Shown: positions 1-64,000 of the stretch, one piece after another
Layout: the number at the start of each line of letters is the position of its first letter
How positions within the stretch are numbered: position 1 is the first letter of the stretch
Assembly: GCA_034178705.1 (NCBI GenBank)
Contig: JAXFQY010000039.1
Coordinates: 18,623-82,622, forward strand
Reading direction: 5' to 3'
DNA length: 64,000 nucleotides
Source of the DNA: Eubacteriales bacterium
Lineage (GTDB): Bacteria; Bacillota; Clostridia; Oscillospirales; CAG-272
Program-made: the position numbers and the translations under genes
Notes under the pieces: model-generated
Seen by the model: the letters and a program-made list of their open reading frames with translations, nothing else
The model's database searches: none
What the model was told of the DNA's origin: nothing

Positions 1-326
1 ATAAACGCAGCGTTTCCTCCCCTTTTCTGTACCTCGGCAACGACATGAAGCGCAACGGTTGTCTTACCGGAGGATTCCGGTCCGAAAATTTCCGTAATCC
101 TTCCGCGCGGAATTCCGCCGACACCGAGCGCACGGTCAAGTCCGATCGAACCGGTCGAAACGGCATTGACCTCCATTTTTGTGTTCTCCCCAAGCTTCAT
201 GATGGCGCCCTCGCCGTAGGACTTTGAAATATGTGACAGTACGGCGTCAAGCGCTTGTTTTTTCCCCTCTGTATCGGTAAGCTGTGAAGATGCAGATTTA
301 CCGGTTGGCTTTTTGGATGCTGCCAT
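1..326 (-). CDS. recA: RecA recombinase, 5' part only (the gene runs off the left edge of the window)
   Basis: Absent from the ORF track because it is truncated. My translation of the reverse strand from the ATG at 326..324 gives [109 protein letters not shown]. This is a canonical RecA N-terminus and includes the Walker A loop GPESSGKTT. Confidence 0.88.
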
Positions 327-394
327 GTCTTGTCCCTTTCTATGTTAAATAAATTGATGCTGAGAATTTCATTCCCGAAAGACAGCGAAAAAGG

Positions 395-961
395 TCAATA
401 GGTCGGCGTATCAAGCAGCCATTTTTCTCCGTCAAAACGCAGTGTCAGAACGGCATCCTCATCTTTTTCCCCGTTCGTTTCGGTTTCAATGCGGATTACC
501 ACCCGTTTGCTTCCGCTTTTTTCAATCGTCATGGTATCAAAAGAATAGGTTCTTTCCCCTGGGAGAATGGATTGGATATACCGATCCTGCATCAGCTGTC
601 CGAGGTCATCCTCGGTGAATCGCGGTAGAATGACGCCGACACTGTCTGTTATTCCGACAAACAACGTCTCAAAGATTCCCTCACAGTAGTCCGCCGTATA
701 GACAGCGCGTGCTGCCTCCTTCAGTTGATCGATCGTATCATATCTGCTTTTTTCTAAATCCACATAGCGGTAATCTGTTCCGGTAATCCCTTCCACCGTT
801 GGAAGTCCGTAGCCGAAAAAAATCTCGTTCAATTCCAGACTGTCGGTAATCAGTGCTTCGGCAATCGGCCTGATCTCTTCAAGAGTAGGTCCGCCGCAGG
901 AGGAAAACAGAATGGCCGTGCAGAGAAGAAACACACAAAAGAAAGCAAACTTAGCTTTCAT
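395..961 (-). CDS. Probable secreted lipoprotein, unknown function
   Basis: The 234-aa ORF (395..1099) is trimmed to the internal ATG at 961. This gives [25 protein letters not shown], a signal peptide ending in a lipobox-like Cys. The upstream part of the ORF overlaps the gyrA 3' end. With this start the overlap with the gyrA stop is only 11 nt. Confidence 0.6.
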
Positions 962-3509
962 TTCCGTTCTCCCCGGAATTTCCCGTATTCTCTCTGTTTT
1001 CAGTTTCCTTTGTCCCTGCTGTCGTTTCGCCGTCAGACAGAGCACTCTGCTCGGGGATTTCTTCTTGCTCCGGCTGATTTCCGTCGTGAACAACCGCAAA
1101 ATTGGAAATCACGGCATTCTCCGCTGTGCGCATGACAATAACACCGGCCGCGGAACGGCTGTACACCGGGATTTCATCCGCGTGTATACGGACAACCGTT
1201 CCGGTATCTGTAATCATCATAATGTCATCCTGCTCACCGACGGAAGCAATCCCGATCACCGGACCGGTTTTTTCGGTAATATTCTGACAGGTGACACCGT
1301 GCCCTCCACGATTTTTCATCTGGCGGAAATCGTCAAACGGTGTCCGCTTTCCGCATCCGCGCTCGGTTATGACAAGCAGACGTCGGTCGTCTGAGACAAG
1401 CGCAGCTCCGCAAACCGCATCCCCGTCTTCCAGGCGGATACCGATGACACCACGGGCGGTTCTTCCCATCGGACGGATTGTATCTCCACGGAAGCGCACG
1501 GCATTTCCCGAACGGGTCGCAATGACAAGCTCATCCTCATCCTCCATCTCTCCGGCATAGATCAGCTCGTCACCCTCATCCAACGAGAGGGCGCGCTTTC
1601 CGGTTTTTCTCTGATATTCGAATTCGCTCATCGGTGTGCGCTTGATAATGCCGTTTTTCGTAAGCATCAAAAGATATTTGTCCCCGAAACCGTTTACGGT
1701 AATCACACCGGAAAGCTTCTCCCCGTCTTCAAGCTCCAGCAGATTGCGGATGTTGGTTCCCTTTGCCGTTCTTCCTGCCTCCGGAATGAAATAAACCTTC
1801 TTGGTATATACCTTTCCTATGGAGGTAAAGAACATCATCAGCGAATGGCTGTCCGCCGTGACAACGTTCTCGATGAAGTCATCCTCCTTTGTCTGCATGC
1901 CGATAATTCCCTTTCCGCCACGGCGCTGGGCGGAATACGTATCGGCAGGCTGACGCTTGATGTATCCGGCATGCGTCATGGTTACAACACACCGATGCTT
2001 CGGAATCAGATCTTCCAGAACAATATCATCCTCGGATTCCACAATATCGGTCAGGCGCGGATCCCCGAACTTAGCCTTGATGGCCAGCAGCTCGTCCCGC
2101 ACAATGGAACGAACCTTTGTTTCGTCCCTGAGGATTTCTTCAAGCTCCGCGACAATACTCCGCAATTTTGCCAGTCTGTCCTCGATTTTCTGCCGTTCAA
2201 GTCCGGAAAGCTTTCCGAGCGTCATATCAACGATCGCCTGCGCCTGTGCCTCCGAAAGCGCAAACTCCGCCATAAGAGCTTCCCTTGCTGCCGGTATCGA
2301 CTCACTGTGCTTGATAATCTCAATGACACGGTCGATATTATCGATGGCGATTTTGTATCCCTCCAGAATATGCATCTCATGCAACGCTTTATCAAGGTCG
2401 AATTTTGTACGGCGCACAATAATTTCTTTCTGAAAGGAAATATATTGCTGAAGGATTTCCTTCAGGGAGAGAATCTTCGGTTCGCCGTTTACAATGGCAA
2501 GCATATTAACAGCAAAGGTATCCTGAAGCTGTGTATATTTATATAGCTGATTCAGTATCACCTGTCCGTTTGCATCTCTGCGGTATTCTATGACAATACG
2601 CATTCCCGCGCGTCCCGTCTCGTCACGCAGACCCGTGATTCCATCCACACGTTTTTCCTTGTGCAGATCCGCAATGCTTTTGACCAGCATTGCCTTATTG
2701 ACCGCATACGGGATTTCGGTTATGATAATACGATGCTTTTCCTCGTCAATCTGCGCGCGGGCGCGGACAGAAATATGCCCCTTTCCCGTCGCATATGCCG
2801 CATAAATGCCCGATGTTCCGTATATCGTTGCCTTTGTCGGAAAATCGGGTCCCTTGATATACTGCATGATCTCATTCAGATCCGCCTCCGGATTGTCAAG
2901 CAAACAGACAACCCCGTCGATGACCTCTCCAAGGTTGTGGGGCGGGATATTCGTCGCCATACCGACAGCGATACCGACCGAGCCGTTGACAAGCAGATTC
3001 GGAAAGCGCGAGGGAAGAACCGTCGGCTCCTTCAGCTTGTTGTCATAGTTCGGAACAAAGTCGACAACATTTTTTTCAATGTCCATCATCATATAGTCGG
3101 AGATTTTCGCAAGACGCGCCTCGGTATAACGGTAGGCAGCGGCACCGTCTCCGTCGACATTACCGAAGTTACCGTGTCCTTCCACCAGCGGATACCGGAG
3201 CGAGAAGGACTGAGCCATGCGAACCATCGATTGATAGACCGCGCTGTCCCCGTGCGGATGATACCGCCCGAGCACATTTCCGACGGTAGTTGCCGACTTG
3301 CGGAACGGCTTATCGCTTGTAAGGTGATCCTCATACATCGCGTAGAGAATGCGGCGCTGACCCGGCTTCATACCGTCCCGAACGTCAGGCAGAGCACGAC
3401 TTGTAATGACACTCATGGAGTAATCTATAAAAGACTTCTTTACCTCCGCCTCCATTGCGATGGGGACAATTTTCTGATTGGAATAGTCAAGCTCATGATT
3501 GTGTTCCAT
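951..3509 (-). CDS. gyrA: DNA gyrase subunit A
   Basis: 852-aa ORF. The N-terminus [35 protein letters not shown] and the catalytic-Tyr region [11 protein letters not shown] are typical of GyrA. It has a C-terminal beta-pinwheel region followed by an acidic tail. It lies directly downstream of gyrB. Confidence 0.97.
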
Positions 3510-3606
3510 TTATTCTTCCTTTTCCATTACCGGCAGACGAAGGATTCTTCACCTTCTTTTTGCCGCATTTCTCATCTTTCAACAAATAAAATTGGTATCT
3601 CTGATT

Positions 3607-3739
3607 TGTCGAAAAAAGTTTTCTAAAGAGGAAAACCGGCTTGGATCATCGGTTTCAACAGAGTTTTCAACAGGTTGTTGAAAACTTTTGAACAAGAGTT
3701 TTCAACAGATTGTCGAAAACTATTTTTTCTGTTGAGAAC
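3607..3739. promoter_or_regulatory. Cluster of eight TGTYGAAAAC / GTTTTCRACA 10-mers in the gyrB-gyrA spacer (candidate DnaA-box cluster or Spo0A-type operator array)
   Basis: Plus-strand copies: 3607-3616 tgtcgaaaaa, 3676-3685 tgttgaaaac, 3711-3720 tgtcgaaaac, 3730-3739 tgttgagaac. Reverse-orientation copies: 3651-3660 ggtttcaaca, 3663-3672 gttttcaaca, 3685-3694 cttttgaaca, 3698-3707 gttttcaaca. Positions 3663-3685 form a perfect 10-bp inverted repeat with a 3-bp spacer. Confidence 0.5.
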
Positions 3740-3740
3740 T

Positions 3741-5744
<2,004 letters not shown>

Positions 5745-5869
5745 TTAACGATCATTCTTGCTTCATTACTTTTCAACGGCAGTTTGGTTTAACATCGGAA
5801 AAGCTTTGCCTTTTCTGAAAGAAAAAATAAGCTAAAAGATCTTTTCCTCTGCTTTTTTGTTTTTTATTC

Positions 5870-6172
5870 TTATCCGATTTCCTCTTCACATCTGGATTTG
5901 AGAGCGGAAGCACTGATTTGGGAAAAAAGTACACGCGAGTGGGAAAAAAGCTCTGAGGGCTTCTGATAAGCAGTTTTTTTTCGCGGTGATATATCCGCAA
6001 ACAGAATAAAAGACTTCGGCAGCTCTTCAGCAGCGGATTCAACTTTGCCTGCATGCTCCGAACGGCGCAAAAAGTTTTTTGTATCCTCTCCGCGGCTGGC
6101 TGTATCAAGATCAAAAATTCCGATAACAGAACCACTGCGCAGAATACGGTTATTACCCGCATGTAAATACAT
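5870..6172 (-). CDS. DUF370 protein (RemB/YaaB-like)
   Basis: The 137-aa ORF is trimmed to the ATG at 6172, which is preceded by an aggag RBS. MYLHAGNNRILRSGSVIGIFDLD resembles the B. subtilis YaaB/RemB N-terminus. Its position between recF and gyrB is the conserved Bacillota position for this gene. Confidence 0.75.
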   Translation of the reverse strand: MYLHAGNNRILRSGSVIGIFDLDTASRGEDTKNFLRRSEHAGKVESAAEELPKSFILFADISPRKKTAYQKPSELFSHSRVLFSQISASALKSRCEEEIG

Positions 6173-6209
6173 AAAAATCTCCTTTTTCAATGCTGAAACT
6201 GCCAAAAAA

Positions 6210-7337
6210 TTAATTGATTTCAGTAAAAACACCGTTCTTGGCATGAATGATTTTACAGGAAGCAAGCCCTGCATCAGCCTCACAGGTGGTTATGATATAC
6301 TGTTTGTCTGCAACACGATCAAACAGATATTTTCTTCTTTCTGCGTCCAGTTCGCTTAAAACATCGTCAAAAAGAAAGACGGGATGCTCCCCGGTCAGCT
6401 CCCGGCAGATTTCTCCTTCCGCAAGCTTAAGGGAAAGCACCGCGGTTCTTTGTTGTCCCTGACTGCCCCACTGACGGAGAGGAACTCCGTTGATTTTCAG
6501 AATCAGATCATCGCGGTGAGGGCCGCGCTGCGTGGATCCTGCGGAAAGATCACGGTCAAGCCCCGCTTCCAGCAATCTGAGATACTCCTGCTCGCTATCC
6601 GCAAAATTGTGAGGATCCGGTACATCACAGGAATACTGAATACGCAGACGTTCGGTATTTTCGCTCATTTCCGACATAATAAACTCTGCATGCGGGGAAA
6701 GCTTTTCAATATATTCCGCCCGGCGCTGTGCAATTTTTGCCGCAAAACGGGCAAGCTGCGCATTCCATACCGGTATATTTTCCAATAATCTCTCCCTCTG
6801 AGCACCGGAAATCCCGGAAACGCCGATTTTTTTGATCAGTGCATTCCGATTTTCAAGCGCCATTGTATAGTTTCCGAGAAGATAGACATAATCGCGAGAA
6901 AGCTGAGAAATTGCGATATTCATAAATTCTCTTCTCTCGGAAGGAGAACCCTTTACAATACCGAGATGGTCCGGACAGAACAAAACAGCACGGAAATGGG
7001 AAATCATTTCAATATTCCGTTCCAGCTTAACACCGTTCAGATATCGTTTTGTTTTTTTATCCGTATGTTCAAGAAGAAGCTCTTCCTCTCTTTGTGCGTC
7101 AGTATACTCGTTCTTAACGGTAAAAAACGTATCCCCGCTTCGTATAAGCTCCCTGTCCGGAGTTCCGCGAAAACTTCTTCCCCGTGCAAAAATATAGATT
7201 GCTTCGAGAAGATTGGTCTTTCCCTGCGCATTTCTACCGAAGATAACATTGACTCCGGGCGAAAAACTGACTTCGGCATTCTCAATATTACGATAACTGC
7301 GCAGGGTCATTTTCCGGCAATACACGGCGTCAGTCAC
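6210..7337 (-). CDS. recF: DNA replication and repair protein RecF
   Basis: 375-aa ORF with Walker A GRNAQGKTNLLEAI, an SMC-like signature region SQGQQRT and Walker B LFDDVLSELD. It follows dnaN. An alternative start at 7310 (MTLRSYRNIE) would remove the 8-nt overlap with dnaN. Confidence 0.9.
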   Translation of the reverse strand: MTDAVYCRKMTLRSYRNIENAEVSFSPGVNVIFGRNAQGKTNLLEAIYIFARGRSFRGTPDRELIRSGDTFFTVKNEYTDAQREEELLLEHTDKKTKRYLNGVKLERNIEMISHFRAVLFCPDHLGIVKGSPSERREFMNIAISQLSRDYVYLLGNYTMALENRNALIKKIGVSGISGAQRERLLENIPVWNAQLARFAAKIAQRRAEYIEKLSPHAEFIMSEMSENTERLRIQYSCDVPDPHNFADSEQEYLRLLEAGLDRDLSAGSTQRGPHRDDLILKINGVPLRQWGSQGQQRTAVLSLKLAEGEICRELTGEHPVFLFDDVLSELDAERRKYLFDRVADKQYIITTCEADAGLASCKIIHAKNGVFTEIN

Positions 7338-8472
7338 TCAGTTTGACCGGCATCACAAGGAAAAACTGTTTTTTCTTTTCATCTTTCTCCGTGGGCATAA
7401 CATACATACTGGTGCGCGGTCCCTTTAGTTTCATTGTCACATTGTCGCAATCAAGGGCACGGAGAACATCAATCAGAAAACGGCAGGTAAAACCGATCTC
7501 CAGCTCCTCCCCACTGTATTCGCACGGCAGCTCATCGTTGATCTGCCCGGAAAGAGAGGTAGACGAAATTTTCAGAAGATTATCGGAAAAATGCAGACGC
7601 AGATGGCTGCGCGTGGAGCTGACACTCTTTTTTTCGGAAATCAGCGCCGCCCGCTCAAGACATTCGAGAAAGGCAACCCGATTGATTTTCACCGTAATCG
7701 GCATATCCCCCTGAATAATCCGCTCATAATCCAGGTATTTCATATCGATCAGGCGGGAGAAAAAGATCAGATCTCCAATGACAAATACAACATGCTTTTT
7801 TGCCGGCTTGATCGTCATCAGATCCTCCTCATCATCCGAGAGGATTTTCTGAAGCTCATTCAGGGACTTTCCGGGAATGATCATATTGATCTCACTGGGG
7901 AGATCGGCATTGATTTTCGTATAATACTCGCACTTGGAGAGCGTAAAGGTATTGCACGCTACCATTGTAAGAAGATTTTCCCGGATCTGAAGATATCCGC
8001 CGCACAGCTCGGGGTGGTTGCTGTCTGTCTGGGCAATCGAATGGGCGGTAGATCCCATTATCGTTTTCAGAATGCTTTGTTCGATTACAAATCCCCATTC
8101 CCCATCCAGTTCCGGGGGTGTCGGAAATTCCTTTCCGTTCAGCGCCCTCATCGTATAACAAACACGGTTGCACCGCAGATGTGCTGTCATTTTTTCATTG
8201 ACTGACAACTCAATCTCATTTTCCGGCATAACGCGCACATACTGATAAAAATCCTGGGCATTTACGATATAAGAACCCGGCTCGATGACCTGTGCGGCAA
8301 CATTTGCCCGGACTCCTTTATCCATATCGTAGGTCATAACACGGCATCGGCCGTCCTCAGATGCTTCAATTAATACCCCTTCAAGAGAGGTAAAGGTATT
8401 CTTGCTTGAAACACAACCCATTGCCGGGGTCAGCGCCGCAAGCAGCTTGACCTTATCAAAAATTATTTTCAT
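7330..8472 (-). CDS. dnaN: DNA polymerase III beta sliding clamp
   Basis: The 435-aa ORF is trimmed to the ATG at 8472 (MKIIFDKVKLLAALTP), which is preceded by an aaggag RBS. The product is 380 aa and ends in LVMPVKLSD, typical of DnaN. The discarded N-terminal extension is a translation of origin repeats (poly-Leu from CTG/CTA trinucleotides). Confidence 0.92.
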   Translation of the reverse strand: MKIIFDKVKLLAALTPAMGCVSSKNTFTSLEGVLIEASEDGRCRVMTYDMDKGVRANVAAQVIEPGSYIVNAQDFYQYVRVMPENEIELSVNEKMTAHLRCNRVCYTMRALNGKEFPTPPELDGEWGFVIEQSILKTIMGSTAHSIAQTDSNHPELCGGYLQIRENLLTMVACNTFTLSKCEYYTKINADLPSEINMIIPGKSLNELQKILSDDEEDLMTIKPAKKHVVFVIGDLIFFSRLIDMKYLDYERIIQGDMPITVKINRVAFLECLERAALISEKKSVSSTRSHLRLHFSDNLLKISSTSLSGQINDELPCEYSGEELEIGFTCRFLIDVLRALDCDNVTMKLKGPRTSMYVMPTEKDEKKKQFFLVMPVKLSD

Positions 8473-8546
8473 AAAATACTCCTTTAAGTATGATCGAATT
8501 TTTAAGAATGAACAACTTGAGACTGCTGTTTTTGGGATTGCTTTTC

Positions 8547-8574
8547 TGTAATATAGTGTAATAGATAATAAAAA
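8547..8574. other. AT-rich candidate DNA unwinding element
   Basis: tgtaatatagtgtaatagataataaaaa is 24/28 A/T. It lies immediately on the dnaN-proximal side of the trinucleotide array. Confidence 0.5.
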
Positions 8575-8592
8575 TAGCAGCAGTAGCAGTAG
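8566..8592 (-). repeat. DnaA-trio-like phased trinucleotide array
   Basis: The plus strand reads TAA TAA AAA TAG CAG CAG TAG CAG TAG, nine phased triplets with an invariant central A. It is followed by GGG (8593-8595) and two abutting CGTTGAA repeats (8597-8613). Confidence 0.55.
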
Positions 8593-8815
8593 GGGTCGTT
8601 GAAGCGTTGAAATGTATCGGGAAACCTTGAAAGACAAGCTGTGTAGGGTGTTGAAGAAAGAGTAGAAAAAAGAAAGATTTCGGATAGCTTCAACAGCGGG
8701 GAAAAATGCTTTCGCAAAAACTGTCGGGTAATACCGGTTTTCTTCAACAAAGTTTTGAACATTGACTGTTGAAAACTTTGAAAACTAAAGAAAAATAAAA
8801 TCGGTTATCGGTCAA

Positions 8816-10198
8816 TCAACCGCGGATTTCCGAGACAAGCTCCTTGATTTCATCTTCAAAAAGAGGGTCTCCCGCAATTTGCTCTTCAATCTTGGCAAGA
8901 CTGTGATGAATGGTTGCGTGGGATCTTCCGAACATATTTCCGATAGCGATCATGGAAAGATCGGTGAGGGAGCGAAGCAGATAGATGGCAACATTACGGG
9001 CATTTACGGTATTGGCAGCCTGACTTTTTCCTTTCAGCTCGGCAGCGGAAATGGAATATTTTCTGGCAACCGCTTCAATGATTTTATCGCTGACAAGATT
9101 CTGCGGCTCGCTTTCGGTAAGAAGATCGGAAATGGCGGCGCGGGCGGTTTCCAGCTGGATTCCGGTTCCGTCCAGAAAGGAAAGCGCCGCGATTTTCTTT
9201 ATGGCGCCCTCTACCTGACGAATATTGGATTTCAGGCGATCTGCCATATAGGTTACAACTTCGCTTGACAGTTCAATATGCAGATTTTTTGCCTTCTGTT
9301 TAATGATTGCCATGCGCAGTTCGATATCCGGAGGCTGAATATCCGCGATCATGCTTTGCTCAAATCGGGTACGGAGCCGCTCCTCAAGAGGATTGATATC
9401 CTTCGGGGGTTTATCGCTTGTAAAGATAATCTGCTTGTTATCCTCATAAAGAAAATTAAAAGTATGGAAGACCTCCTCCTGAACGGAAGTTTTATTCGCA
9501 ATAAACTGAATATCATCGATAATCAGAATATCAGCGCGGCGGAATTTTTCGCGGAATTCCGGTGTGCGCTTGAACTGAATCGCCTCAATAAGCTGATTTG
9601 TAAAATCCTCGCCGCTGATGTAAATCAGGGAGACATCCGGAAAACACCGCTCCACCATGTTTTTGATGGAATACATCAGATGCGTCTTTCCGAGACCGCT
9701 CGGACCGTAGATAAAAAGCGGATTGTACATGTCCCCGATATGGTCGTAATCCTTATCACCTGCATTGCTTGCCACAGCATAGCATGCCGCATAGGCAAGT
9801 TTGTTTGAGGAACCCTGTACAAAGTTCTCAAAGGTGAATTCTGCTGTTTTACTTCCCGGTATATTTCCGGGAAGGGAGCTGTTTTTCTCTTCTCGGCGAT
9901 TTTCTTCTTCCTCTCGGCGGGTAACCGTCTGCGCTGTCAGAGTCGGATCGCCGGTGAATTCAATTTTGATCCGGAAACCGAGAAGTCCTTCTATCGTTTC
10001 GGCAATTTCCTCTGCGTATTTTCCTTGTACGACTCCGCGTTTGAAATCATTCTCGATATAGAGAAGCACGCGGTTTTCATCCAGATCGAGAATCTTGCAG
10101 TCCTCAAACCAAAGACCGACAAAGGTGGAGCTGTATTTTTCACGCAGCTTTTCAACAACAAGCTGCCAGATTCCGCTCAGATCCCCGGAGGCATTCAT
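8816..10198 (-). CDS. dnaA: Chromosomal replication initiator DnaA
   Basis: 460-aa ORF with Walker A YGPSGLGKTHL, Walker B ILIIDDIQF, sensor/box VII region RLRTRFEQSMIADIQPPD and a C-terminal HTH domain. The domain IV signature is atypical (FGRSHATIHHS instead of [9 protein letters not shown].H). Confidence 0.95.
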   Translation of the reverse strand: MNASGDLSGIWQLVVEKLREKYSSTFVGLWFEDCKILDLDENRVLLYIENDFKRGVVQGKYAEEIAETIEGLLGFRIKIEFTGDPTLTAQTVTRREEEENRREEKNSSLPGNIPGSKTAEFTFENFVQGSSNKLAYAACYAVASNAGDKDYDHIGDMYNPLFIYGPSGLGKTHLMYSIKNMVERCFPDVSLIYISGEDFTNQLIEAIQFKRTPEFREKFRRADILIIDDIQFIANKTSVQEEVFHTFNFLYEDNKQIIFTSDKPPKDINPLEERLRTRFEQSMIADIQPPDIELRMAIIKQKAKNLHIELSSEVVTYMADRLKSNIRQVEGAIKKIAALSFLDGTGIQLETARAAISDLLTESEPQNLVSDKIIEAVARKYSISAAELKGKSQAANTVNARNVAIYLLRSLTDLSMIAIGNMFGRSHATIHHSLAKIEEQIAGDPLFEDEIKELVSEIRG

Positions 10199-10235
10199 GC
10201 GGGCATTCTCCTTTATATATATAATAAGTATCTAA

Positions 10236-10264
10236 ATTATATCATAGTATCGGATATATTTCAA
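10236..10264 (-). promoter_or_regulatory. Predicted sigma-A promoter of dnaA
   Basis: The minus strand reads TTGAAA (10264-10259), a 17-nt spacer, then TATAAT (10241-10236), with TG at the extended -10 position. It lies about 40 nt upstream of the dnaA ATG. Confidence 0.5.
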
Positions 10265-10347
10265 GGGATTATGGGAAAAAAGCAATTTCAGAAAAACAGG
10301 GAGAATTCTTTTCTGTCGGGGGTTTTGGAAAAACCCTGTCTGCCCCC

Positions 10348-10376
10348 TTGAATTGTTGCATCTTTCATGTTATACT
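10348..10376 (+). promoter_or_regulatory. Predicted sigma-A promoter of the sugar-kinase gene
   Basis: TTGAAT (10348-10353), a 17-nt spacer, then TATACT (10371-10376), about 50 nt upstream of the ATG at 10428. Confidence 0.4.
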
Positions 10377-10427
10377 ACCGTTGAATCAGTCTGTACATAT
10401 AAAAATTAAACAGGAAGGATTATAGAT

Positions 10428-11711
10428 ATGAACGCACTCCAATTGGCTGAATATATCCGGGCAGGAAAGGCAGACGCAAAGCTGAATGCGCTTTACGGCA
10501 AAAATCTTGACAGGCAAAGAAAAAGATATGCCGATGCAGCAGAAAAATTTGCCTCGCTTTACGGGGCTGAAAAGGATGCTTTTTTCTTCTCGGTTCCGGG
10601 GAGAAGCGAAATATCCGGAAATCATACCGACCATAACCGCGGAAAGGTTCTTGCGGGGGCCATTGATCTTGACATAATCGCTGTCGCAAGCCGCACGGAT
10701 GATGGCGCCGTACGTGTCCGCAGTGAGGGATACAGTGAGGATCGCGTGGAGCTTTCCGATATCAGTGAGCCGAAAAAGGAGAACTTTTTCAAATCCCGCG
10801 GACTGCTTGCAGGAGTACTTGCCGGTTTGCAGAAAAACGGTCATGAGGTTTGTTCCTTTTGTGCTTATACGACGAATGATGTTCACAAAGGAAGCGGGCT
10901 CTCCTCTTCTGCCGCATTTGAGGTGATGATCGGAAATATTGAAAATCATTTGGCAAACGGCGGAAAAATCGGAAATCCGGAGATTGCGAAAATTTCTCAG
11001 TTTGCGGAAAATGTATATTTCGGAAAGCCCTGCGGTTTGATGGATCAGATGGCTTGTGCCGTCGGCGGCTTTGTTGCGATTGATTTTGAAGATCCGCAGA
11101 ATCCGGTAATTGAGTCGTTGGATTTTGATCTGTCCGGTCACGGATACTCCCTTTGCATTGTCAATACCGGCGGAAATCATGCCGATCTCAACGAGGATTA
11201 TGCATCGGTTCCGGCCGAAATGAAAAAGATTGCAGCGTATTACGGGAAGGACGCATTGCGCGGATTGACAGAGGAGCAGCTGATTTCCGACATGCCGGTT
11301 CTTCGCAAAGCGGCAGGGGATCGTGCCATTCTCCGTGCTATGCATTTTGTTGCCGAAAACAAGCGTGTTGAAAAACAGACAGAAGCGCTGCGCCGCGGTG
11401 ACCTTGATACGTTTTTTGCCGGTGTGATTGAAAGCGGAAACAGCAGTTTCAAATATCTCCAGAATGTTTATACTGTGAAAAATGTAGAGGAACAGGGACT
11501 GTCCCTTGCACTTTGCGTAACCGAATATGTAACCCGTGGCTGGGGCGGTGCATTCCGTGTACACGGCGGTGGTTTTGCCGGTACGATTCAGGCATTTATT
11601 CCGACAGAAAAAGTCGAAGAATATACAAACATCATGAATTCCGTCTTCGGACAGAATGCCTGCGCCGCGCTGAAGGTTCGTCCCGAGGGAGCAATCCTTG
11701 TGAATCTGTAA
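10428..11711 (+). CDS. Galactokinase-family GHMP sugar kinase
   Basis: 427-aa ORF. PGRSEISGNHTDHNRGKVLAGAIDLD matches the galactokinase signature region, and GSGLSSSAAFEV is the GHMP ATP-binding motif. The exact sugar specificity cannot be determined from the sequence. Confidence 0.8.
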   Translation: MNALQLAEYIRAGKADAKLNALYGKNLDRQRKRYADAAEKFASLYGAEKDAFFFSVPGRSEISGNHTDHNRGKVLAGAIDLDIIAVASRTDDGAVRVRSEGYSEDRVELSDISEPKKENFFKSRGLLAGVLAGLQKNGHEVCSFCAYTTNDVHKGSGLSSSAAFEVMIGNIENHLANGGKIGNPEIAKISQFAENVYFGKPCGLMDQMACAVGGFVAIDFEDPQNPVIESLDFDLSGHGYSLCIVNTGGNHADLNEDYASVPAEMKKIAAYYGKDALRGLTEEQLISDMPVLRKAAGDRAILRAMHFVAENKRVEKQTEALRRGDLDTFFAGVIESGNSSFKYLQNVYTVKNVEEQGLSLALCVTEYVTRGWGGAFRVHGGGFAGTIQAFIPTEKVEEYTNIMNSVFGQNACAALKVRPEGAILVNL

Positions 11712-11717
11712 GCAAAC

Positions 11718-12155
11718 ATGAAGAAGAAAAGAAACAAAAACATGCCGCAGAGCACGGCAGATGCAGATGCCGTCAAAAAAGCGAAAAGAACACTCCGGTA
11801 TTTTTTTATTCTGATTATCAATGTCATTGTGTTCTATGCGGCTTACATTTTTCTGACGCGGCTCGGCGGGACTGCGGCGAACATCACCATGTGGGTCTAT
11901 CTTGTTCTTACGGTTGTTTTTTTCTCCGCGTTTATTCTCTATAACAAAGGCTTTACAATGGTAAACCGTGCACCGGATTCCTTTCCGGAGGATTGGAGTG
12001 CAGAAAAAAAATGCGCTGTCCTTGAGGAGGGAAAGCGTCGGAAAGAACGCTCAAAATGGATGCTGCTGATTATTATTCCCTTGCTTGCCGTCTGGTTTAT
12101 CGACATGGTTGATCTTTTCTTCTTGGACCGGATCCGGAATCTTTTCAACGGATAA
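11718..12155 (+). CDS. Small integral membrane protein, unknown function
   Basis: 145-aa ORF starting 7 nt after the kinase stop. It has three hydrophobic segments (FFILIINVIVFYAAYIF, MWVYLVLTVVFFSAFILY, MLLIIIPLLAVWFIDMV). Confidence 0.55.
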   Translation: MKKKRNKNMPQSTADADAVKKAKRTLRYFFILIINVIVFYAAYIFLTRLGGTAANITMWVYLVLTVVFFSAFILYNKGFTMVNRAPDSFPEDWSAEKKCAVLEEGKRRKERSKWMLLIIIPLLAVWFIDMVDLFFLDRIRNLFNG

Positions 12156-12177
12156 AATCCGATTTTTACGGAGAGCT

Positions 12178-12942
12178 ATGCTTGCCTATTCTCTTTGCTC
12201 CGGCTCGTCCGGAAACTCCTATTTCATCCGAGGAGACGCTTCCTCGATTCTGATCGATGCGGGAAGATCCGCACGCTACATTACCTCTGCGCTTTGTGAC
12301 TGCGGAAGTGGCATGGGGGAGATATCCGCTGTATTTGTCACACACAATCACAGCGATCATATCTCCGCATTGCCGGTTCTTTGCCGGCAGTATGCTTTTG
12401 ATATTTTCTGTACACCGGGCAGTGCCGATGCATTGCTCGGTGTCGGTATTCCGGAAAGCAGGATCCGTCGGATTCTTCCGGGAAACAGAATTGCTGTCGG
12501 AGACTTTTCCGTTTGCGCTTTTGAAACTCCGCATGATGCCTGCGGCAGCGTTTGCTACCGGGTTTCCGACGGATGCTGCTCTCTTGCTGTTGCGACGGAC
12601 ATCGGATATGTATCCGATTCTGTTTTTGAATGTCTTTTCGGCTGCTCCGCCGTTGCAGTGGAGTCGAATCATGACATTGACCGTCTTCGCCGCGGACCGT
12701 ATCCCGTATTTTTAAAACAGCGGATTCTTTCCGAAAGCGGACATCTTTCCAATGACCGCTGCGCCGCTCTTCTTCCCCGGCTTTATGACAGTGGAACACG
12801 GCATTTTCTTCTTGCACATCTGAGCCGCGAAAACAATGATCCGGACCTGGCTTTTGAAACGGCAAGCCGGGCTTTATCCGGCTGTGATGCAGAGCTTGCC
12901 GTTGCCTTGCCCGAAAAGCCGGTTTGTTTTTTCAGGGGGTAG
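12178..12942 (+). CDS. MBL-fold metallo-hydrolase (YycJ/WalJ-like)
   Basis: The ORF is trimmed to the ATG at 12178, preceded by a ggagag RBS. MLAYSLCSGSSGNSYFIRGDASSILIDAG and the HxHxDH motif VTHNHSDH are present. It sits next to rlmH, as yycJ does in B. subtilis. Confidence 0.85.
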   Translation: MLAYSLCSGSSGNSYFIRGDASSILIDAGRSARYITSALCDCGSGMGEISAVFVTHNHSDHISALPVLCRQYAFDIFCTPGSADALLGVGIPESRIRRILPGNRIAVGDFSVCAFETPHDACGSVCYRVSDGCCSLAVATDIGYVSDSVFECLFGCSAVAVESNHDIDRLRRGPYPVFLKQRILSESGHLSNDRCAALLPRLYDSGTRHFLLAHLSRENNDPDLAFETASRALSGCDAELAVALPEKPVCFFRG

Positions 12943-12945
12943 AAA

Positions 12946-13425
12946 TTGCAGAAACTCACTGTGATTGCCGTCGGTGGCGATAAGGAAAAATACTTTTTAG
13001 AAGCGGCGGAAGAATATAGAAAACGTCTTTCTCGTTTTGCCCAGACAGAGCTGATTCTGCTGAAGGATGAGCCGATTCCCGATCATCCTTCGGAAAAAGA
13101 GATTGCCGGCGTTCTGAAAAAAGAAGGGGACAGAATCCGTGCTGCTTTGCCGGACGGTTTTCTGAAAATTGCCCTTTGTATAGAAGGAAAACAGCTGACA
13201 AGTCCCGAACTGGCGGCTTTTCTGGACGATGCTGCCTGCCGTTTTCCCGGGATCGCCTTTATTATCGGAGGATCGCTTGGACTGGAGGAGGATGTGAAAA
13301 AGCTTTGCTCTGTCAGGCTTTCCCTTTCAAGATTGACTTTGCCGCACCGCCTGGCGCGCGTTGTTCTGATGGAGGCACTTTATCGCGCCGAGACGATCCG
13401 AAACGGCGTGAGATATCATAAATAA
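12946..13425 (+). CDS. rlmH: 23S rRNA (pseudouridine1915-N3)-methyltransferase RlmH
   Basis: 159 aa with a TTG start. It has the SPOUT-family pattern KLTVIAVGGDKEKYFLEAAEEYRKRL ... FIIGGSLGL ... LTLPHRLARVVLMEALYRA. Confidence 0.9.
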   Translation: MQKLTVIAVGGDKEKYFLEAAEEYRKRLSRFAQTELILLKDEPIPDHPSEKEIAGVLKKEGDRIRAALPDGFLKIALCIEGKQLTSPELAAFLDDAACRFPGIAFIIGGSLGLEEDVKKLCSVRLSLSRLTLPHRLARVVLMEALYRAETIRNGVRYHK

Positions 13426-13547
13426 ACGGTTGAAAAACAGGGAAAGCTGAAAAGGACATGCAGAAAGCACCTGCCTGAACTGGATTCATAAAGAATCTTT
13501 ACTTTTTTCCGGGATTCCGGAAAAAATCCGACCGAACGGAGGACCGA

Positions 13548-15779
13548 ATGCGCAAACTGAAGGAATCTGTACGCTTGCTTGCAATTGCAGGGATGTTTTT
13601 TCTGTTTTTTACTGCTGTGCTTTATCAGCGCGGGGTATTTGATTTTTCCTTTTATCCGAGAGAGCACGGCGATCCTGTAAAAACAACCGATCCTTCCGCA
13701 ACAACTCCGCTCTCTTCCGATTCCGCAGGGGGAATAGATGAACCGGATGATGAATATTCCCTGCAATTTATCGATGCACTGCGAGCAGCGACAAACATCA
13801 GCCGTATCGGGGCAGGCGTCCTGACAGGAGGAGATCCGGTTCCGTTTGCATTTGAAAAATTTACCGATCTTATTCCGGAGGGATATGAACTTTCCTATGC
13901 GGATTTTGATTCCGACGGAACCATGCGTCTGTGCCTGTTGGAGCCGGACATCTCTCTTCCGGCATACGGTTCCTATGAGATAACGGAGCTTGTTTTTTAT
14001 TCCGAGGCGAAGGATGATTACTCCGTTCCCATCGGAAAACAGCGTTTTGAACTGAAATCCGGATCCGGCGTACGCCTGTATATGGGGTATATTCTGACGG
14101 ATGACGGCAACGAACAGCGTGTGTACACCTGGAACGGAAAACTGCTTCTCAAGGAACCGTCCGGCTATCTTTATCCTGCCTTAACGCGCGATACGGAAGG
14201 CCATCCTCTTTTCACGCTCGGAGACAGCAAATATTACCGTTTTGATGAAGCCGGAAAGCTGATCGAAAGCGATTACAACGATGAAACAGACGGGCGGGGT
14301 CTGTATTTTGACTATACCCCGGATTATGGTGCAGGCGACAACGATATTCTGCGTTTTTCCGTTCGTACCATCATCACCAGTCTTGTCACGGCTCCGCCGG
14401 AGGAAACGGAAGCACCCCCGGAAACTCTCCCCCCGGAGACTGATTCTCCCGTAACCGTTTACACACAGGAACCGGTAACGGAGCCTCCTGCAGAAACCGA
14501 CGTGCCGGCGGAAACGACTGATGTCGCAGCAGTTCCGGATTCCTCCGAGAGCACGGAAGATTCCGATGCCGGAGAGACCGAAGAGACCTCTGAAGACACC
14601 GGAAATACAGAAAGCGCAGAGATAACCGACTCGGCGGAAACAATAGCACCGGAGGAAAATGAGCCTTCTCCACCCCCGGAAGAAACAACGGCTGAAGGCT
14701 CCGAAGACACCGAAACAGGGAATTCTTCGGCAGAAGAGGGAGAGCTTTCTTCTGACAGTCCGATTCCGGAGGAAATCACCGAAGGGTCGGTTTCTGAAGC
14801 AGGGCAAACGACGGAAGGCGGAGGGGCTGAGCTTCTCGCAGCTGCGGCCGATCTGCCCGACGATACTGACGATGCTCCGGCCGAAACAGGATCGGATCCG
14901 TCCGAAACCACCGGACTTCCCGAAGAGAGCACCCAAAGCAGTAGTATATTTACAGAAAACCCGGAAAATCCCGAGACTTCAGAATCAACCGAAGGAATCC
15001 CGGCAACCGAGACCGAAACAGAACCGGAGCCGCCCGTGACAACCGCTCCGCCGCGCATTGTGGATATCATCAGCACGGAAGAACTTCGCTTTGCATACGG
15101 ATATTCTTCCTGGTATCTGCTGACCGGATATAAATATTCGAGGATGTTCAATTTTTCCGAAGGATACGGGGTCTCTGTCTGGTATGACAAGGTTCTCTCG
15201 GTTGTCAATGAATACGGACAGGAAGACTGGCGCTTCACAAGACAGCTTTATTACTGGAACGAAAACGGAAGGCTTGCCTACTCCATTTATACCGAACCTC
15301 TGACGCGCGGGATTGCTTCTTTGGGAAGCTATTATTTTGATCGTGGGTACCTCCGTGTACGTCAGTTGGATACCGATGCCTATTACGGAAATCCGGATTA
15401 TCTGATCGGACAGTATGATTTTCTGCTTGACAAAGAAGGAAACAAATTTGCCATTCCGGAGGGCTATGATCTTGTCGGTTACTCGGACGGAGTTCTGTTG
15501 CTTTCCCGTGGCGGAAAGTACGGCTATTACAGTACGGAAATCGGCTGGATTGCACAGCCTATTTATACCTTCGCCCGTCCTTTTGCCGAAGGGTTGGGTG
15601 TAATCGGCTTTCAGAACGGAATCAAGGGGATTATCGACACAAAAGGAAATGTGGTTCTTCCCTTTGTTTATACCGACATTTCCCAGATTTCCTCCGGCGT
15701 GATTGCTGCATACTCTGCCGAAACCGGCTGGGAGTTTTACGGCAAGGTTTGCAGACCGGAGACCCTTTCCGAAGGTTGA
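13548..15779 (+). CDS. Membrane-anchored WG-repeat (KWG) surface protein with an acidic Pro/Thr/Glu-rich linker
   Basis: 743 aa. N-terminal TM segment LLAIAGMFFLFFTAVLY. A low-complexity ETEAPPETLPPETDSP... linker of about 200 aa. C-terminal repeats of the type GGKYGYYSTEIGWIAQPIYTFARPFAEGLGVIGFQNGIKGIIDTKGNVVLPFVYTDI. Confidence 0.8.
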   Translation: MRKLKESVRLLAIAGMFFLFFTAVLYQRGVFDFSFYPREHGDPVKTTDPSATTPLSSDSAGGIDEPDDEYSLQFIDALRAATNISRIGAGVLTGGDPVPFAFEKFTDLIPEGYELSYADFDSDGTMRLCLLEPDISLPAYGSYEITELVFYSEAKDDYSVPIGKQRFELKSGSGVRLYMGYILTDDGNEQRVYTWNGKLLLKEPSGYLYPALTRDTEGHPLFTLGDSKYYRFDEAGKLIESDYNDETDGRGLYFDYTPDYGAGDNDILRFSVRTIITSLVTAPPEETEAPPETLPPETDSPVTVYTQEPVTEPPAETDVPAETTDVAAVPDSSESTEDSDAGETEETSEDTGNTESAEITDSAETIAPEENEPSPPPEETTAEGSEDTETGNSSAEEGELSSDSPIPEEITEGSVSEAGQTTEGGGAELLAAAADLPDDTDDAPAETGSDPSETTGLPEESTQSSSIFTENPENPETSESTEGIPATETETEPEPPVTTAPPRIVDIISTEELRFAYGYSSWYLLTGYKYSRMFNFSEGYGVSVWYDKVLSVVNEYGQEDWRFTRQLYYWNENGRLAYSIYTEPLTRGIASLGSYYFDRGYLRVRQLDTDAYYGNPDYLIGQYDFLLDKEGNKFAIPEGYDLVGYSDGVLLLSRGGKYGYYSTEIGWIAQPIYTFARPFAEGLGVIGFQNGIKGIIDTKGNVVLPFVYTDISQISSGVIAAYSAETGWEFYGKVCRPETLSEG

Positions 15780-15835
15780 CGGTTCTCGTTTCGTTGATTT
15801 AGCTTACTCTTTGCAAAAGGGTAAGGAGGAATATC

Positions 15836-17722
15836 ATGCAGCATACAACAGACATTGTGATTATCGGCGCAGGACATGCAGGAGTAGAGGCGGCGCTTGC
15901 TGCGTCACGGCTCGGTCTTTCCACCGTGCTGTTCACCTTAAGTCTTGACGCTATTGCCAATATGCCCTGCAATCCGTCGGTAGGCGGAACGGCCAAGGGG
16001 CACCTGGTCTATGAGATTGATGCCCTCGGAGGGGAGATGGGACGCGCGGCTGATGCCGTAACGCTTCAAAGCCGGACCCTTAACACCGGTAAGGGCGCTG
16101 CCGTCCGCTCCAAGCGGATACAGGCGGACCGCGCCGCTTACCGACTATATATGAAGCACACAGTGGAGCGCGCCCCGCACCTTGATCTGATTCAGGATGA
16201 AGTGACTGAGCTGCTGACAGAACCGCTGCCGGATGGGCGGCGCCGTCTCTGCGGGGTTGTTACGCGCGCGGGGGAAACCTATTTGTGCCGCGCGGCAGTG
16301 ATCTGCGCCGGAACCTATCTCGGCGGCAGAATCCATATGGGGGAGCACAGCTGGGCATCCGGACCGGACGGACAGCTTCCCGCTTCCGGGCTGACAGCCT
16401 CTCTTGCTGCGCTCGGTTGTTCGCTGCGCCGCTTCAAAACCGGAACACCGCAGCGTATCGATCGCCGGACAATTGATTTTTCCCGCTTGGAGATTCAGGA
16501 GGGGGAGCCGGACCCGGCACCGTTTTCGGCACTGACCGACCCCGCACATTTTTCCGGTTTTACCGGAATTCCCTGTCATATCGTCTATACGACCGAAAAA
16601 ACACACGCTGTGATTCAAAAAAACATCGGAAGGAGTGCAATGTACTCCGGAAGAATTCATGCTGTAGGACCGCGTTATTGTCCCTCCATTGAGGACAAAA
16701 TTGTTCGCTTTGCGGACAAGGAGCGGCATCAGCTTTTTCTGGAGCCGACTGGAGCAGAAACAAATGAGATGTATCTGCAGGGTTTTTCCACATCGATGCC
16801 TGCAGAAGTCCAGGAGGAGATGGTACATACCCTTCCCGGTTTTGAGGAAGCGCATATCATGCGCTATGCCTATGCCATCGAATATGACTGCGTTGACCCG
16901 CTTTCCCTGACGCCTGAACTGGAATTCAAAGAGATTGCCGGACTTTACGGAGCCGGACAATTTAACGGGACTTCCGGCTATGAGGAAGCGGCGGCACAGG
17001 GGCTTGTCGCCGGTGCAAACGCCGCTCTGCGTCTGCTTGGGCGCCCTGCGCTCAGTCTTCCGCGTTCTTCTTCCTACATCGGTACGCTGATCGACGATCT
17101 TGTGACAAAGGGAACGAATGAGCCGTACCGTATGATGACCTCTCGCTCAGAATACCGTCTTCTGCTTCGGCAGGATAACGCCGATCTGCGTCTGACTCCG
17201 CAGGGGTACGACCGCGGACTTGTCGGGGAGGAACAATACCGTATATTTTCCGATCGCCGCCGGGCAATCGAGGGGGAGATTACCCGTCTCTCCGAAACCA
17301 CTTTGCCGCCCTCTGCCGAGGTTAACGCCATGCTCTCCGCACATAACTCCGCACCGCTTACAACCGGCTGTCGTATGGCGGAACTTCTGCGAAGGCCGGA
17401 GCTTGATCTGACGGCACTCCGTTCGGTCGATTCCGCTGCGCCCGCGCTTTCCCGCGGCGTTCTCGAAAGTGTGGAGACGGCGGTCAAATATGAGGGGTAC
17501 GTCCGGAAACAGCTGGACGCTGCCGAGCGCGCAAAAAAAATGGAGCAGATGCTGATTCCCGACGATATTGATTATCATGCCGTTTCCGGACTGAGGCTTG
17601 AGGCTGCGGAGAAGCTTTCCCGAATCCGCCCGCGGAACATCGGGCAGGCAAGCCGAATCAGCGGCGTCAATCCCGCCGATATTACCGTTTTGCTGATCCG
17701 GCTGAAATCCGGAAAGGAATAA
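15836..17722 (+). CDS. mnmG: tRNA uridine 5-carboxymethylaminomethyl modification enzyme MnmG (GidA)
   Basis: 628 aa. FAD-binding N-terminus DIVIIGAGHAGVEAALAASRLG, plus GPRYCPSIEDKIVRF and GQFNGTSGYEEAAAQG motifs. Confidence 0.95.
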   Translation: MQHTTDIVIIGAGHAGVEAALAASRLGLSTVLFTLSLDAIANMPCNPSVGGTAKGHLVYEIDALGGEMGRAADAVTLQSRTLNTGKGAAVRSKRIQADRAAYRLYMKHTVERAPHLDLIQDEVTELLTEPLPDGRRRLCGVVTRAGETYLCRAAVICAGTYLGGRIHMGEHSWASGPDGQLPASGLTASLAALGCSLRRFKTGTPQRIDRRTIDFSRLEIQEGEPDPAPFSALTDPAHFSGFTGIPCHIVYTTEKTHAVIQKNIGRSAMYSGRIHAVGPRYCPSIEDKIVRFADKERHQLFLEPTGAETNEMYLQGFSTSMPAEVQEEMVHTLPGFEEAHIMRYAYAIEYDCVDPLSLTPELEFKEIAGLYGAGQFNGTSGYEEAAAQGLVAGANAALRLLGRPALSLPRSSSYIGTLIDDLVTKGTNEPYRMMTSRSEYRLLLRQDNADLRLTPQGYDRGLVGEEQYRIFSDRRRAIEGEITRLSETTLPPSAEVNAMLSAHNSAPLTTGCRMAELLRRPELDLTALRSVDSAAPALSRGVLESVETAVKYEGYVRKQLDAAERAKKMEQMLIPDDIDYHAVSGLRLEAAEKLSRIRPRNIGQASRISGVNPADITVLLIRLKSGKE

Positions 17723-17724
17723 CC

Positions 17725-18462
17725 ATGGATCATTTTGCTGAGACAGAAAAACTGGCGGCATCCATTTTTGCACAAAACGGATGCGAACAGTATACCGTCC
17801 TCCTTCCGCGCTTCTCCGCTTTTGGCGATCTCCTTCTGCGGGAGAACGAAAAGCATAATCTGACGGCGATCCGTTCCGCAGAGGATGTGTGGCTCCGGCA
17901 TTTTGCCGATTGCCTTCTTTTTGCTGATTTTTTCAATACACGTGCAACCCTGATTGATGTCGGATGCGGCGGCGGTTTTCCTTCCGTTCCCCTGGCACTT
18001 GCCTGCCCTGCTCTGAAGGTTACCGCGTGCGACAGTACAAAGAAAAAAACCGATTTTGTCTCCCTTGCGGCACAAACCCTTGCTCTTGAGAATTTGCGGA
18101 CCCTTTGCGCCCGCGCTGAGGAGGCCGGAAAAAGCCCTGTCTGGCGCGAACGCTTTGATTTTGCTTCTGCCCGCGCCGTTTCCGCTTTGCCCGCCCTTGC
18201 TGAGTATTGTTTGCCGCTTGTCCGTGTCGGTGGCTGTTTTGCCGCCTTTAAAGGAAAAGACGCTGAAGTTGAGCTTGCTGCAGCCGAGCCGATGATTGCC
18301 AATCTGGGAGGAAAAACGGACCGAATTTTGCATAAAACGCTCCTCGCTCCCGACGGAGAAGCGATCGAGCGCTCCTTGATTATCATTCGCAAGATTCGCC
18401 CCACTCCGGCTGTTTTTCCGCGAAAAAACAGCGTTATTCAGAGAGAGAAGACGCGAACATAA
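17725..18462 (+). CDS. rsmG: 16S rRNA (guanine527-N7)-methyltransferase RsmG (GidB)
   Basis: 245 aa. It starts 3 nt after mnmG, has the SAM motif LIDVGCGGGFPSVPLAL, and follows the canonical mnmG-rsmG pairing. Confidence 0.9.
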   Translation: MDHFAETEKLAASIFAQNGCEQYTVLLPRFSAFGDLLLRENEKHNLTAIRSAEDVWLRHFADCLLFADFFNTRATLIDVGCGGGFPSVPLALACPALKVTACDSTKKKTDFVSLAAQTLALENLRTLCARAEEAGKSPVWRERFDFASARAVSALPALAEYCLPLVRVGGCFAAFKGKDAEVELAAAEPMIANLGGKTDRILHKTLLAPDGEAIERSLIIIRKIRPTPAVFPRKNSVIQREKTRT

Positions 18463-18511
18463 TAAGGCTTCGCGAAAGTAAAAAACGGGGGAGAAAGCAG
18501 AAATCCGGAGA

Positions 18512-18582
18512 AACGCGCTTTTCTGAAGAAAAGCTACGCAAAAGGGAGTAACGCGCTTTTCTGAAGAAAAGCTGCGCAAAAG
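18512..18582. repeat. Tandem 33-nt repeat, each copy carrying a GCTTTTC/GAAAAGC hairpin
   Basis: aacgcgcttttctgaagaaaagctRcgcaaaag occurs at 18512-18544 and 18550-18582. A third hairpin with the same stem lies at 18913-18935. Confidence 0.6.
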
Positions 18583-18703
18583 ACTTTTTATTATCCGGTC
18601 TTGCCCGCAGAAACCGAAATCGCTTCTTTCGCCGGAACATTGTCCGGGTCTCGCCCGAGAGTTTCAGATGAAGCGAGGCGCAATGCCAATAAGAAGCAAC
18701 AAA

Positions 18704-18736
18704 TCAGCCGGATGGGTTGGGCCCCCGTCCGGCTGA
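18704..18736 (-). terminator. Second (distal) copy of the duplicated rpoC terminator hairpin
   Basis: tcagccggatgggttgggcccccgtccggctga. It is part of a 65-bp direct repeat (18699-18763 versus 18849-18913). The downstream tract is less U-rich than for the proximal copy. Confidence 0.45.
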
Positions 18737-18854
18737 CAATCTTTAAGGATTTCTTTTGCCAAGTATTTTTTAAAAGGAATCCAGCTTAATTGTTGCCATT
18801 GTTTTGCGCACAGGTTTTGGAAAAGGAAAAACCGAAAAACAAAAAAGGAACAAA

Positions 18855-18886
18855 TCAGCCGGATGGGTTGGGGCCCATCCGGCTGA
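18855..18886 (-). terminator. Rho-independent terminator downstream of rpoC (proximal copy)
   Basis: The minus strand reads TCAGCCGGATGGGCCCCAACCCATCCGGCTGA followed by TTTGTTCCTTTTTTTGTTTTTCGG. This is a GC-rich stem of about 12 bp plus a U-rich tail, about 55 nt after the rpoC stop. Confidence 0.7.
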
Positions 18887-18941
18887 CAATCTTTAAGGAT
18901 TTCTTTTGCCAAGCTTTTCTTTTTCTAAAGAAAAGCGGGGG

Positions 18942-21900
18942 TTAGAGAGAGACGGCGGTGTTTCCGGAAAGGGTGTCTGCATCGGGAACAGAAACCGTTT
19001 CTGTGGCGGGAAGATCGAAGTTTTGCGACTGTTGGCTGTCACAATCGGCGCTGTCAGCAGGCACTTTCTGATTGTCGTTGTCATCCTGAGGAGAAGCGGA
19101 AGGACCCGAATGTGCCTTGTGAACGGAAATATCGTTGTAGATTTCCAATCCTGTTCCGGCGGGAATCAGTTTACCGATAATAACATTCTCCTTAAGGCCG
19201 AGCAAATGATCGACCTTTCCGCGGATTGCCGCTTCGGTGAGAACCTTGGTGGTTTCCTGGAAGGATGCTGCGGAGAGGAAGGATTCGGTTTGCAGAGAAG
19301 CCTTGGTGATACCGAGCAGAACGGGAGAGCCGACTGCCGGGCGGAGCGTGGTTTCTCCTGCAGCTATGCGGCGCTCAATTATCTCGTTTTCTTCACGGAA
19401 ATCGGTGACCTCGACCATCGAGCCAAGGAGAAGCCCAGTGTCTCCCTCATCCTCGACACGAACCTTACGGGACATCTGTCGTGCGATGACCTCGATATGC
19501 TTATCATTAATGATGATTTCCTGAGAGCGGTAAACCTTCTGAACCTCGCGGATGATATAATCGAACACGGCGTCAAGACCCTGAATCCGGAGAATATCCG
19601 CGGGACTCTTATATCCTTCGGTCATGCCCTGACCGACAACGACCTTGTCACCCTCTTCGACGAGAATGCGCATTCCGAACGGGATGGGATAGATGGCTTC
19701 CCTGCCGTCTTCAGCCGTGATGACAATATTGCGCATCCGTTTATCCTCACGGATGGAGACAGTACCGTCAAGCTCTGCAATAGCGGCGGTTTTTTTCGGA
19801 CGGCGGGCTTCGAAGAGCTCCTCAATACGCGGGAGACCCTGTGTAATATTGGCGGATGCAATACCACCGGTGTGGAAAGTACGCATCGTAAGCTGGGTAC
19901 CCGGTTCGCCGATCGACTGAGCGGCGATAATACCGACGGCCTCGCCGACGTTGACGGGCTTTCCGGATGCCAGGTCGGAGCCGTAGCAATGTGCGCAGAC
20001 CCCGCGTTTTGCCTCACAGCGCAGAATGGAGCGGACATTGACCTCCGTGATGCCGGCGTCAACAATCTGTTTAACCTGCGCTTGGGAGATCATGGTGTTG
20101 TCGGGAACGATAACTTCTCCGGTTCTCGGATCGACAACATCGCCGATGACATAGCGGCCGCCGAGACGGTCGGCAAGCGACTCGATTACTGTGCGATCCT
20201 GATCGCTTGTGCCCAGCTTGTCGCTTTCTTCATAGATAGCGGATACAAGCAGACCGTGTCTTGTGCCGCAGTCCTCTTCGCGGACGATAACTTCCTGTGA
20301 GACATCGACAAGGCGACGGGTCAGGTAACCGGAGTCAGCCGTTTTCAGAGCGGTATCGGAAAGCGACTTACGGGATCCTCTCGCGCCGACAAAGTAGTCG
20401 AGGATTTTCATTCCTTCACGGAAGTTTGTCTTGATCGGAATTTCCATTGTGCGTCCGTCGGTTGCGAACATCAGTCCGCGGAGACCTGCAAGCTGACGGA
20501 GCTGGCTGGAGTTACCGCGTGCGCCCGAATCAATCATCATCTTGATCGGGTTGTAAGCATTGAAGCCTTTCTGGAGAGCGTCGGTGATTTGTTTGGTCGT
20601 GTTTTCCCAGGTTGCAATAACGCGGTCATAGCGTTCACGATCATCCAATTCACCTTCGTTGAAGTGGTCGGTGATCTCGGCAACCCTATCTTCCGCTGCG
20701 GCGATCAGGGCGTTCTTTTCCGGCGGAATTGTCATGTCATATACGGAGATGGAGAGCGAGGAGATGGTCGAATACTTAAAGCCGGTTGCCTTAATGGCAT
20801 CGAGTGTCTCGGCAGCTACACCGAGACCGTGAATTTTGATGCAGCGGTCGACAATCTCGGTGAGCATTTTTTTCTTGACAACAAATTCAATTTCAAGACG
20901 GAACGCATTCTCCGGATCGGAGCGGTCAATAAATCCGAGGTCCTGCGGAATGTTGTTGTTGAAAATGAGCTTGCCGAGTGTGCAGGGGATAATTTTGCTC
21001 TGCATGACCCCGTCGATTTCCTTGAAGACGCGGACTTTGATCTTGGCCTGCAGGGTAATCTGATGATTCTGATACGCCATCATGGCTTCATCAAAATTGC
21101 GGAAAGCTTTTCCTTCGCCCGGCTCATTGTCCCGATCCATCGTCAGATAGTAGGAACCGAGAATCATATCCTGAGACGGTACAGCGACGGCGCGTCCGTC
21201 AACCGGCTTCAGAAGGTTATTTGCAGAGAGCATCAGGAAGCGCGCTTCTGCCTGCGCTTCCGGGGAAAGCGGAACATGGACCGGCATCTGGTCGCCGTCA
21301 AAGTCCGCGTTGAACGCCGTGCAGACGAGCGGATGAAGCTTGATGGCTCTGCCTTCGACAAGGATCGGTTCAAACGCCTGAATGGACAGACGGTGCAGTG
21401 TCGGTGCACGGTTCAGAAGGACCGGATGTTCCTTGATCACATATTCGAGCGCGTCCCAGACGTCGGGGTTAACGCGATCGACCTTTTTCTTTGCTTCTTT
21501 GATGTTACCTGCCTTATTGGTTTCAACAAGGCGCTTCATGACAAACGGCTTGAAGAGCTCGAGAGCCATTTCTTTCGGAAGACCGCACTGGAAAATCTTT
21601 AGGCTCGGTCCGACGACAATAACCGAACGGCCGGAGTAGTCGACACGCTTGCCGAGCAGATTCTGACGGAAACGTCCCTGCTTACCGCGGAGCATTTCGG
21701 AAAGGGATTTCAGCGGGCGGTTGCTCGGACCGGTAACCGGCTTGCCGCGTCTGCCGTTGTCAATGAGAGCGTCAACCGCCTCCTGAAGCATGCGCTTTTC
21801 GTTGCGGATGATGATTTCCGGCGCGTGCAGCTCCATCAGCTTGCGCAGACGGTTGTTGCGGTTGATAACGCGTCGATAGAGGTCGTTGAGGTCGGAGCAG

Positions 21901-22646
21901 GCAAAGCGTCCGCCGTCAAGCTGAACCATCGGACGGATTTCCGGAGGAATAACCGGAATAACATCGAGGATCATCCATTCCGGGCGGTTTCCGGATTTTC
22001 GGAAAGCTTCCACAACGTCCAGCCGTTTGATCAGCTTGAGCTTACGCTGACCGTTTGCGGTCAGCAGTTCTTCCTTGAGTTGTGCGGAAAGGGCTTCAAT
22101 ATCCAGCTCCGCCAACAGCTCCTTGATTGCTTCCGCGCCCATGCCGACGCGGAAATCGTTTTCAAATTTTTCCTTCAGCTCTCGGTATTCGGCGTCAGAA
22201 AGCGTGGCACCCTTTTCCAGCGTTGTATGACCGGGATCAAGAACGATATAGCTTGCAAAATACAGCACCCGCTCAAGCTGGCGGGGGGAGATATCCAGCA
22301 GAACGCCGATCCGGGACGGAATGGCGCGAAAATACCAGATATGGCTGACCGGTGCCGCAAGCTCGATGTGTCCCATCCGCTCACGGCGAACCTTTTTCGT
22401 TGTTACCTCAACGCCGCATTTATCGCAGATTTTTCCCTTGTGGCGCTGTCTTTTATATTTTCCGCACTGGCATTCCCAGTCTTTCGTCGGCCCGAAGATC
22501 CGTTCACAAAACAGACCGTCTTTTTCTGCCTTTAAGGTGCGGTAGTTGATGGTTTCCGGCTTCTTGACCTCTCCGTGCGACCAGCTGCGGATCATTTCCG
22601 GGGATGCAAGACCGATCTGGATAGAGCTGAAAACATTCTTATCCAT
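18942..22646 (-). CDS. rpoC: DNA-directed RNA polymerase subunit beta'
   Basis: 1234 aa. It has the zinc-binding N-terminus [20 protein letters not shown], the catalytic NADFDGDQM motif and trigger-loop/bridge-helix regions. Confidence 0.97.
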
Positions 22647-22721
22647 CTATTTTAACCCTGTCTTTCCCGTCAGGCGGGAAAGTTTCCTCTCGCAAAATTT
22701 CGGATGACCTTTCAGAAGCAC

Positions 22722-25700
22722 TTAACCCTCGTCGTCGTCAAAGCCGTCGTCATCATCGATGTCATCGCCGAAAACATCGTGATCCAGGCTGTCGTCGATA
22801 TCCTCTCCCTTTTCGGTAAAGGAATCAAACATATCATCGGTTTCGACCAAATCGCCGAGATCCTCATCACTGACAAGGTTCGGGGGTTCCAGTTCATCCT
22901 CACATTCGGAAAGCTCAACCGTGTTACCGTCCGCGTCAAGAACGCGGATATTAAGCGCAAGTGCCTGCAATTCCTTCACAAGTACCTTGAAGGATTCCGG
23001 CACGCCCGGGGTCGGAATATTCTGGCCCTTGACAATTGCCTCATAGGCTTTTACTCTGCCAGTGACATCGTCCGACTTAACGGTAAGAATCTCCTGAAGC
23101 GTGTAGGCAGCGCCGTATGCTTCCAGCGCCCAGACTTCCATTTCCCCGAAGCGCTGACCGCCGAACTGCGCTTTTCCGCCGAGCGGCTGCTGCGTGACGA
23201 GGGAGTAAGGGCCTGTAGAGCGCGCATGAATCTTATCGTCAACCAGATGATGGAGCTTAAGGTAGTACATAATTCCGACCGTAACCGGATTGTCGAACGG
23301 CTCTCCGGTTCTGCCGTCATAAACGGTGGTCTTTCCGTCAACGACACGGAGCTTCCCTTCTTCAAGAAGACTGTCATAGCGTTCCGGATCGTCCGCACGG
23401 ACAATATCGCGGTACTTCTTTCCTTCCGCATCCGGTTCATCGAGCAGCTCAATAATTGCCTTGCCGTCGACATTTTCGTTGCGGCGGATTTCACGCCACA
23501 TTTCCGCTTTTTTCATCAGCTCGAGAATGTCCTTCTCGTTTGCACCGTCAAAGACCGGGGTCATAACCTTGATGCCGAGTTTGCGCGCCGCCATGCCGAG
23601 GTGAACCTCAAGCACCTGTCCGATATTCATACGGGACGGAACGCCGAGCGGGTTCAGCACGATATCAAGCGGAGTGCCGTCCGGGAGGAATGGCATATCC
23701 TCCGGCGGAAGAATACGGGAAACGACACCTTTGTTTCCGTGACGGCCGGCCATCTTATCTCCGACAGATATTTTTCTCTTCTGTGCGATATAGATCCGCG
23801 CGACCTTATTTACGCCGGGCGCCAGCTCATCGCCGTTTTCACGGGAAAATACGCGGACATCAACGACAATTCCGCTTTCGCCGTGCGGCAGACGGAGGGA
23901 GGTATCACGGACTTCACGTGCTTTCTCTCCGAAAATAGCACGCAGCAGCCGTTCTTCGGCGGTCAGCTCGGTTTCCCCCTTCGGGGTGACCTTGCCGACA
24001 AGAATATCCCCGGCGCGAACCTCCGTGCCGATTTTGACGATGCCTTCCGCTGTCAGATCCTTCAAAGCGTCCTCACCGACATTCGGAATTTCGCGTGTAA
24101 TTTCCTCGGGGCCGAGCTTGGTGTCCCGTGCCTCGTGGGAGTATTCCTCAATGTGAATCGAGGTGTAAACATCGTTGCGTACCAGACGCTCGTTCAGCAG
24201 AACTGCGTCCTCATAGTTATATCCTTCCCAGGTCATAAAGCCGATCAAGGCGTTCTTGCCGAGGGACATTTCGCCGTTTGAGGTGGACGGACCGTCCGCA
24301 ATGACGTCGCCCTTTGTGATTTTCTGCCCCTCGCTTACGATCGGACGCTGATTGACGCAGGTGCCCTGATTGGATCGCTTGAATTTCAGAAGACGGTAAA
24401 CATCGCGCTGTCCGTCCTCCCGGCGGATCGTGATTTCCGCGGCGGTAACACGCTCTACGACGCCGCTTTCCTTCGCAATCACGACAACACCGGAGTCATA
24501 GGCTGCCGGATATTCCATGCCGGTTGCAACGATCGGTGCTTCCGTGACCATCAACGGGACAGCCTGCTTCTGCATGTTCGAGCCCATGAGCGCCCGGCTG
24601 TTATCGTCATTTTCCAGGAAGGGGATCATTGCTGTGGCAACGGATACAACCATCTTCGGGGAGACATCCATCAGGTCGACCTCTTCCCGGTCAACTTCAA
24701 TAATCTGATCCTTCGCACGGACGACGACGCGCTTGTTTTTGAAGCGATGCTGCTCGTCGAGCGGCTCATTTGCCTGCGCAACGATGTAATCGTCCTCGAC
24801 ATCTGCCGTCATGTAGCGGACCTCGTCGGTGACAATACCGGTTTCTTTATCGACAACACGGAACGGCGCTTCAATAAAGCCGTATTCACTGATCTTAGCG
24901 TAGGTGGCAAGATAAGAAATCAGACCGATGTTCGGACCTTCCGGCGTCTCAATCGGACACATTCTTCCGTAATGCGTATAGTGAACGTCACGGACGTCGA
25001 AGGATGCACGGTCACGGGAAAGACCGCCGGGACCGAGCGCGGAGAGACGGCGCTTATGCGTCAACTCCGCCAGGGGGTTGTTCTGATCCATGAACTGTGA
25101 AAGCTGAGAAGAGCCGAAAAACTCACGGATCGCCGTGACAACCGGACGAACGTTGATCAAAGCGGCGGGGGAGACATCTTCGGTATCCTGCAGGGTCATC
25201 CGTTCCTTGACGATTTTATCAAGACGGGAGAGACCGATGCGGAGCTGATTCTGGAGCAGCTCACCGACCGAACGCATGCGGCGGTTTCCGAGATGGTCAA
25301 TATCATCCGTCTGCCCGATTCCATGGCTCAGGCAAATCAGGTAGTTAATAGAAGAGAAGATATCATCGACAAGGATGTGCTTCGGGCAGAGATCAAGCGC
25401 GCGCGCTTCACAGAGACGGAGAAGTTTGTCCTTATCCCCGCCTGCCTCTTCAATGATCTCGGAGAGAACGTCAAAACGGACCTTTTCGGAAAGCCCCTTG
25501 ATTTCAAGAGGATAACCGAGCAGGGCTTCGGGGTAGATTGTACCGTTGCCGAATACGCGCTGCTCCGCACCGTTGTCTCCGGTTACATAGGCTTCATTTG
25601 CGCCGCGGCGTTCAATTTCACGGGAGAGCTTACGGTCAAGATAGACCCCGGCGTCGCAAAGAAGCTCGCCTGTCATGCTGACGATCGGGCGGGTCGTTTT

Positions 25701-26600
25701 GTGTCCCTCAATGCGGCGGGAGAGACCGAGCTTACGGTTATACTTATAACGTCCTACCGCGGCAAGGTCATAGCGCTTGTTATCAAAGAAGGTGTTATTC
25801 ATCAGAAGCTCTGCGCTTTCGACAAGCGGCGGCTCGCCCGGACGGAGCTTCTTGTAAATTTCCTTGAGAGCCTCCTCACGGAAGGAGGTGCCTTTGTCAA
25901 GGGCAGCCCGGCGTGCGTCATCCTTCTCAAAGGTAGCGGTGATTTTCGGATCGTCGCCGAACATGGCAACAATATCCTCATCCGTTTCGACACCGAAAGC
26001 ACGGATCAGGATGGTAATCGGAAGTTTGCGGTTTTTATCGATTTTCACGTAGAACGCGTCGTTTGCATCCGTCTCATACTCGAGCCAAGCGCCGCGGTAC
26101 GGAATAATCGTGGAGGTGAACATGGTTTTTCCGGTTTTATCAATGTCGCTGCCAAAGTAGACGCCGGGAGAACGTACGAACTGCGAAACGATGACACGCT
26201 CCGCACCGTTAATCACGAAGGTTCCGCTTTCGGTCATCAGCGGGAAGTCGCCCATGTAAATCTCGGACTCCTTGACTTCCTCGGTTGTCTTATTTGTGAG
26301 GCGAACCGTCACCTTCAGCGGCGCCGCGTAATTGACGTCGCGTTCCTTGCATTCCTCCACCGGATACTGCGGTTTGGAATCCAAGGAGTATCCGATGAAA
26401 TCAATAGAGAGATTGCCCGAGTAGTCTACAATCGGAGACACATCCCGGAGAACCTCAGGGAGACCCTCATCAAGGAACCATTGATAAGACTTCTTCTGAA
26501 CCTCTATCAGATTCGGCATTTGGATCGGGGCTTCGATCTTGGAAAAGCTCATGCGTTCGGTGATGCCGAGTTTTTGAGGTTTGAGCATGTTCAGAATCAC
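22722..26600 (-). CDS. rpoB: DNA-directed RNA polymerase subunit beta
   Basis: 1292-aa ORF with a GTG at 26600. The ATG at 26588 ([31 protein letters not shown]) is the more likely start. Conserved blocks include [19 protein letters not shown] and the rifampicin-region sequence [17 protein letters not shown]. It has an acidic C-terminal tail. Confidence 0.97.
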
Positions 26601-26705
26601 TCCATTTCATTATTCTGGGGTCGAAAAAACTCGCCCCCGCGGGATTTTGGCGGACAATAGGACCAGCCTCTGCCCATAGGACAAGCGATTATAATTCAGC
26701 ATATT

Positions 26706-26734
26706 ATTATAGCAAAGGCATCCGCGGTTGTCAA
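26706..26734 (-). promoter_or_regulatory. Consensus sigma-A promoter for rpoBC
   Basis: The minus strand reads TTGACA (26734-26729), a 17-nt spacer accgcggatgcctttgc, then TATAAT (26711-26706). Both hexamers are perfect. The predicted leader to the rpoB start is about 110 nt. Confidence 0.6.
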
Positions 26735-26873
26735 GGGGAATTTCGCAGTTTTCCTTAAAAAGGATTTTTCAAAAAACATAGAAAAAGATCAGAATCGCCG
26801 CATACCATCCTTTGGGCCTGAAACGGAGAGCCTGACAATGGTTTTTCAGAAGCTGTTTGGAATCCGCTGCGCA

Positions 26874-26904
26874 GAAAACGGCGGTCGAGCCGACCGCCGT
26901 TTTC
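26874..26904 (-). terminator. Strong hairpin terminator after the surface-protein gene
   Basis: gaaaacggcggtcg (26874-26887), loop agc, then cgaccgccgttttc (26891-26904). This is a 14-bp perfect stem with T/A runs on both sides, so it may act bidirectionally. It lies about 55 nt downstream of the stop at 26961. Confidence 0.7.
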
Positions 26905-26960
26905 TCTTTTATCCAAAGATAAATCTAACTAAGATATGTTTTTTCAGAAGTGGGACAGAA

Positions 26961-28271
26961 TCAGTTCTCGCGCTTCTTTACAAAGACCATAGCCGCCGCC
27001 GCAACAAGCGCCGCACCGCTGATCACGAAGAGAACGGGAGAGATGTCACCGGTAGGAGGAGTAACCTCGCCGGCGGTGGTAGCCGGAACCGGTTCGGTTG
27101 CCGGAGCCGCTGTGGTTTCCTGCGCCGGAGCAGCTGTGGTTTCCTGCGCCGGAGCGTCGGTGGTAACAACAGGAGGGTCGGTCACGACCGGCGTGCTGCC
27201 GCCGTCAAGGGTTCCGCTGCCGAAGGTACCGGTGTAGGTATATTCCTTCATTGCAGTAAAGCCGAGGGTTTTGATCTTTCCGGAGGCGTCAACCGCGGCC
27301 TTGATGGACGGGTCGATCAGCAGCTCGGAATTGGCAAACAGGGTTGCTTCCTCGTATCCGCTGAAAACGGAGGCGCCGGAGATACCGTAGAAAATGATGT
27401 TTCCGGCGGTATCGGTAAAGGTATGATCCGCTGCCTGCTGTGCATTGTTGAAGGAGTCTTCAATCTTGAAGTTTTTGGTCAGGACGATCTGAACATCGCC
27501 CTTAAAGCCGGTTGCCTTGGAGTCGTGAGCCGTTGCCCAGCAGTCAATCACGCCGCCGTCCAGAACGAGAAGCCCGGAGCCGTAATTAACGGCAGCACTG
27601 CTGCGTCCGCCGAGGGCAAGCTTGAAGGTCTTGGCGTCTCCGCCGAACTCAACAACGCACTTGCCGGTGTAATCGGCAGGAGCGCCGCTGCGGGGACCGC
27701 CGATGATTTCAAGGAAAGAACCGCTGAGTATGGTGAGGTGGGTGTCCTGCGCGGTGTCAAGCGTGGATGCGGAGCCCTGATCGCCTCCGTTAACGTAAAG
27801 GCGGGGCCATTCTCTGCCGTCATCCTCTGCGACAGTAACACCGTAGCCGAAGGTAAGGTGATGGAACATGCCGTGAACAACCCAGGTGCTTGCCAGCTGG
27901 AGGTGCAGGTTTTTGAAGACTGTCGGACCGCCGCAGTAAAAATGGTCGGTTACAACGACATAAATTCCGCCGTTGTAGTCCACGTTGTTGTACTTACCGG
28001 TAATGGTAATCGTTCCGGTATGCTCGGGCGCATAGAAAGCCGAAAGAAAGTTGATTTCTCCGACCAGCACGATCGTGCCGCCTTCATCGCCGAGAGCATT
28101 GTACGCATCTTCAAGCGAGGGCAGTGCTTTTTCCGGAGAACTTCCGTCTCCGACTGCATCTTCCTTGACATAGACAACTTTTTCCTCCGCTGCACTGGCG
28201 GGAAGAACAAAAGCAGGGACAAGGGAGAGCATAAGTAAACATGCGAGAGCTATTGCGCAAAGCTTCTTCAT
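26961..28271 (-). CDS. Secreted cell-surface protein with a C-terminal sorting-signal-like anchor
   Basis: The ORF is trimmed to the ATG at 28271, giving the signal peptide MKKLCAIALACLLMLSLVPAFVLPASA. It contains a Thr/Ala/Pro linker with tandem TTAAPAQE repeats. The C-terminus is TPPTGDISPVLFVISGAALVAAAAMVFVKKREN: a PxTG-type motif, a hydrophobic helix and a basic tail. Confidence 0.7.
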   Translation of the reverse strand: MKKLCAIALACLLMLSLVPAFVLPASAAEEKVVYVKEDAVGDGSSPEKALPSLEDAYNALGDEGGTIVLVGEINFLSAFYAPEHTGTITITGKYNNVDYNGGIYVVVTDHFYCGGPTVFKNLHLQLASTWVVHGMFHHLTFGYGVTVAEDDGREWPRLYVNGGDQGSASTLDTAQDTHLTILSGSFLEIIGGPRSGAPADYTGKCVVEFGGDAKTFKLALGGRSSAAVNYGSGLLVLDGGVIDCWATAHDSKATGFKGDVQIVLTKNFKIEDSFNNAQQAADHTFTDTAGNIIFYGISGASVFSGYEEATLFANSELLIDPSIKAAVDASGKIKTLGFTAMKEYTYTGTFGSGTLDGGSTPVVTDPPVVTTDAPAQETTAAPAQETTAAPATEPVPATTAGEVTPPTGDISPVLFVISGAALVAAAAMVFVKKREN

Positions 28272-28445
28272 AAGAATTTCCTTTCTATTTTCGCAGAGGC
28301 CACAGCCTCGGAGGATAATCATATAATAGCACAGAACCTCTTCGGATTCAAGATTAATTTGTAGGATGATTTTACAAAAAATATTGACTCACGTATAAAA
28401 TTGGCGAAAATCACAAAAAACGGGATAATTTATCCCTGCTTGCAA

Positions 28446-28862
28446 TCAGTCCTCTTTTTCTTGATCCTCCGCAGGCTTTTTCTTCTCTTTTTCCGCCGCT
28501 TTCACAAAAGCATCCTTCCGCTCACGAAGACGGTTGATGCCTTTGACCAGGCAGAAAACAACAAACGCGGTGATCAGAAAATCCAGCGCGGTCTGAAGAA
28601 ACTGTCCGTACTTGATCGCGACGGTCTCAACCGCTTCGGTTGCCGGGTCATCCGGTTTCAAGGTAATAGCAAGGTCGGCAAACTCTTTGCCGTTGATGAA
28701 AAATCCGACGATCGGATTGACGATGTCATTCACGAGGGAGGTCACGATTTTCTGGAACGCGCCGCCGACAATAATACCGACTGCCATGTCCATCACGTTT
28801 CCCCGCGCAATGAACTCTTTGAATTCGCCGAAAAACCCTTTTTTCTTTGCTTGTTCTGCCAT
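28446..28862 (-). CDS. mscL: Large-conductance mechanosensitive channel MscL
   Basis: 138 aa. FKEFIARGNVMDMAVGIIVGGAFQKIVTSLVNDIVNPIVG is the canonical MscL TM1 region. Confidence 0.92.
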   Translation of the reverse strand: MAEQAKKKGFFGEFKEFIARGNVMDMAVGIIVGGAFQKIVTSLVNDIVNPIVGFFINGKEFADLAITLKPDDPATEAVETVAIKYGQFLQTALDFLITAFVVFCLVKGINRLRERKDAFVKAAEKEKKKPAEDQEKED

Positions 28863-28928
28863 GATAACTGTCTCCTTTATAAATATAAAATATTTGGATT
28901 CGGGTTGTGAACGGAAGGAAAAACCGGA

Positions 28929-29648
28929 TTACGTGTGCGTTGCTGCATGTGTGCAAAGATCCGAAAGCGGGCAAACGGAGCAATCCGCGCCGCGGGCGGG
29001 ACAATGCTCTCTGCCGACCAGAACGATTCTGTGGCAGAAGGCGGAGCGGTCGGGCTCGGGGATCAAAGGGTTCAGAATCCGTTCGACTTTCAGGGGATCC
29101 CGGATGTCCTCCGGATAAAACCCGAGGCGTCCGCAAACGCGAATGCAATGGGTGTCACAGACAACGCCTCCGCACCCGTAGAGATCCCCGCGCAGAAGAT
29201 TGGCGATTTTTCTTCCGACCCCGGGAAGCGCCAGCAGTTCCTCCTCTTCCCGCGGAATCCATCCGCCGTACCGATCGGAAAGGATCCTTGCGCTTTCGCG
29301 GATGCTTTTTGCTTTTTCCCGATACAGTCCGCAGGAGCGGATCAACTCCTCCAGTCGGGAGAGTTCAATCTGCGCCGCAGCCTGGGGCGTCGGAATTTCC
29401 GCAAACAGTGCAGGGGAAATTTCGTTGACGCGCTTGTCGGTACACTGTGCCGACAGCCTTGCCATGACAAACAACCGCCACGGATCCCCCTCATATTGCA
29501 GCGCACACGCTGCATCCGGATAGAGCTCTGTCAGGCGGGAAGATACGGCTTCGGCAAGAGCGCGCAACTTTTTTGCGGGTTTTGCCGGAAGCTTCGATTT
29601 TGTTGATTTTTTTGTTTTATCTTTACTCTGCATTCTCTTCATCGGCAT
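28929..29648 (-). CDS. nth: Endonuclease III (DNA-(apurinic or apyrimidinic site) lyase)
   Basis: 239 aa. It has the HhH motif LLALPGVGRKIANLL and the 4Fe-4S cluster loop C-X6-C-X2-C-X5-C (CPARGADCSVCPLSDLC). The start may be one of the internal Met codons at 29642 or 29633, which would shorten the overlap with the PBP2 gene. Confidence 0.9.
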   Translation of the reverse strand: MPMKRMQSKDKTKKSTKSKLPAKPAKKLRALAEAVSSRLTELYPDAACALQYEGDPWRLFVMARLSAQCTDKRVNEISPALFAEIPTPQAAAQIELSRLEELIRSCGLYREKAKSIRESARILSDRYGGWIPREEEELLALPGVGRKIANLLRGDLYGCGGVVCDTHCIRVCGRLGFYPEDIRDPLKVERILNPLIPEPDRSAFCHRIVLVGREHCPARGADCSVCPLSDLCTHAATHT

Positions 29649-31746
29649 TGGTCAAACCGAAATATACATCAAAAATATCTTTTGCAACCGCCCCGAGCGG
29701 GGTTCCGCTTGCACCGTGCTCCACTACGGCAGCAACAACAATTTCCGGAACCTCCAATGGAGCAAAGGCAACAAAGGTTCCGTTGTCGCTGCGCGTTTTT
29801 GTTACCTGAGCGGTACCGGTTTTCCCGCCCATGGTAATGGGATAATCCTCAAAAATCCGCGCGGTTGATCCGTTTTCCGGGACGTTTTTCATCGCATTTT
29901 TGACAACATCCACAACTTCGCGAGAAAGGGAAAGCGTACTGATTGCCTCCGGTTTTACGGAGAAAAGTGCATTTCCGGTTGCATAGTCCACGGAGGAGTG
30001 GAGAAGATGGGCGCGATAGCGTGTTCCGCAGTTCGTCAGGCTGGAAAGGTAAACCGCAAGCTGCAGAGGCGTGAAGGTGTTGTAGGATTGCCCGATGGCG
30101 GCCTGGAGCGTATCGCCGGGCCCCCAAGAGCCGAGTCCGCTGCTTTCTACATAATCCGGTCCCGCCAGAATCCCTGTTTTCTCCGGAAGCTCGATTCCCG
30201 TCGGTTCCCCCAGTCCGAAGCCCCGGTCATAATAGTTCAGACGCTCGATCGTGAGCAATCTTCCGCATTCGAAAAAGAAAATATTGCAGGAGTTATGGAT
30301 TGCATCGACAACCGTCTGCGGTCCGTGTACCAGCCCGTAGGTGAGATAATACCAGCAACGGGGCTGATAGTCTTTGTAATACGTGTAAACGCCGTTATCC
30401 ACAATGACGGTATCGGGTGTGATAACCCCTTCGGAAAGCGCAGCGGCAGCGGTTCCGGGTTTGAAAGTAGATCCGGGAGGATAAAGCCCGTTCAGGGCGC
30501 GGTTGACAAGCGGAGCACGCTCGTCCTTGATCAAATCCTCCAGATCCTCAACATAGGTCGAAAGATCAAAGGTAGGATAGGAGGCAATTGCGAAAATTTC
30601 TCCGGTGCTCGGAGAAATGGCAACACAGGCTCCCGCATCCGCATCCTCTCCGTCAAGGGTGCCGGGCTTGGTTTTTCCCTCTTCGGCTATTTTTTCAATA
30701 TTCCGCGCAAGGGAATCCTCTGCGGCAATCTGGATATTGATGTCAATTGTGAGCCGGATATCCTGTCCTGCGACAGGCTCGGTTTTCCAGTATTTTTGGA
30801 TAATGTTTCCTTTTTCGTCTTCAACAATGACCTCAACGCCATCCGTACCGTGCAGATAGCTTTCAAAAGCTTCCTCGGCGCCGGAAATGCCCACCTTGGC
30901 ATTCAGCGGGTAGCCGAGCGCAAGATACTTTTCCTTGGTTTCTGCCGTAATATCTCCGACACGCCCGAGAATATGTGAGGCATATCCGGGGTAGTAATAA
31001 ACCCGCTGGGCGCGCTTGTCGGAAAAAATCCCGCGCTGTCCGGTTTCCGAAACCGCGGTGAGAAACCGCATGGACACGTCCTCCGCAATCAGATAGCTGT
31101 TTGTCGGAGAAAAACGGATATAATCCAGTGAAAAACGGCGCTCCAGCAGAATTTGCGTATCGTCAGCGGAGTAAAGCGCTTCTCCTGTTTCTTCCGCGAT
31201 GAGTTTATAACGCAGAAGAAGATAGGAGCGAAGCTCCGGCGCCGTAATCGACTCCGCCTGAGCCTGCCGTTCCTCCTCCGATTTCTTTTTATCTCCGTAA
31301 CCGAGTTCGATCAGGAGACGGACAAGCTTTTCCCGCTTTTTTCCGTCGGAGGCGTAGTCCTCGGTGAACACCGGAGCGTCCGCCGTGCCGGACAGCGGAT
31401 ATTCGGGTTCTGTCAATTTCTCGGATTCGCCGCAATCGGCGGCAAGATGGATTACCGTCAGAATCGTCCGGTTGAAGCCGACGGCATCCGCAGGAATCTC
31501 CCCGTAGTCAAGCAAAAGATTATAGGAATAGCGGTTTCCCACAAGCAGCACGCCGTTGCGGTCGTAAATTTCCCCGCGCTGCACCGGAACCGTTACGGTT
31601 CGGGTATAGGTTTTTTCCGAAACATAATCATAAAGATCGGCGGAAACCAATTGCAGATTGACAAGACGCGCGAAAAAAACAAGGCAGACGGCGACAGGGA
31701 GGGCGCCGAGAAAGAAATAACGGAAGGGATGCGTTCGTTTTCTCAT
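29623..31746 (-). CDS. mrdA: Penicillin-binding protein 2 (elongation-specific transpeptidase)
   Basis: 707 aa. N-terminal TM anchor, then the SxxK (STFKP), SxN (SCN) and KTG (KTGTA) motifs. It lies directly downstream of mreBCD. Confidence 0.9.
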   Translation of the reverse strand: MRKRTHPFRYFFLGALPVAVCLVFFARLVNLQLVSADLYDYVSEKTYTRTVTVPVQRGEIYDRNGVLLVGNRYSYNLLLDYGEIPADAVGFNRTILTVIHLAADCGESEKLTEPEYPLSGTADAPVFTEDYASDGKKREKLVRLLIELGYGDKKKSEEERQAQAESITAPELRSYLLLRYKLIAEETGEALYSADDTQILLERRFSLDYIRFSPTNSYLIAEDVSMRFLTAVSETGQRGIFSDKRAQRVYYYPGYASHILGRVGDITAETKEKYLALGYPLNAKVGISGAEEAFESYLHGTDGVEVIVEDEKGNIIQKYWKTEPVAGQDIRLTIDINIQIAAEDSLARNIEKIAEEGKTKPGTLDGEDADAGACVAISPSTGEIFAIASYPTFDLSTYVEDLEDLIKDERAPLVNRALNGLYPPGSTFKPGTAAAALSEGVITPDTVIVDNGVYTYYKDYQPRCWYYLTYGLVHGPQTVVDAIHNSCNIFFFECGRLLTIERLNYYDRGFGLGEPTGIELPEKTGILAGPDYVESSGLGSWGPGDTLQAAIGQSYNTFTPLQLAVYLSSLTNCGTRYRAHLLHSSVDYATGNALFSVKPEAISTLSLSREVVDVVKNAMKNVPENGSTARIFEDYPITMGGKTGTAQVTKTRSDNGTFVAFAPLEVPEIVVAAVVEHGASGTPLGAVAKDIFDVYFGLTNADEENAE

Positions 31747-31759
31747 GGTTTTCTCCGGG

Positions 31760-32290
31760 TCAGTTTTTCATACTGCGGCGCATGGCACTCCGCAGGGGGA
31801 GGAGCACCGCAAGATATAAAAGCGGGGCGGCAAGCACTGTCAGAAGGGCTTCCGGCAGCAATATATCGGAAATCGCGCGGTTCAGCGGCGTATCCGGTTG
31901 CGAAAACTGCAGCAGCACATAAGTCACGACCGGGCGGGTCAGAAAAGTTGCGGCGGCAACATAAATCATGAAGGAAAGAAAATTGCGCCGGAGCCAGAAC
32001 CGGATCAGAACCCCGCAGACATAACCGATCAGCATATAATAAAGGGGGGAAAGGGAAAGCCCGGCTGTGCCCGCGGCATCAAGAAAAAATCCCCCGAAAG
32101 CCCCGAACAGAGCGGCAATCCGCTCGTCCTCGCCCATGGCGGCGGCAATGACCGCCGGCAGCATCAGATCGGGCAGGGCTCCGGGGAAAACGCGCGGCAG
32201 CACAACCGTCTGCAGCATTACAAGAAAAAAGGAAAGAACAAAATAACGGAGAACCCGCAAAACAGCGGAGGAGCGCACGGTAAGCCTCAT
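31760..32290 (-). CDS. mreD: Rod shape-determining protein MreD
   Basis: 176-aa polytopic membrane protein. It has a 4-nt ATGA overlap with the mreC stop and occupies the conserved position. Confidence 0.8.
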   Translation of the reverse strand: MRLTVRSSAVLRVLRYFVLSFFLVMLQTVVLPRVFPGALPDLMLPAVIAAAMGEDERIAALFGAFGGFFLDAAGTAGLSLSPLYYMLIGYVCGVLIRFWLRRNFLSFMIYVAAATFLTRPVVTYVLLQFSQPDTPLNRAISDILLPEALLTVLAAPLLYLAVLLPLRSAMRRSMKN

Positions 32291-33192
32291 TCCGCTGCCT
32301 CCGTTTCCGAATGCTTCGCTTCGGAAGAGACAGATGCGGTACCGTCGGTCAGATTTTCCGCGTCGTTTTGAAAGCCGGTGATCACCATAACACGGGATAA
32401 ATCCGTAAAATCGGCAAGGGGGGCAATCTCTGCAATCAGCCCTCTGCCGTAGCTGTCCGGATAAAGAGCCCGAACTTCTCCAACGGCAAGCCCCATGGGA
32501 AAAACACTCCCGAGACCGCTGGTAACAAACCGATCCCCGATGCGGACATCCGCATTCTCATCCAGATAGGAAACCCGGCAAAGCGACCGCTCGCGCAGCT
32601 CGTAGGTTCCCTCACACAGACCGAGTGCACCGCTGCGCTCACAATAGACACCGACGGAAGAGGTATATTCCAGAATGGTCGTTGCTTTACACCAGTTCAG
32701 CCCAACCTCAGTCACCGATCCGACAATTCCGCGCGCAGTCACGACGGGCATGTTGATTTCAATACCGTTTGCGCTTCCGCAATCCAAGGTGAACACCGTC
32801 ATATAACTGCCGCTTTCACGGCCGATGATCCGTGCTTCACAGAAAGAAAAATCCGTATTTTCACGCTTCAGCCCCAGAAAAGAGCGAAGCCATTCGTTCT
32901 CCTCGCTTTTGACCTGCGCGGCATACAGCTCGTCCCCAAGCCCTTCAAGCTGTGCGCGAAGCTCGGCGTTTTCCTCTTTGACGCGGTCAAACTCGGTAAA
33001 GTATTCAACAAAACCGGCAAAGCCCTCTCCGATCCAGGAGAAAAAATTCCGTGCAGGGGAAAGCATAACGCCGATCGCGTTCCGTACGACTGTGCCCTGT
33101 CCCATAAGCGAAAGAACGGAGGGCACAATGGTCAGAATCAGGGCAACGCAAAGCAACAGAATAAAGGTCCAGGATTTGAAAAAACGGGTCAT
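32287..33192 (-). CDS. mreC: Rod shape-determining protein MreC
   Basis: The ORF is trimmed to the ATG at 33192 (MTRFFKSWTFILLLCVALIL), preceded by a ggaggag RBS. It has a coiled-coil region ENAELRAQLEGL followed by beta-barrel domains. Confidence 0.88.
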   Translation of the reverse strand: MTRFFKSWTFILLLCVALILTIVPSVLSLMGQGTVVRNAIGVMLSPARNFFSWIGEGFAGFVEYFTEFDRVKEENAELRAQLEGLGDELYAAQVKSEENEWLRSFLGLKRENTDFSFCEARIIGRESGSYMTVFTLDCGSANGIEINMPVVTARGIVGSVTEVGLNWCKATTILEYTSSVGVYCERSGALGLCEGTYELRERSLCRVSYLDENADVRIGDRFVTSGLGSVFPMGLAVGEVRALYPDSYGRGLIAEIAPLADFTDLSRVMVITGFQNDAENLTDGTASVSSEAKHSETEAAE

Positions 33193-33250
33193 GCCGCTCC
33201 TCCTTTCCGACGGGATATCCGTCAAAGGCTTCGGTAATGGCGGCGGCGCA

Positions 33251-34252
33251 TTACCTCTCTGTACGTTCCACGATTCCGAAGCGGTCACCCTGCTCAATGA
33301 TTTTCCCGAGTCCGGCGACAACCGAATCGATCGGTTGCTTGGCACAGACGGTGCGAATACCGGTTTTTTGTTCGATCAGCCGGTCCATTCCCTGCACCAA
33401 AGCGGATCCGCCGGTCAGCAGAATTCCACCCTCCCGGATGTCCGAGCAAAGCTCCGGGGAGGTCCGTTCAAAGGCGGCCCGGATGCATTCCACAATCTGC
33501 CCCGCCTGTGTGCGAAGCGCGTCGCGCAGCTCATCGCTGGAAACCATGACGCTGACAGGATGACCGCCGCTGTTGCCGTGCACCTCCATTGACTTTGTCT
33601 CTTCCATGGGGAAAACGCTGCCGATGTTTTTTTTCAGCAGCTCCGCGGTAACCTCGCCGATGACGATCCCGTGACGGCGCCGCATATATCCGCTGATGGC
33701 GCGGTCCAGATGAACTCCGCCGATGCGGATGGAGTTGGTCAGCACCGCACCGCCGAAGGAGATGACCGCAACCTCGGTAGTTCCGCCGCCGATGTTGACA
33801 ATCATTTTGCCTTTTGGTTCCTCGATTTTTAATCCGACGCCGATTGCTGCCGCAAGAGTCTCCGGAACAAGCCCGACACTTTTGGCGCCTGCGCGGGCCG
33901 CTGCCTCATAAAAGGAACGGCGCTCTGTCGGCGTTGCGCAATGCGGAACGGCCAGCAAAACCCGCGGACGGCTGAGAATCAGCGCTCCCCCTGCCTCCCG
34001 CCGGAAGAAATATTCCAGCATACCGGAAGCGACATCAAAATCCGCAATGACTCCGTTCTGGAGGGGGGAACAGGCTGTAATTCCGGAGGGGGTTTTGCCC
34101 ATCATCATTTTTGCGGCATTGCCCGCCGACCGGATCCGATTTACGCGATTATCGACCGCGACGACCGAAGGCTCGCGTACCTTCAGTCCGGCGCCCTTGA
34201 TGTATATTCTTGTGTGGGAGCTTCCCATGTCGATTCCGAACACTTTTCCCAT
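33251..34252 (-). CDS. mreB: Rod shape-determining protein MreB
   Basis: The ORF is trimmed to the ATG at 34252 (MGKVFGIDMGSSHTRIY). It has the actin-fold phosphate and adenosine motifs VNIGGGTTEVAVIS and GGILLTGGSALVQGMD. Confidence 0.92.
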   Translation of the reverse strand: MGKVFGIDMGSSHTRIYIKGAGLKVREPSVVAVDNRVNRIRSAGNAAKMMMGKTPSGITACSPLQNGVIADFDVASGMLEYFFRREAGGALILSRPRVLLAVPHCATPTERRSFYEAAARAGAKSVGLVPETLAAAIGVGLKIEEPKGKMIVNIGGGTTEVAVISFGGAVLTNSIRIGGVHLDRAISGYMRRRHGIVIGEVTAELLKKNIGSVFPMEETKSMEVHGNSGGHPVSVMVSSDELRDALRTQAGQIVECIRAAFERTSPELCSDIREGGILLTGGSALVQGMDRLIEQKTGIRTVCAKQPIDSVVAGLGKIIEQGDRFGIVERTER

Positions 34253-36161
34253 CGTTTTTCCTTTCTTTCTCCGGCTTCCGTGTGCCTGCACGCCGGACGG
34301 GGATCCCGAGATCCCTGTTTTCCCGGAAACGGTTTACCGCTTCTGCGCACTCTCCCCCGCTTTCTGTCGTAAAGAGGAAGAAGAAGTCACCGATACCGCA
34401 CTCTGTCTTTTCCCGGCATCCGCCGAGATAGGTTGGCAGACTGTTCAGAACAACATTCCGGTGTCCGGGCGCCGGAAAAACCGGGAACAGGACACCGCGC
34501 CGATCGCGCAGCGAAAACCGGACGTTCCGCGTTTCCTCCCGGCAGACAGAGCAGCCTATCGTGTCCCGCAGAATACAGCGGCTGAGTGTCATCAGCGGCA
34601 GCCTGCCATAGGCAACACAGGCAGAACGCACCGCACGGTTGAGATCCCGCGCCTGCGGCGCGGTGAGCTCCGGAGACTGTACCGTAAGCGTCACGCCGAG
34701 CGAGGATAGCACGGCAACGGTTAAATGGTTCGCGGCATTCTGCCGAAGACTGCCATATACTTCGGCGCCGCATTTTCGGGCAAGAGCAAGCGTACCGAGA
34801 CTTCCGCAGAGAACGGCTTCTGCCCCTGCGTCCAGCGCATCGCGCAGAGACCGTTCCGCTTCCTCCCGCTCGCCTTCTGTAACAACCGGAGGCAGAACCG
34901 CGCCGTCGGCTCCGAGCGGTTTTTTTCCATAGCGCCTGACGGCAGATAAGTATTCCGATGCAGGCAGAAATACCCGGACCGCTTCTTTCGGTAACGGACC
35001 GAAAGCGCGAAGCTGCTCTGCCGTGGCAAATTGCAGGTAATAACGCTCCCCGGACGGAGAGGCTGCTTTTGTCTGCGGTACTGCTCCGCCTGCGGATGCA
35101 GGCAGCTGCCGCACGGGAAACGGGACCGACTCCGCCGGGGCGGTTACAGAAATCCCGTCAGGAAGCACAAGCGCGGCGGACCGTGCTTTGTCCCACTCTG
35201 TGCGGACGCCGGTCATTTTGCTGCGACTTCCACCGGTATAATAAGCATCGGTAAAGCCGCTGCGCGAGAAACACGCCGCAAGCTGTTCTGCTTCTCCGGA
35301 GGTACAGGCCCGGCGCTCATCCAGCAGACGGCGGTAAATCGATGTTACGCCGTAAACATATTCCGGCGGCTTCATCCGGCCCTCGATTTTCAGAGAAGAA
35401 ACGCCGAGCGTAAGCAGCTCGGGGATATGCGCTGCCAGACAGTAATCTTTGAGGGAGAGCGGCGTTCCGCCGTTATAGGGGAGTCTGCAGGGCTGTGCGC
35501 ACTCCCCGCGGTTTCCGCTTCTCCCGCCGACAGCGGCGGAAAAAAGACATTGACCGGACACGGAAACGCAAAGCGCGCCGTGCAGAAAAATCTCGGTTTC
35601 CAGGCCGCATTCGGCCGTGATTTTCCGGATTTCCTGCCGCTGCAGCTCCCGGGCAAGGACCACGCGGGAGAATCCAAGCTCTCCGGCAAGCCGGGCGGAA
35701 CCGATATCGGCGATTCCCGCCTGTGTGCTGGCGTGCAGTGCAAATTCCGGAATCCGGCGGTGCAGCTCCGCGGCGGCTCCGAGGTCGGCGACGATCATGG
35801 CGTCCGCTCCGGCCTGCCAGAGAAATTCTGCATAGCGAAGCCATTCGTCCAGTTCGCGGTCAAGAACCAGCGTGTTCGCCGTGATGTTTGTTTTTACTCC
35901 GTGCGCACGGCAGAAGGAGATCGCGTAACAAAGCTCTTCCCGACTGAAATTCTGTGCTCCGGCACGCGCGGAAAAAGCCTGCCCGCCGAAATAAACGGCA
36001 TCCGCACCCGCGGCAACAGCCGCGCGCAGAGCGGCAAGCGAACCTGCCGGGGCAAGAAGCTCCGGTTTTTTCTCTTTTACTCCGTTCTCCGGCAACTCCG
36101 TCCTCCGTGTGCCGCGCGAAAGGACTTGCTTTTTCCTTTGCGGGCGGATATAATAAAGCAT
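34149..36161 (-). CDS. U32-family protein (collagenase-like peptidase / RlhA-TrhP RNA hydroxylation family)
   Basis: 670 aa. ELLAPAGSLAALRAAVAAGADAVYFGG and the conserved Cys-rich core are typical of U32. Its last 35 or so codons overlap the mreB start in another frame and read as basic low-complexity sequence. Confidence 0.85.
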   Translation of the reverse strand: MLYYIRPQRKKQVLSRGTRRTELPENGVKEKKPELLAPAGSLAALRAAVAAGADAVYFGGQAFSARAGAQNFSREELCYAISFCRAHGVKTNITANTLVLDRELDEWLRYAEFLWQAGADAMIVADLGAAAELHRRIPEFALHASTQAGIADIGSARLAGELGFSRVVLARELQRQEIRKITAECGLETEIFLHGALCVSVSGQCLFSAAVGGRSGNRGECAQPCRLPYNGGTPLSLKDYCLAAHIPELLTLGVSSLKIEGRMKPPEYVYGVTSIYRRLLDERRACTSGEAEQLAACFSRSGFTDAYYTGGSRSKMTGVRTEWDKARSAALVLPDGISVTAPAESVPFPVRQLPASAGGAVPQTKAASPSGERYYLQFATAEQLRAFGPLPKEAVRVFLPASEYLSAVRRYGKKPLGADGAVLPPVVTEGEREEAERSLRDALDAGAEAVLCGSLGTLALARKCGAEVYGSLRQNAANHLTVAVLSSLGVTLTVQSPELTAPQARDLNRAVRSACVAYGRLPLMTLSRCILRDTIGCSVCREETRNVRFSLRDRRGVLFPVFPAPGHRNVVLNSLPTYLGGCREKTECGIGDFFFLFTTESGGECAEAVNRFRENRDLGIPVRRAGTRKPEKERKNDGKSVRNRHGKLPHKNIHQGRRTEGTRAFGRRGR

Positions 36162-36306
36162 ACGGGATCTGCTGAAAAAATCAAATTGCGACTATTTTCT
36201 CTATTATACAACATGAAATACGAAATGGAAAGAGAAAAAGCAAATTTTCTTCTATTTTCCATGTTCCACGTAAAGCTGGCCGGGAGACCCCGGGAAAGGA
36301 AGCAAG

Positions 36307-37476
36307 ATGAGGGAGATCATTCTTTGCAAATACGGCGAAATCATTCTGAAGGGGACCAACCGACCTCACTTTGAAGCATTGATGACACGGGAGCTGAAGC
36401 GCCGCGCGGAACGCCACGGAGGCTTTTCGGTCAAGGCGTCCCAATCAACTGTCTTTATCGAGCCGAAATCGGACGAGGCGGATCTTGATGGGATGTTTCG
36501 CTCGGTGCTGACCGTTTTCGGCATTGTTGCCGCGGTTCGTGCCGTCGTTTGCGAAAAAAAACCGGAAGCAATCCGCGCTGCTGCGTGTGATTACCTCCGG
36601 GATGAGCTTGATAACGTACACACCTTCAAGGTGGAAGCAAAGCGCTCCGACAAGCGCTATCCGATGAAAAGTCCGGAGATCAGTGCCGATGTGGGAGGAG
36701 CCGTTCTTTGCGCGCATCCCCATCTGCGGGTGGATCTCTGCAATCCTGAGCTGACCGTTCGCGTTGAGATCCGTGAAAACTACGCCTATGTTCACGGCGA
36801 TCAGGTCAAGGCGGCCGGCGGCATTCCGGTCGGCTCCAGCGGCAGAGGGCTTCTCCTGCTCTCCGGAGGCATTGACAGTCCGGTGGCCGGTTATATGATG
36901 GCAAAGCGCGGGATGTCCGTCAGGCTTCTTCATTTTGACAGCTTCCCTTACACCAGCGAGCGCGCAAGAGAAAAGGTGCTTGAGCTTGCCCGCATTCTTT
37001 CTCCCTATACCTGTGTCCGTCAGGTCTGCGTTGTTTCCCTGACAAAGATTCAGGAAACCATCCGCGATGTCTGTGACGAGGATTATTTTACCCTTCTCCT
37101 CCGCCGTTTCATGATGCGGATCGCCGGGCTTGTTGCGCAGGAGGAATCCTGCGGCGCAATCATCACCGGAGAAAGCCTCGGTCAGGTGGCAAGCCAGACC
37201 ACGGAAGCGATTACCGTTACCAACCAGATGGTCAGCCTTCCTGTTTTTCGCCCCTGCATTGGACTGGATAAAGAAGAGATTGTGACGATTGCCCGGAAAA
37301 TCGGCACCTTTGACACCTCTATCGAGCCTTACGAGGACTGTTGTACCGTGTTCACGCCGCGTCACCCCCGCACCCGCCCGGAGCTTGTTAAGCTTCTGCG
37401 CGAGGAGAGCAAGCTCGACTTTGAACGGCTTGCGCGTGAGGCGTTTGACCGGCGGGAATGGATCAAGCTGTTCTGA
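36307..37476 (+). CDS. thiI: tRNA 4-thiouridine(8) synthase ThiI
   Basis: 389 aa. It has the N-terminal ferredoxin-like/THUMP region MREIILCKYGEIILKGTNRPHFE and the PP-loop LLLSGGIDSPVAGYMM. Confidence 0.92.
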   Translation: MREIILCKYGEIILKGTNRPHFEALMTRELKRRAERHGGFSVKASQSTVFIEPKSDEADLDGMFRSVLTVFGIVAAVRAVVCEKKPEAIRAAACDYLRDELDNVHTFKVEAKRSDKRYPMKSPEISADVGGAVLCAHPHLRVDLCNPELTVRVEIRENYAYVHGDQVKAAGGIPVGSSGRGLLLLSGGIDSPVAGYMMAKRGMSVRLLHFDSFPYTSERAREKVLELARILSPYTCVRQVCVVSLTKIQETIRDVCDEDYFTLLLRRFMMRIAGLVAQEESCGAIITGESLGQVASQTTEAITVTNQMVSLPVFRPCIGLDKEEIVTIARKIGTFDTSIEPYEDCCTVFTPRHPRTRPELVKLLREESKLDFERLAREAFDRREWIKLF

Positions 37477-37482
37477 CTTTTT

Positions 37483-37509
37483 CCCCGCTTCTCCCCCAGA
37501 GAAGCGGGG
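37483..37509 (+). terminator. Terminator hairpin between the convergent thiI and ACP genes
   Basis: ccccgcttctc (37483-37493), a 5-nt loop, then gagaagcgggg (37499-37509), followed by ttattttgt on the plus strand. Confidence 0.65.
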
Positions 37510-37752
37510 TTATTTTGTACAGCGAGAAAGGATGATATCAACCATTTCTCCGACGCATTTCATCGTGGATATTTCACCCATTTTGAATTTCATGCCGAAG
37601 CGACGCTCAACCGCGTGGATGATGTTGATATGCTCCAGACTGTCCCATCCGTCAATATCCTTTGCGGTGGTCTCCGGAAAAAGCGTGATTTTTTCATCGA
37701 AAATATCTGAAAAAATTTTGTTCAGTTCTACATATACATTTTCTCTTGTCAT
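37510..37752 (-). CDS. Acyl/peptidyl carrier protein (DltC-like stand-alone carrier)
   Basis: 80 aa. The phosphopantetheine attachment motif DGWDSLEHINIIHAVE contains the DSL serine. It is the last gene of the MBOAT-DHHW-FkbH operon. Confidence 0.8.
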   Translation of the reverse strand: MTRENVYVELNKIFSDIFDEKITLFPETTAKDIDGWDSLEHINIIHAVERRFGMKFKMGEISTMKCVGEMVDIILSRCTK

Positions 37753-37777
37753 CGGAATCGTTCCTTTCTTTTACTCT

Positions 37778-39562
37778 TCAATCGAACTTTGCCCGCTTGA
37801 TTTCACATGGCAGCGGAGCGGCATCGGAGGCGATTTGCCAAAGTGTATTTCCCTGTTCATCTTCCGAGAGTTTTTCAAAACCGAGCTCACCGAGCAGATT
37901 CCGTACCATTCCGTTTTTTGCCGTAGGATAATAATGCCCGCGCAGAATGCGCACGCCCTGTTTTTTTGCGGTTTCGAGCAAAACATTGCGCATAAGCTGT
38001 TCCATTCCGCGTTTCAGAACACGGCAGCTCATGATCCACAGCAGAATATCTGCCGTATCCCCCTCTTTTTTCGCAATGATCACCGAAACAACCCCGTTAT
38101 CCCCGAAGCGGTCGGAGAGCTTTCCGCATATCCGGATATAATCGGGGCTTGCGGCAAGTGCTGTGATTTCTGCTTCCGTATAGCGGCGGGTGGTGAGGTT
38201 GAACTGATTGCTTTTGTTTGCGAGCTGTGCAATGCGTTTCAGGTATATTTCCGGGAAATCGCCGATCTGTGCAACCATATCGAGGCTGCGCAGATACTCC
38301 CCGTAATCGGAGAAGGCGTGCTCGAGTTTGGTTCTTTGCGCGTTTTCACGGTACATGGCGTTTCGCGCCATATCCTCTTTTGAGAGGGAGAGCGGCTCAA
38401 AATAACCGCCGCGGTCGATGATCCTGATGTAGTCATTGGGATCGGTCAACTCCGGAACGGCTGCTCCGCGGATGTTTTCCCGTACGATATGCCGTTCCGC
38501 GGGATTGTCGTCCGCGAAGACGATGCAGTCCGGCAGGAGAGAAAGTGACGCAACCGTTTCGAGAAGATTGACGTCCTTGCGCTCCCAGTTGGCCTTGATT
38601 ACGGCAAAATCCTCCGGGCGAAGGACCCCGTCCGGATGCCGGAGCCCGTCAAGCGCGTTTTCCTCGTCGTTTTTGGAGGCGACCGTAAGTACGACCCCGG
38701 TCATTGACAGGTCTTTTATGTAGCGCTGAAACTCCCGGAAGGCCTCTCCGGTTGCGGTTTCCTCCCCGATTTCCAGGCCCGCCTGTCCGACGTCTCCGAC
38801 GACACCGCCCCAGAGGGTGTTATCACAGTCGAGCGCAAGAAGCTTTTTGTTTTTTCCGCAGATCGCCTTGATGAGGGAGGCGACGCTGTGACAGAGCATC
38901 GGAACGCAGGGCGTTGCGGGACTTTGCTTATAAAGATACCATTCTTTCGGATCGTCCCATGCGTCCAGTCCGCAGACCGCGGAAAGATACGCGATATCCT
39001 GAATATGAAAGGCGCTTCGGGAGAGGGCGGTCTTCGCAAAGCGGGCATTCAGACGGTTGATGAAATTGACGCGCCCGCGAAAGTCGACCGCGTCGAGATT
39101 CCCGAGCAGACGGAAAGAGGGCAGCTCGAAGTTGTTCTGGAGAATTTCGCAGTGATAGCGCTCGGAGAGGGCGTCCCAAAGCGCCTGATAGCGACCGAAT
39201 TCCTGCTCAAGCTTTTTGTCGGCGGAATCCCGGTCGTCGGAGAGCTCCGGTAGCGAGGACAGATTGCGGTTGCAGGTATGAAGGTAAACAATTTCCGGTG
39301 CAAACGCATCCAGCTCCGGCGTGCCGAACATTCCGTCCTGCCAGAAGCGGTTATATTCGGATTCGTAAAATTCCGGCTCTACGCCGGCGTCAAGCAGAAA
39401 AAGCTCCAGTATTGGACGGATTATCCCGGTTGTTGCGCCGCCAAGGAGGGCAATGCGTTTTTTTGTGCGCGCGGAGCCGTCCGAAAGCAGCTCCTTTTTC
39501 AGCTTTCGCCTGTTCTGCAGAATGAATTCCGCGTCAAATGGGTAAGAAAGCGCTTCCAGCAT
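37778..39562 (-). CDS. FkbH-like HAD-IIIC family protein (candidate carrier-protein loading enzyme)
   Basis: 594 aa. It has the HAD motif I LALDCDNTLWGGVVGD, a HAD core (VASKNDE, FADDNP), and a C-terminal GNAT-like region with the FkbH-type IMSCRVLKRG cysteine motif. Confidence 0.85.
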   Translation of the reverse strand: MLEALSYPFDAEFILQNRRKLKKELLSDGSARTKKRIALLGGATTGIIRPILELFLLDAGVEPEFYESEYNRFWQDGMFGTPELDAFAPEIVYLHTCNRNLSSLPELSDDRDSADKKLEQEFGRYQALWDALSERYHCEILQNNFELPSFRLLGNLDAVDFRGRVNFINRLNARFAKTALSRSAFHIQDIAYLSAVCGLDAWDDPKEWYLYKQSPATPCVPMLCHSVASLIKAICGKNKKLLALDCDNTLWGGVVGDVGQAGLEIGEETATGEAFREFQRYIKDLSMTGVVLTVASKNDEENALDGLRHPDGVLRPEDFAVIKANWERKDVNLLETVASLSLLPDCIVFADDNPAERHIVRENIRGAAVPELTDPNDYIRIIDRGGYFEPLSLSKEDMARNAMYRENAQRTKLEHAFSDYGEYLRSLDMVAQIGDFPEIYLKRIAQLANKSNQFNLTTRRYTEAEITALAASPDYIRICGKLSDRFGDNGVVSVIIAKKEGDTADILLWIMSCRVLKRGMEQLMRNVLLETAKKQGVRILRGHYYPTAKNGMVRNLLGELGFEKLSEDEQGNTLWQIASDAAPLPCEIKRAKFD

Positions 39563-39584
39563 AACAGCCTCCGTTCCTGGTCTT

Positions 39585-41060
39585 TTAATAGTTGCTCATC
39601 CGCTCCAGAGCGCTGCTGCCACTGCCGCCGCAGGCGACAAACGCACAGGTGGAGCAGAGAAAATCGGTAATACCATGCTCTTTCATGAAGGAAATCGGGT
39701 TCAGCTTGAAGTAGCGGAAGTCGACAACGTAGATTTCCTCAAAGGAGCCGGTCAGAAAAGGCACAAGCGCATTTCCGTAGCTGTCCTTGATGAGAAAGAG
39801 TTTTCTGCCGTTCTTGCAGTCGGTGGTGATGTGGGTCACGCGGTCGTCCGAACCGATGAATACACAGTAGGAGGCCTCCGTTGAAACCCAGTCGAAGAAA
39901 AGACTGCTCTTGAAGCCGTTCTGATAGTATCCGTCGTAGTATTCGGTTTCATAATTGTTTGACGGCTTGTAATAAACAAAGGTTTCCGGGTTGTTTTTGA
40001 TGACCGGGTCGTAGTCGGAGTAGGCATACATGGTTCCGACATAACCCTCCCGCTCATATTTCGTATAAGTGGAAAGATCGGCAAACGGGACGTCTGCGGC
40101 TTTTGCAAAAGCCTGCGCGGCGTAATAAGCACCGAGGGTTGTCCAGTGATGGTCAGTACGGGTGTAAATATTCTCGTTGACATGGGGCAGCAGCGCCTCA
40201 TACGCGTTGACCTCGGTTACATTTTTCAGCTTCGAGGCCAGATAGGAAATGTGGTCCTTCTGGCTGTTTGAATAGGCTGCGTACTTTTCCGGCAGATAGT
40301 AAGCGACTGCGGTCGGCGTTGTCATGGACCAGACCTTGATATCCGGACCGAGCTGTGCTTTGTATTCGTTTAGGGCGTTTGCATAGTCGAGCGCGCAAGC
40401 ATAGCTGCCGCCGTAGAGCATGATGGCCCGCTTGTTATAAACGAGAATCCCGTTGCTTGCACCTCTGAACTCCCCTTCGTCATCGGGCGTCTCGGTTTGC
40501 GCAGGGGCGGTGGTGACCGGATTTGTCGTTGGCGGGGCGGTTACGGGAGGAGCCGTTGTTTCTGTCGGATCGGTTGTGACAGAGGGCTCGTCGGTGGTCG
40601 GAGGCGCATCTGTTATCGGCGGATCCACCGGAGGCGTATCAATCGGGGGCTTGTCTTCTCCCCCAAGCGTTCCCCCGTGAATCTTTACTCCGCCGAGGCG
40701 GAAGCCGGTCGCCTCCTTGAGAGAGGCACCGAGATCCATCCAGGTTTGCCGGCCGGGAACGGTATCTGTATAATATTTAAGGATACCGGATGTATAATTT
40801 CCGTTGACAAGAGCAGAAACGGAAAACTCCGGGAACTCAGTAAGCTTTCGTTTTTCCGTTTCCGAAAGCTCCGGGCGCTTGAGCACAAGAAGCGCGCCGG
40901 CAATGAGCAGAACGGCAGTTCCGAGCACGATACAGTTTGCCGCTGCGCCGATTTTTTGCAGGTGCCCCGCGCTGAGCGCGGAAGACTTTCCGCCCGGCAA
41001 TCTTGTTTTTCTTCTGTCCGGTTTATTCCGGAACCGGTTTTCCGGAGGGTGCTTTGTCAT
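39585..41060 (-). CDS. DHHW-family extracytoplasmic protein (AlgX/DltD-like SGNH-type transferase candidate)
   Basis: 491 aa. N-terminal TM anchor AAANCIVLGTAVLLIAGALLVL, a Pro/Thr-rich stalk, and the eponymous motif RTDHHWTTLGAYYAAQAF. Confidence 0.85.
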   Translation of the reverse strand: MTKHPPENRFRNKPDRRKTRLPGGKSSALSAGHLQKIGAAANCIVLGTAVLLIAGALLVLKRPELSETEKRKLTEFPEFSVSALVNGNYTSGILKYYTDTVPGRQTWMDLGASLKEATGFRLGGVKIHGGTLGGEDKPPIDTPPVDPPITDAPPTTDEPSVTTDPTETTAPPVTAPPTTNPVTTAPAQTETPDDEGEFRGASNGILVYNKRAIMLYGGSYACALDYANALNEYKAQLGPDIKVWSMTTPTAVAYYLPEKYAAYSNSQKDHISYLASKLKNVTEVNAYEALLPHVNENIYTRTDHHWTTLGAYYAAQAFAKAADVPFADLSTYTKYEREGYVGTMYAYSDYDPVIKNNPETFVYYKPSNNYETEYYDGYYQNGFKSSLFFDWVSTEASYCVFIGSDDRVTHITTDCKNGRKLFLIKDSYGNALVPFLTGSFEEIYVVDFRYFKLNPISFMKEHGITDFLCSTCAFVACGGSGSSALERMSNY

Positions 41061-41071
41061 CTTTTATCACC

Positions 41072-42475
41072 TCAGAAATTCGCATACAGAAAGGGGTTGG
41101 ATGTGGCGGAAACAAGCAGAATGCTTGAAATCACGAGGAGGCCAACGTTGCAGACAACCGTTCCGGCGCCGCACAGAATCGTTCCGGCGGGGGTCCGTTC
41201 GAGACGGCGCCGGAGCGCGGGAATCACGGGGAAGCAGAACAGCAGCGCCACGGCGATGAGAAACAGATTGTTTGCCGCGGTATGCCCCAACAGGCTGTCA
41301 CAAAAGGCATTTCCGTTTGCGCCGATCAGTCCGCGCAGGAAGGCGCCGAGCTGCGCTGTATCCTCAAAACGGAAGATTCCGAACCCGACAATCAGAATGA
41401 GCTTTGTGCAAACATGCTTTATCCAAAGCGGGATTTTTTTCATGCGTTTCTTGCCGAGCATTGTTTCTATCAGGATAAACAGCCCGAAGTAAAGACCCCA
41501 GATGATATAATTCCAGGCCGCACCGTGCCAGATACCGGTGGCCAGCCAGACCAGAAAGAGTCCTCCGTATTTCCGCTGCCGTCCGAAAATCGGAACATAA
41601 AGCAGGTAGTCGCGGAAAAAAGAACCGAGGGTAATGTGCCAGCGCTGCCAGAATTCCGCGATGGATTTGCAAAGGAAGGGATAGTTGAAATTCTCCGGAA
41701 ACGGAAGCCCGAAAAGCCCGGCAATCCCGATTGCCATGTCGCTGTAGCCGGAAAAATCAAAATACATCTGCAAAGCAAAAAGCATGGCGCCGAACCAACA
41801 GCCGAGGACCGAGACCGAGGCGACATCCGCACCGAATAGTTCGGAAGTCACGGAGGAGAGCATGTCGGCTATCAGTACTTTTTTGGCAAGTCCCGCAATC
41901 AGGCGGCTTGCGCCGGCGCTCAGCTGTTTGACCGAGACTTCCCGCGTTCCGAGAGAGTCCCTCAACTCAACGTATCGGACAATCGGACCGGAAACAACAC
42001 AGGGAAACAGGGACACATAAAGAAGAAAGCGCCCGAAATTTTTTTCCGGTTCTACCTTCTCCCACTGCACGTCAAGCAGATAGGAGATAAGCCGGAAGGT
42101 GTAGAAGCTGATTCCCAGAGGAAGCCCGAGCTTCGGTACGGCAAAAGAGGCACCGAACAGCGCGTTGATGTTTTCGGTAATAAATCCGGCATATTTGAAA
42201 ACCGCAAGAAGCCCAAGGTTGACAAGAATGCCGAGTCCGCACAGAAAAGCGGCACCGCGCGAACCGGCGTAACGCTTCAGACAGAGCCCGATAAACCAGT
42301 TGAAAAGCGCAGCAAGGACAAGCAACGGCAAAAAACTCATTGCCCCCCATGCATAGAAAACAAGGGAGCAAACAAGCAGCACGATATTCCGATAGGCAGG
42401 CTTTTTGAAAGCATAGTAACAGATCAGGGAAAGCGGCAGAAAAAAATATAAAAAGAAAAGATCCGAAAAATTCAT
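41072..42475 (-). CDS. MBOAT-family membrane O-acyltransferase (DltB/AlgI-like)
   Basis: 467-aa polytopic protein. It has AEFWQRWHITLGSFFRDYL and the catalytic-His region GIWHGAAWNYIIWG. Confidence 0.9.
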   Translation of the reverse strand: MNFSDLFFLYFFLPLSLICYYAFKKPAYRNIVLLVCSLVFYAWGAMSFLPLLVLAALFNWFIGLCLKRYAGSRGAAFLCGLGILVNLGLLAVFKYAGFITENINALFGASFAVPKLGLPLGISFYTFRLISYLLDVQWEKVEPEKNFGRFLLYVSLFPCVVSGPIVRYVELRDSLGTREVSVKQLSAGASRLIAGLAKKVLIADMLSSVTSELFGADVASVSVLGCWFGAMLFALQMYFDFSGYSDMAIGIAGLFGLPFPENFNYPFLCKSIAEFWQRWHITLGSFFRDYLLYVPIFGRQRKYGGLFLVWLATGIWHGAAWNYIIWGLYFGLFILIETMLGKKRMKKIPLWIKHVCTKLILIVGFGIFRFEDTAQLGAFLRGLIGANGNAFCDSLLGHTAANNLFLIAVALLFCFPVIPALRRRLERTPAGTILCGAGTVVCNVGLLVISSILLVSATSNPFLYANF

Positions 42476-42711
42476 GCGTTATCAGCTTCCGATCATTAAA
42501 TATAGTTTTCGGAAAATTTATGAAAAATATTCCATTCGGACGTTAAATCCGCTGTTGCTTTTATTGTATCGCAGAACGGATGAAAAAGCAAGACATCGGC
42601 AAATTTTGTCCGGAAAAGGTTTTTCCTGCGGTTTGACGATCTTTTTTGCCGAAAGGTTCCCCGCACTTCCCTTTTATTAAGCGGCCGGTTTTTGGAATGT
42701 TTGCAACAGAA

Positions 42712-42735
42712 CCCCCCGACCATTCGGACGGGGGG
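42712..42735 (-). terminator. Hairpin downstream of the pgm / pseudogene unit
   Basis: ccccccg (42712-42718), a 10-nt loop, then cgggggg (42729-42735). On the minus strand it is followed by TTCTGTTG. Confidence 0.45.
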
Positions 42736-42813
42736 CGCTTGCTTATTCGGAAATGATACGAAACACGATTGAAAAGGGCTCCCTTGCGAGCGTCTCTTTT
42801 CAGAGAAGCGGGA

Positions 42814-43125
42814 TTATTTTGCGTATTTCAGTGTCATTTTGTTTGTAAGAATCTCAAGATAGGCGTATGCGCCGTAGCCCTCTGCGGCTTTGAAGACGGT
42901 ATAGACGTAATCGGAGTTGTTTGCGTGAATCACACAGAGGAAATCTCCGTCTTCGGTGAGTTCCGTCGAGTTTACCGAATACGGGAAAGTAACGGAATGT
43001 CCTTCCTACTCGGTGATTTCCTTCTCGGTGATGACGGTGGTTGCGCCGCCGCCGATCAGCTTCCATGTGCCGTATAGCACCGAAATGTCAATTTCCGGAG
43101 CGGGTTCGCTCTCGTTTTCTGCCTT
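42814..43125 (-). pseudogene. Remnant of a small lipocalin-like (GTWKL-motif) protein gene, with no start codon and one in-frame TAG
   Basis: My minus-strand translation reads KAENESEPAPEIDISVLYGTWKLIGGGATTVITEKEITE*EGHSVTFPYSVNSTELTEDGDFLCVIHANNSDYVYTVFKAAEGYGAYAYLEILTNKMTLKYAK*. The internal TAG is at 43008-43006 and the terminal TAA at 42816-42814. No ATG, signal peptide or RBS is present. The family assignment is tentative. Confidence 0.35.
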
Positions 43126-44862
43126 TTACAGGCCGCAGAGCTGCCGTGCAACGGCGGGGCAGGAGGAGAGCTTTTTTTCAAGCGCTTCGCGTGTCTCGGC
43201 GGAGCAAAGAAAGTATACTTTGATTTTCGGCTCTGTGCCGGAAGGCCGGAGCAGAACCACATCTCCGTTTTCGAGGGCATAGCGGAGCACGTCTGATGCC
43301 GGAAGCCCCGTTGGGGTCTTCTTCCTTGTTTTCAGGTCGGTCAGATAGCCCGCGAGATAGTCACCGATTCCGACAACGCGGCTGCCGCAGAGCTCTTTCG
43401 GCGGTTCTGCGCGTAGGGATGCGGTTACTCCTGCCATTTTTTTCGCGCCGTCAAGTCCCGGAAAGTCCAGATTCTCGGTCAGTTCGCCGTATTGCCCGTA
43501 ACGCGCGAGCAGCCTGTCGAGTGCGTCGGCGAGCGTCATTCCTTTTGTGCGGTAATAGGCAGCCATTTCTGCGATCAGCATGGAAGCGCAGACCGCGTCT
43601 TTGTCGCGCGCATAGGTGCCCTTAAGATAGCCGTAGCTTTCCTCAAAGCCGAGCAGATACGTGCCTTTTCCGGCTTCCTCGTGCTTTTTGATAACCTCTC
43701 CGATGAATTTGAAGCCGGTGAGGACATTATACATTTCGATATGGTTGGCTTCACAGATGCGCGTAAAAAGCTCGGTGGAGACAATGGTTTTGACGGCGTA
43801 TGCGTCTGCGGGAACGCCGCCTTTTTCCCGGAGGACCGCTACAATATAGTCAAGCAGAAGCGCCCCCATCCCGTTTCCGGTAATGCGGACAAACTTCCCG
43901 TCCCGGTTGCGCGTCATGACCCCCACCCGGTCGCAGTCGGGGTCGGTAGCGATGACAAGGTCGGCACCGGTTTCCTCGGCGAGTGCGATTCCGGGGAGAA
44001 AAACATCCGCAAGCTCCGGGTTCGGTTTTTTGACGGTCGGAAAATCTCCGTCCGGCGTGGCCTGGCTCGGTACAACCGACAGCTTTTCAAAGCCCAGCCT
44101 GCGGAGAATTTCCGGGACAAGCTTCCAGCCGGCGCCATGCAGCGGGGTGTAAACGATGCTCATTTCCTTTGCTGCGTGCAGGGCGCCTTCGGGAGACATC
44201 CGCTCCGCGAAAACCTTGTCAAGGAAGGCTTTGTCGATCTCCTCCCCGATCAGGATAACGCTGCCGTTGCGTTTTGCTTCCTCCAGGTCGCAGGTGCGAA
44301 CCCCGTCAAATAAATCGACGGCGGCGATTTCCCTGCTTACGGTATCGGCATGCTCGGGGGGAAGCTGTGCACCGTCCTCCCAGTAAGCCTTATAGCCGTT
44401 ATATTCCTTGGGATTGTGGCTTGCCGTGATGTTGATGCCCGCAATACAGCCGAGGTAGCGCAGGGCAAAGGAAAGCTCGGGCGTCGGGCGCAGATCGTCG
44501 AAAAGATAAACCTTGATGCCGTTTGCGGCAAGAACCGATGCGGCACGCTCCGAATAGAGACGGGAGTTTTTTCGGCTGTCGTAGGCGATGGCAACGCCGC
44601 GTTCACAGGCATTTTCTTTCTTGATCAGTTCGCAGAGCCCCTGTGTTGCCTGCATGACCGTATAAACATTCATTCGGGCAAGTCCGGCTGCCATGATGCC
44701 GCGAAGACCTGCGGTGCCGAAGCTCAGCCCTTGAGAAAACCGGCTTTCGATTTCTGCGGGATTGTTGCGGATGTTTTCCAGCTCCCGGCGGGTATCCGCG
44801 TCCAGTTTTTCATAGGCAAGCCATTTTTCATAGTTTTTTTGCGCGCTTTCGTTGCAGACCAT
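43126..44862 (-). CDS. Phosphoglucomutase/phosphomannomutase family protein (alpha-D-phosphohexomutase)
   Basis: The ORF is trimmed to the ATG at 44862 (MVCNESAQKNYEKWL), preceded by an aggaga RBS. It has the phosphoserine loop ITASHNPKEYNGYK, the metal loop ATDPDCDRVG and the sugar/phosphate loops GFEESYGY and RPSGTEPKIKVY. Confidence 0.9.
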   Translation of the reverse strand: MVCNESAQKNYEKWLAYEKLDADTRRELENIRNNPAEIESRFSQGLSFGTAGLRGIMAAGLARMNVYTVMQATQGLCELIKKENACERGVAIAYDSRKNSRLYSERAASVLAANGIKVYLFDDLRPTPELSFALRYLGCIAGINITASHNPKEYNGYKAYWEDGAQLPPEHADTVSREIAAVDLFDGVRTCDLEEAKRNGSVILIGEEIDKAFLDKVFAERMSPEGALHAAKEMSIVYTPLHGAGWKLVPEILRRLGFEKLSVVPSQATPDGDFPTVKKPNPELADVFLPGIALAEETGADLVIATDPDCDRVGVMTRNRDGKFVRITGNGMGALLLDYIVAVLREKGGVPADAYAVKTIVSTELFTRICEANHIEMYNVLTGFKFIGEVIKKHEEAGKGTYLLGFEESYGYLKGTYARDKDAVCASMLIAEMAAYYRTKGMTLADALDRLLARYGQYGELTENLDFPGLDGAKKMAGVTASLRAEPPKELCGSRVVGIGDYLAGYLTDLKTRKKTPTGLPASDVLRYALENGDVVLLRPSGTEPKIKVYFLCSAETREALEKKLSSCPAVARQLCGL

Positions 44863-44927
44863 TTTTTTCTCCTGATGATAAAATAACTGTTGGAATAAGC
44901 GTGGAAACCGGCAGCGTTTTTGTCGGC

Positions 44928-45194
44928 TTATTTCCCTGCTCCGGCTTCGGCGAGCGCCTCTCCGAGGGCGCGGGCCAGCTGATCGGGACAGGAGGTCGGA
45001 CGGGGACCGCAGCGGACCCCCGAAAGGCGCTTTTCGGCCTCTTCTGCCTTCATCCCTTCGACAAGGCGGCAGATTCCGGTTGTGTTTCCGTTGCAGCCGC
45101 CGGTGAAGCGGCAGGCGGTAATCACGCCGTTTTCGTCCAGGTCGATATCGATCCGGGAAGAGCAAACGCCCTTCGGATAATAGATTTTATGCAT
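44928..45194 (-). CDS. TSCPD-domain protein (TIGR03905-like)
   Basis: 88 aa. MHKIYYPKGVCSSRIDIDLDENGVITACRFTGGCNGNTTGICRLVEGM ... TSCPDQLARAL matches the small stand-alone TSCPD family. Confidence 0.8.
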   Translation of the reverse strand: MHKIYYPKGVCSSRIDIDLDENGVITACRFTGGCNGNTTGICRLVEGMKAEEAEKRLSGVRCGPRPTSCPDQLARALGEALAEAGAGK

Positions 45195-45209
45195 ATTATC
45201 TCCTTTAGT

Positions 45210-47207
45210 TTAGTTTTCTGTTTCGTTTTCTGGTTGTTGCTCTTCGCCGGTTGTATTCTCCGGCTCCTTGGGGGTCCCGGAGAATTCTTCCTTTTCCGGC
45301 AGATCCTCAGGAATGTAATGCAACAGCTCGTAGCTTCCGGTGAGAAAATCCTCAAGCTCCGAGGCGCCGAAGCGGCGCTGGGAGAGGGCAGAGAGCGCGT
45401 AAAGCTGACGGGCGACAAGCCGGTCGCGCGCGGAAAACTCTGCTTTTTCCGCGAGCCCGCAGGAAATCGGGTTTGCCACATTCAGACAGAGGGTTTCCTC
45501 CGCCGTTGCAGCGGGAGTGTTGTCCTCTCCTTTGACCGATGTATACAGCTTCATCATATCGTCAAAGCGGCGGGACTCTTCGGAAAGTGTGAGAATTGCG
45601 GGGACAGAGGCGTCCGCAAGGCGCTCCAACTTCAGCTTGAGTTTGTCATTTTTGGAAACAGAACGGAAAAGCTTTTCGAGTTCCGCGTTTTCCTTTTTCT
45701 CGGCTTCCCCGCTTTTCAGTGCCTCCGCGACATCCGCGTCAACGCGGAAGAACTTGACACCTGCTCGCTTTCCTTCTACCAATGTGATAAACTGCGAGTC
45801 AACAAAACGGTCGAGAAGGGCAACCTCAATTCCCTGCTTGCGGTACAACGAGATAAATTGGGCCTGTGCGGTTTCGTCGTTTGCATAGTAAACGGTATTT
45901 TTGTGCTTATCGTCTGCCGCCGTGAGATATTCGTCGATTGTTTTGCAGCCTCCGCCGCAAAGCGGAAGCAGGACGGCGTCTCCGGCGCGGTCATAGAATT
46001 TCGGATCGCAGAGACAGCCGTATTCCACGAAGGTTTTGATGTCTTTCCAGATTTTTTCGTATTGTTCCCGCTCGTTCTCCTTCATCGCGGTCAGCTTGTC
46101 GGCGACCTTCTTTGTAATGTAAGCGGCGATTTTCTTGACATAACTATTGTTTTGCAGATAGCTGCGGGAGACGTTCAGAGGAAGCTCCGGACAGTCGAGC
46201 ACGCCGCGCAGCATCAGAAGATACTCCGGAATGACCTCCTTGATATTGTCGGCGACGAACATCTGGTTATAGTATAACTTGACCTGCCCTTCGGGATTCT
46301 CGAATTCGTTTTCCTTGCGGGGAAAATAAAGAATTCCCTTAAAGTTGAGAGGATAGTCGGCGTTCAGGTGGATCGTCAGAAGCGGTTCGCGCCAGTCATG
46401 GAAGACCTTGCGGTAGAATGCGTCATATTCCTCCTTTGTGCACTCGGAGGGGTTTTTCTGCCAGAGCGGGTGCGTGTCGTTGATCGGTTTTTTCTCATGG
46501 CAGCAGGTGCAGGCTTCTCCGCTTTCGTCCCTGTGCTCGTGGTCATGCTCCGCTTCCTCCTGCGTGCCGTCTTCATAGTAGACCGGAACCGGCAGGAAGG
46601 AACAGTACTTTTCCAGGATTCCGCGCAGTGCCGCTGCGTCGAGGAACTCCTTCCCTTCTTCTCCGATGAACATGGTAACGGTGGTTCCGCGCGGAACGTC
46701 CTCTTCGGTTTCGCTCATTTCGTATTGTCCGGCGGTGTCGCATTTCCAGAGAACCGCAGGCGCACCGGTGTAGGAGCGCGTCAGAACTTCGACGCGGTCG
46801 CTGACCATGAAGGCGCTGTAAAAGCCGAGCCCGAAATGGCCGATGATGCCGCTGCCGGCGCCTTCTCCCTCGCCCTCATATTTCTTGATAAAATCGAGTG
46901 CGCCGGAGAGCGCAATGGAGCATATGTATTTTTCCACCTCGTCGGCTGTCATGCCGATGCCGTTGTCGGTGACCGTAATTGTGGATGCCTCCCGGTCGAG
47001 CGCGACCGTTACGGAAAGATCGTCAAGTGAAATATCTTTCACTTCTCCGAGCGAGACCAGCCGACGGAGCTTTGTTTCCGCGTCCACCGCGTTTGACACG
47101 ATTTCACGAAGAAAAATCTCTTTGTCCGAGTAGAGCCACTTTTTAATGATCGGGAAAATATGCTCGGCTTCGACCGAGATACCGCCCTTTTTATTTTCGA
47201 TAGCCAA
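45210..47207 (-). CDS. htpG: Molecular chaperone HtpG (Hsp90)
   Basis: The 774-aa ORF is trimmed to the TTG at 47207 ((M)AIENKKGGISVEAEHIF), 6 nt after gaagggg. It has the GHKL motifs EIFLREIVSNAVDA and IGHFGLGFYSAFMV. The start codon choice is uncertain. Confidence 0.9.
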   Translation of the reverse strand: MAIENKKGGISVEAEHIFPIIKKWLYSDKEIFLREIVSNAVDAETKLRRLVSLGEVKDISLDDLSVTVALDREASTITVTDNGIGMTADEVEKYICSIALSGALDFIKKYEGEGEGAGSGIIGHFGLGFYSAFMVSDRVEVLTRSYTGAPAVLWKCDTAGQYEMSETEEDVPRGTTVTMFIGEEGKEFLDAAALRGILEKYCSFLPVPVYYEDGTQEEAEHDHEHRDESGEACTCCHEKKPINDTHPLWQKNPSECTKEEYDAFYRKVFHDWREPLLTIHLNADYPLNFKGILYFPRKENEFENPEGQVKLYYNQMFVADNIKEVIPEYLLMLRGVLDCPELPLNVSRSYLQNNSYVKKIAAYITKKVADKLTAMKENEREQYEKIWKDIKTFVEYGCLCDPKFYDRAGDAVLLPLCGGGCKTIDEYLTAADDKHKNTVYYANDETAQAQFISLYRKQGIEVALLDRFVDSQFITLVEGKRAGVKFFRVDADVAEALKSGEAEKKENAELEKLFRSVSKNDKLKLKLERLADASVPAILTLSEESRRFDDMMKLYTSVKGEDNTPAATAEETLCLNVANPISCGLAEKAEFSARDRLVARQLYALSALSQRRFGASELEDFLTGSYELLHYIPEDLPEKEEFSGTPKEPENTTGEEQQPENETEN

Positions 47208-47249
47208 TGAAAACCCCTTCTTTCTTTGTGTCTGGCTTGTATTTTTTTT

Positions 47250-47278
47250 ATTATACCACAGAATTGTGAACAATTCAA
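47250..47278 (-). promoter_or_regulatory. Predicted htpG promoter with an embedded 7-2-7 palindrome
   Basis: The minus strand reads TTGAAT (47278-47273), a 17-nt spacer, then TATAAT (47255-47250), with TG at the extended -10 position. The palindrome GAATTGT-tc-ACAATTC (47261-47276) spans the -35 hexamer and spacer. Confidence 0.5.
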
Positions 47279-47367
47279 GACAGATTCTATAAAAGTTAAG
47301 CCCTTTTCGATGCGGGGGAAATTTTTTTCTCCCGGTTCGTTTCAAAGTGTTTTCTTCTTGAATGGCT

Positions 47368-47403
47368 ATGGGCGCAGATGAATTGAATTTCATCTGCGCC
47401 CAT
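47368..47403 (-). terminator. 15-bp perfect hairpin downstream of the SleB-like gene
   Basis: atgggcgcagatgaa (47368-47382), a 6-nt loop, then ttcatctgcgcccat (47389-47403). No clear U-tract follows, so its function as a terminator is tentative. Confidence 0.45.
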
Positions 47404-47473
47404 GTGAAATCGCTTTGTCTGGCAGCTGTGTCTGCGATTCTTATCCGGTCTTTCGGACGGGTCTTCTTCCCTG

Positions 47474-48325
47474 TCAGCCAAAGAATTTGTGTCCGCCGAT
47501 TGTAAATAGATACGGTCTGTTTTCTTCGATCCATGCTGCATAAACATACTCGGGCGCATAGAAGAAAAGTGCATCCGTTGAGATCGAATATCCTTCAAGG
47601 CAGATTTTTGCCGCGCGGATTGCGCTTTCCGAAGGAGTCTGATAAATCGTTGGCGCGGAGGCGGGAGAGTATGCCGGGGTGAACTGCACTCCGTATTCTT
47701 TATCAAAAATGACGCCGTATATGGTATCCGGTGCGAAATCGCAATCAATTCGGTTCAGAACGACATTTCCAACGGCAATTTGCCCGATAAACGGTTCTAC
47801 CCCTGCTTCCGCGTAGATGATGTGGGAAAGCCAGTACAGGTCATTTTCGTTGTAAAACTCTGCAGCGCTGACGAATTCTTCCCCCTCGGTTAAATTGATG
47901 CTGAAATTTTCGCCATTCCATTCGACATTCAGTGCAAGCGCCTTGCAAAGCGGTCGGCATGGAACATAGATTCTGTCTTCAATCAACCTGTTTCCCCGTC
48001 CGCTGTACAGGATGCGGTCTCTTGCCGTGATATAGTCTGCCCCTTCCTGCGCTTGAATGTCTGTCTTCCCGCGCTCAACGCTTGCGGTTCTTGCGCTGTT
48101 GTCCCAGCTGATTCTTTCGGCGCCCATGGCCTCGGTAAAGGCTCTGAGCGGCAGATAGGTTGTATCTCCGATCAGAATTCCGTCCGCGCTGTCCAATCTT
48201 GCTCCGTCCCTATAAATCGGGATGATCCTTTCGGTTCCTTCAGCGGCACTTGTGGGGACGGCGCAGCCGATTGCCGCTGCTACCCCTGCCAATATCAGCG
48301 TTATTATCTTCATTATGTTTTTCAT
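47474..48325 (-). CDS. SleB-family cell wall hydrolase with a copper-amine-oxidase-like N-terminal domain
   Basis: The ORF is trimmed to the ATG at 48325, giving the signal peptide MKNIMKIITLILAGVAAAIGCAVPTSA. It has the stalk domain IGDTTYLPLRAFTEAMGA and the Hydrolase_2 motif LSHIIYAEAGVEPFIGQIAVGNVVLNRI. Confidence 0.85.
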   Translation of the reverse strand: MKNIMKIITLILAGVAAAIGCAVPTSAAEGTERIIPIYRDGARLDSADGILIGDTTYLPLRAFTEAMGAERISWDNSARTASVERGKTDIQAQEGADYITARDRILYSGRGNRLIEDRIYVPCRPLCKALALNVEWNGENFSINLTEGEEFVSAAEFYNENDLYWLSHIIYAEAGVEPFIGQIAVGNVVLNRIDCDFAPDTIYGVIFDKEYGVQFTPAYSPASAPTIYQTPSESAIRAAKICLEGYSISTDALFFYAPEYVYAAWIEENRPYLFTIGGHKFFG

Positions 48326-48499
48326 AGTTGCTCCTTTCCTGTGTTTGAATGTGGTATTATTTTCCCGTTTCACCTCCTTTTATGCTGCCATGAACAGAAT
48401 ACCAAAAAATAATGAACCGTCTGTTGCGGTGATGTTAAGGAAATATGAACGTTGCAGTCGGTTTTCGGTATTTGCGGGGGGAAATGGTCATATTTCCAG

Positions 48500-48515
48500 T
48501 GTTTCACGTGAAACA
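48500..48515. promoter_or_regulatory. parS centromere-like site (perfect consensus)
   Basis: TGTTTCACGTGAAACA is an exact match to the Bacillota parS consensus. It lies about 145 nt upstream of parA. Confidence 0.85.
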
Positions 48516-48546
48516 GTGCGTTTTGTGTCCGGTATTGTCAAACGAA

Positions 48547-48562
48547 TGTTTCATGTGAAACA
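48547..48562. promoter_or_regulatory. Second parS-like site (one mismatch)
   Basis: TGTTTCATGTGAAACA differs from the consensus at position 8 only. It is 47 bp (start to start) from the first site. Confidence 0.7.
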
Positions 48563-48593
48563 TTCGCTTTGCGGACAAAATGGGACAAAGGCG

Positions 48594-48622
48594 TTGACAA
48601 TACGCAGGAATGGCGGTATAAT
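48594..48622 (+). promoter_or_regulatory. Consensus sigma-A promoter for parAB
   Basis: TTGACA (48594-48599), a 17-nt spacer, then TATAAT (48617-48622). An aggaga RBS precedes the parA ATG at 48661. Confidence 0.6.
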
Positions 48623-48660
48623 AAAATCAAATCGCCGGATATTCGGCAAAAGGAGACGCA

Positions 48661-49422
48661 ATGGCTGGCATCATCGCATTTGCAAACCAAAAGGGCGGCG
48701 TTGGGAAAACAACCAGCGCGGTCAACATCACCGCCTCTCTCGGCGTTCTCGGGAAAAAGGTTCTTTTGGTAGACTTGGATCCCCAGGGGAACTCCTCGAG
48801 CGGGCTTGGAATCAATAAAAAAAGCATCCGTGCCTCCTCGTACGAGGTGCTGATCGGCAGCGCTTCCGCTGAAACGGCTATTATGCAGACGCAATTTGAT
48901 TGTGTGTCGGTTATGCCTTCCAATATCAATTTGGCCGGTGCGGAATTTGATTTGTTTGAAATGGAGAAAAGGGAATATCGGCTGAGGGATGCCATTGAGC
49001 CCTTGAGAAAGGAATTTGAGTACATTCTGATTGACTGCCCGCCCTCCCTCGGCATGCTGACTGTGAATGCGTTGACTGCCGCAGACGGATTGATTATCCC
49101 GATGCAGTGTGAGTTTTATGCGCTGGAGGGGCTTGGCATGCTGATGAATACGACCTCAAAGATCAAGCAGTATTATAATCCGCGTCTTGAAATTACGGGG
49201 ATTCTGCTGACTATGTATAACGGACGTCTTGTTCTGTCCATGCAGGTGGTCCGGGAACTGAAAAAGTATTATGCGGACAAGCTCTTTTCCCAGACGATTT
49301 CCCGGAATGTCAAGTTGTCTGAAGCGCCGGGTTTTGGGCTGCCTGTCTATTACCACGACCGCTACTGTAAGGGGGCGTCTGAGTATCTTGCGGTTGCGAA
49401 GGAACTCATTACAAGGATATAA
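48661..49422 (+). CDS. parA: Chromosome partitioning ATPase ParA (Soj)
   Basis: 253 aa with the deviant Walker A ANQKGGVGKTTSAVN. It is paired with parB. Confidence 0.93.
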   Translation: MAGIIAFANQKGGVGKTTSAVNITASLGVLGKKVLLVDLDPQGNSSSGLGINKKSIRASSYEVLIGSASAETAIMQTQFDCVSVMPSNINLAGAEFDLFEMEKREYRLRDAIEPLRKEFEYILIDCPPSLGMLTVNALTAADGLIIPMQCEFYALEGLGMLMNTTSKIKQYYNPRLEITGILLTMYNGRLVLSMQVVRELKKYYADKLFSQTISRNVKLSEAPGFGLPVYYHDRYCKGASEYLAVAKELITRI

Positions 49423-49446
49423 TATATAAAGGAAGGGAATTTGCGA

Positions 49447-50322
49447 ATGGCATCGAGAAATTCCGGCCTCGGAAGAGGACTTGACAGCATTCTTTTTGAT
49501 AATTCGGCTAATTCGGCGCCCTCTTCCACGGCGATCAGCGTGTCCCGACTTGAGGCGCGCGCAGAACAGCCGCGAAAGAATTTTGATCAGCAGTCGTTGC
49601 AGGCGCTTGCGGAGTCAATTCGTACACACGGCGTGCTTCAGCCGCTGATTGTGCGGGAAAGCGGAAACGGCTTTTACCAGATTGTTGCGGGCGAACGCCG
49701 ATTCCGCGCGGCAAAGCTTGCGGGCCTGACTGAGGTTCCGGTTGTTGTTGTCACGACCGATGATCTCACAACCGCACAGCTTGCGCTTGTTGAAAACGTA
49801 CAGCGTGAAGACCTGAATGCTGCCGAAGAGGCGTTCGCGTATCGGGAGCTTTCCGAGGTCTGGCATATGACACAGGAGGAAATCGCTGCAAAAATAGGGA
49901 AGAGCCGCAGCGCGGTTGCCAACGCCATTCGTTTGACAGAGCTGCCGGGAGAGCTGATGGAGCTTCTGCGTACCGGAGCGATCTCCGCAGGACACGCCCG
50001 TGCCTTGCTGGCGGTGGAAGACAGGGAAGCGCAGCTTCGCTTGGCGGAGGCTGCCAGGGACGGCGGAATGACCGTGCGCGAACTGGAAAAAGCCGTCAAA
50101 AGAGAAACGGAAAAAGAAAAAAATGTCGCAAAAGAAAACTTCGACAGGGAACTTGTCGATTATGCCAGGGAGCTCGAGAATAAAACGCGTGAGGCCCTTG
50201 GAAGGCGTGTGAAAATCAATGCGGCAGGCCGTGAAAAGAGCATTAAAATCTATTTTGAGGACAATGATGATTTGGACGAGCTTTTGCGGCTTCTTACCGG
50301 CGGAAAACGAATCGAACTGTAA
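49447..50322 (+). CDS. parB: Chromosome partitioning protein ParB (Spo0J)
   Basis: The ATG at 49447 gives MASRNSGLGRGLDSIL; the ORF track starts at the TTG at 49441. It has the ParB box GERRFRAAKLAG, the arginine-patch region and an HTH (TQEEIAAKIGKSRSAVANAIRL). Confidence 0.93.
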   Translation: MASRNSGLGRGLDSILFDNSANSAPSSTAISVSRLEARAEQPRKNFDQQSLQALAESIRTHGVLQPLIVRESGNGFYQIVAGERRFRAAKLAGLTEVPVVVVTTDDLTTAQLALVENVQREDLNAAEEAFAYRELSEVWHMTQEEIAAKIGKSRSAVANAIRLTELPGELMELLRTGAISAGHARALLAVEDREAQLRLAEAARDGGMTVRELEKAVKRETEKEKNVAKENFDRELVDYARELENKTREALGRRVKINAAGREKSIKIYFEDNDDLDELLRLLTGGKRIEL

Positions 50323-50371
50323 TCAAAAAACCAATTTGTGTTAACAATACCAAAAATATCAAGGAGTCGTT

Positions 50372-51658
50372 ATGATTGACATTAAATTTCTGAAGGAAAA
50401 CCCGGAGCTTGTAAAGGAGAACATCCGGAAAAAGTTCCAGGATCACAAGCTGCCGCTTGTCGATGAGGTGATTGCGCTTGATGCGGAGCGGCGGGAATGC
50501 GAAACAAAAGGAAATGCCCTGCGTGCGGAGAAAAACCGTGCCTCCAAGGAAATCGGGATGTATATGGCGAAGGGCATGAAGGAGGAGGCCGAAAAGGCCA
50601 AGGCCGCCGTGACCGAGGCAACACGGGGGCTGGAAGAGCTTGAGGCGCGCACGGCAAAGGTTTCTGAGGAGATCAAGGTGCGCATGATGCGGATTCCGAA
50701 CATCATTGATCCGTCTGTGCCGGTTGGTAAGGATGACAGCGAAAACGTCGAACGGGAGCGTTTCGGGGAGCCGGTCGTGCCGCCGTTTGAGATTCCGTAT
50801 CATACCGAAATTATGGAGCGTTTCTGCGGCATTGATCTTGACAGTGCACGACGCGTCGCCGGAAACGGGTTCTATTATCTGATGGGCGACATTGCGCGTC
50901 TGCAAAGCGCGATCCTTTCTTATGCCCGCGATTTTATGATCGGCCGGGGCTTCACCTATTGCATTCCCCCCTTTATGATCCGCAGTGATGTTGTCACCGG
51001 CGTTATGAGCTTCGATGAAATGAGCGCCATGATGTATAAAATCGAAGGAGAGGATCTGTATCTCATCGGTACGAGCGAGCATTCCATGATCGGGAAGTTC
51101 ATTGATCAGGTGCTTGAGGAGAAGGACCTGCCCTATACACTGACAAGCTACAGCCCCTGCTTCCGCAAGGAGAAAGGTGCGCATGGTATTGAGGAGCGCG
51201 GCGTCTACCGGATCCATCAGTTTGAAAAGCAGGAAATGATTGTCGTTTGTAAGCCGGAGGAGAGTCCGATGTGGTTTGACCGGCTGTGGCACAATACGGT
51301 CGATTTCTTCCGGACGTTGGATATTCCGGTGCGCACGTTGGAATGCTGTTCCGGAGATCTTGCCGATCTGAAGGTGAAAAGCCTTGATGTGGAGGCATGG
51401 TCCCCGCGTCAGAAAAAGTATTTCGAGGTTGGAAGCTGCTCCAATCTCGGCGATGCACAGGCGCGCCGTCTGCGCATCCGTGTGAACGGAGAAAACGGCA
51501 AGTATTTTGCCCACACTCTCAATAACACGGTTGTGGCGCCCCCGCGTATGCTGATCGCCTTTCTGGAAAACAATCTGACCGCTGACTTTACAGTAAAGAT
51601 CCCGAAAGCACTGCAGCCCTATCTGGGCGGCATCGAAATGCTTTATCCGAAGAAATAA
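50372..51658 (+). CDS. serS: Seryl-tRNA synthetase
   Basis: 428 aa. It has the N-terminal coiled-coil arm MIDIKFLKENPELVKENIRKK and a class II core (CFRKEKGAHG, RIHQFEKQEM, GSCSNLGDAQARR). Confidence 0.95.
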   Translation: MIDIKFLKENPELVKENIRKKFQDHKLPLVDEVIALDAERRECETKGNALRAEKNRASKEIGMYMAKGMKEEAEKAKAAVTEATRGLEELEARTAKVSEEIKVRMMRIPNIIDPSVPVGKDDSENVERERFGEPVVPPFEIPYHTEIMERFCGIDLDSARRVAGNGFYYLMGDIARLQSAILSYARDFMIGRGFTYCIPPFMIRSDVVTGVMSFDEMSAMMYKIEGEDLYLIGTSEHSMIGKFIDQVLEEKDLPYTLTSYSPCFRKEKGAHGIEERGVYRIHQFEKQEMIVVCKPEESPMWFDRLWHNTVDFFRTLDIPVRTLECCSGDLADLKVKSLDVEAWSPRQKKYFEVGSCSNLGDAQARRLRIRVNGENGKYFAHTLNNTVVAPPRMLIAFLENNLTADFTVKIPKALQPYLGGIEMLYPKK

Positions 51659-51670
51659 CGGAGGGGAAAA

Positions 51671-52210
51671 ATGAGTTTTTGGGAGGCTGTTGTTTCCTAC
51701 TATTCCGATCTGCGTTTGGAAAATCTTCCGATTTCAGAACCGGAAAATCTGCTTTGGGTGCTTTTGGGGCTGTACATCGGCATGGTTTTGGCGTTGTTGG
51801 CTTCTTTCCTCGTGCGCAGCCGTCTCGGTACAATTGTGGATTCTCTTGTTGACCGGGGCGCTGTCACTCCGGAAACCGCTGTTACTCCTGCAGAGGGGGG
51901 CTTTGACCGTCCCTCGTTTTTGCGGGAGCTGCGGCAGGGGAAGCTGCTTCGCAAAACGATTTGCGCAGTCTTGCCTGAAGAACAGGAAAAAACAGCGTCG
52001 GACCCCCTGGATTCTCTGCGAACCGCGCGGTTTTATCTGCCGGCGGACAGATGTGTGACAGCACAAAAGCGTTTTTCCCGAAAGGGGAACGGGCTTGGGT
52101 CTATTTTGCTTGCTTTTGCGCTGATAACGGTTTCGGCCGTGTTGCTTTATCTGCTGCTCCCCCTTCTTTTGCAGCTGTCAGACAACGCGATTACCATGCT
52201 GCGGAGGTGA
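51671..52210 (+). CDS. Membrane protein, unknown function
   Basis: 179 aa. It has two hydrophobic helices (LLWVLLGLYIGMVLALLASFLV and ILLAFALITVSAVLLYLLLPLLL) and is tightly packed between serS and the MORN gene. Confidence 0.5.
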   Translation: MSFWEAVVSYYSDLRLENLPISEPENLLWVLLGLYIGMVLALLASFLVRSRLGTIVDSLVDRGAVTPETAVTPAEGGFDRPSFLRELRQGKLLRKTICAVLPEEQEKTASDPLDSLRTARFYLPADRCVTAQKRFSRKGNGLGSILLAFALITVSAVLLYLLLPLLLQLSDNAITMLRR

Positions 52211-52212
52211 AA

Positions 52213-53064
52213 ATGAACAACAGCAATCTTGTCACCGGCTACGGGAACTCTCCGGGCAGAACGCCGCGCCGACGTGTGAAACGGGTCTCAAAAAGAAAGA
52301 GAATTTTCGTTGGTATTGTCTGCGCCGTGCTTGTTTTTGCCTTGATTATCGGGTTGATGGCGCTTTTCGGTTGGAGGCTGCTTCGCCGTACGACAGAGGA
52401 CGGTACAACGATCCTCTTTTTCGGAATTATGCAGGACGGGAGTCCGACTTCCGGAAAAATAACTTATTCAACCGGGCTGACGGGCATTCTGGATTCGAAA
52501 ACCGGCGTGATTACCTATTCCAACGGAAGCAGTTATAAAGGGGGACTGGATGACTGTTTCCGAAAAGACGGACAGGGGATTTTGACCTTTGCTTCCGGAA
52601 ACAAATACGAGGGATCCTTTGTTCACGACGCGCTTACTGGGCAGGGAACCCTGCTGTATTCGGACGGGGCCAGCTACGTGGGTGGCTTCAAGGATGGAAA
52701 AAAAGACGGAACGGGAACGTACACCTGGGCGGACGGATCGGTTTATACCGGCGGTTTCTGTGAGGATGCCGTAAACGGGCAGGGAAAGTTTGTCTCCTCT
52801 GACGGTTGCTCCTATGAAGGGGAATATGTAAACGGAATCAAGGAGGGGCAGGGAACAGCGATCTATGCCAACGGCGACAAATACATCGGCGGCTTTTCCG
52901 GCGATATGCGAAACGGAACGGGAACCTATACCTGGGCCAACGGTGAGAACTACACCGGAGATTTTAAGGACAACAATATTACCGGCTACGGGAAATATAC
53001 CTGGCCGTCCGGACGGACCTACGAAGGGAAGTTTGAGAACGGAGTTATGGTTCGGAAAGAATAA
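52213..53064 (+). CDS. Membrane-anchored MORN-repeat protein
   Basis: The ORF is trimmed to the ATG at 52213, preceded by a ggaggtg RBS. It has the TM helix IFVGIVCAVLVFALIIGLMALF followed by about eight Y.G....G...G.G repeats (YSDGASYVGGFKDGKKDGTGTYTWADGSVYTGGF...). Confidence 0.8.
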   Translation: MNNSNLVTGYGNSPGRTPRRRVKRVSKRKRIFVGIVCAVLVFALIIGLMALFGWRLLRRTTEDGTTILFFGIMQDGSPTSGKITYSTGLTGILDSKTGVITYSNGSSYKGGLDDCFRKDGQGILTFASGNKYEGSFVHDALTGQGTLLYSDGASYVGGFKDGKKDGTGTYTWADGSVYTGGFCEDAVNGQGKFVSSDGCSYEGEYVNGIKEGQGTAIYANGDKYIGGFSGDMRNGTGTYTWANGENYTGDFKDNNITGYGKYTWPSGRTYEGKFENGVMVRKE

Positions 53065-53224
53065 TTCATATTCCCGTCACAAAGCATTGCTATAATAGCA
53101 TGATGGAAATTGCGGCTTGTGCAGATTCTGTCGGCGCCGGGGTTCTCCCCGATCTGTGAATTGCTCCGCGCGGAGGACCGCGCAGAAAAACCTTTCAGAA
53201 AGGCGCGAAATCGCGAATTGAGTT

Positions 53225-54193
53225 ATGATCAAAATTGAGCATTTGGTCAAGAGCTACGGGGCAAACCTTGCTCTTGATGACGTCAGCTTCACCGTTGACC
53301 GGGGAGAAGTTGTCGGGCTTCTTGGACCGAACGGCGCGGGAAAGTCTACCACGATGAATATTCTTACGGGGTATCTTTCTTCCAATTCCGGTACGGCGGA
53401 AATCAACGGCATAGATATTCTGGAGCATCCCCAAGAGGCGAAAAAGCTGGTTGGATATCTTCCGGAGCAGCCTCCGCTTTATTTGGAAATGACCGTTTCC
53501 GAGTATCTGAATTTTGTGTATGATCTGAAAAAATGTACATACAACCGGAAAAAGCATCTCAGAGAAATTTGTGAGGTTGTCCGTATTACCGATGTGCGTG
53601 ACCGTGTAATCCGCAATCTTTCCAAGGGATACCGTCAGCGTGTCGGTATCGCGCAGGCGCTTGTCGGCAACCCGGAGGTAATTATTTTCGACGAGCCGAC
53701 GGTCGGCGTCGACCCGAAACAGGTCATTGAGATCCGCAATCTGATCCGTACACTCGGACGGGAGCACACCGTAATCGTATCAACCCACATCCTCTCCGAG
53801 GTTCAGGCAACCTGTAGCCGGATTATTATTATCAACCGCGGAAAAATCATTGCGGACGAGCGGACTGAGGAAATTACCCGTACGCTTGAAGATGTCCGGC
53901 GATTCAAAATCAAAATTGCCGGTCCGCAGACTCAGGTGTTGGAGCTGCTCCGTTCCCGGCCGGGCATTACTTATGTGGAGCAGATCCCTGAGCGCGAGGG
54001 AGATGCTTATGCCTTCCTGTGCGAGAGTGCACCGAACACCGATATGCGCAAGAGCATTTTTTATGCTCTTGCCGAAAAGGGCTGGCCGATTATGGGGCTG
54101 GAGCCGGTCGGCATGAGTCTTGAGGATGTCTTCATCAAGCTGATCGATAAAAAGGCGGAGTCCGCGGGCAAACAGCGGATATCCCGCGCATAA
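53225..54193 (+). CDS. ABC transporter ATP-binding protein (ABC-2 / GldA-like)
   Basis: 322 aa with Walker A GPNGAGKSTT, signature LSKGYRQRVGIAQAL and Walker B IIFDEPTVGVD. Confidence 0.9.
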   Translation: MIKIEHLVKSYGANLALDDVSFTVDRGEVVGLLGPNGAGKSTTMNILTGYLSSNSGTAEINGIDILEHPQEAKKLVGYLPEQPPLYLEMTVSEYLNFVYDLKKCTYNRKKHLREICEVVRITDVRDRVIRNLSKGYRQRVGIAQALVGNPEVIIFDEPTVGVDPKQVIEIRNLIRTLGREHTVIVSTHILSEVQATCSRIIIINRGKIIADERTEEITRTLEDVRRFKIKIAGPQTQVLELLRSRPGITYVEQIPEREGDAYAFLCESAPNTDMRKSIFYALAEKGWPIMGLEPVGMSLEDVFIKLIDKKAESAGKQRISRA

Positions 54194-54205
54194 GAGGAGG
54201 AAAAA

Positions 54206-54910
54206 ATGAGCGCTATTTATAAAAGAGAGCTTCGCGCCTATTTCGTCACACCGATCGGCTATGTCTGTCTTGCGATTTTCCTTGCCGCGTCGGGCTTTCT
54301 CTTTTCCATGACAACGCTGCTGTCCCAGACAACGGACACAAGCACCTACTTCGTCTTCTCGCTTTTTCTGCTGATTATCGTCTGCTCGCTCCTGACCATG
54401 CGGCTTTTCTCGGAGGAGAAGAAGCTCCGGACCGAGCAGCTTCTGATGACGGCGCCCATATCGATTACCTCCATGGTAACGGCAAAATTTTTTGCCGCGG
54501 AAACCGTTTTTCTGGCAGGGCTTCTGCTGACCTCTCTGAACGTGATTCCGCTTTATCTTTACGCTGAGCCTTATACGGCGCAGATCGTCGGAAATTACGT
54601 TGCTCTTTTTCTCGTCGGCAGCGCGTTTATTGCTATCGGCCTTTTCATGTCCTCCCTAACGGAAAACCAGCTTGCCGCTGCCGTTGCGACAATCGGCGTG
54701 TTGCTTTTCCTTCTGATTATGAGTTTTGCAAACAGCTATATTGATCTTTACGCTTTCCGCTATGTGATTGACTGGCTGTCGGTTTATGCCCGCTATCAGA
54801 ACTTTACACAGGGCATTTTCGACTATAACGCCCTTCTGTATTACGCATCCATCTGTTTTGTGTTTGTCTATCTGACTATCCGGATTTACGAACGCAGACG
54901 TTGGGCGTGA
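54206..54910 (+). CDS. ABC-2 type permease (GldF-like)
   Basis: 234 aa with six predicted TM segments. It follows the ATPase directly. Confidence 0.8.
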   Translation: MSAIYKRELRAYFVTPIGYVCLAIFLAASGFLFSMTTLLSQTTDTSTYFVFSLFLLIIVCSLLTMRLFSEEKKLRTEQLLMTAPISITSMVTAKFFAAETVFLAGLLLTSLNVIPLYLYAEPYTAQIVGNYVALFLVGSAFIAIGLFMSSLTENQLAAAVATIGVLLFLLIMSFANSYIDLYAFRYVIDWLSVYARYQNFTQGIFDYNALLYYASICFVFVYLTIRIYERRRWA

Positions 54911-54962
54911 TCGGAACCGAACCGAATGAAACAAGCGGAAATACCGCGTGAAAGGACAAAAC

Positions 54963-56513
54963 ATGAACAGCGCAAAGCACAAAAATGCCCGCCGGTTCCG
55001 TCACGGCTCACTGGCGGTTGTCATGAGCGCATTGCTCCTTGCCGCCGTCATTCTTGTGAATGTGATCTTTACGGCACTTGCCTATAAATTCAATCTTTAT
55101 ACCGACATGACCGATACGCTGCTTTTTACCCTGTCCGACGCTTTCAAAAATGCGCTGGCGGATATCAACACACCGGTGAATATCCACTTCTGCGCAGAAC
55201 CGGATTATCTGCAGGCAAACGAGAAGACAAATTATGTGTATCAGACCGCTTTGCAGATTGCGGAAGCATTTGATTGGGTTAAGGTCGACGCGATCGACGC
55301 AAACAAAGAGCCGACTCTTTTTGCAAAATATGCTACTAACAGCGCAAGCGGCCAGGTTTCCACAACCTCGGTTATCGTGGAATCTGCGAACGGGACCAGT
55401 CAGCCGCGGATTCTCGGCGTGAACACTTTCTATGTTGCCAATGAGGACGGATCCATCTGGGCGTACAATGCGGAGGAAAAGTTTGCCGCGGCAATTCTGT
55501 CGGTTACCGCAACTGATTTGCCGATTGCCTATTTCACCACCCGCCACGGAGAAACCAAGTCGGAATATCTTGAAGAAATTGTTGAAAATGCAGGCTATGA
55601 GGTTCGGTATATCGATCTTTCCCGCGAGGAGCTTGACAGCTCTGCACGCCTGATTGTGATCAACAATCCGATCTATGATTTTCAGCCGGCAAACGAGGAG
55701 GAGGAAACCGCCTCGGAGCTTGAGAAAATTGACCGTTTCCTTGCATCGGAGTACGGCTCCCTGATGGTTTTCCTGGATCCCCTGAAGCTGAACGGCATCA
55801 CGAATCTCCGAGAATATCTCTCCGAATGGGGAATTGTTGTCAGCGATACCGTTGTGCAGGACAAGATGAACTCGATTTCTTCCAATGGCTATTCTGTTGT
55901 CGGGACTTATAACTATGAAGATGTTCTCGGTGCTTCTCTGGTAAAGGATATTGCGAACACGGATCACCCGCCGAAAACGATTTTTGAGTATGCCGCGCCG
56001 ATTACCTATTCCGATTTCTATTCTCCGGTTCTTGATTCCGAGGACGGGACCACAACCTTCCCGACCGGAAGCTACGCTTATTACGGGAACAACGCAAGCC
56101 GTGATGTTTCAGCTGTTCTCCGTTCTTCTGCCGACGCACTTGCCGTAAAGGACGGAAATGTCGTAGACAGCAAGGGAAATTACAATCTGATGGTTGTGTC
56201 CCGCGAAAGCCGGATTATCTCAAACGAAACCTATAACTCCTATGTACTCTGCACGGCAACCGCGGATTTTACCGCAGACAAGTATATCAATTCCAATGTT
56301 TACGCGAACAAAGATATTCTTTATTCTGCCTTTAAGCTGATGGGGCGGGAGTTTATTCCCGCGGATATCACCTTCAAGGTGTTGGAAAGCTATGATATTG
56401 AGGATATGACCACCGCGCAGGCTAACCGCTGGACTTTCGTCCTTGTGACCGTCCTGCCTTCCGTTTGCCTGATTGCCTGCGCCGTTGTCTGCATCAGGAG
56501 AAAATACAGATGA
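54963..56513 (+). CDS. GldG-like ABC-transporter auxiliary protein
   Basis: The ATG at 54963 is the likely start; the ORF track begins at the GTG at 54948. It has N- and C-terminal TM anchors flanking a large extracytoplasmic domain, the topology and gene order typical of the GldA/F/G-type module. The family call rests on architecture and context. Confidence 0.7.
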   Translation: MNSAKHKNARRFRHGSLAVVMSALLLAAVILVNVIFTALAYKFNLYTDMTDTLLFTLSDAFKNALADINTPVNIHFCAEPDYLQANEKTNYVYQTALQIAEAFDWVKVDAIDANKEPTLFAKYATNSASGQVSTTSVIVESANGTSQPRILGVNTFYVANEDGSIWAYNAEEKFAAAILSVTATDLPIAYFTTRHGETKSEYLEEIVENAGYEVRYIDLSREELDSSARLIVINNPIYDFQPANEEEETASELEKIDRFLASEYGSLMVFLDPLKLNGITNLREYLSEWGIVVSDTVVQDKMNSISSNGYSVVGTYNYEDVLGASLVKDIANTDHPPKTIFEYAAPITYSDFYSPVLDSEDGTTTFPTGSYAYYGNNASRDVSAVLRSSADALAVKDGNVVDSKGNYNLMVVSRESRIISNETYNSYVLCTATADFTADKYINSNVYANKDILYSAFKLMGREFIPADITFKVLESYDIEDMTTAQANRWTFVLVTVLPSVCLIACAVVCIRRKYR

Positions 56514-58057
56514 TCAAAGCGGAAAAAAAGTTTATACTTGCCGTCGCGATCGCTGTTGTCTTGATGGTTGTTGCCTATTTTGCCGTCGTCAAGCCGATCA
56601 CCGAACGGGAGGACGTCGTTACTACCGAGCCCCCCGTGACGGTAGAGGGGGAGATCATCGGGACAAACGGTCGCTATCAGCTGTTTGAGCAGGTGGCGCG
56701 CGCCGATATGCAGTCGATTGAAATTTCCAACGAGCACGGAACCTATAAGTTCATCCGCAAAAAGGATGACCGCTTTGTGATCGAGGGAAGCGAAGACACT
56801 CTGTACAGCGCTGAGCTGTTTTCCCAGCTGGTCGTTGACTGCGGCTATACGCTTTCGAAAGTCAAGATTGCCGATAATGCCGCGGCGGATTTTGTCAAGT
56901 ATGGCTTGGACGATGCTTCCAGTCCTGCCTATTTTGTCGTCACTACCTTGACGGGAAAGGTGCACAAGGTCTATGTCGGGAATCAGATCACGACCCGCGG
57001 CGGCTACTACGCCCGCTATGATGGGCGCGATACCGTCTATGTTCTGGATACCACACTGGCCTCAACGGTCCTGAAGCCTATTGAAAGCTATGTGACACCG
57101 CTGCTTTCCTATCCGACCACCCTGAACACGTATTATCTGATCGATAATTTCTCCGTTTTCCGCGGAGAGGATCTCTATGTCTCCTTCACCTATCTGGAGG
57201 AGGATCAGCGCTCCCCGATTTTTACCTATTCCACCTTTGCCATGCTTTATCCCGGAGAGGGAACCTATTGCCCGTCCGGATATCTGGACACCGCTTTACA
57301 GTCCTTTGTGAATTTTGAAGGAACGGAGGTTGTCAAGCTTGCTCCGGGGGATGCGGACATCGAGCAATATTTTCCGGACGGCTTTGATCGCACCGTTTAT
57401 CTTGTTAATAAGATTCCAATTGACAAGGACGATCTGTCGAAGGGTTATGAAAAGGTAGACAATTATCTCTTTTTCAGCCAGTTGCATGAGGACAAGGAAG
57501 GCAACTCCTACTATTATTGCTTCTCTCCGCGCTTCAACATCATTGCCCGGGTGGAAAGCTACAGGGCTGAGTTCTTAACATGGGAGCTGAAGCTGTGGGT
57601 CAGCGAAACAATCTATCAGCTGCAGATTGATACCGTGAAAGAGCTGAAATTTGACCTGCCGGGCGGGGATACGGTTACTTTCCAGCTGAGCGGGACGGGA
57701 CAGGATCTGATTGTTACCGAAAAGGAAACCGGACACAAACCGATTGTAAAGAACTTCCGGCAGCTTTATAAAATGATTCTCTCTGTGAATAAGGAAAGCA
57801 GTCATGGGCTGACGGAGGAGCAGGTTTCTGCTATTGTTGCGGATGAAAAGAACCGACAGCTGACAATGACCGCAACCATGCGGGACGGCACTGTGCTTCG
57901 GTACGATTTTTACAATTATTCCGACCGTCGGACCTATTATACAATTAACGGAGCAAAATGCGATTTTTATGTACTGCGTACCATGGTGAACAAGCTTGCT
58001 GCTGATGTGATCCGTGTAACCCGCGATGAAACCGTAAACTCCGAGGATAAGTATTGA
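56510..58057 (+). CDS. DUF4340-like membrane-anchored protein
   Basis: The ORF is trimmed to the ATG at 56510, which makes an ATGA overlap with the upstream stop. It has the N-terminal TM helix FILAVAIAVVLMVVAYFAVV. It is the usual fourth gene of GldG-type ABC modules. The family assignment comes from context and size. Confidence 0.6.
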   Translation: MIKAEKKFILAVAIAVVLMVVAYFAVVKPITEREDVVTTEPPVTVEGEIIGTNGRYQLFEQVARADMQSIEISNEHGTYKFIRKKDDRFVIEGSEDTLYSAELFSQLVVDCGYTLSKVKIADNAAADFVKYGLDDASSPAYFVVTTLTGKVHKVYVGNQITTRGGYYARYDGRDTVYVLDTTLASTVLKPIESYVTPLLSYPTTLNTYYLIDNFSVFRGEDLYVSFTYLEEDQRSPIFTYSTFAMLYPGEGTYCPSGYLDTALQSFVNFEGTEVVKLAPGDADIEQYFPDGFDRTVYLVNKIPIDKDDLSKGYEKVDNYLFFSQLHEDKEGNSYYYCFSPRFNIIARVESYRAEFLTWELKLWVSETIYQLQIDTVKELKFDLPGGDTVTFQLSGTGQDLIVTEKETGHKPIVKNFRQLYKMILSVNKESSHGLTEEQVSAIVADEKNRQLTMTATMRDGTVLRYDFYNYSDRRTYYTINGAKCDFYVLRTMVNKLAADVIRVTRDETVNSEDKY

Positions 58058-58117
58058 TTTTCCCGTCAGCAGGCTGCTTCGGGGAGACTGCTTCTGTTTG
58101 GGTAATTCCGGAAAGGC

Positions 58118-58149
58118 GCGGCATAACCCCTATCCGGGGGATATGCCGC
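58118..58149 (+). terminator. Terminator after the ABC/DUF4340 operon
   Basis: gcggcata (58118-58125) pairs with tatgccgc (58142-58149), with an inner CCCC/GGGG helix. It is followed by ttctttat. Confidence 0.6.
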
Positions 58150-58250
58150 TTCTTTATGCGGTTATACCTTTGCCATCGGCTTTTTTTAGTGGAATCGGCG
58201 ATACGGTATAATAGATTTCATCGGAAATCCGGAGACGAAAAAGGAGGGGA

Positions 58251-59561
58251 ATGCCAGTGGACTTTTTGTCCCTGTTCACGATTATTATTTTTCTTGTAAC
58301 CGTCATCAGCTTATTGAATGAACGGTTTTTCAAAATGCCGAACGATATTGCGCTGCTGCTGTTTTCGTTTTCGGTTTGTGTGTTGATTCAGCTTGCGGTG
58401 ACGGTGTTTTCGCTGGACGGCTTGGAGGCTTGGTTGAGCCGTCTGAATGATTTTCGGTTTGAATCATATCTGCTTGACGGCGTGCTGTGCTTTATGCTGT
58501 TTGCCGGAGCCAGTAAGGTGCATTTCAATAAGTTCACCTCCAACCTGAAGAATATCACCCTTCTTTCCTTTCTCACAACGGCCATTTCCGCTGTCTTATA
58601 TGGAGTCCTTTTTTGGCTGTTCTCCTGCCTTTTCGGATGGGGTGCAAATATCTGGGTTTGTATATTGCTTGGCTGTATTGTTTCTCCCACCGATCCGATT
58701 GCGGCAACCGGAATCATGAACAAGCTCGGGCTTTCAAAAAATGTAACCACCGTGATTGAAAGCGAGTCGCTTTTCAATGACGGAATGGGCGTTGCACTGT
58801 TTGCTTTTATAAAGAGCATTGTGACCAATATGGGACAGGAGAATTTCGCTGTCCGGATGCTTCGGGAGGTTCTTGGAGCAGGAGCCGTCGCCTTGTCCGT
58901 TTCGGGGCTTCTTCTTTTTCTGATGAAACGATCCCGCCAGCCGTTTCTTCACATTCTGATCAGTATTCTGGCTGTTTCCTCTTCGTATCTGCTCTGTGAG
59001 CTTTGCGGTTTTTCCGGCGTTATTGCCTCTGTGATCTGCGGGATGAGTTTTTCTTACGGTATGAACAAAATGGCTCGCTTCCGGCAGGTCGTGGACAAGG
59101 AGAATCAGTATTCCCGATTCTGGGATATCATAGACAGTCTCCTCAACAGTGTGCTCTTTGTTCTTCTCGGGCTTTCTGCACTGCGTCTTTCTCCCTCTCT
59201 TGCCGTTCTGCAGATCGGTGCCGCGGCCATTCTTGCGGGTCTGCTTTCGCGGGCTGTCGGCGTGGCGCTTCCCGCTGCCTGTGGCCGAAGAAAAACCATT
59301 CCCGGCGGATACAATCTTTCGGAATATACCGCACTCATGACATGGAGCGCGATGAAAGGCGGCCTTTCGCTGGCGTTGGTGCTAAGCACGCAGGCGGTCC
59401 TGCCGAGTTCAGAATATACCCTGCTGCTTAACGCGACTTATATCATTATTCTGTTTACCGTGATTGTGCAGGGAATGACAACAAAGAAGGTCTACCGTAC
59501 GATTGAGCGTCATAAAGCCGTAAGGCTTCGGAAGGAGAGTGATTTGCGTTGCGAATCATAA
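58251..59561 (+). CDS. CPA1-family cation:proton antiporter (NhaP-type)
   Basis: 436-aa polytopic protein with the conserved motif IVSPTDPIAATGIM and ESLFNDGMGVALF. Confidence 0.85.
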   Translation: MPVDFLSLFTIIIFLVTVISLLNERFFKMPNDIALLLFSFSVCVLIQLAVTVFSLDGLEAWLSRLNDFRFESYLLDGVLCFMLFAGASKVHFNKFTSNLKNITLLSFLTTAISAVLYGVLFWLFSCLFGWGANIWVCILLGCIVSPTDPIAATGIMNKLGLSKNVTTVIESESLFNDGMGVALFAFIKSIVTNMGQENFAVRMLREVLGAGAVALSVSGLLLFLMKRSRQPFLHILISILAVSSSYLLCELCGFSGVIASVICGMSFSYGMNKMARFRQVVDKENQYSRFWDIIDSLLNSVLFVLLGLSALRLSPSLAVLQIGAAAILAGLLSRAVGVALPAACGRRKTIPGGYNLSEYTALMTWSAMKGGLSLALVLSTQAVLPSSEYTLLLNATYIIILFTVIVQGMTTKKVYRTIERHKAVRLRKESDLRCES

Positions 59562-60916
59562 TTGTCGGCGCGGGGAAAACCGCAGAGGTGCTGATACAGC
59601 ATCTGGAAAAGAGCGGACATGATATTATTATCGTGGATAAAAACAAGAATATCGTGGAGAATATCACCGACCATTACAGTGTGAACGGTGTCTGCGGAAG
59701 CGGTGCATCCCGCGAGGTTCTCCTTTCGGCGGGCGCGGATACAGCCGACGTCATTATCAGCCTGACTCCGGTGGACGAGATCAACCTTCTTGCCTGTTCA
59801 ATGGCAAAAAGCCTCGGAACCCGCTATGCTGCTGCAGAAGTGGAGCGTAAAGAGCTGATCTGTGACGAAGCGTATTTAAAAGAAAAATTCGGAATCAATT
59901 ATATCCTGACACCGAAAAATCTTGTTTCGGCGGCGATTGCCTATCAGATTTTTTTCAATTCTGCCAATCGTGTAGAGCCTTTTTTGGATTCCCGCGTTTT
60001 GCTGGCCGAGATTACCGTGAAAAAAGACAGCTTCCTCGCAAATGCCATGCTGAAGGATCTCAAGCCGAGGCTCGAGTCGGATTTTCTGGTATTCGGCGTT
60101 CTGCGCAAAGATGACCTGATCATCCCCCGGGGGGACTTTGTACTTCAGCCCGGAGACGCGATCGGCTTGATTGCCGACAAGTCGGAGATGACAAAGCTGT
60201 TTTCCAAGGTAGATCTTGTGAGAAAACCGGTGCATTCGGTCATGCTGATCGGCGGCGGGGAGCTGGGGTCGGCGGTTGCGGAGCGCCTGCTGGAGCATCA
60301 CATCAGCGTCAAGCTCGTGGAAAACAATCGGGATCGGTGTGAAACCCTTCTCGCGGACTATCCCAAAGCGAAGATCGTCTACGGAAACGGTACTGACGTT
60401 GAATTGCTTGAGGAGGAAAAAATCGGAAAGTATGACGCCTGTGTGTGTACAACCGGAAACGATGAGACAAATCTGCTGGCTTCCCTGATTGCTTGGACAA
60501 GCGGCGTCAACAATATTGTTACCAGAATCAATACGGCATCCTATGACCGCGTTCTGCGCAAGGTGACAATCAACATAACGGTATCGCCGGATCGCATTAT
60601 GGCCGAGAAGCTTCTGGACTATCTCTGGTCTTTGCAGGTGGGAAGCGCGGGGGAGGAAACAAGCCGCTATTATTCAATGGGGGCATCGATGCTGAAAATC
60701 AGCGAATTCGATATCCCGGTCGGCTTTCAGAGGGCGGAGCTTCCGCTTATGAGCGAGGAAATGCGTCTCAAAAAGGGCGTGATCATCGGTGCTGTGGAAC
60801 GGGACGGAGCGATCATCATTCCCCGCGGAAACGACGTCATTCACTGCGGAGACAGAATTATTGTCCTGTCGGAAAGTCAGCTGGAGCTGCTTTCCCCGAA
60901 CGATCTTTTTCTGTGA
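59549..60916 (+). CDS. trkA: TrkA-type RCK protein (two NAD-binding plus TrkA-C repeats)
   Basis: 455 aa with a TTG start that overlaps the antiporter gene by 13 nt. It has the Rossmann motifs MRIIIVGAGKTAEVL and VMLIGGGELGSAVA. Confidence 0.9.
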   Translation: MRIIIVGAGKTAEVLIQHLEKSGHDIIIVDKNKNIVENITDHYSVNGVCGSGASREVLLSAGADTADVIISLTPVDEINLLACSMAKSLGTRYAAAEVERKELICDEAYLKEKFGINYILTPKNLVSAAIAYQIFFNSANRVEPFLDSRVLLAEITVKKDSFLANAMLKDLKPRLESDFLVFGVLRKDDLIIPRGDFVLQPGDAIGLIADKSEMTKLFSKVDLVRKPVHSVMLIGGGELGSAVAERLLEHHISVKLVENNRDRCETLLADYPKAKIVYGNGTDVELLEEEKIGKYDACVCTTGNDETNLLASLIAWTSGVNNIVTRINTASYDRVLRKVTINITVSPDRIMAEKLLDYLWSLQVGSAGEETSRYYSMGASMLKISEFDIPVGFQRAELPLMSEEMRLKKGVIIGAVERDGAIIIPRGNDVIHCGDRIIVLSESQLELLSPNDLFL

Positions 60917-60958
60917 GAAGGGGAAGACAGAAAGATAAGGGATTGGGCAGACAAAGGG

Positions 60959-61003
60959 GCATCCCCGCAAAAGACAAAGGGTATTTGTCTTTTGCGGGGA
61001 TGC
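60959..61003. terminator. Bidirectional terminator between convergent genes
   Basis: gcatccccgcaaaagacaaa (60959-60978), loop gggta, then tttgtcttttgcggggatgc (60984-61003). This is a 20-bp perfect stem. Confidence 0.7.
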
Positions 61004-61139
61004 TCTGCTTTGGTTACGGGTTTCTCAGAAGGCGGAATCTCAGGCTGCCTGAATCGTATTCCATGCTTTTGAGAAGAAACATCTGTACTCAAAGGAAAGC
61101 GGCTCGGGCTTCCGCGGCTTTTTCCGCGGGAGAAAGCGG

Positions 61140-61910
61140 TCAACAGACAGCCGAATCTTTCTCTTTATGCTTCCGGACAAGTCCGGGCAGATAAAACAGA
61201 AAGGAGATCAGCGCCATATAAGCAAGAAGAATGCCGATTGCGGGAAGCAGATAGAGAAAAGGAACGGGGAGCCAGCTCCAGAAAAGGTTCAAGATGCTGA
61301 TATCCGCGGGGAAGGTAAAAAAGTAATTGGCAAACGGGCAGACTGTGGCGCGGAGAATCAGATTGCAGCCGAAGGCGGCAAAGGCGATGCACAACAGCGT
61401 GAGCAGAATTCCGGGAAGATCGGTAAGCTTCGGGCGGTAGAGACGCAGCGTTGCAAGACTGATGCTGCAGATAAGAATCAGCAGATGCGTGAAATAAAAG
61501 CCAAAGATGCGAGGGGTCAGCAGGGAATAGCCCGAAAACGCGGGCTCAGGGAACAGAAGCGCCATCACGGCTCCAAGCGGGGCAATGTAGAAGGAGAATC
61601 CCAAAAGCGAACGTCTGTTTGTCAGCAGGCCGATCGGAATGAGAAACATATTGATGTTGCAAAGTTGGAGCGGAAGCTCATTGAACCAGTTAAAGCGGTC
61701 TATTCCGGAGACGGAAAGGAACTCTGTGTCTTTTGAGAGACAGATCTTATAGAGAAAGAAGGCAAGAATATTCAACAGACAAAGACCAACCAATATCGCT
61801 TTGCGCTTTTTTTCCGTCCAGTCACGGAAAAAATATGGTAGCAGGATAATACAGACGGCTGCAAGCAGAAGCAGAGCGATGTGCGGAAGGTTAAACGGAC
61901 GTACGATCAT
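61140..61910 (-). CDS. Polytopic membrane protein (possibly YwaF/TIGR02206-like)
   Basis: The ORF is trimmed to the ATG at 61910, preceded by an aggagg RBS. It has about seven TM helices. The family assignment is tentative. Confidence 0.55.
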   Translation of the reverse strand: MIVRPFNLPHIALLLLAAVCIILLPYFFRDWTEKKRKAILVGLCLLNILAFFLYKICLSKDTEFLSVSGIDRFNWFNELPLQLCNINMFLIPIGLLTNRRSLLGFSFYIAPLGAVMALLFPEPAFSGYSLLTPRIFGFYFTHLLILICSISLATLRLYRPKLTDLPGILLTLLCIAFAAFGCNLILRATVCPFANYFFTFPADISILNLFWSWLPVPFLYLLPAIGILLAYMALISFLFYLPGLVRKHKEKDSAVC

Positions 61911-62541
61911 TTTGGATAATCCTCCTGTTCCGGAGCATAACCGGGAGACTGAGCAAAACAGCAAGAAGAACCCCGGCAATGAGGTCAAGCACGGAATGCT
62001 GCTTGATAAAAACGGTGGAAAGACAGATCAGGACGGAGAGAGTCGCGCTGGCAATACGCCAGCCTGTTTTTTTTCGGAGCTGCGGCACGGAAAAGGCAGT
62101 CAGGTGAACGCAGACCGCTTCAAAGCAGTGCATCGACGGGAAAACATTGACCGGATCATCCAAACGGAAAATAACGGAACACATCCATTCGAAAAGATTT
62201 GTACCCCCTCCGGGGATCTCCGGGCGGAAATCGATCCGGGTAGGGAATACCAGAATAATCAGAAGGCAGATGCCCGCTCCTCCGAAAAAGGAGACGCATT
62301 GCCGACGGAAGGCCAAGGGGTCTGTAAAGCAGATCACGCCGAGCAGAAACGGGATGTAGAGGTACCACAGAACATAGGGGATGATGAAAACCGGAAGAAA
62401 GGGGATCCAATCGTCTGCGGCGCAATGAATCGGAATCCGCTCGCAATTCCGTGCCTCGGCAAGAAAAAAGATAAGGATTACGGGGATAAAGAGTAGAAAG
62501 CACAGAATTCTTCGGTTCTGTCGCATAAAATCACGGAGCAT
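61891..62541 (-). CDS. PAP2-superfamily membrane phosphatase/transferase (PAP2_3-like)
   Basis: The ORF is trimmed to the ATG at 62541 (MLRDFMRQNRR), 7 nt after agggaggg. It has the PAP2 motifs FPSMH and IKQHSVLDLIAG. Confidence 0.7.
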   Translation of the reverse strand: MLRDFMRQNRRILCFLLFIPVILIFFLAEARNCERIPIHCAADDWIPFLPVFIIPYVLWYLYIPFLLGVICFTDPLAFRRQCVSFFGGAGICLLIILVFPTRIDFRPEIPGGGTNLFEWMCSVIFRLDDPVNVFPSMHCFEAVCVHLTAFSVPQLRKKTGWRIASATLSVLICLSTVFIKQHSVLDLIAGVLLAVLLSLPVMLRNRRIIQNDRTSV

Positions 62542-62594
62542 TCGATAGCCCTCCCTTTGCGGTGTGTACAGGATCACGGATCGTTACGGAGAAC

Positions 62595-62623
62595 ATTATA
62601 CAGCAGCAAAAGGAACTTTGCAA
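62595..62623 (-). promoter_or_regulatory. Predicted sigma-A promoter for the PAP2 gene pair
   Basis: The minus strand reads TTGCAA (62623-62618), a 17-nt spacer, then TATAAT (62600-62595). Confidence 0.5.
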
Positions 62624-62740
62624 CTGCTTAAAACAGGAAAAGAAGGAGTGCATCGGGTTCCTGTTATGAGGCATAAGCGCCTTCGCCCTTTTTGTAAAAG
62701 GATCCGGTGCTGTTTTGCGGTTGATCCGGCAATCCGTGCA

Positions 62741-62776
62741 GAAGCCGGCGGTCAGACTGTTCTGACTGCCGGCTTC
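62741..62776 (-). terminator. Hairpin downstream of the SPFH gene
   Basis: gaagccggcggtcaga / tctgactgccggcttc forms a 16-bp stem with one mismatch. The U-tract on the minus strand is weak. Confidence 0.45.
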
Positions 62777-62849
62777 CTTTGTTGGTTGATGTCCCGAATC
62801 GGGATTTTATGAGTTATTATATAGAGCTTTTCCCAAATCCAGCCGAGAA

Positions 62850-64000
62850 TCAGCGTTTATCGGCATCGTCGAAGCGGTCACCGCATTCAGGGCAGAACTT
62901 CGGGGGATTTTTCGGATCGGCAGGTTCCCAACCGCACTTGTCACAGCGATAGGTGGGAACGCCTTCCGGTTTTTTCGCGCCGCATTCAGAACAGAATTTT
63001 CCCTTGTTCCGCTGTCCGCAGGCGCAGATCCAACCGTCCGTGTTTTCCGGCTTCTTTGCTCCGCAGGAGACGCAGAACTTTCCGGCGTTTCCGGTCTGTC
63101 CGCAGGCGCAGGTCCAACCGGAGATTGTTGCGGGGGCAGGCTGAGGCTGTTGCTGTGCCTGCTGCTGTGCCGCCATCGTGTAGAGGTTCTGTGCGTTGTT
63201 TCCGCCGACATTCATCGCCATGCCCATACCGACGAAGCCGTTCATGGCGCCTCCCTCATTCGCCGCAGCCGTGCGCATGGCATCTGTCTGTGCACCGACG
63301 AGGCGTGCGGCGGCGGTTGCCGGGTTGATGGTCATCGCGTTTTCTTCCCACTCGGTGATCTTCTTCTTCTGCTCGTCCGGAACAGAAATGGACATCACGT
63401 TGAAAGAGAAGATCTCCAAACCGCGGCGCTGACGCCAAAGGGCGGACAGCTCTTCATTCAGAGCGGCGGAAATGTCGGTGGAGTGAGCGCCGAGCTCATA
63501 GTACTGTACGCCGGCACCGGCAATTTTGGAAAGGGCAGGCTGGAGAGCATTCATCAGCTCTCCGCGGAGCATTTCGTCAATCTGGTCACGCTCATAGCAG
63601 TCGGTGACATTGCCCGCAACGTTGGTATAGAACAGGATCGGGTTGACGATCTTGTAGGAATACACACCGTTGCAGCGCAGATCGATGGAAAGCTTGTAGC
63701 CGAGCTGCTCGTTGATGATAACGCGGAAGGGGATCGGGGTTTTGGTACCGAACTTGTTGCCGGTGATTTCCTTGGTGTTGAAATAGTAGATGCGCTGATC
63801 CTGGCCGGTGTCTCCGCCGTAGGTGAAACGGCGGCCGATCGCCTTGAAGGTTTCCAGAATAGAGGAGCCGAGGCTTCCGGAAAAGATGCTCGGTTCGGTG
63901 GAGGAGTCCCATTTGAATTCTCCCGGCTCTGCGCAGAGCTCCACAACCTTGCCCTGCTCAACGATGATCATGCACTGTCCGTCATTGACCGCGATCATCG
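62850..64000 (-). CDS. SPFH/band-7-like protein with three C-terminal zinc ribbons (YdjI-like); the 5' end lies outside the window
   Basis: The ORF runs to the right edge. IAVNDGQCMIIVEQGKVVELCAEPGEFKW matches an internal region of this family, so the true start is probably beyond 64000. The C-terminus carries three CxxC...CxxC ribbons. Confidence 0.8.
   Translation of the reverse strand, partial: MIAVNDGQCMIIVEQGKVVELCAEPGEFKWDSSTEPSIFSGSLGSSILETFKAIGRRFTYGGDTGQDQRIYYFNTKEITGNKFGTKTPIPFRVIINEQLGYKLSIDLRCNGVYSYKIVNPILFYTNVAGNVTDCYERDQIDEMLRGELMNALQPALSKIAGAGVQYYELGAHSTDISAALNEELSALWRQRRGLEIFSFNVMSISVPDEQKKKITEWEENAMTINPATAAARLVGAQTDAMRTAAANEGGAMNGFVGMGMAMNVGGNNAQNLYTMAAQQQAQQQPQPAPATISGWTCACGQTGNAGKFCVSCGAKKPENTDGWICACGQRNKGKFCSECGAKKPEGVPTYRCDKCGWEPADPKNPPKFCPECGDRFDDADKR

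Follow-up and report, generated by a model that had tools for sequence, protein, structure and literature searches.

Origin-proximal arrays of DnaA boxes are a known kind of element. In E. coli, the datA cluster lies outside oriC and lowers initiation potential; it works with IHF, stimulating ATP hydrolysis on DnaA. Expression can also be lowered by boxes located inside a transcribed region or shortly before it, as in DnaA-repressed promoters (dnaA autoregulation) or at roadblocks (for example, the terminator-like block at E. coli asnC). DnaA-box clusters can both regulate neighbouring genes and restrain initiation, and the origin-proximal ones sit at differing genes in each species of Bacillus, other Firmicutes and Actinobacteria (PMC3245932, PMC2533591). 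In B. subtilis, which lacks IHF according to a 2026 review (PMC13220808), two of the six DnaA-box clusters (DBCs) have a measurable effect on initiation (PMC3245932), and it is stated to be unknown whether regulators act on the ADP/ATP state of its DnaA (PMC13220808). Origins themselves may be bipartite, with two clusters split by coding DNA near dnaA, as for incAB/incC in B. subtilis and oriC1/oriC2 in C. difficile and H. pylori (PMC7561715, PMC3479198). The BUS layout of an unwinding region consists of boxes followed, within about 13 bp, by at least three trinucleotides with a conserved central A and then by AT-rich DNA (PMC8287927).

Here we analysed a 64-kb stretch of DNA (the window) in which the spacer between gyrB and gyrA carries a dense array of related sites. 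We read this spacer as a DnaA-box cluster lying outside the unwinding origin and built from the lineage's own box variant, with a probability of about 0.7. Like the B. subtilis DBCs at yydA-yycS and ywcI-vpr, it would combine dense own-type DnaA boxes with a location near oriC but outside the unwinding region. It differs from them in lying within the gyrB-gyrA pair, a position unlisted for Bacillus, and in its fixed three-box unit of TTTTC(A/G)ACA boxes. With datA it shares the placement of a cluster outside oriC. The features of the region are as follows (read from the sequence unless another source is given).

951-3509, - strand: gyrA (Pfam); start codon 142 bp downstream of triplet 2
3510-3740, - strand: gyrB-gyrA spacer, 231 bp, containing the entire box cluster (ORF coordinates, Pfam, sequence)
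3741-5681, - strand: gyrB (Pfam); stop codon 2 bp before the start of the box cluster
3730-3738, - strand: box 0, TTCTCAACA, one mismatch to TTTTCAACA
3686-3719, - strand: triplet 1, whole unit, boxes I-II-III in gene direction
3719-3711, - strand: triplet 1 box I, TTTTCGACA, then 3 bp to box II
3707-3699, - strand: triplet 1 box II, TGTTGAAAA, then 4 bp to box III
3694-3686, - strand: triplet 1 box III, TGTTCAAAA
3652-3684, - strand: triplet 2, whole unit
3684-3676, - strand: triplet 2 box I, TTTTCAACA, then 3 bp to box II
3672-3664, - strand: triplet 2 box II, TGTTGAAAA, then 3 bp to box III
3660-3652, - strand: triplet 2 box III, TGTTGAAAC
3607-3615, - strand: downstream box, TTTTCGACA, reading TGTCGAA on the + strand
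3576-3584, + strand: weak box, CTTTCAACA, one mismatch, convergent with the box at 3607-3615

The initial annotation had reported eight TGTYGAAAAC-type 10-mers in the spacer, four per orientation, and a perfect 10-3-10 inverted repeat at 3663-3685. Both were recovered: four of the 10-mers are exact, three carry one mismatch (3607-3616, 3651-3660 and 3730-3739) and one carries two (3686-3695), while a second 10-3-10 inverted repeat, with one mismatch, lies at 3698-3720. Counted as 9-mers, the spacer holds ten TTTTCRACA-like boxes: five exact (starting at 3607, 3664, 3676, 3699 and 3711), one TTTTGAACA and four with one mismatch. The six strict and four one-mismatch boxes span 163 bp. A 150-bp stretch contains six strict boxes, whereas 200 dinucleotide-preserving shuffles reached no more than two to three, and the spacer is the sole cluster of at least three boxes in the 64 kb. 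The array is beyond chance, which confirms the earlier observation of dense boxes. Exact TGTYGAAAAC was found six times in the window (0.42 expected). Four of these copies fall at 3663-3720; the dnaA-dnaN spacer has a further one at 8767, and the last, at 49788, is part of the parB coding sequence, where its codons translate as ALVENVQRED.

Triplets 1 and 2 form a 35-bp tandem duplication (2.0 copies, 88% matches, period 35 in Tandem Repeats Finder). Within each unit, 3 bp separate the two boxes of a convergent pair, and a tandem third box follows 3-4 bp further on; the units stand back to back, single boxes occupy both flanks, and box phase is about 12 bp. A TCGACA-type box at a place comparable to that of the downstream box is kept in loci L001 and L003 of the related genomes, with similar elements in L049 and L072. 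The origin-side features to which this array was compared are given below.

8816-10198, - strand: dnaA (Pfam, alignment)
8741-8775, - strand: origin-side three-box unit at the dnaA end of the dnaA-dnaN spacer, TTTTCAACA-5-TGTTCAAAA-3-TGTTGAAGA (sequence)
8541-8613, - strand: probable oriC unwinding module (sequence; same layout in L002 and L003)
8613-8597, - strand: degenerate tandem boxes ATTTCAACG and GCTTCAACG, then ACCC (sequence)
8592-8566, - strand: trinucleotide run CTA CTG CTA CTG CTG CTA TTT TTA TTA, then AT-rich DNA

Recurrence of the motif in the dnaA-dnaN spacer, proposed from the outset, is borne out by the exact copy at 8767. The inverted pair claimed for 8752-8776 is also present, with a 10-5-10 spacing, and the region upstream of dnaA, described as nearly box-free, has 0 boxes in its 229 bp. 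The dnaA-dnaN spacer contains TTTTCAACA/TTTTGAACA boxes, and TTCAAC-type tandem boxes adjoin the DnaA-trio-like run, whose complement reads 3'-GAT/GAC-5', and AT-rich DNA. The GC-skew minimum lies near 8 kb of the window. The BUS layout is found in this spacer at 8613-8541 and is missing from the gyrB-gyrA spacer, the cluster of which lies 4.9 kb from the DnaA-trio/AT-rich module. The canonical box TTATCCACA, with at most one mismatch, gave 18 scattered matches in the window and no cluster near dnaA. TTTTC(A/G)ACA is best read as the DnaA box variant of the window's lineage, and we infer from sequence context that the window's DnaA prefers TTTTCAACA. Boxes of the gyrB-gyrA spacer are better and denser than those of the origin spacer.

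To place the array in a wider context, we used a comparison set of 81 loci, with 80 related genomes as relatives (best GyrB match to the window 89% identical). Box density was 8.1/kb in dnaA-dnaN spacers, 3.4/kb in gyrB-gyrA gaps and 0.38/kb elsewhere. Clusters of at least three boxes were confined to three places: 29 loci had one between dnaA and dnaN, 19 had one downstream of gyrB, and a single locus had one upstream of dnaA. The comparison across relatives that had been suggested thus showed a cluster kept downstream of gyrB in many, including 10 of the 14 gyrB-gyrA gaps of 61-700 bp. Another 25 relatives, among them the clade that is sister to the window's group, have gaps of 14-60 bp and no cluster there, and none of them has a second box cluster anywhere in the compared locus. 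We conclude that the gyrB-downstream cluster is dispensable in evolution. Where present, it has a constant grammar: 16 of the 19 three-box units lie downstream of gyrB with constant polarity (the other three in dnaA-dnaN), the I-II gap of the gyrB-downstream units is always 3 bp, and the II-III gap ranges from 1 to 4 bp, mostly 3. Neighbouring boxes show a strong preference for 3-bp gaps, with 24 convergent, 25 tandem and 0 divergent pairs at that spacing. In metagenomes, the exact palindrome was found in 101 stretches, about 16 of them next to dnaA, where as many as 12 boxes lie close by, and those reaching into the third box comprise about 20 distinct sequences; the window's own spacer sequences were carried by no metagenome match.

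The type of box found downstream of gyrB in relatives follows that of their own origin, TTTTCCACA or TTTTCAACA. C-type boxes made up 0 of 14 gap boxes where the origin has no C at position 6 (window, L003, L037) and 38 of 48 elsewhere; gap and origin box types correlate with a Spearman coefficient of 0.68 (p 0.011, n=13, shared ancestry not corrected for), and the evidence for a switch of gap box type comes from about two lineages that are independent of each other, the clade of the window and L037. Domain IV of DnaA reads R-S-H-A-T-I-H-H-S in the window, where E. coli has R432-D-H-T-T-V-L-H-A, and the P423 equivalent is Ile (hand alignment). Origins without C6 boxes accompany 6 of the 7 DnaAs that have a non-Asp residue at the D433 equivalent, but only 7 of the 42 that have Asp (Fisher p 0.0007, again without correction for shared ancestry). 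The roles of the domain IV recognition residues have been described (PMC5043019, PMC8235120, PMC7561715), and D433 is linked to box position 7 (PMC8235120). An Asp-to-Ser change at D433 as the cause of the C-to-A change at position 6 was dropped, since that residue is tied to position 7 instead (PMC8235120). Residue change alone is also insufficient for the box change, because four loci (L010, L011, L015 and L021) have TTTTCAACA-only origins alongside a canonical R-D-H DnaA. We retain only the statistical association between the D433-equivalent residue and origin box type. Overall, we read the spacer sites as DnaA boxes because the motif is shared with the origin, because of the cluster positions in relatives and because box type tracks the origin; on these grounds, the identification as a secondary DnaA-box cluster, one of the options first offered, is well supported.

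The unit layout recalls the DARS elements of E. coli, in whose essential core boxes II and III share one orientation and box I has the reverse (PMC6868365). In both cores read from MG1655 (DARS1, TTATCCACT-5-TGTGGATAA-3-TGTGTATTA; DARS2, TTATTCACC-5-TGTGGATAG-3-TGTGAAGAA), box I converges with box II and box III is tandem to II across 3 bp. The spacer shares this layout: box I opposes boxes II and III in both window units and in 16 units of relatives, and the unit is conserved as a whole at 16 gyrB-downstream loci. The three-box units might then speed nucleotide exchange by pairing two DnaA molecules head to head on boxes I and II, reactivating the initiator, which we consider unlikely; it is likewise improbable that the gyrB-downstream unit is the Firmicute counterpart of the DARS core, altering the nucleotide state of DnaA in either direction. 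The I-II gap is 3 bp in all gyrB-downstream units but 5 bp in both E. coli cores (the 5/3-bp spacing is matched only by the origin-side unit at 8775-8741), and chromosomal context and phylum differ. Convergent and tandem 3-bp pairs are, moreover, the commonest box packing in these genomes, origins included, so the layout may signal only strong cooperative binding. The equivalent of E. coli Gln208 appears to be Asn in the window's DnaA (hand alignment). B. subtilis DnaA exchanges nucleotide fast unaided, which counts against a DARS-like role, and DARS loci are absent from B. subtilis according to the 2026 review (PMC13220808). A different proposal makes the cluster the second half of a split origin, looped by DnaA to the dnaA-dnaN cluster and needed for initiation, with the spacer replacing the upstream-of-dnaA cluster of Bacillus and Clostridium. 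The region upstream of dnaA is box-free in the window and in all but one dnaA-containing relative, and good boxes are more numerous in the gyrB-gyrA spacer than in the origin spacer. However, in the 25 short-gap relatives box clusters are missing both upstream of dnaA and downstream of gyrB, so a single cluster is enough in this group, and the spacer has no DnaA-trio run after its boxes and no long AT-rich stretch. Unlike in the known bipartite origins, the second cluster lies 4.9 kb off, beyond dnaN, recF and gyrB (three to four genes between), is missing in many relatives and has no unwinding features of its own. The suggestion of a displaced origin half is weakened by these relatives and by the near absence of upstream-dnaA boxes, and we hold it to be distinctly improbable.

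Three readings that do not involve DnaA are poorly supported. Repression of gyrA by a dimeric transcription factor bound to the 10-3-10 palindromes would account for the two palindromes before gyrA, which are near-perfect, share a 3-bp spacing and lie 35 bp from each other, and for the occurrence of the palindrome upstream of unrelated genes in metagenomes. An operator should have half-sites always paired at fixed spacing and arms that co-vary, yet each palindrome is followed by a third, unpaired half-site, and the origin spacer has the half-site singly and at 5-bp spacing (instead of 3), with degenerate copies by the DnaA-trio run. The arms differ at box positions 5-6 in 8 of 15 loci (compared by eye) and vary independently, and in relatives the half-site becomes the canonical DnaA box TTTTCCACA, matching their origins; the operator first suggested is therefore poorly supported and very unlikely. 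Among further regulators, judged by consensus sequence, LexA (GAAC-N4-GTTC), Rex, CRP/FNR, CtsR, CIRCE and NrdR gave no fit. The initial annotation had also pointed to the 0A-box core TGTCGAA in two spacer copies, which we located at 3607 and 3711, and a Spo0A array could silence gyrA or the origin at the onset of sporulation. Most boxes of L003 read TGTCGAAAA, a TCGACA-type box stands downstream of the triplets in several loci, and the B. subtilis origin has 0A boxes that overlap its DnaA boxes. Against this, the core is present in only 2 of the 10 window boxes, which is not an array of repeated cores; TGTCGAA is unenriched window-wide (10 found, 11.3 expected); and the homologous units of the larger related clade read TGTGGAAAA, which contains no 0A box, with weak TGTCGAA enrichment in that clade's gaps (2.7-fold, p 0.017). 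No Spo0A gene was found among the scanned ORFs of the 64-kb window, the part of the genome covered. Spo0A binding thus fares badly and seems extremely improbable. As for the RNA, the inverted repeats could fold in a gyrBA transcript as an attenuator, processing site or stabiliser, and the spacer RNA does fold at -67 kcal/mol (z = -5.4 relative to shuffles). Such stability is an automatic consequence of convergent boxes, however; arm mismatches in relatives are uncompensated and fall at positions variable among DnaA boxes generally, and the third box of each unit is unpaired. The - strand of the spacer, which is the coding strand, has no intrinsic terminator with a U-tract, its stems are A+U-rich, and Rfam gave no family at gathering score across the whole window, with only sub-threshold microRNA/sRNA noise in the spacer; tRNA genes were not found either. 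We regard a hairpin function as close to negligible.

We return to the spacer as an origin-proximal DnaA-box cluster. Most likely, DnaA would assemble there, and the site would buffer the initiator, control gyrA, or do both. Several DnaA molecules would assemble cooperatively on the spacer. The array would be copied almost immediately after initiation, doubling its copy number, and could so serve near the origin as a sink for free DnaA or as its modulator, by analogy with the B. subtilis clusters. Its boxes match those of the origin at high local density, at a position outside the unwinding origin and near oriC, as in clusters of the DBC type, and a titration-type cluster is the best fit among the sub-options initially offered. 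A sink role is nevertheless not to be assumed, because just two of the six B. subtilis clusters affect initiation. Bound DnaA might also dampen read-through into gyrA, or initiation of its transcription, and so tie the supply of gyrase subunits to initiator status. Such damping is possible because the array occupies the gap between the two gyrase genes, in which no consensus promoter or terminator was found: scanning the coding strand of the spacer for promoters and terminators gave nothing convincing, and a looser promoter scan of 14 loci found none at a constant distance from the triplets. This transcriptional part is conjecture, because no gyrA promoter is placed relative to the boxes.

We found no earlier description of the gyrB-gyrA position or of the fixed three-box layout in the literature covered. 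Open-access text was searched for DnaA boxes between gyrB and gyrA or in front of gyrA; the sole result was DnaA binding in the gyrB-dnaA intergenic region of Borrelia, an arrangement other than that of the window, and no report of DnaA regulation of gyrA was found; this agrees with the initial remark that no DnaA-box cluster was known at this site.

How DnaA is restrained in bacteria without Hda, SeqA, datA or DARS is only partly understood. The element described here has a fixed position and a three-box grammar conserved across many uncultured gut Clostridia, and its DARS-like orientation grammar makes it a testable object, requiring one 70-bp fragment and one purified protein. If a DARS-like role were true, these uncultured Clostridia would have a DNA-encoded switch of the DnaA cycle 5 kb from oriC, which B. 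subtilis, according to a recent review, lacks (PMC13220808). The locus also offers a natural experiment in the co-evolution of an initiator and its sites, in which one lineage has changed DnaA recognition residues together with changed boxes at the origin and at a second site. Origin predictors relying on TTATCCACA would mis-score such genomes. Finally, if bound DnaA also modulates gyrA, the supply of gyrase, which sets supercoiling at the origin, would be tied to initiator status.

Boxes of the type present at this lineage's origin (9-mers resembling TTTTCRACA, read as DnaA boxes) form a dense array in the spacer between gyrB and gyrA, 4.9 kb from the candidate unwinding module; the array is phased and conserved. 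Every gene of the origin region has the minus strand as its coding strand, and the minimum of the cumulative GC skew falls at ~8 kb of the window.

Origin-region genes and boxes (window coordinates)
951-3509, minus strand: gyrA
3510-3740: gyrB-gyrA spacer, 231 bp
3584-3576: weak convergent box
3615-3607, gene direction: downstream box, TTTTCGACA
3660-3652, gene direction: triplet 2 box III, TGTTGAAAC
3672-3664: triplet 2 box II, TGTTGAAAA, then CTC
3684-3676: triplet 2 box I, TTTTCAACA, then ACC
3694-3686, gene direction: triplet 1 box III, TGTTCAAAA
3707-3699: triplet 1 box II, TGTTGAAAA, then CTCT
3719-3711: triplet 1 box I, TTTTCGACA, then ATC
3738-3730, gene direction: box 0, TTCTCAACA
3741-5681, minus strand: gyrB
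6210-7337, minus strand: recF
7330-8472, minus strand: dnaN
8541-8613: candidate unwinding module (tandem degenerate boxes, ACCC, trinucleotide run, AT-rich DNA)
8613-8597: degenerate tandem boxes, ATTTCAACG and GCTTCAACG, dnaA-dnaN spacer
8775-8741: origin-side three-box unit, TTTTCAACA-5 bp-TGTTCAAAA-3 bp-TGTTGAAGA, directly after dnaA in the 345-bp dnaA-dnaN spacer
8816-10198, minus strand: dnaA

Each triplet joins a convergent pair (boxes I and II) to a tandem third box (III), and a single base (3685) separates the two triplets; Tandem Repeats Finder returned a 35-bp unit (2.0 copies, 88% identity) plus a 12-bp sub-period. The initial annotation had reported eight copies of TGTYGAAAAC here, with a box count and coordinates that are correct: eight elements are present, although only four are exact 10-mers, three having one mismatch and one having two. 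Across the window, TGTYGAAAAC was found six times against 0.42 expected. Using a looser 9-mer, TTWTNRACA, the spacer held six matches within 150 bp, whereas the biggest cluster in 200 dinucleotide-preserving shuffles was three, and no second grouping of three boxes was found elsewhere in the 64 kb. The sole distant exact copy of the 10-mer (49788) lies inside parB, in codons translated ALVENVQRED, and needs no further explanation.

Around dnaA, the window has no cluster of canonical TTATCCACA boxes. In the dnaA-dnaN spacer, the degenerate tandem boxes are followed by ACCC, nine trinucleotides (CTA CTG CTA CTG CTG CTA TTT TTA TTA) and AT-rich DNA; the run has a central T, and its complement, 3'-GAT/GAC-5', an invariant central A. 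Judged from its sequence, this run is a DnaA-trio signature, and 8541-8613 is probably the unwinding module, for in the basal unwinding system tandem boxes are likewise followed by a short G+C spacer (~12-13 bp) and then by trios (PMC8287927). Since TTTTSRACA adjoins the trio module at the origin and the same layout is repeated in L002 and L003, the nearest relatives covering dnaA, with TTTTGAACA as the boxes, we take it to be the lineage's DnaA box; the gyrB-gyrA cluster is built from this same motif.

Both rpmH and DnaA boxes are absent upstream of dnaA (rpmH from 10199-10427 and 10428-11711, boxes from 10199-10427), consistent with the paucity of boxes noticed in the initial annotation, and a galactokinase-like gene divergent from dnaA takes the place of rpmH. 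The 528-bp recF-gyrB gap (5682-6209) has no DnaA boxes and contains an ORF of ~100 aa (5870-6172, minus strand) with an apparent likeness to RemB/DUF370 but no Pfam match. Rightward of the putative origin, mnmG and rsmG (15836-18462) are co-directional with replication; rpoC and rpoB (18942-26600) lie on the minus strand and would therefore be transcribed head-on to the replication fork, an unusual orientation for essential genes of such high expression. Two parS sites (48500-48515 and 48547-48562; one is TGTTTCACGTGAAACA, the other has a single mismatch) stand immediately upstream of parA (48661-49422) and parB (49441-50322); ~40 kb separate them from the origin, and gyrBA lies on its other side.

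In a scan with GyrB, species-level genomes of uncultured gut Clostridia gave 80 loci (GyrB 66-89% identical), in which the five genes were located and boxes counted. The dnaA-dnaN spacers held 8.1 boxes per kb and the gyrB-gyrA gaps 3.4, against 0.38 per kb over the other 843 kb. Clusters of at least three boxes occurred at dnaA/dnaN in 29 loci, downstream of gyrB in 19 and upstream of dnaA in one, the only exception among relatives covering dnaA; the recF-gyrB gaps, the DNA beyond gyrA and the flanks of the loci scanned had none. Gaps of 61-700 bp between gyrB and gyrA had at least three boxes in 10 of 14 cases, and all 25 gaps of at most 60 bp had fewer. Some relatives have a PfkB-family kinase gene that separates gyrB from gyrA, with boxes inside its coding sequence (L019, 7093-8094, including a convergent 9-3-9 pair; L033, 7351-8457, and its group; also L041, L050, L053 and L060), which argues that putative DnaA sites are retained for their position, beyond any role in a gyrA promoter. 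In the GyrB tree, element-bearing loci form two clades, that of the window with variant boxes and a large one with mainly canonical boxes; a fused-gyrBA clade without boxes lies between them, and L037 is an additional independent lineage.

The origin box is TTTTCCACA in most relatives and of the TTTTCAACA type alone in some, and downstream of gyrB each genome's box type tracks that of its own origin. In the window, L003 and L037, position 6 of the box is never C at either site (0/14 in gaps), and the other ten loci have C-type boxes at 38/48 in gaps (Spearman 0.68, p 0.011, kinship ignored). A single protein reading both sites, namely DnaA, is the simplest explanation. The window DnaA has the usual four domains, and its recognition helix, near the C terminus, reads R-S-H-A-T-I-H-H-S; the E. 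coli counterpart is R432-D433-H434-T435-T-V-L438-H439-A. Ser replaces the equivalent of the highly conserved Asp433, Ala replaces Thr435 and, by hand alignment, Ile stands at the P423 equivalent; Asp433 is also lost in L002 (R-T-H) and L003 (R-S-H). These E. coli helix positions are named in PMC5043019, and D433, H434, T435, P423, R399 and H439 have been described as contacting bases and as conserved in E. coli and the Firmicutes alike (PMC7561715, PMC5043019, PMC8235120). Over 49 loci, origins without C6 accompanied a non-Asp residue at the D433 equivalent in 6/7 loci vs 7/42 with Asp (Fisher p 0.0007, uncorrected). This association is real yet incomplete, because some R-D-H DnaAs also have TTTTCAACA-only origins.

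Adjacent boxes across loci strongly favor a 3-bp gap (24 convergent, 25 tandem and 0 divergent pairs), and such convergent and tandem pairs are the general box packing in these genomes. What recurs as a unit is box(>)-N3-box(<)-N1-4-box(<), as in L016 (TTTTCCACA-GGT-TGTGGAAAA-GTA-TGTGAAAAA). There are 19 units, 3 in dnaA-dnaN spacers and 16 downstream of gyrB, the latter in a single polarity with box I toward gyrB; the window and L001 have a tandem double unit, and L003 a single one. This layout recalls the DnaA-reactivating sequences (DARS) of E. coli, whose cores we read from the MG1655 sequence:

DARS1 core: TTATCCACT-5-TGTGGATAA-3-TGTGTATTA
DARS2 core: TTATTCACC-5-TGTGGATAG-3-TGTGAAGAA

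In the essential DARS core, box I is opposite boxes II and III, and head-to-head DnaA on I/II releases ADP (PMC6868365). The units share this topology and the II-III gap but have a 3-bp rather than 5-bp I-II gap; only the origin-side unit (8775-8741) has the 5- and 3-bp gaps of DARS1 and DARS2. The likeness, read from sequence, is a resemblance of layout and no evidence of activity; that the three-box unit alters DnaA's nucleotide state is a possibility of low probability. According to a 2026 review, B. subtilis lacks the DARS loci, and regulators of the DnaA nucleotide state are unknown there (PMC13220808).

Among 101 metagenome stretches picked solely for the exact variant palindrome, ~20 distinct sequences also have the third box. 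Approximately 16/101 adjoin dnaA within dense box clusters, and others precede genes for SpoU/RlmB-type RNA methyltransferases, recalling the RNA-modification genes beside Bacillus DnaA-box clusters (PMC2533591). Triplets upstream of SpoU-type methylase genes were also seen in L082 and L169. In an abundant human-gut organism (L105, ~2440-2560), the palindrome GTTTTCAACACCCTGTTGAAAAC belongs to a mixed box group including TTTCCACAA, between a SpoU-type-methylase-like gene and an ArsR/SdpR-like regulator gene (translations inspected); ~37 identical human-gut stretches carry this site (e.g., L090, L146).

The comparative evidence lends good support to the secondary DnaA-box cluster proposed in the initial annotation, and its other readings fared worse. 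A Spo0A-binding array is poorly supported: the 0A-box core TGTCGAA occurs in 2/10 window boxes, but the 7-mer is not enriched across the window, the larger clade's homologous units are not 0A boxes, and enrichment in that clade's gaps is just 2.7-fold. The operator of a dimeric regulator fits poorly with third boxes that are unpaired, spacing that varies at the origin and arms that vary independently. A displaced half of a split origin is weakened by the many relatives with a dnaA-dnaN cluster alone and by a gyrB-gyrA spacer that lacks trios or an AT-rich stretch.

An RNA hairpin could be suspected from the strong fold of the spacer (z = -5.4), which arises because the boxes are convergent; this reading is poorly supported, as neither a terminator nor an Rfam family was found in the spacer and mismatches in one arm have no compensating change in the other. 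Neither promoter nor terminator could be placed in the spacer, and across 14 loci no promoter stood at a fixed distance from the triplets. A TCGACA-containing box lies 40-75 bp downstream of the triplets (window 3607-3615; similar offsets in L001, L003, L049 and L072), even where a genome otherwise uses TTTTCCACA as its standard; candidate readings of this box are a weak DnaA site, a -35-like gyrA promoter element and a 0A-like box.

The assignment of the element to a known class, DnaA-box clusters outside oriC, is thus one that sequence comparison supports well. Its position between the gyrase genes, of which the initial annotation likewise knew no example, its conserved DARS-like three-box grammar and its lineage-specific box variant matched by DnaA changes each seem undescribed in the searchable literature. 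DnaA would assemble cooperatively on the array and, by analogy with the clusters of B. subtilis, where nearness to oriC governs the effect (PMC3245932), the array may buffer free DnaA soon after initiation; bound DnaA might conceivably also damp gyrA transcription.

Follow-up and report, generated by a model that had tools for sequence, protein, structure and literature searches.

The reference for bacterial origin opening in the Firmicutes is the basal unwinding system (BUS) of Bacillus subtilis, located in the incC region of oriC and composed of DnaA-box#6 and DnaA-box#7, a GC cluster, DnaA-trios and an AT-rich region (Richardson 2016, 2019; Pelliciari 2021, 2023). A cryo-EM study of the B. 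subtilis BUS complex revealed that six trios engage seven DnaA protomers and that DnaA captures two bases per trio, 3'-GA-5'; Arg202 and Glu228 read the G and Asn187 the A, and Ile190 and Ile193 only flank the third base (PMC10721633). The pattern TnnT is recognized by DnaD (PMC10201434). According to the BUS rules of Pelliciari 2021, a DnaA box lies at most 16 bp from the first trio and carries at most two mismatches to the motif of the species or, otherwise, to TTATCCACA, and the published length of the box-to-trio spacer peaks at 10-13 bp (PMC8287927). Within the Clostridia, unwinding has been mapped with P1 at oriC2 of C. difficile, where a trio array (CTACTACTATTACTACTA) follows the GC cluster and the boxes and lies upstream of a DNA unwinding element (DUE) between dnaA and dnaN; in this species, domain IV of DnaA has the canonical residues and the boxes are TTWTNCACA, and melting in vitro depends on the oriC1 cluster ahead of dnaA (PMC7561715). 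DnaA boxes that depart from the Escherichia coli consensus within a conserved architecture are known from Helicobacter (TCATTCACN, with T at position 5), cyanobacteria (TTTTCCACA) and Thermotoga (a 12-mer). The definitions of trios and of the BUS used below were taken from PMC8287927, PMC10721633 and PMC10201434.

The DNA analyzed here, designated as the window, is a stretch of 64,000 nucleotides on a 99-kb contig of a 2.14-Mb draft assembly consisting of 120 contigs. The closest named records are metagenome-assembled genomes (MAGs) from the gut of cattle, goat and sheep, labelled Clostridia, Eubacteriales or Oscillospiraceae, and a Bacillus-type origin was therefore the prior expectation. On the minus strand, the gene order is gyrA (951-3509), gyrB (3741-5681), a small remB-like ORF, recF (6210-7337), dnaN and dnaA. 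The spacer of 343 bp between dnaA and dnaN (8473-8815) is very probably the half of the chromosomal origin at which unwinding takes place in an uncultured Oscillospirales-like member of the Clostridia, organized as a Bacillus-type BUS. The module would be a standard Firmicute BUS, with DnaA binding, unwinding and helicase loading ascribed to it by analogy with the described systems. Its features are summarized in the following table.

Table. Features of the dnaA-dnaN region, listed in the dnaA-to-dnaN direction (positions in the window).
Feature	Position	Strand	Remarks
dnaA	8816..10198	-	460 aa; Pfam Bac_DnaA, Bac_DnaA_C, DnaA_N
Distal DnaA-box-like site	8776-8784	-	weak; 10-mer 8776-8785 = GTTTTCAAAG; read in sequence
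Distal DnaA-box-like site TTTTCAACA	8767-8775	-	10-mer 8767-8776 = GTTTTCAACA
Distal DnaA-box-like site TTTTGAACA	8753-8761	+	10-mer 8752-8761 = GTTTTGAACA
Distal DnaA-box-like site TCTTCAACA	8741-8749	+	10-mer 8740-8749 = TTCTTCAACA
Distal DnaA-box-like site GCTTCAACA	8687-8695	+	
Distal DnaA-box-like site TCTTCAACA	8649-8657	-	
Distal DnaA-box-like site CTTTCAAGG	8627-8635	-	weak
AAGGTTT element	8622..8628	-	about 9-15 nt ahead of the two proximal boxes; conserved columns in a nine-genome alignment
Upstream proximal DnaA box ATTTCAACG (putative)	8605..8613	-	equivalent of B. subtilis box 6; points at the trios
Downstream proximal DnaA box GCTTCAACG (putative)	8597..8605	-	equivalent of box 7; same orientation as ATTTCAACG
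GC cluster ACCC	8593..8596	-	between boxes and trios; GGG on the plus strand at 8593-8595
DnaA-trio array	8566..8592	+	TAA TAA AAA TAG CAG CAG TAG CAG TAG
AT-rich DNA unwinding element (predicted)	8547..8577	.	overlaps the distal trios
dnaN ribosome-binding site AAAGGAG	8479..8485	-	6 nt ahead of the ATG (8472-8470)
dnaN	7330..8472	-	380 aa; three Pfam DNA_pol3_beta domains

In the dnaA-to-dnaN direction, the proximal part of the spacer reads ...AAGGTTTCCCGATAC ATTTCAACG CTTCAACG ACCC CTA CTG CTA CTG CTG CTA TTT TTA TTA TCTATTACACTATATTACAG.... The two proximal boxes overlap by one base and thus follow each other at a period of 8 bp, which appears on the plus strand as CGTTGAA at 8597-8603 with a second copy at 8605-8611. 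A spacer of 12 bp separates the upstream box from the first trio. Counted from the box side, the trios are 3'-GAT GAC GAT GAC GAC GAT AAA AAT AAT-5', i.e., nine phased NAN triplets, the first of which is GAT; six of them (three GAT and three GAC) contain 3'-GA-5', and the last three are AAA, AAT and AAT. The minus strand over the trios (CTA CTG ...) has T at every third base, a TnnT pattern of the type recognized by DnaD. Beyond the trios, 24 of the 28 positions of 8547-8574, 75 bp from the dnaN ATG, are A or T. Among the 30-mers of the spacer, the one with the lowest duplex stability begins at 8547-8548 and has a dG of -27.8 kcal/mol, the mean of the window being -41.9 (sd 3.6); just 14 of the 63,971 30-mers of the window are less stable (0.02 percentile). 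The word ATTACACTATAT is found at 8551-8562 in the AT-rich tract and at the same place in three relatives of the genus (L002, L003 and L005), in which the surrounding spacer is unalignable. In a letter-by-letter reading, every coordinate that the initial annotation had given for the triplets, the GGG, the CGTTGAA repeats, the AT-rich stretch and the six 9-10-mers proved correct. As for the sequence features by which a BUS is recognized, the locus presents an origin location, a box near the first trio, a tandem co-oriented second box, a GC cluster within the spacer, at least three phased trios on the correct strand, an AT-rich distal region and intact DnaA residues.

For comparison with canonical origins, the dnaA loci of named Firmicutes were retrieved using B. 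subtilis DnaA (the Peribacillus DnaA is 85% identical). The module of the window, ATTTCAACG and CTTCAACG followed by ACCC and CTA CTG CTA CTG CTG CTA, corresponds part by part to that of Peribacillus (TTATCCACA, TATCCACA, AGAC, CTA CTA CTA TTA CTA CTA) and that of Clostridium brassicae (TTATCCACA, TATTCACA, CGCC, CTA CTA CTA TTA CTA CTA). The 8-bp period with one shared base, the 4-nt GC cluster, the 12-bp spacer and the strand polarity are the same in the window and in the canonical Firmicutes; the 8-bp period also occurs in Peribacillus, Clostridium, Brevibacillus and other canonical origins, and the GC-cluster 4-mers of the canonical panel are AGAC, GCCC, AGCC and CGCC. Of 54 origins outside the genus, 34 have a box-to-trio spacer of 12 bp and 18 have one of 13 bp. 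Like incC of B. subtilis, the module lies between dnaA and dnaN and possesses two co-oriented boxes aimed at the trios, a GC cluster of 4 nt, a box-to-trio spacer of 12 bp, an AT-rich DUE after the trios and six 3'-GA-5' trios, the number engaged in the cryo-EM complex. It also resembles oriC2 of C. difficile, another Clostridia origin with 5-9 boxes in this half, in the succession of boxes, GC cluster, trio array and DUE within the dnaA-dnaN spacer. The succession that the initial annotation had likened to the B. subtilis arrangement, from boxes via GC cluster and 3'-GAT-5'-type trios to the AT-rich DUE, is that of the canonical Firmicutes, is kept in relatives and is situated at the skew switch described below. 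In contrast to B. subtilis, three of the trios are 3'-GAC-5', no incA/B-type cluster is present upstream of dnaA, rpmH-rnpA is not adjacent, and a large box array lies 5 kb off, between gyrB and gyrA. A divergent galactokinase gene (galK) is located 229 bp upstream of dnaA, where rpmH would sit. The bipartite Firmicute oriC has a second box cluster directly upstream of dnaA, usually near rpmH; as such a cluster is absent here, unlike in C. difficile with its oriC1, this origin is not classically bipartite.

The trio-reading residues of the initiator are conserved. Alignment of the window DnaA with B. subtilis DnaA (8btg) showed that N201, I204, I207, R216 and E242 correspond to N187, I190, I193, R202 and E228 of B. 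subtilis, all five being identical; the equivalent of the arginine finger R264 is identical as well, and the AAA+ domain is intact. The initial annotation had counted the CAG trios (3'-GAC-5') among the unusual parts of the module. This is a mild variant, because only the third base, which is not captured, differs and 3'-GA-5' is kept. A set of 74 non-redundant BUS-like arrays ranks CTG third among the trio types (42 of 444), behind CTA (253) and TTA (66), although the score used to find the arrays gave partial credit to G at the third position and may slightly favour CTG-bearing arrays. None, one, two or three CTG trios were found in 44, 21, 6 and 3 of these arrays, respectively, so the three of six in the window belong to the upper tail and are not unique.

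The module is conserved in a lineage whose sequences have otherwise diverged considerably. Among the genus relatives, DnaA is just 57-67% identical, and the spacers can for the most part not be aligned. The module is nevertheless present in each of the nine genus genomes, 77-120 bp before dnaN: a box TTTT[C/G][A/T]ACA, a degenerate second box at the 8-bp period, a GC cluster of 4-5 nt, CTA CT[A/G] followed by further trios, and an AT-rich tract. The phase of the first two trios, CTA CT[AG], is invariant in the nine genomes, and the boxes and the GC cluster hold their phase there as well. The conservation of the triplet phase and of the repeats in close relatives, which the initial annotation had named as a check, was therefore observed for the first two trios and the box pair. 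The site of the upstream proximal box is occupied in relatives by TTTTGAACA, TTTTCAACA or TTTTCTACA, and the same module is found in most relatives at the levels of family and order. The AAGGTTT-like element, placed some 8-15 nt ahead of the box pair, is likewise conserved in the genus. In 54 origins outside the genus, from Firmicutes and beyond, GG followed by TTT is enriched at positions -12 to -8 before the upstream box; no description of an AAGGTTT-like element was found in the BUS literature examined.

As far as the sequence can be read, the truly divergent box sequence is the only unusual part of the module, and here the initial annotation was right in regarding the parts as uncommon. 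No TTWTNCACA site is present in the dnaA-dnaN spacer, and the six such sites of the window are at chance level. The boxes of this lineage are approximately G-TTTT-[C/G/A]-[A/G]-ACA versus the canonical TTATCCACA, with the consensus C at position 6 replaced by A or G. An unbiased count of 7-mers in eight genus spacers placed TTGAACA at the top (in eight of eight genomes, 39-fold), with TTCAACA at 28-fold and TTCGACA at 29-fold; these distal words are the most shared and enriched words of the genus spacers. The box matrix of the eight genomes is G-TTTT-[C22 G12 A10 T5]-[A27 G11 T8 C3]-ACA. The boxes of the window are TTTCAACG where B. subtilis has TTATCCACA, position 6 being A and position 9 being G; the final G is shared by both proximal boxes of this genome, and 45 of the 49 genus sites have A there. 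The proximal boxes are the weakest matches of this genome to the genus consensus (two and three mismatches). Relative to the lineage motif TTTTCAACA, for which the eight genus genomes were the source, the box ATTTCAACG has two mismatches; relative to the E. coli TTATCCACA, it has four and the second box five. The box ATTTCAACG thus falls outside the default TTATCCACA rule and inside the BUS rules only with the lineage-specific motif that they allow; because of the four and five mismatches, a BUS finder run with the default motif would miss both proximal boxes. The change differs from those of the Helicobacter, cyanobacterial and Thermotoga boxes in that it concerns position 6 (C to A or G).

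The divergent boxes are accompanied by substitutions in DnaA domain IV. The residues in contact with bases were taken from PMC7561715 and PMC5043019, and, in E. coli numbering, four of these positions are changed in the gene segment 8900-9030, namely R399 to Q, P423 to I, D433 to S and T435 to A, a further difference from B. subtilis. R399 and D433 are absent throughout the genus, and most relatives in the family keep both; P423 and T435 are lost in part, and the combination of S433 and A435 occurs in this genome only, among the loci examined. In spacers of the subclade of the window, position 6 is C at no site and A at 22, compared with C at 341 and A at 179 in D433-keeping loci. Outside the genus, too, position 6 is A in some origins, namely in 11 of the 54 upstream boxes; in Alkaliphilus hydrothermalis (L119), the proximal pair is TTACTAACA and AACTAACA, with TA at positions 5-6, and domain IV is canonical (R, P, D, H, T, H). 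As A at position 6 thus occurs outside the genus, including in Alkaliphilus with its canonical domain IV, the link between domain IV residues and box bases is a correlation and not a proven code. In the literature searched, no description was found of A or G replacing C at position 6 in combination with the absence of D433 and R399 and, partly, of T435.

Regarding the position of the origin, the initial annotation had proposed cumulative GC skew as a check, and at contig level, which is the scale that the draft assembly offers, the result agrees with it. The cumulative GC-skew minimum of the 99-kb contig falls at window position 8482, and the mean skew is -0.042 on its left side and +0.035 on its right side. 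It is the only deep origin-type V among the 39 contigs of at least 20 kb (depth 598 versus 181 for the next). Since minus-strand genes are numerous to the right of this position, a replication-arm term was separated from a gene-orientation term with the use of 38 other contigs. In a binomial model of third-codon (GC3) skew, change points at 12.9 kb, 37.6 kb and 8.7 kb lie within one log-likelihood unit of each other, and the gyrA-gyrB boundary, worse by 30.8 units, is excluded; because a few outlier genes drive the spread of this model, it was replaced by a model of skew at all positions with empirical gene-to-gene variance. Two plus-strand genes at 26838-28910 are such outliers with extreme GC3 skew (-0.42 and -0.44) that distort the change-point analysis. 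The all-position, orientation-corrected model assigned a change-point posterior of 0.87 to 7.3-10.3 kb, with 0.43 for the dnaN-dnaA boundary, 0.30 for dnaA-galK and 0.14 for recF-dnaN. As the assembly is a draft of 120 contigs, the test is local and has a resolution of about +/-1.5 kb. Besides the weak match of the proximal boxes, the denser box array between gyrB and gyrA and the missing cluster upstream of dnaA, a point against the origin reading is a block of about 30 kb on the right, whose genes, rpoB and rpoC among them, would be oriented head-on to the fork; a head-on orientation is unusual for highly expressed Firmicute genes. The region 18942-47534 consists mostly of minus-strand genes, including rpoC and rpoB, with a third-codon skew of the right-arm type. 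On the left of the origin, four minus-strand genes (contig C105, about 9535-14325, i.e., window -9088 to -4298) display a right-arm-type GC3 skew of +0.07 to +0.25, which may reflect a local inversion or acquired DNA.

One alternative is that replication starts nearby instead, at the box array between gyrB and gyrA or upstream of dnaA, in which case the dnaA-dnaN spacer would be a DnaA-regulated dnaN promoter or a titration cluster; this explanation is considered improbable. Box-like sites as such are not confined to the dnaA-dnaN spacer. Scans with TTCAACR and TTTTSRACA yielded seven distal 9-mers in both orientations spread over 8627..8785, and TTTTSRACA occurs 13 times in the window compared with 3.8 +/- 1.9 expected (none of 100 shuffles reached 13), with 8 of the 13 matches falling in two spacers. 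The gyrB-gyrA spacer (3578-3719), 5 kb from the dnaA-dnaN spacer, contains the densest TTTTCAACA-like cluster of the assembly, with nine sites of at most one mismatch in 300 bp, in both orientations and including six exact TTTTSRACA, versus four sites in the dnaA-dnaN spacer. A start upstream of dnaA would coincide with the switch of gene strand at 10199-10427, and the posterior of the dnaA-galK boundary given above also speaks in its favour. This 229-bp region, however, holds one TTCAACG and no box cluster, box pair, trios or comparable array, and the gyrA-gyrB boundary is worse by 7.7 log-likelihood units in the all-position model. Nine phased triplets with a central A are by themselves not rare, being found at 220 places in the genome, whereas six consecutive CT[AG] triplets occur a single time in 2.14 Mb on both strands, in the dnaA-dnaN spacer; the only other CTR run of at least four triplets in the whole assembly is (CTG)4 on contig C46, and the scan detected no trio array in the gyrB-gyrA spacer. 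The gyrB-gyrA array was accordingly rejected as an unwinding site, and it may serve as an auxiliary or titrating DnaA-box cluster. The box pair, GC cluster, trios and DUE co-occur in the dnaA-dnaN spacer alone, and the set is conserved. Exact copies of TTTTCAACA are also located at 10149-10157, within the initial 50 nt of the dnaA reading frame, and at 11366-11374 in the galactokinase gene.

Other explanations concern the identity of the elements within the spacer. In principle, Spo0A (0A box TGTCGAA) or some other regulator could bind the TTCAACA/TTCGACA repeats in place of DnaA, with the triplets being a slippage microsatellite, a combination that appears even less probable than a start elsewhere. 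Read on the opposite strand, the genus box is TGTYGAAAA and similar to the 0A box, the relatives have TTCGACA among their enriched 7-mers, Spo0A is encoded in this genome and in 12 of the 12 relatives searched, and Spo0A boxes overlap DnaA boxes in oriC of B. subtilis (PMC5295017). Nevertheless, an exact TGTCGAA was not found in the spacer, and in most relatives the box next to the trios is TTTTGAACA, in which the CG core of a 0A box is broken. Position 5 of the box is degenerate (see the matrix above), as it is in the DnaA boxes TTWTNCACA; the boxes are placed relative to the trios exactly as canonical DnaA boxes are, and the domain IV changes of DnaA occur in the same clade. Unlike a microsatellite, the triplets keep their phase and the first two trios across diverged genomes. 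Hardly any weight can be given to the proposal that the spacer is coding, as a dnaN extension from TTG 8637 or an 86-aa ORF at 8502-8762, or that it encodes a structured RNA. Both ORFs are open in this genome, but their translations are of low complexity (e.g., LLLLLLFLL and CYCCYFYY), in relatives the frame is interrupted by stops that lie 3-28 codons ahead of the dnaN ATG, and DnaN homology in relatives begins at residue 1 (tblastn), at the ATG 8472, where AAGGAG and the ATG are aligned and conserved across nine genus genomes; no Rfam match was obtained at E <= 1. A sigma-70 promoter or a terminator as the main feature of the spacer was rejected, with only two weak promoter-like matches and one weak terminator-like match.

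Taking the spacer as a BUS, the course of initiation can be proposed by analogy with B. subtilis. ATP-DnaA would dock through domain IV on the co-oriented proximal boxes (8613-8597), assisted by the boxes further upstream, probably by looping. The AAA+ domains would then polymerise along the plus strand across the trios (8592-8566), each protomer pair capturing the 3'-GA-5' of one trio, so that the strand would be stretched and the adjacent AT-rich tract (8547-8577) would open. The complementary strand with T at every third base would offer DnaD-type TnnT motifs for loading of the second helicase. Genes of the DnaD/DnaB family and a DnaI-like gene are encoded, as in B. subtilis: a DnaD/DnaB-family gene adjoins a DnaI-like AAA+ gene on contig C79, and this pair is probably a dnaB/dnaD-dnaI helicase-loader operon. 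The former gene was seen at C79:3642-5057, with two DnaB_2 (DnaD/DnaB-family) domains, next to an AAA+ ORF that is DnaA-like.

The genus retains the 3'-GA-5' capture dinucleotide, the 8-bp box period and the spacer of 12-13 bp, together with the five identical contact residues noted for the window DnaA. A tentative reading, which we judge to fall slightly short of an even balance, is that the genus rewrote the double-strand code of its initiator and that the single-strand code and the geometry of the module stayed frozen. If true, this lineage would represent a natural separation-of-function experiment on DnaA, and the pairing of the box change with the domain IV substitutions would provide a route to how DnaA reads position 6. 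In a bolder extension of this reading, the new box, TGTYGAAAA on the other strand, would have drifted onto the 0A box of Spo0A, and Spo0A~P could compete with DnaA at most of the origin boxes. The constraint suggested by the locus is that geometry and the captured 3'-GA-5' are fixed and that the box sequence and the third base of the trios drift. The proximal boxes also reveal a blind spot of BUS finders that rely on the default E. coli box motif. Placement of the origin in uncultured rumen and gut Clostridia would be useful for genome annotation and for growth-rate (peak-to-trough) estimates from metagenomes.

Follow-up and report, generated by a model that had tools for sequence, protein, structure and literature searches.

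The chromosomal origin of an uncultured member of the Oscillospirales, with a DnaA that has probably changed in its reading of the DnaA box

Recognition of the DnaA box is commonly regarded as close to universal, yet close relatives within the Oscillospirales differ at D433 and R399 of DnaA, and a single base distinguishes their orthologous boxes. In E. coli and B. subtilis the canonical box is TTATCCACA, relaxed to TTWTNCACA (structure 1J1V). The locus described here raises the question of which box is read by a DnaA that is substituted at several of its base-contacting residues. The window is the whole stretch of 64 kb that was analysed; it makes up our data for the host genome, and our DnaA inventory covers it alone; a second, canonical DnaA may be encoded elsewhere. 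The host is an uncultured Oscillospirales bacterium of gut or rumen. In our judgement the window holds the chromosomal origin region, and its DnaA has probably changed in the way it reads its box.

The genes that define the setting of dnaA are all encoded on the same strand:
8816-10198, (-) strand: dnaA, 460 amino acids, with domains I, III and IV (TIGR00362, Pfam)
7330-8472, (-) strand: dnaN, after dnaA
6210-7337, (-) strand: recF, after dnaN
3741-5681, (-) strand: gyrB, after recF
951-3509, (-) strand: gyrA, after gyrB

The order dnaA-dnaN-recF-gyrB-gyrA lies at a GC-skew switch, the context expected for dnaA, and the cumulative GC-skew minimum of the window is found at position 8482, within the dnaA-dnaN spacer. 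Because dnaN, recF, gyrB and gyrA follow in this order on the same strand and the skew minimum falls at 8482, we take the window to be the chromosomal origin region. The DnaA protein scored 444.5 bits against TIGR00362 (cutoff 343.9), and the Pfam domains DnaA_N, Bac_DnaA and Bac_DnaA_C were detected, the last with 72.9 bits. Walker A (GxxGxGKT) and Walker B (DD) motifs are invariant in the DnaA alignment A1. An AlphaFold2 model (pLDDT 85.6) was compared with the PDB using Foldseek, and the best match was 8BTG, the B. subtilis unwinding complex, with 1L8Q and 2HCB as further top matches. Foldseek results are read at the level of the fold only, and the helix boundaries of the AlphaFold2 model served as the structure-guided check of the alignment register.

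The last 104 residues were aligned with HMMER to PDB chains 1J1V (E. coli), 3PVP (M. tuberculosis), 8BTG (B. subtilis), and 2HCB and 1L8Q (Aquifex), and a second alignment was made with MAFFT and 120 neighbours. Both registers agree, with a single Gly as the sole gap in domain IV, and the helix boundaries of the model (loop 390-394; recognition helix 427-443, equivalent to E. coli helix 434-451) are consistent with them. The contact region and the residue equivalences (HMMER/MAFFT) are:
8900-9028, (-) strand: domain IV contact region, codons K391-S433, basic loop and helix-turn-helix
E. coli K397: K391 in the window protein
E. coli R398: S392
E. coli R399: Q393, codon 9020-9022, (-) strand
E. 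coli S400: A394
E. coli R401: A395
E. coli R405: N399
E. coli R407: R401
E. coli P423: I417, codon 8948-8950, (-) strand
E. coli R432: R425
E. coli D433: S426, codon 8921-8923, (-) strand
E. coli H434: H427, codon 8918-8920, (-) strand
E. coli T435: A428, codon 8915-8917, (-) strand
E. coli T436: T429
E. coli H439: H432, codon 8903-8905, (-) strand

Base-specific contacts in DnaA are reportedly made by R399, P423, D433, H434, T435 and H439 (PMC2533591; PMC7561715), with TnCACA read by the DnaA helix and TTA by R399 (PMC5742627), where the per-base assignments are those of secondary sources. Four of these six residues are substituted in the window protein (R399Q, P423I, D433S and T435A) while H434 and H439 are kept, which is not the residue set of a canonical reader. 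The first-pass annotation had listed these same four substitutions and the two retained histidines, and the agreement of HMMER and MAFFT, with a one-Gly gap only, confirms the list; no gapped alignment restores Arg399, Pro423, Asp433 or Thr435. Its claim that the KRR patch with Arg399 had been replaced also holds, as the alignment is ungapped there, K397 is kept and R398/R399 have become S/Q. Three of its points are present in the protein but are not diagnostic: the missing Gly of the GG turn is likewise seen in M. tuberculosis (FGRDHTT), Aquifex too has Ile in place of Pro423, and many relatives with ordinary boxes have Ala or Ser at 435.

The nearest relatives come from metagenomes of rumen, hindgut and faeces; they are uncultured Oscillospirales whose DnaA proteins share 55-67% identity with that of the window. 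The substitutions are common to 11 related Oscillospirales loci (the clade). In clade DnaA proteins positions 398-399 are S/A-Q, with the one exception of P0008, known from its protein alone, which keeps R399 and has D433T; positions 406-408 are ARN or PRN, and positions 432-436 are R-[S/T/K]-H-[S/A/T/P]-T.

Which words, then, stand where this DnaA should bind? No match to TTATCCACA within one mismatch occurs in any of the three spacers scanned (dnaA-dnaN, upstream of dnaA, gyrB-gyrA), in line with the earlier statement that canonical boxes are absent near dnaA, and the only exact copy in the window, at 30395, is situated within an ORF. For the 9-mer TTTTCAACA, six copies against about 0.5 expected had been claimed; the actual numbers are nine exact copies against 1.07 expected from dinucleotide-preserving shuffles, none of 100 shuffles reaching nine. 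Four of the nine are intergenic (three in the gyrB-gyrA spacer and one in the dnaA-dnaN spacer) and five lie inside long ORFs, so the four copies that had been placed in the oriC and gyrB-gyrA spacers are indeed there. When one mismatch is allowed, the window contains 46 matches to TTTTCAACA against 23.2 expected (0 of 100 shuffles had as many), and 13 of the 46 fall within the 576 bp that the two spacers make up (binomial 2e-16), nine at 3576-3738 and four at 8649-8775. These spacers are AT-rich (57-78%), as an enrichment by chance or by the composition of T-rich spacers would have it. This explanation is refuted by the shuffles and by the conservation of box order, spacing and orientation across genomes whose DnaA proteins are only 55-67% identical, and its probability is negligible.

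In the dnaA-dnaN spacer the following elements are observed:
8473-8815, no strand: dnaA-dnaN spacer, inferred oriC, with the skew minimum (8482) and a cluster of variant boxes
8741-8785, read on the (-) strand: distal box group, GTTTTCAAAG, TTTTCAACA at 8767-8775, TGTTCAAAA at 8753-8761 and TGTTGAAGA at 8741-8749
8687-8695 and 8649-8657: two further boxes, between the distal group and the tandem pair
8597-8613, (-) strand: tandem boxes next to the trios, ATTTCAACG at 8605-8613 and GCTTCAACG at 8597-8605, 8 bp apart
8593-8596, (-) strand: GC patch ACCC, between the tandem boxes and the trios
8563-8592, (-) strand: DnaA-trio array, CTA CTG CTA CTG CTG CTA TTT TTA TTA TCT
8546-8577, no strand: AT-rich stretch (72-75% AT in 40-bp windows), a probable unwinding element that overlaps the distal trios

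On the (+) strand the trio array reads 3'-GAT GAC GAT...-5', with a central A in all 10 trios, and the better tandem box is separated from the first trio by 12 bp. Across more than 2000 origins the box-to-trio spacing peaks at 10-13 bp, and basal unwinding is described by one or two boxes, at least three central-A trios, a spacer no longer than 16 bp and then an AT-rich region (PMC8287927). The dnaA-dnaN spacer has this complete arrangement, provided that the variant 9-mer is allowed as a DnaA box. The same layout of tandem boxes and trios is found in 11 clade loci (including L001-L007, L065, L073 and L077), and also in outgroups with ordinary boxes, for example L041, which reads TTATCCACA-tATCCACAg-gcc-CTACTACTA. 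Upstream of dnaA (10199-10427) there is no box within one mismatch, and a bipartite origin flanking dnaA was dropped as a candidate for this reason.

A second cluster is located in the spacer between the gyrase genes:
3576-3738, in the gyrB-gyrA spacer 3510-3740: nine boxes (at most one mismatch) at 3576+, 3607-, 3652+, 3664+, 3676-, 3686+, 3699+, 3711- and 3730-
Window cluster: TTTTCGACA atc TGTTGAAAA ctct TGTTCAAAA g TTTTCAACA acc TGTTGAAAA ctc TGTTGAAAc
Clade cluster (L065): TTTTCGACA ggc TGTTCAAAA ctc TGTTGAAAt
Outgroup cluster (L067, DnaA KKR...SRDHTTILSS): TTTTCCACA ggc TGTGGAAAA cgc TGTGGAAAt

These nine boxes lie within 163 bp, at a distance of about 5 kb from oriC, and the cluster they form is conserved across Oscillospirales. 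L004, L005-7, L065 and L073 have an orthologous cluster in which the boxes keep their order and spacing, and the orthologous sites of outgroups L067, L012 and L020 are TTTTCCACA; between outgroup and clade clusters neither the order and orientation of the boxes nor the 3-bp gaps have changed. Secondary DnaA-box clusters outside oriC are known from B. subtilis and, as datA, from E. coli, and here too boxes are located away from oriC, in the gyrB-gyrA spacer. The location of this putative secondary cluster is absent among the eight B. subtilis sites of PMC2533591.

Since the tandem boxes stand at the same position ahead of the trios in the clade and in the outgroups, the variant 9-mers are taken to be the DnaA boxes of this organism. 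Their typical spacing, their place ahead of the trios, the skew minimum and the presence of TTTTCCACA at the orthologous sites of outgroups with D433 identify them as putative DnaA boxes. The boxes in both spacers read (G)TTTT[C/G/A][A/G]ACA rather than TT[A/T]TNCACA.

Counting 9-mers de novo, with neighbours at one mismatch included, recovered TTATCCACA or TTTTCCACA in controls and was abandoned for the clade, where it was swamped by A/T-rich words because box positions 5-6 vary; it was replaced by a search with a pattern fixed at seven positions. This gave 39 boxes matching TT[A/T]TNNACA in the dnaA-dnaN and gyrB-gyrA spacers of eight clade genomes, which were compared with 96 boxes from outgroup Oscillospirales that keep D433:
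Position -1: clade G 29 of 39; outgroup G 41 of 96
Position 3: clade T 39 of 39; outgroup T 82 and A 14 of 96
Position 5: clade C 21, G 11, A 6, T 1; outgroup C 84 of 96
Position 6: clade A 23, G 14, T 2, C 0; outgroup C 65, A 27, G 3, T 1

None of the 39 clade boxes thus has C at position 6, compared with 65 of the 96 from the outgroup (Fisher 5e-15, kinship ignored), and the clusters of C-at-6 boxes (TTWTNCACA) that mark the oriC of a canonical reader are absent from the clade. The dinucleotide at positions 5-6 of the 39 clade boxes is CG in 12, GA in 11, CA in 7, AA in 5, CT in 2, and TG and AG in one each. The box proposed in the first-pass annotation, TGTYGAAAAC (the reverse complement of GTTTTCRACA), comes near the 39-box consensus G-TTTT-[C>G>A]-[A23/G14/T2/C0]-ACA, and the survey of relatives that it had called for found the same motif, GTTTT[C/G/A][A/G]ACA, at the origins of the 11 loci that share the DnaA variant. 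A at position 6, as in TTTTCAACA and TTATCAACA, is common in relatives with D433 (27 of 96 boxes) and dominant in L090 and L015. As A at position 6 was already common with D433, the shift is a matter of degree. The change essentially concerns position 6, where C/A has given way to A/G, and position 5 is relaxed.

The same words might instead be the operator of another protein, either Spo0A or a dimeric regulator of 21-bp palindromes of the type TTTTCRACA-N3-TGTYGAAAA. The Spo0A 0A box is TGTCGAA, that is TTCGACA, with a conserved C4-G5. TGTCGAAAA contains a perfect 0A box, and two box pairs in the gyrB-gyrA spacer are inverted repeats with a 3-bp gap. However, the positions that vary freely in the 39 clade boxes, positions 5-6 (CG, GA, CA, AA, CT), correspond to the very C-G that defines the 0A box and are the only variable ones, so that identity with the 0A box was rejected. 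Also, the invariant positions are those of the DnaA box, the outgroup equivalents are TTTTCCACA or TGTGGAAAA, and single, directly repeated boxes stand 12-13 bp ahead of the DnaA-trios. An operator of another protein is therefore very improbable, and we continue with the variant 9-mers as DnaA boxes.

Covariation of residues and boxes across genomes was observed at 98 loci with a definable dnaA-dnaN spacer, using the six commonest 9-mers per locus:
D433: 79 loci; at least one C-at-6 box in 69; 176 boxes with C at position 6 and 95 without
S, T, K or N at 433: 17 loci; a C-at-6 box in 0; 0 boxes with C at position 6 and 43 without

The lineages that have lost D433 number only three independent ones, and statistics on these counts ignore kinship. 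Natural variants separate the residues further. In L074, where R399Q occurs and D433 is kept, TGTGGAAAA is still found beside TTTTCAACA and TTATCAACA, which suggests that R399Q alone is not sufficient for the box change. C at position 6 is absent in two D433-loss lineages besides the clade. One is L082, an Acutalibacteraceae MAG with a DnaA 39% identical to that of the window, which keeps R399, has D433S and carries the boxes TTTTAAACA, TTTTGAACA and TTCGACA. The other comprises L081, L086 and L087, which have D433N together with H434Y and whose two spacers contain no boxes other than TTTTCAACA and TTTTAAACA. Taken together, natural variants and 98-locus counts indicate that residue 433 tracks base 6, and the substitution of D433, not that of P423, T435 or the Gly, is what tracks the box change.

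It might still be argued that specificity is unchanged or merely weakened, that is, that this DnaA still prefers TTTTCCACA, that clade origins use sub-optimal boxes and that the substitutions are neutral or lower affinity. Low-affinity DnaA sites are known in E. coli and Caulobacter, A-at-6 boxes coexist with C-at-6 boxes in D433 relatives, so that ordinary DnaA tolerates A, and H434, T436, H439 and R407 are kept. On the other side, C at position 6 is missing not from some but from all of the 39 clade boxes and 17 loci without D433, G at position 6 rises to 14 of 39 clade boxes from 3 of 96 in the outgroup, and orthologous sites have changed with their order and spacing kept. Even the trio-adjacent box, normally the best match (PMC8287927), is without C at position 6. 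We therefore consider an unchanged specificity unlikely. A re-specified reading of the DnaA box, the possibility that had been raised from the window, is supported by the comparison of relatives and would be refined to position 6; we infer that this DnaA binds the variant boxes preferentially and that the loss of D433 is the cause.

A mechanism can be proposed along these lines. The kept box positions 1-4 and 7-9 match the retained residues R407, R432, H434, T436 and H439, and the disappearance of C from position 6 matches the loss of Asp433 (Ser here; in relatives Ser, Thr or Lys). The carboxylate of Asp433 in an ordinary DnaA would be the acceptor of a hydrogen bond donated by the exocyclic amino group that C and A both offer at position 6, and the occurrence of either base in D433 lineages might be explained in this way. 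With Ser or Thr at 433 a purine would be favoured at this position. The minor-groove Arg399 seems to have been lost along with the change, a loss that the uniform T tract in the 5' part of the box probably makes tolerable. A direct prediction is that D433S shifts position 6 from C/A to A/G. The case would be a natural instance of co-evolution between a protein and its DNA target, which the comparison of genomes supports.

More tentatively, and at rather less than even probability for the proposal as a whole, the Oscillospirales may have undergone several independent and recent re-specifications of the DnaA helix-turn-helix and its box, which would amount to a natural recognition code. Its three pairings would be D433S/T with TTTT[C/G/A][A/G]ACA in the clade and one Acutalibacteraceae MAG, D433N plus H434Y with TTTTCAACA only in a second lineage, and H434Y, T435A and H439A/T (RDYATIH) with TTTTCCATA in a third group. 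As part of the same tentative proposal, the clade box TGTCGAAAA would double as a Spo0A 0A box and could couple sporulation to initiation more tightly than in Bacillus.

Compared with canonical DnaA of E. coli and B. subtilis, the window protein belongs to the same family, has the same domain layout and helix-turn-helix and keeps R407, R432, H434, T436 and H439, but differs by S/Q for R398/R399 and by P423I, D433S and T435A. Likewise, T1, T2, T4, A7, C8 and A9 of the canonical 9-mer are kept in clade boxes, whereas position 6 is A/G and never C, position 5 is C/G/A and position 3 is always T. Prediction tools seeded with TTATCCACA should give too low a score to origins across a large group of Clostridia from gut and rumen, and default Ori-Finder or basal-unwinding searches with TTATCCACA would be expected to score the present origin poorly.

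Basal unwinding at B. subtilis oriC involves boxes 6 and 7, DnaA-trios and an AT-rich region (PMC6669920, PMC8287927; cryo-EM 8BTG). The origin described here, as judged from its nucleotide sequence, resembles it in its tandem boxes, GC patch, at least six central-A trios on the 3'-GAT-5' strand, 12 bp spacer, following AT-rich stretch and dnaA-dnaN location; it differs in its boxes, which are of the TTCAACG type, with 2-3 mismatches to the clade consensus and at least 4 to TTATCCACA.

Lineage-specific boxes in general are already established. Cyanobacteria use TTTTCCACA, Thermotoga the 12-mer AAACCTACCACC and Epsilonproteobacteria the core TTCAC (PMC10225481, PMC5043019), and box drift goes with helix-5 changes in Epsilonproteobacteria and Thermotoga (PMC5043019; PMC7561715). 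The present case belongs to the same phenomenon, in which the consensus drifts by lineage. The box proposed for mollicutes, TT(T/A)TCAACA (PMC3322544), has A at position 6 as in this clade. In the limited literature searched, this phytoplasma/mollicute proposal was the only hit for TTTTCAACA with DnaA, nothing relevant was found for Oscillospirales with DnaA boxes, and no published description of such a DnaA/box variant was found. Contact residues are stated to be conserved across Firmicutes (PMC7561715), and R399 is kept in every epsilonproteobacterial sequence examined (PMC5043019). In contrast to the other lineage-specific boxes, the change described here lies within the Firmicutes, affects the otherwise highly conserved D433 as well as R399, and can be traced at orthologous sites of close relatives. 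What is new is a Firmicutes clade without R399 and D433, its consensus TTTT[C/G/A][A/G]ACA, and a covariation that can be followed site by site between close relatives.

A group of Oscillospirales DnaA proteins, making up ~40% of the 120 best matches, carries the recognition helix RDYATIH(A/T)(S/A), that is, H434Y, T435A and H439A/T in E. coli numbering. Three related loci encoding such a DnaA contain exact copies of TTTTCCATA in the dnaA-dnaN spacer:

L069:9381-9890, five copies
L071:8381-8890, four copies
L072:8390-8855, seven copies

One of the seven copies in L072 is the box adjoining the DnaA-trios. Judged from these sequences, the RDYATIH group looks like a second, independent re-specification, in which C at box position 8 was replaced by T.

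The residue H439 is retained in the window's clade, and among the aligned non-clade neighbours (P0012-P0120) none of 109 proteins has a His at this position, which is occupied by Ser in 70 and by Ala in 32 of them. Because the boxes of non-clade neighbours lacking His439 still have C at position 8, comparison of proteins and boxes indicates that H439 is not required to specify this C in Oscillospirales.

Loss of D433 was encountered in two more lineages. The DnaAs of L081, L086 and L087 read RNYSTVIPS (D433N and H434Y), and the boxes in their dnaA-dnaN and gyrB-gyrA spacers are exclusively TTTTCAACA and TTTTAAACA. The Acutalibacteraceae MAG L082 encodes a DnaA with KSHSTVHHS (D433S, R399 retained), and its boxes (L082:8288-8625) are TTTTAAACA, TTTTGAACA and TTCGACA. 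In the MAG RGIG6466 (JAFXJH01; L008 and L015), dnaA was found on two contigs, one 1.8-kb contig with a clade-type gene and another with an RDHSTIISS-type gene followed by dnaN. Contamination of the bin is the most likely explanation, and a single genome with two initiators is less likely.

Across the Oscillospirales, whichever box type they use, a conserved cluster of DnaA boxes lies in the gyrB-gyrA spacer, some 5 kb away from oriC:

window 3510-3740
L004:14931-15023
L067:14433-14546
L012 and L020, gyrB-gyrA spacers

This cluster could serve in gyrA control, in DnaA titration or as a second origin module. The frequent box variant TGTCGAAAA (window 3607-3615 and 3711-3719, as well as clade loci) includes a perfect TGTCGAA, the Spo0A 0A box consensus, and therefore DnaA boxes and 0A boxes of the clade could be identical sites.

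Around the start of dnaA, two features were located in the window:

10149-10157, exact TTTTCAACA, one copy, within the dnaA coding sequence (codons 14-17)
10428-11711, galactokinase-like gene, divergent from dnaA across the spacer 10199-10427

The start codon is ~45 bp away from this internal TTTTCAACA, which may owe its presence to chance in the coding sequence or may serve in dnaA autoregulation. No box with ≤1 mismatch occurs in the spacer 5' of dnaA (10199-10427), which thus gives no sign of an arrangement like that of Bacillus, where a box cluster and autoregulation sites lie upstream of dnaA.

Follow-up and report, generated by a model that had tools for sequence, protein, structure and literature searches.

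An MBOAT–DHHW operon with a carrier protein and an FkbH-type loader, probably esterifying the cell envelope with a C3 hydroxy-acyl group

A compact operon on the minus strand of the 64,000-nucleotide stretch of DNA analyzed here (the window) joins an MBOAT/SGNH acyltransferase pair of the kind that modifies surface polymers to a carrier protein and to an enzyme whose type normally turns an intermediate of glycolysis into glyceryl-carrier protein; its likely product is therefore a hitherto undescribed C3 hydroxy-acyl ester on the cell envelope. The reading that we favor, and consider reasonably likely, is that of a self-contained system for acylating an extracytoplasmic polymer, in which the acyl donor is a carrier protein and the acyl group a glyceryl unit supplied by FkbH chemistry. 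The operon (37510-42475) comprises an MBOAT acyltransferase (41072..42475; 467 aa, at least eight hydrophobic segments by hydropathy), a membrane-anchored DHHW-family SGNH-like transferase (39585..41060; 491 aa), a three-domain FkbH-type loader (37778..39562; 594 aa), and a stand-alone carrier protein (37510..37752; 80 aa). Open reading frame analysis places the four co-directional genes 11, 22, and 25 nt apart, bearing out the tight spacing described in the original prediction, and a sequence check recovered every motif named there: WHG, DHHW with its stalk, DCDNT, MSCRV, and DSL. A promoter-like site, TTTTCA-16 nt-TATATT (42499..42526, minus strand; a pattern match from a consensus scan), lies 24 nt ahead of the start codon of the MBOAT gene, and the terminator-like hairpin that the same scan assigned to the upstream gene (42715-42728) suggests that the operon is a separate transcription unit. 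At the other end, thiI and the carrier-protein gene converge, and the 33 nt between them are filled by a GC-rich hairpin of 11 bp (37483..37509, unstranded). It has a T-tail only on the plus strand, the thiI side, and because the minus strand instead carries an A-run after the hairpin, termination of the operon there is plausible but non-canonical. All features located below are on the minus strand.

First, the FkbH-like protein has the makings of a glyceryl loader. As predicted for a 594-aa HAD-IIIC protein of this family, it exceeds the cutoffs of both TIGR01686 (254 bits against 146.65; E = 1.6e-75) and TIGR01681 (48.6 bits against 35.75). It consists of an N-domain (residues ~1-235), a HAD-IIIC phosphatase domain (~236-400), and a GNAT-fold acyl-transfer domain (~430-594). 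A match to PDB 3slr, Bacteroides fragilis BF1531, covers residues 19-395; in Foldseek searches with the AF2 model (pLDDT 87), 3slr aligned to the first two domains with a TM of 0.90 and the C-terminal domain, which has the pantetheine-binding GNAT fold, retrieved GNAT acetyltransferases. The N-domain, common to BF1531, is lacking in ZmaN (359 aa), the FkbH homologue of zwittermicin, to which residues 236-585 are 28% identical. That alignment spans the whole HAD and GNAT region, with DxDxT, SKN, DDxP, NQxN, and MSCRVxxRG in register. HAD motif I, bearing the nucleophile, is DCDNT (residues 245-249; 38816..38830), aligned to DLDCT of ZmaN, and MSCRV (residues 511-515; 38018..38032), identical in ZmaN, provides Cys513 as the putative acyl-S-enzyme site, located in the model within a strand-to-helix region of the GNAT fold. 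Among 41 relatives, the HAD motifs, DCDNT included, and the MSCRV cysteine are all invariant. Such invariance of the phosphatase motifs argues for a phosphate-bearing substrate that requires dephosphorylation, as 1,3-bisphosphoglycerate would. A dedicated stand-alone ACP encoded alongside is a further likeness to the FkbH-family loaders of methoxymalonyl-ACP and tetronate pathways (FkbH, ZmaN, OzmB, Tmn16, Mad7, Mad14; PMC7489565). The operon differs from those pathways in its partners, which are envelope acyltransferases: FkbK/FkbI/FkbG-type oxidation and methylation genes, a FabH-like tetronate enzyme, PKS, and NRPS are all absent from its vicinity.

How closely does this homology prescribe the acyl group? 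With an identity of only 28% to a characterized FkbH protein, substrate specificity could differ, and it is conceivable, though unlikely, that the relay operates as we propose but delivers to the polymer another group that the FkbH-like enzyme has loaded, such as acetyl (from acetyl-phosphate, or from acetyl-CoA via the GNAT domain), 3-phosphoglyceryl with its phosphate kept, glycolyl, or lactyl. The resemblance of the C-terminal domain to acetyl-CoA-using GNATs would suit such a substitution, as would the size and diversity of the FkbH family (13,804 clusters at 50% identity, E <= 1e-3), of which very few members have been studied. Sister loci, moreover, clearly diversify the acyl group: in some, the FkbH-ACP pair has a MaoC dehydratase beside it, either alone or together with an SDR; Niveispirillum has a fused MaoC::KR there; in others the neighbor of the pair is a methyltransferase or VOC-family protein, and AKR and transketolase genes are also among the additions. 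The MaoC dehydratase and SDR reductase would be expected to turn glyceryl-ACP into lactyl-ACP, and the tailoring genes in general point to a small hydroxy-acyl-ACP. The present operon, however, contains no tailoring enzyme to convert glyceryl, its invariant HAD motifs make sense only if there is a phosphate to remove, and its cysteine motif and the neighboring residues are identical to those of ZmaN; all three favor glyceryl.

Second, the carrier protein regularly accompanies the loader: of 77 loci, 69 have a homologue of it after the FkbH-like gene. The prediction of an 80-aa carrier with a DSL site held for the site itself (residues 37-39; Ser38 codon 37639-37641), was backed by a match to the solved putative ACP 2lml (E = 9e-15), and was less well served by generic models, with a weak, generic hit to PF00550 (E = 0.0018) and NCBIfam ACP matches (E = 5e-7) whose scores all fall under the model cutoffs. 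The window contains no AMP-binding signature, and just one was found in 80 related loci (1.33 Mb), leaving 79 of the 80 without an adenylating enzyme; the absence noted for this operon thus extends to nearly all of these relatives.

Third, the membrane half resembles known acyl relays. The MBOAT matches PF03062 (E = 2.5e-24) and the DltB structures 6bug and 8jem (E ~1e-24), and conserves both histidine motifs, in keeping with its earlier description as DltB/AlgI-like with a WHG region: WHITL (residues 279-283; 41627..41641), aligned to WHMSL of DltB, holds the first conserved histidine, H280, and WHG (residues 316-318; 41522..41530) the catalytic histidine, H317, by alignment with DltB. Its C-terminal hexapeptide, FLYANF (41075..41092; Tyr464), fits the FxYxxF acyl-shuttle motif as defined in PMC12148441, where an acyl-Tyr shuttle via this motif is shown for DltX and PatA. 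In 59 of 61 MBOATs encoded beside FkbH-like genes, FxYxxF likewise forms the last six residues. The partner protein matches PF14286 (E = 1.3e-53), an uncharacterized Eubacterium siraeum DHHW protein (PDB 4nzk; E = 1.3e-78), and Bacillus cereus PatB1 (5v8e; E = 3e-6). The DltD/AlgX-like role once proposed for it fits in part, in that a weak AlgX match was also obtained; the protein is a DHHW enzyme and not a DltD. Its predicted membrane anchor and Pro/Thr stalk are both present: a single transmembrane helix follows a basic N-terminus (residues 42-60; 40881..40937; hydropathy and sequence), and a Pro/Thr-rich stalk occupies residues ~134-192 (40485..40661; 49% P+T over residues 126-195). The positive-inside rule would place the catalytic domain outside the membrane. 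That domain carries the DHHW motif with its Block V Asp/His (residues 303-306; 40143..40154), aligned to PatB1 and 4nzk; a KDSYG block with the putative nucleophilic Ser427 (39774..39788), matched by LKDSF in PatB1 and KDSYG in 4nzk; and DFRY (39711..39722), aligned to DLRH of PatB1 and corresponding to DxRY, the oxyanion-hole block in DHHW enzymes (block definition and PatB1 residue roles from PMC9487903).

Taken in sequence, these parts suggest a pathway whose donor, acyl group, carrier-to-MBOAT hand-off, and acceptor we infer. In the cytoplasm, a C3 acyl-phosphate that is itself phosphorylated, with 1,3-bisphosphoglycerate the likeliest candidate, would be the substrate of the FkbH-type enzyme. 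The acyl group would be held in thioester linkage by Cys513 in the GNAT-fold domain, lose its 3-phosphate to the HAD domain through DCDNT, and pass as glyceryl (2,3-dihydroxypropanoyl) to the phosphopantetheine arm on carrier Ser38. The glyceryl-S-carrier protein would then bind the MBOAT from the cytoplasmic side, in the way that D-Ala-DltC binds DltB, and the WHG histidine would catalyze trans-membrane transfer to Tyr464 of the MBOAT's own FLYANF. The next recipient of the group would be the serine of the DHHW/SGNH protein, and this membrane-tethered enzyme would finally esterify a hydroxyl of an envelope glycopolymer. A precedent by analogy for glycerate-derived acyl groups on glycans is the dimethylglyceric-acid-modified pseudaminic acid of Campylobacter jejuni flagellin, whose glycosylation locus includes the FkbH-domain gene cj1302 (PMC7099621). 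The possible link between cj1302 and that acyl group is our own suggestion and does not appear in PMC7099621, and the modification there sits on a cytoplasmic nucleotide-sugar pathway, without an MBOAT/SGNH relay.

With the Dlt system for teichoic acid D-alanylation (DltA, DltC, DltB, DltX, DltD), the operon shares a carrier, a homologous MBOAT with both histidine motifs, an extracytoplasmic SGNH-superfamily transferase, and the FxYxxF motif. It differs in having an FkbH-type HAD/GNAT loader and neither DltA nor another adenylating enzyme, an MBOAT whose 152.6 bits with the DltB equivalog model fall far short of the cutoff of 375, a DHHW rather than DltD partner, a shuttle motif fused to the MBOAT C-terminus rather than borne by the DltX microprotein, and an acyl group predicted to be a neutral hydroxy-acyl rather than a cationic amino-acyl. 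Judging by sequence, the membrane half is nearer to PatA1/PatB1, which O-acetylates the secondary cell wall polysaccharide of B. cereus and, like CcsH/CcsI of Clostridial cellulose loci, combines an MBOAT and an SGNH-like transferase of the DHHW family. PatB1 can be aligned with the operon's transferase across the DHHW, KDS, and DxR(Y) blocks (PMC9487903), and a fused C-terminal FxYxxF has been described for acyl-CoA-type MBOAT/SGNH systems (PMC12148441). PatA1/PatB1 and CcsH/CcsI, however, lack a carrier or loader and are considered acyl-CoA-dependent (PMC12148441), whereas here both are co-transcribed and co-conserved with the relay. Given the DHHW partner and the MBOAT-fused shuttle motif, the operon is best described as a hybrid of Dlt-like donor logic and a PatAB-like relay. 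This MBOAT-DHHW-FkbH-ACP combination was not described in the papers that we searched, in line with the original statement that no characterized example was known.

Might the two halves be unrelated, the MBOAT and DHHW proteins forming an ordinary acetyl-CoA O-acetyltransferase of the PatA1/PatB1 or CcsH/CcsI kind and the FkbH-ACP pair serving, for example, a small-molecule or lipid pathway next door? Carrier-less MBOAT/DHHW pairs are well known (PMC9487903; PMC7710045), acyl-CoA being their reported donor (PMC12148441); in one genome, L088, a further MBOAT-AlgX/DHHW pair occurs with no FkbH-ACP; and 12 of 42 fully flanked FkbH loci have no nearby MBOAT, so that the FkbH-ACP pair is not obligatorily MBOAT-linked. 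We nevertheless regard a functional separation as improbable. The spacing of 11-25 nt indicates one transcription unit, and PKS, NRPS, FabH-like, and FkbG/I/K genes are missing nearby. In the other 30 of the 42 loci, the FkbH-like gene has an MBOAT on its own strand no more than 5-6 kb away, and the MBOAT-DHHW-FkbH-ACP order is kept in 26 of 80 FkbH-anchored loci, with flanks that differ between loci, and in 4/4 DHHW-anchored contigs, each with unrelated flanking genes. Many gut Clostridia have thus kept the cassette together, more than chance would explain, which bears on the original question of how widely the four genes co-occur. FkbH-ACP-MBOAT linkage also survives exchange of the SGNH partner (AlgX-like, DltD-like, GDSL, or X373) and spans phyla: pSymB of Sinorhizobium meliloti encodes an MBOAT (ending in FLYQGF), an uncharacterized 409-aa protein, an ACP, and an FkbH-like protein. 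The operon represents one form of a broader family, in which MBOATs with differing SGNH partners are supplied by FkbH-ACP, the acyl group apparently being tailored in some cases by a dehydratase and reductase first.

Equally improbable is an acceptor other than a glycopolymer, that is, a membrane lipid or protein, or incorporation of glyceryl into a teichoic-acid-like backbone rather than as an ester decoration: no glycan-synthesis genes adjoin the operon within the window, Clostridioides difficile LTA PS-III contains glyceric acid as a structural component of its repeat unit (PMC13558421), and MBOATs elsewhere acylate lipids and proteins (PMC7710045), but polysaccharides are the substrates of those DHHW and AlgX SGNH partners that have been characterized (PMC9487903), the Pro/Thr stalk would keep the catalytic domain clear of the membrane, and an MBOAT/SGNH relay yields esters, not glycosidic linkages. 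Sister loci also favor decoration of an envelope glycopolymer, the S. meliloti genes adjoining capsule export genes and the Eisenbergiella tayi locus lying within a glycan-decoration locus with GT2, DUF6056, YdjC, and GDSL genes.

Among the FkbH loci that lack an MBOAT, FkbH-ACP is found beside pfkA/dnaX, and in Ruminiclostridium with two DHHW genes.

The four genes run tightly spaced and co-directional on the minus strand, as had been noted, in the order MBOAT (41072–42475, 467 aa), DHHW protein (39585–41060, 491 aa), FkbH-like protein (37778–39562, 594 aa) and carrier protein (37510–37752, 80 aa), with intergenic gaps of 11, 22 and 25 nt, the last separating the FkbH-like and carrier genes. 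A promoter-like site (42499–42526) lies just 5′ of the MBOAT gene, a terminator-like hairpin of the preceding gene occupies 42715–42728, and the 33-nt convergent gap between the operon and thiI is filled by an 11-bp GC-rich hairpin with a T-tail solely on the thiI side. Considering the promoter-like site, the flanking hairpins and the short gaps, the four genes therefore look like a single transcription unit. A Pfam scan of the window ORFs shows that the surroundings are housekeeping genes of the chromosomal origin region, comprising gyrA (951–3509) and gyrB (3741–5681), dnaA (8816–10198), recF and dnaN (all five on the minus strand), gidA and gidB (15836–18462), rpoB and rpoC, and further genes for a PBP, MreC, MreB, a U32 peptidase, ThiI, phosphoglucomutase, HtpG and a SleB-type wall hydrolase, together with parA, parB and serS (48661–51658). 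The GC skew flips sign near 8–10 kb, and the window spans the replication origin region. Given this location, the acylation operon therefore belongs to the core, origin-proximal genome and not to a variable glycan island; the gene content around it points to a spore-forming member of the Clostridia. A near-identical copy of the locus (99.3% identity) is found on a public metagenome (ENA) contig.

The MBOAT matches PF03062 (E = 2.5e-24) and can be aligned with DltB (structures 6bug and 8jem, E about 1e-24), its two conserved histidine motifs, WHITL and WHG, falling opposite WHMSL and WHG of DltB. Since it scores only 152.6 bits against TIGR04091, the DltB equivalog model with a curated cutoff of 375, it is by sequence a DltB homologue and not a DltB equivalog. 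Its final six residues, FLYANF, fit the FxYxxF acyl-shuttle motif; in DltX and PatA-type MBOATs alike, this motif's tyrosine takes the acyl group over from the MBOAT and delivers it to the SGNH partner (PMC12148441). The protein thus pairs a catalytic histidine with a C-terminal FxYxxF, as do the MBOATs of MBOAT–SGNH polymer O-acyltransferase pairs such as PatA/PatB, PatA1/PatB1, AlgI/AlgJ/AlgX and WssH/WssI, and the same ending is present in 59 of the 61 MBOATs adjoining FkbH-like genes among the best 80 loci; one of the two that lack it is broken by a contig end.

The DHHW protein matches PF14286 (E = 1.3e-53) and yields no DltD match in the Pfam domain search. Its basic N-terminus, single transmembrane helix (42–60) and ensuing stalk of ~60 residues, 49% of them Pro or Thr, give a predicted topology that would place the catalytic domain outside the membrane. 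The blocks DHHW (303–306), KDSYG (425–429) and DFRY (447–450) line up with their catalytic counterparts in Bacillus cereus PatB1, whose residue roles are taken from PMC9487903, and with 4nzk, an uncharacterised Eubacterium siraeum DHHW protein that is the nearest solved structure (E = 1.3e-78); the DHHW homologue search returned no protein named Eubacterium siraeum and so did not tie 4nzk to this operon type. With its Ser, His and Asp blocks and predicted extracytoplasmic position, the DHHW protein resembles the SGNH partners of such pairs.

The FkbH-like protein scores 254.3 bits against TIGR01686 (cutoff 146.65), covering model positions 3–320 of 323, and likewise passes the TIGR01681 cutoff. 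Its AlphaFold2 model (mean pLDDT 87) has three domains, the first two superposing with a TM score of 0.90 on BF1531 of Bacteroides fragilis (3slr) and the C-terminal one (about 430–594) having a predicted GNAT fold. Residues 236–585 align at 28% identity with a 359-aa HAD-IIIC protein encoded in the zwittermicin cluster of B. thuringiensis plasmid pBMB422, which we take to be ZmaN from the cluster gene order, the record being named merely “HAD-IIIC family phosphatase”; DxDxT, SKN, DDxP, NQxN and MSCRVxxRG are in register between the two. Across 41 relatives these residues, DCDNT, SKN, DDNP and MSCRV among them, are invariant. The model match, the HAD motifs with the conserved cysteine and the adjoining stand-alone ACP are all features of the FkbH family; work on ansamitocin, zwittermicin and tetronomycin is cited in PMC3679948. 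The 80-aa carrier protein contains GWDSLEH, with DSL at 37–39 holding the phosphopantetheine serine, and clearly matches the solved putative ACP 2lml (E = 9e-15); no DltC-specific model matched it. Domain-model searches thus agree with the four identities originally proposed, the carrier matching generic ACP models weakly, and all the motifs named at the outset (WHG, DHHW, the Pro/Thr stalk, DCDNT, MSCRV and DSL) are present.

To what extent do these genes travel together? FkbH-like relatives are encoded in the genomes of at least 596 species and form 4,820 clusters at 50% identity (E ≤ 1e-30); from the genome scan the best 80 loci were kept, which derive mostly from Lachnospiraceae, Oscillospiraceae, Ruminococcus and Ruminiclostridium, including Eisenbergiella tayi DSM 26961; the bearers in this set are dominant Lachnospiraceae and Oscillospiraceae of gut and rumen. 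Of these loci, 77 leave room for a carrier-protein gene 3′ of FkbH and 69 have one there, a same-strand MBOAT lies within 5–6 kb in 30 of 42 fully flanked loci, and the exact order MBOAT, DHHW (one or two copies), FkbH, ACP recurs in 26. Independently anchored on the DHHW protein, 4/4 long contigs examined also carry MBOAT–DHHW–FkbH–ACP, each with different housekeeping flanks. The cassette thus acts as a portable unit, in keeping with the conservation that had been expected of them.

Three known kinds of system serve for comparison. First, the field currently divides bacterial MBOAT–SGNH systems into two types: Dlt, with a carrier donor, a DltX shuttle and DltD, versus the rest, with an acyl-CoA donor and an MBOAT-fused shuttle, non-Dlt MBOAT/SGNH pathways being stated to lack a carrier protein in a 2025 mechanistic paper (PMC12148441). 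The operon breaks this division, because a fused shuttle and a DHHW partner coexist in it with a dedicated carrier protein. The co-conservation of carrier and loader with the MBOAT–DHHW pair argues, at the level of gene content, against an acyl-CoA donor.

Second, the operon is not a member of the Dlt pathway. It shares with Dlt a small operon-encoded carrier with a phosphopantetheine serine; Dlt also comprises DltA, a DltB equivalog, DltD and a separate DltX, none of which occurs here, and the shuttle that Dlt keeps on the DltX microprotein is fused to the MBOAT C-terminus as FxYxxF. Nor did an adenylating enzyme, noted at the outset as absent from the operon, come to light: the PROSITE AMP-binding pattern is missing from all six frames of the 64-kb window, no AMP-binding Pfam match was found among the scanned window ORFs, and the 1.33 Mb of the 80 related loci contain the pattern a single time. 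That occurrence (locus L006, 12414–14951, directly 3′ of the carrier-protein gene) is an 846-aa xylose-isomerase-like TIM barrel (AP_endonuc_2) fused to AMP-binding and AMP-binding_C domains; this unusual fusion is an exception among the 80 loci and not a hidden DltA, and it might load a second type of acyl group onto the same carrier. Third, the genes that define methoxymalonyl-ACP and tetronate operons are all missing: no FkbK/FkbI dehydrogenases, FkbG methyltransferase, FabH-like tetronate enzyme or PKS is encoded in the operon or the scanned window ORFs.

What the operon does contain corresponds, in sequence-level definition, to a PatA1/PatB1-type MBOAT–DHHW pair and to an FkbH/ACP pair, and it is their combination that is new: an MBOAT–SGNH acylation relay with a new donor-loading module, the acyl group of which is probably new as well. 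The original prediction of a Dlt-like operon, with an FkbH-type loader in place of the ligase and a glyceryl-type ester in place of D-alanine, is supported as far as computation can go, with the membrane half refined from Dlt-like to PatAB-like. A full-text literature search found no paper in which an FkbH or HAD-IIIC protein is tied to an MBOAT for envelope acylation; papers containing both “FkbH” and “MBOAT” were rejected as precedents, their subject being cyanobacterial aeruginosins. Glyceric acid occurs in the repeat unit of C. difficile lipoteichoic acid (PMC13558421), and dimethylglyceric acid is carried by pseudaminic acid on C. jejuni flagellin, the locus of which includes the FkbH-domain gene cj1302 (PMC7099621).

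Variant loci extend this picture. A second architecture, FkbH–ACP–(tailoring genes)–MBOAT–(partner), uses an AlgX-like, DltD-like or GDSL partner or X373, a ~370-aa membrane protein that lies 3′ of the MBOAT in many type-B loci, has no Pfam match and is, at a guess, an SGNH-like partner. The product in the tailoring position varies: it can be a MaoC dehydratase, alone or accompanied by an SDR reductase, but also a VOC-family protein, an aldo-keto reductase or a split transketolase. Some FkbH–ACP–MBOAT loci (L037, L045, L058, L077 and L030) encode, 3′ of FkbH, both the N- and the C-terminal subunit of a split transketolase along with an aldo-keto reductase and a MaoC dehydratase, a hint that the same MBOAT may be supplied by additional or different C2/C3 acyl-ACP chemistry. 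A dehydratase and a ketoreductase acting on 2,3-dihydroxypropanoyl-ACP would yield lactyl-ACP, a conversion of glyceryl to lactyl that is presumably the logic proposed for FkbH–DH–KR loading modules such as BryA. That enzymes tailoring small hydroxy-acyl groups keep recurring beside FkbH–ACP speaks for a C3 hydroxy-acyl-ACP as the shared intermediate; the window operon, having no tailoring gene, would use the glyceryl group itself.

In E. tayi, the second architecture sits among GT2, DUF6056, YdjC and GDSL genes of a polymer-decoration locus. Outside the Firmicutes, on Sinorhizobium meliloti pSymB, an MBOAT ending in FLYQGF, a 409-aa protein, an ACP and an FkbH-like gene adjoin capsule export genes including rkpR. 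The 409-aa gene (L084, the pSymB locus, 4767–5996), annotated as a “TonB-dependent receptor”, has no Pfam match; that label is probably wrong, and its position between MBOAT and ACP makes it a candidate periplasmic MBOAT partner. A Niveispirillum plasmid carries FkbH–ACP–WcbI and a MaoC::KR fusion beside a sulfotransferase, and in distant metagenomic relatives (33–39% identity) FkbH–ACP has MaoC after it, or a methyltransferase and a polysaccharide deacetylase ahead of it. Five Ruminiclostridium loci (L018, L054, L059, L069 and L070, about 7000–12800 in each) read mfd, pth, DHHW, DHHW, FkbH, ACP and a 221-aa multi-pass membrane protein without a Pfam match. An MBOAT is missing to a distance of about 10 kb: its gene lies at another site, or the 221-aa protein stands in for it. 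Their 1145-aa upstream protein, considered as a disguised MBOAT, is Mfd (TRCF), followed by peptidyl-tRNA hydrolase. The Subdoligranulum variabile “plasmid” match has FkbH–ACP alone; neither an MBOAT nor a DHHW gene could be detected inside 7 kb. In L088, a Clostridium sp. MAG locus, an extra MBOAT and AlgX/DHHW pair (378-aa partner) without FkbH/ACP occupies 1–1233, ~3.4 kb upstream of the MBOAT–DHHW–FkbH–ACP cassette (4586–9421). This extra MBOAT is presumably acyl-CoA-fed, and the locus offers a natural side-by-side comparison of an MBOAT without carrier genes and a carrier-linked one.

From the observed domains, motifs and synteny, we infer a substrate, a series of hand-offs and an acceptor. 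The FkbH-like enzyme would form an acyl thioester on Cys513 of MSCRV, its HAD domain removing the phosphate, and would pass the acyl group to Ser38 of the holo-carrier; from there it would move via MBOAT His317 to Tyr464 of FLYANF, then to Ser427 of the DHHW protein and finally to a hydroxyl on an envelope glycopolymer. Because CoA and holo-ACP carry the identical phosphopantetheine thioester, swapping an acyl-CoA for an acyl-carrier donor at the MBOAT would be mechanistically modest, and DltB already takes its acyl group from a carrier protein (PMC12148441). We regard a carrier-protein-fed MBOAT relay as highly likely, and lean with some reserve toward the full series of steps, in which glyceryl is the group transferred and a glycopolymer receives it. 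It is an even call whether gut Clostridia and, among the Proteobacteria, at least S. meliloti possess a second carrier-fed MBOAT pathway besides Dlt, in which FkbH diverts 1,3-bisphosphoglycerate to an ACP, and the MBOAT, its C-terminal Tyr shuttle and the SGNH partner put glyceroyl esters, or lactoyl where MaoC and SDR are present, on envelope glycopolymers as an undescribed class of decoration.

A carrier-fed relay would show that a fused shuttle motif does not tie a bacterial MBOAT to acyl-CoA donors, and the predicted loading route would be new in using a glycolytic intermediate without ATP-dependent adenylation. The predicted glyceroyl or lactoyl esters, if they exist, would constitute an unrecognised surface chemistry with possible bearing on lysozyme and phage resistance, immune recognition and polymer hydration, and would readily explain the FkbH-like genes scattered across polysaccharide loci. 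The S. meliloti copy beside the capsule export genes provides a genetically tractable system.

Several observations concern other genes of the window. The region 43126–45194 holds a 679-aa ORF with phosphoglucomutase matches and ~147 N-terminal residues ahead of the first PGM domain; the ORF overlaps an 88-aa minus-strand ORF (44928–45194) that is called a TSCPD-domain gene on the near-identical ENA contig, and the true PGM start probably lies further downstream. The PGM gene also differs by an indel of ~147 bp between the window and that contig, on which the public gene call at this position is an antisense ORF without a Pfam match. Unrelated to the operon are a 743-aa protein with a C-terminal WG-containing beta repeat (13548–15779) and a 337-aa protein made of MORN repeats (52051–53064).
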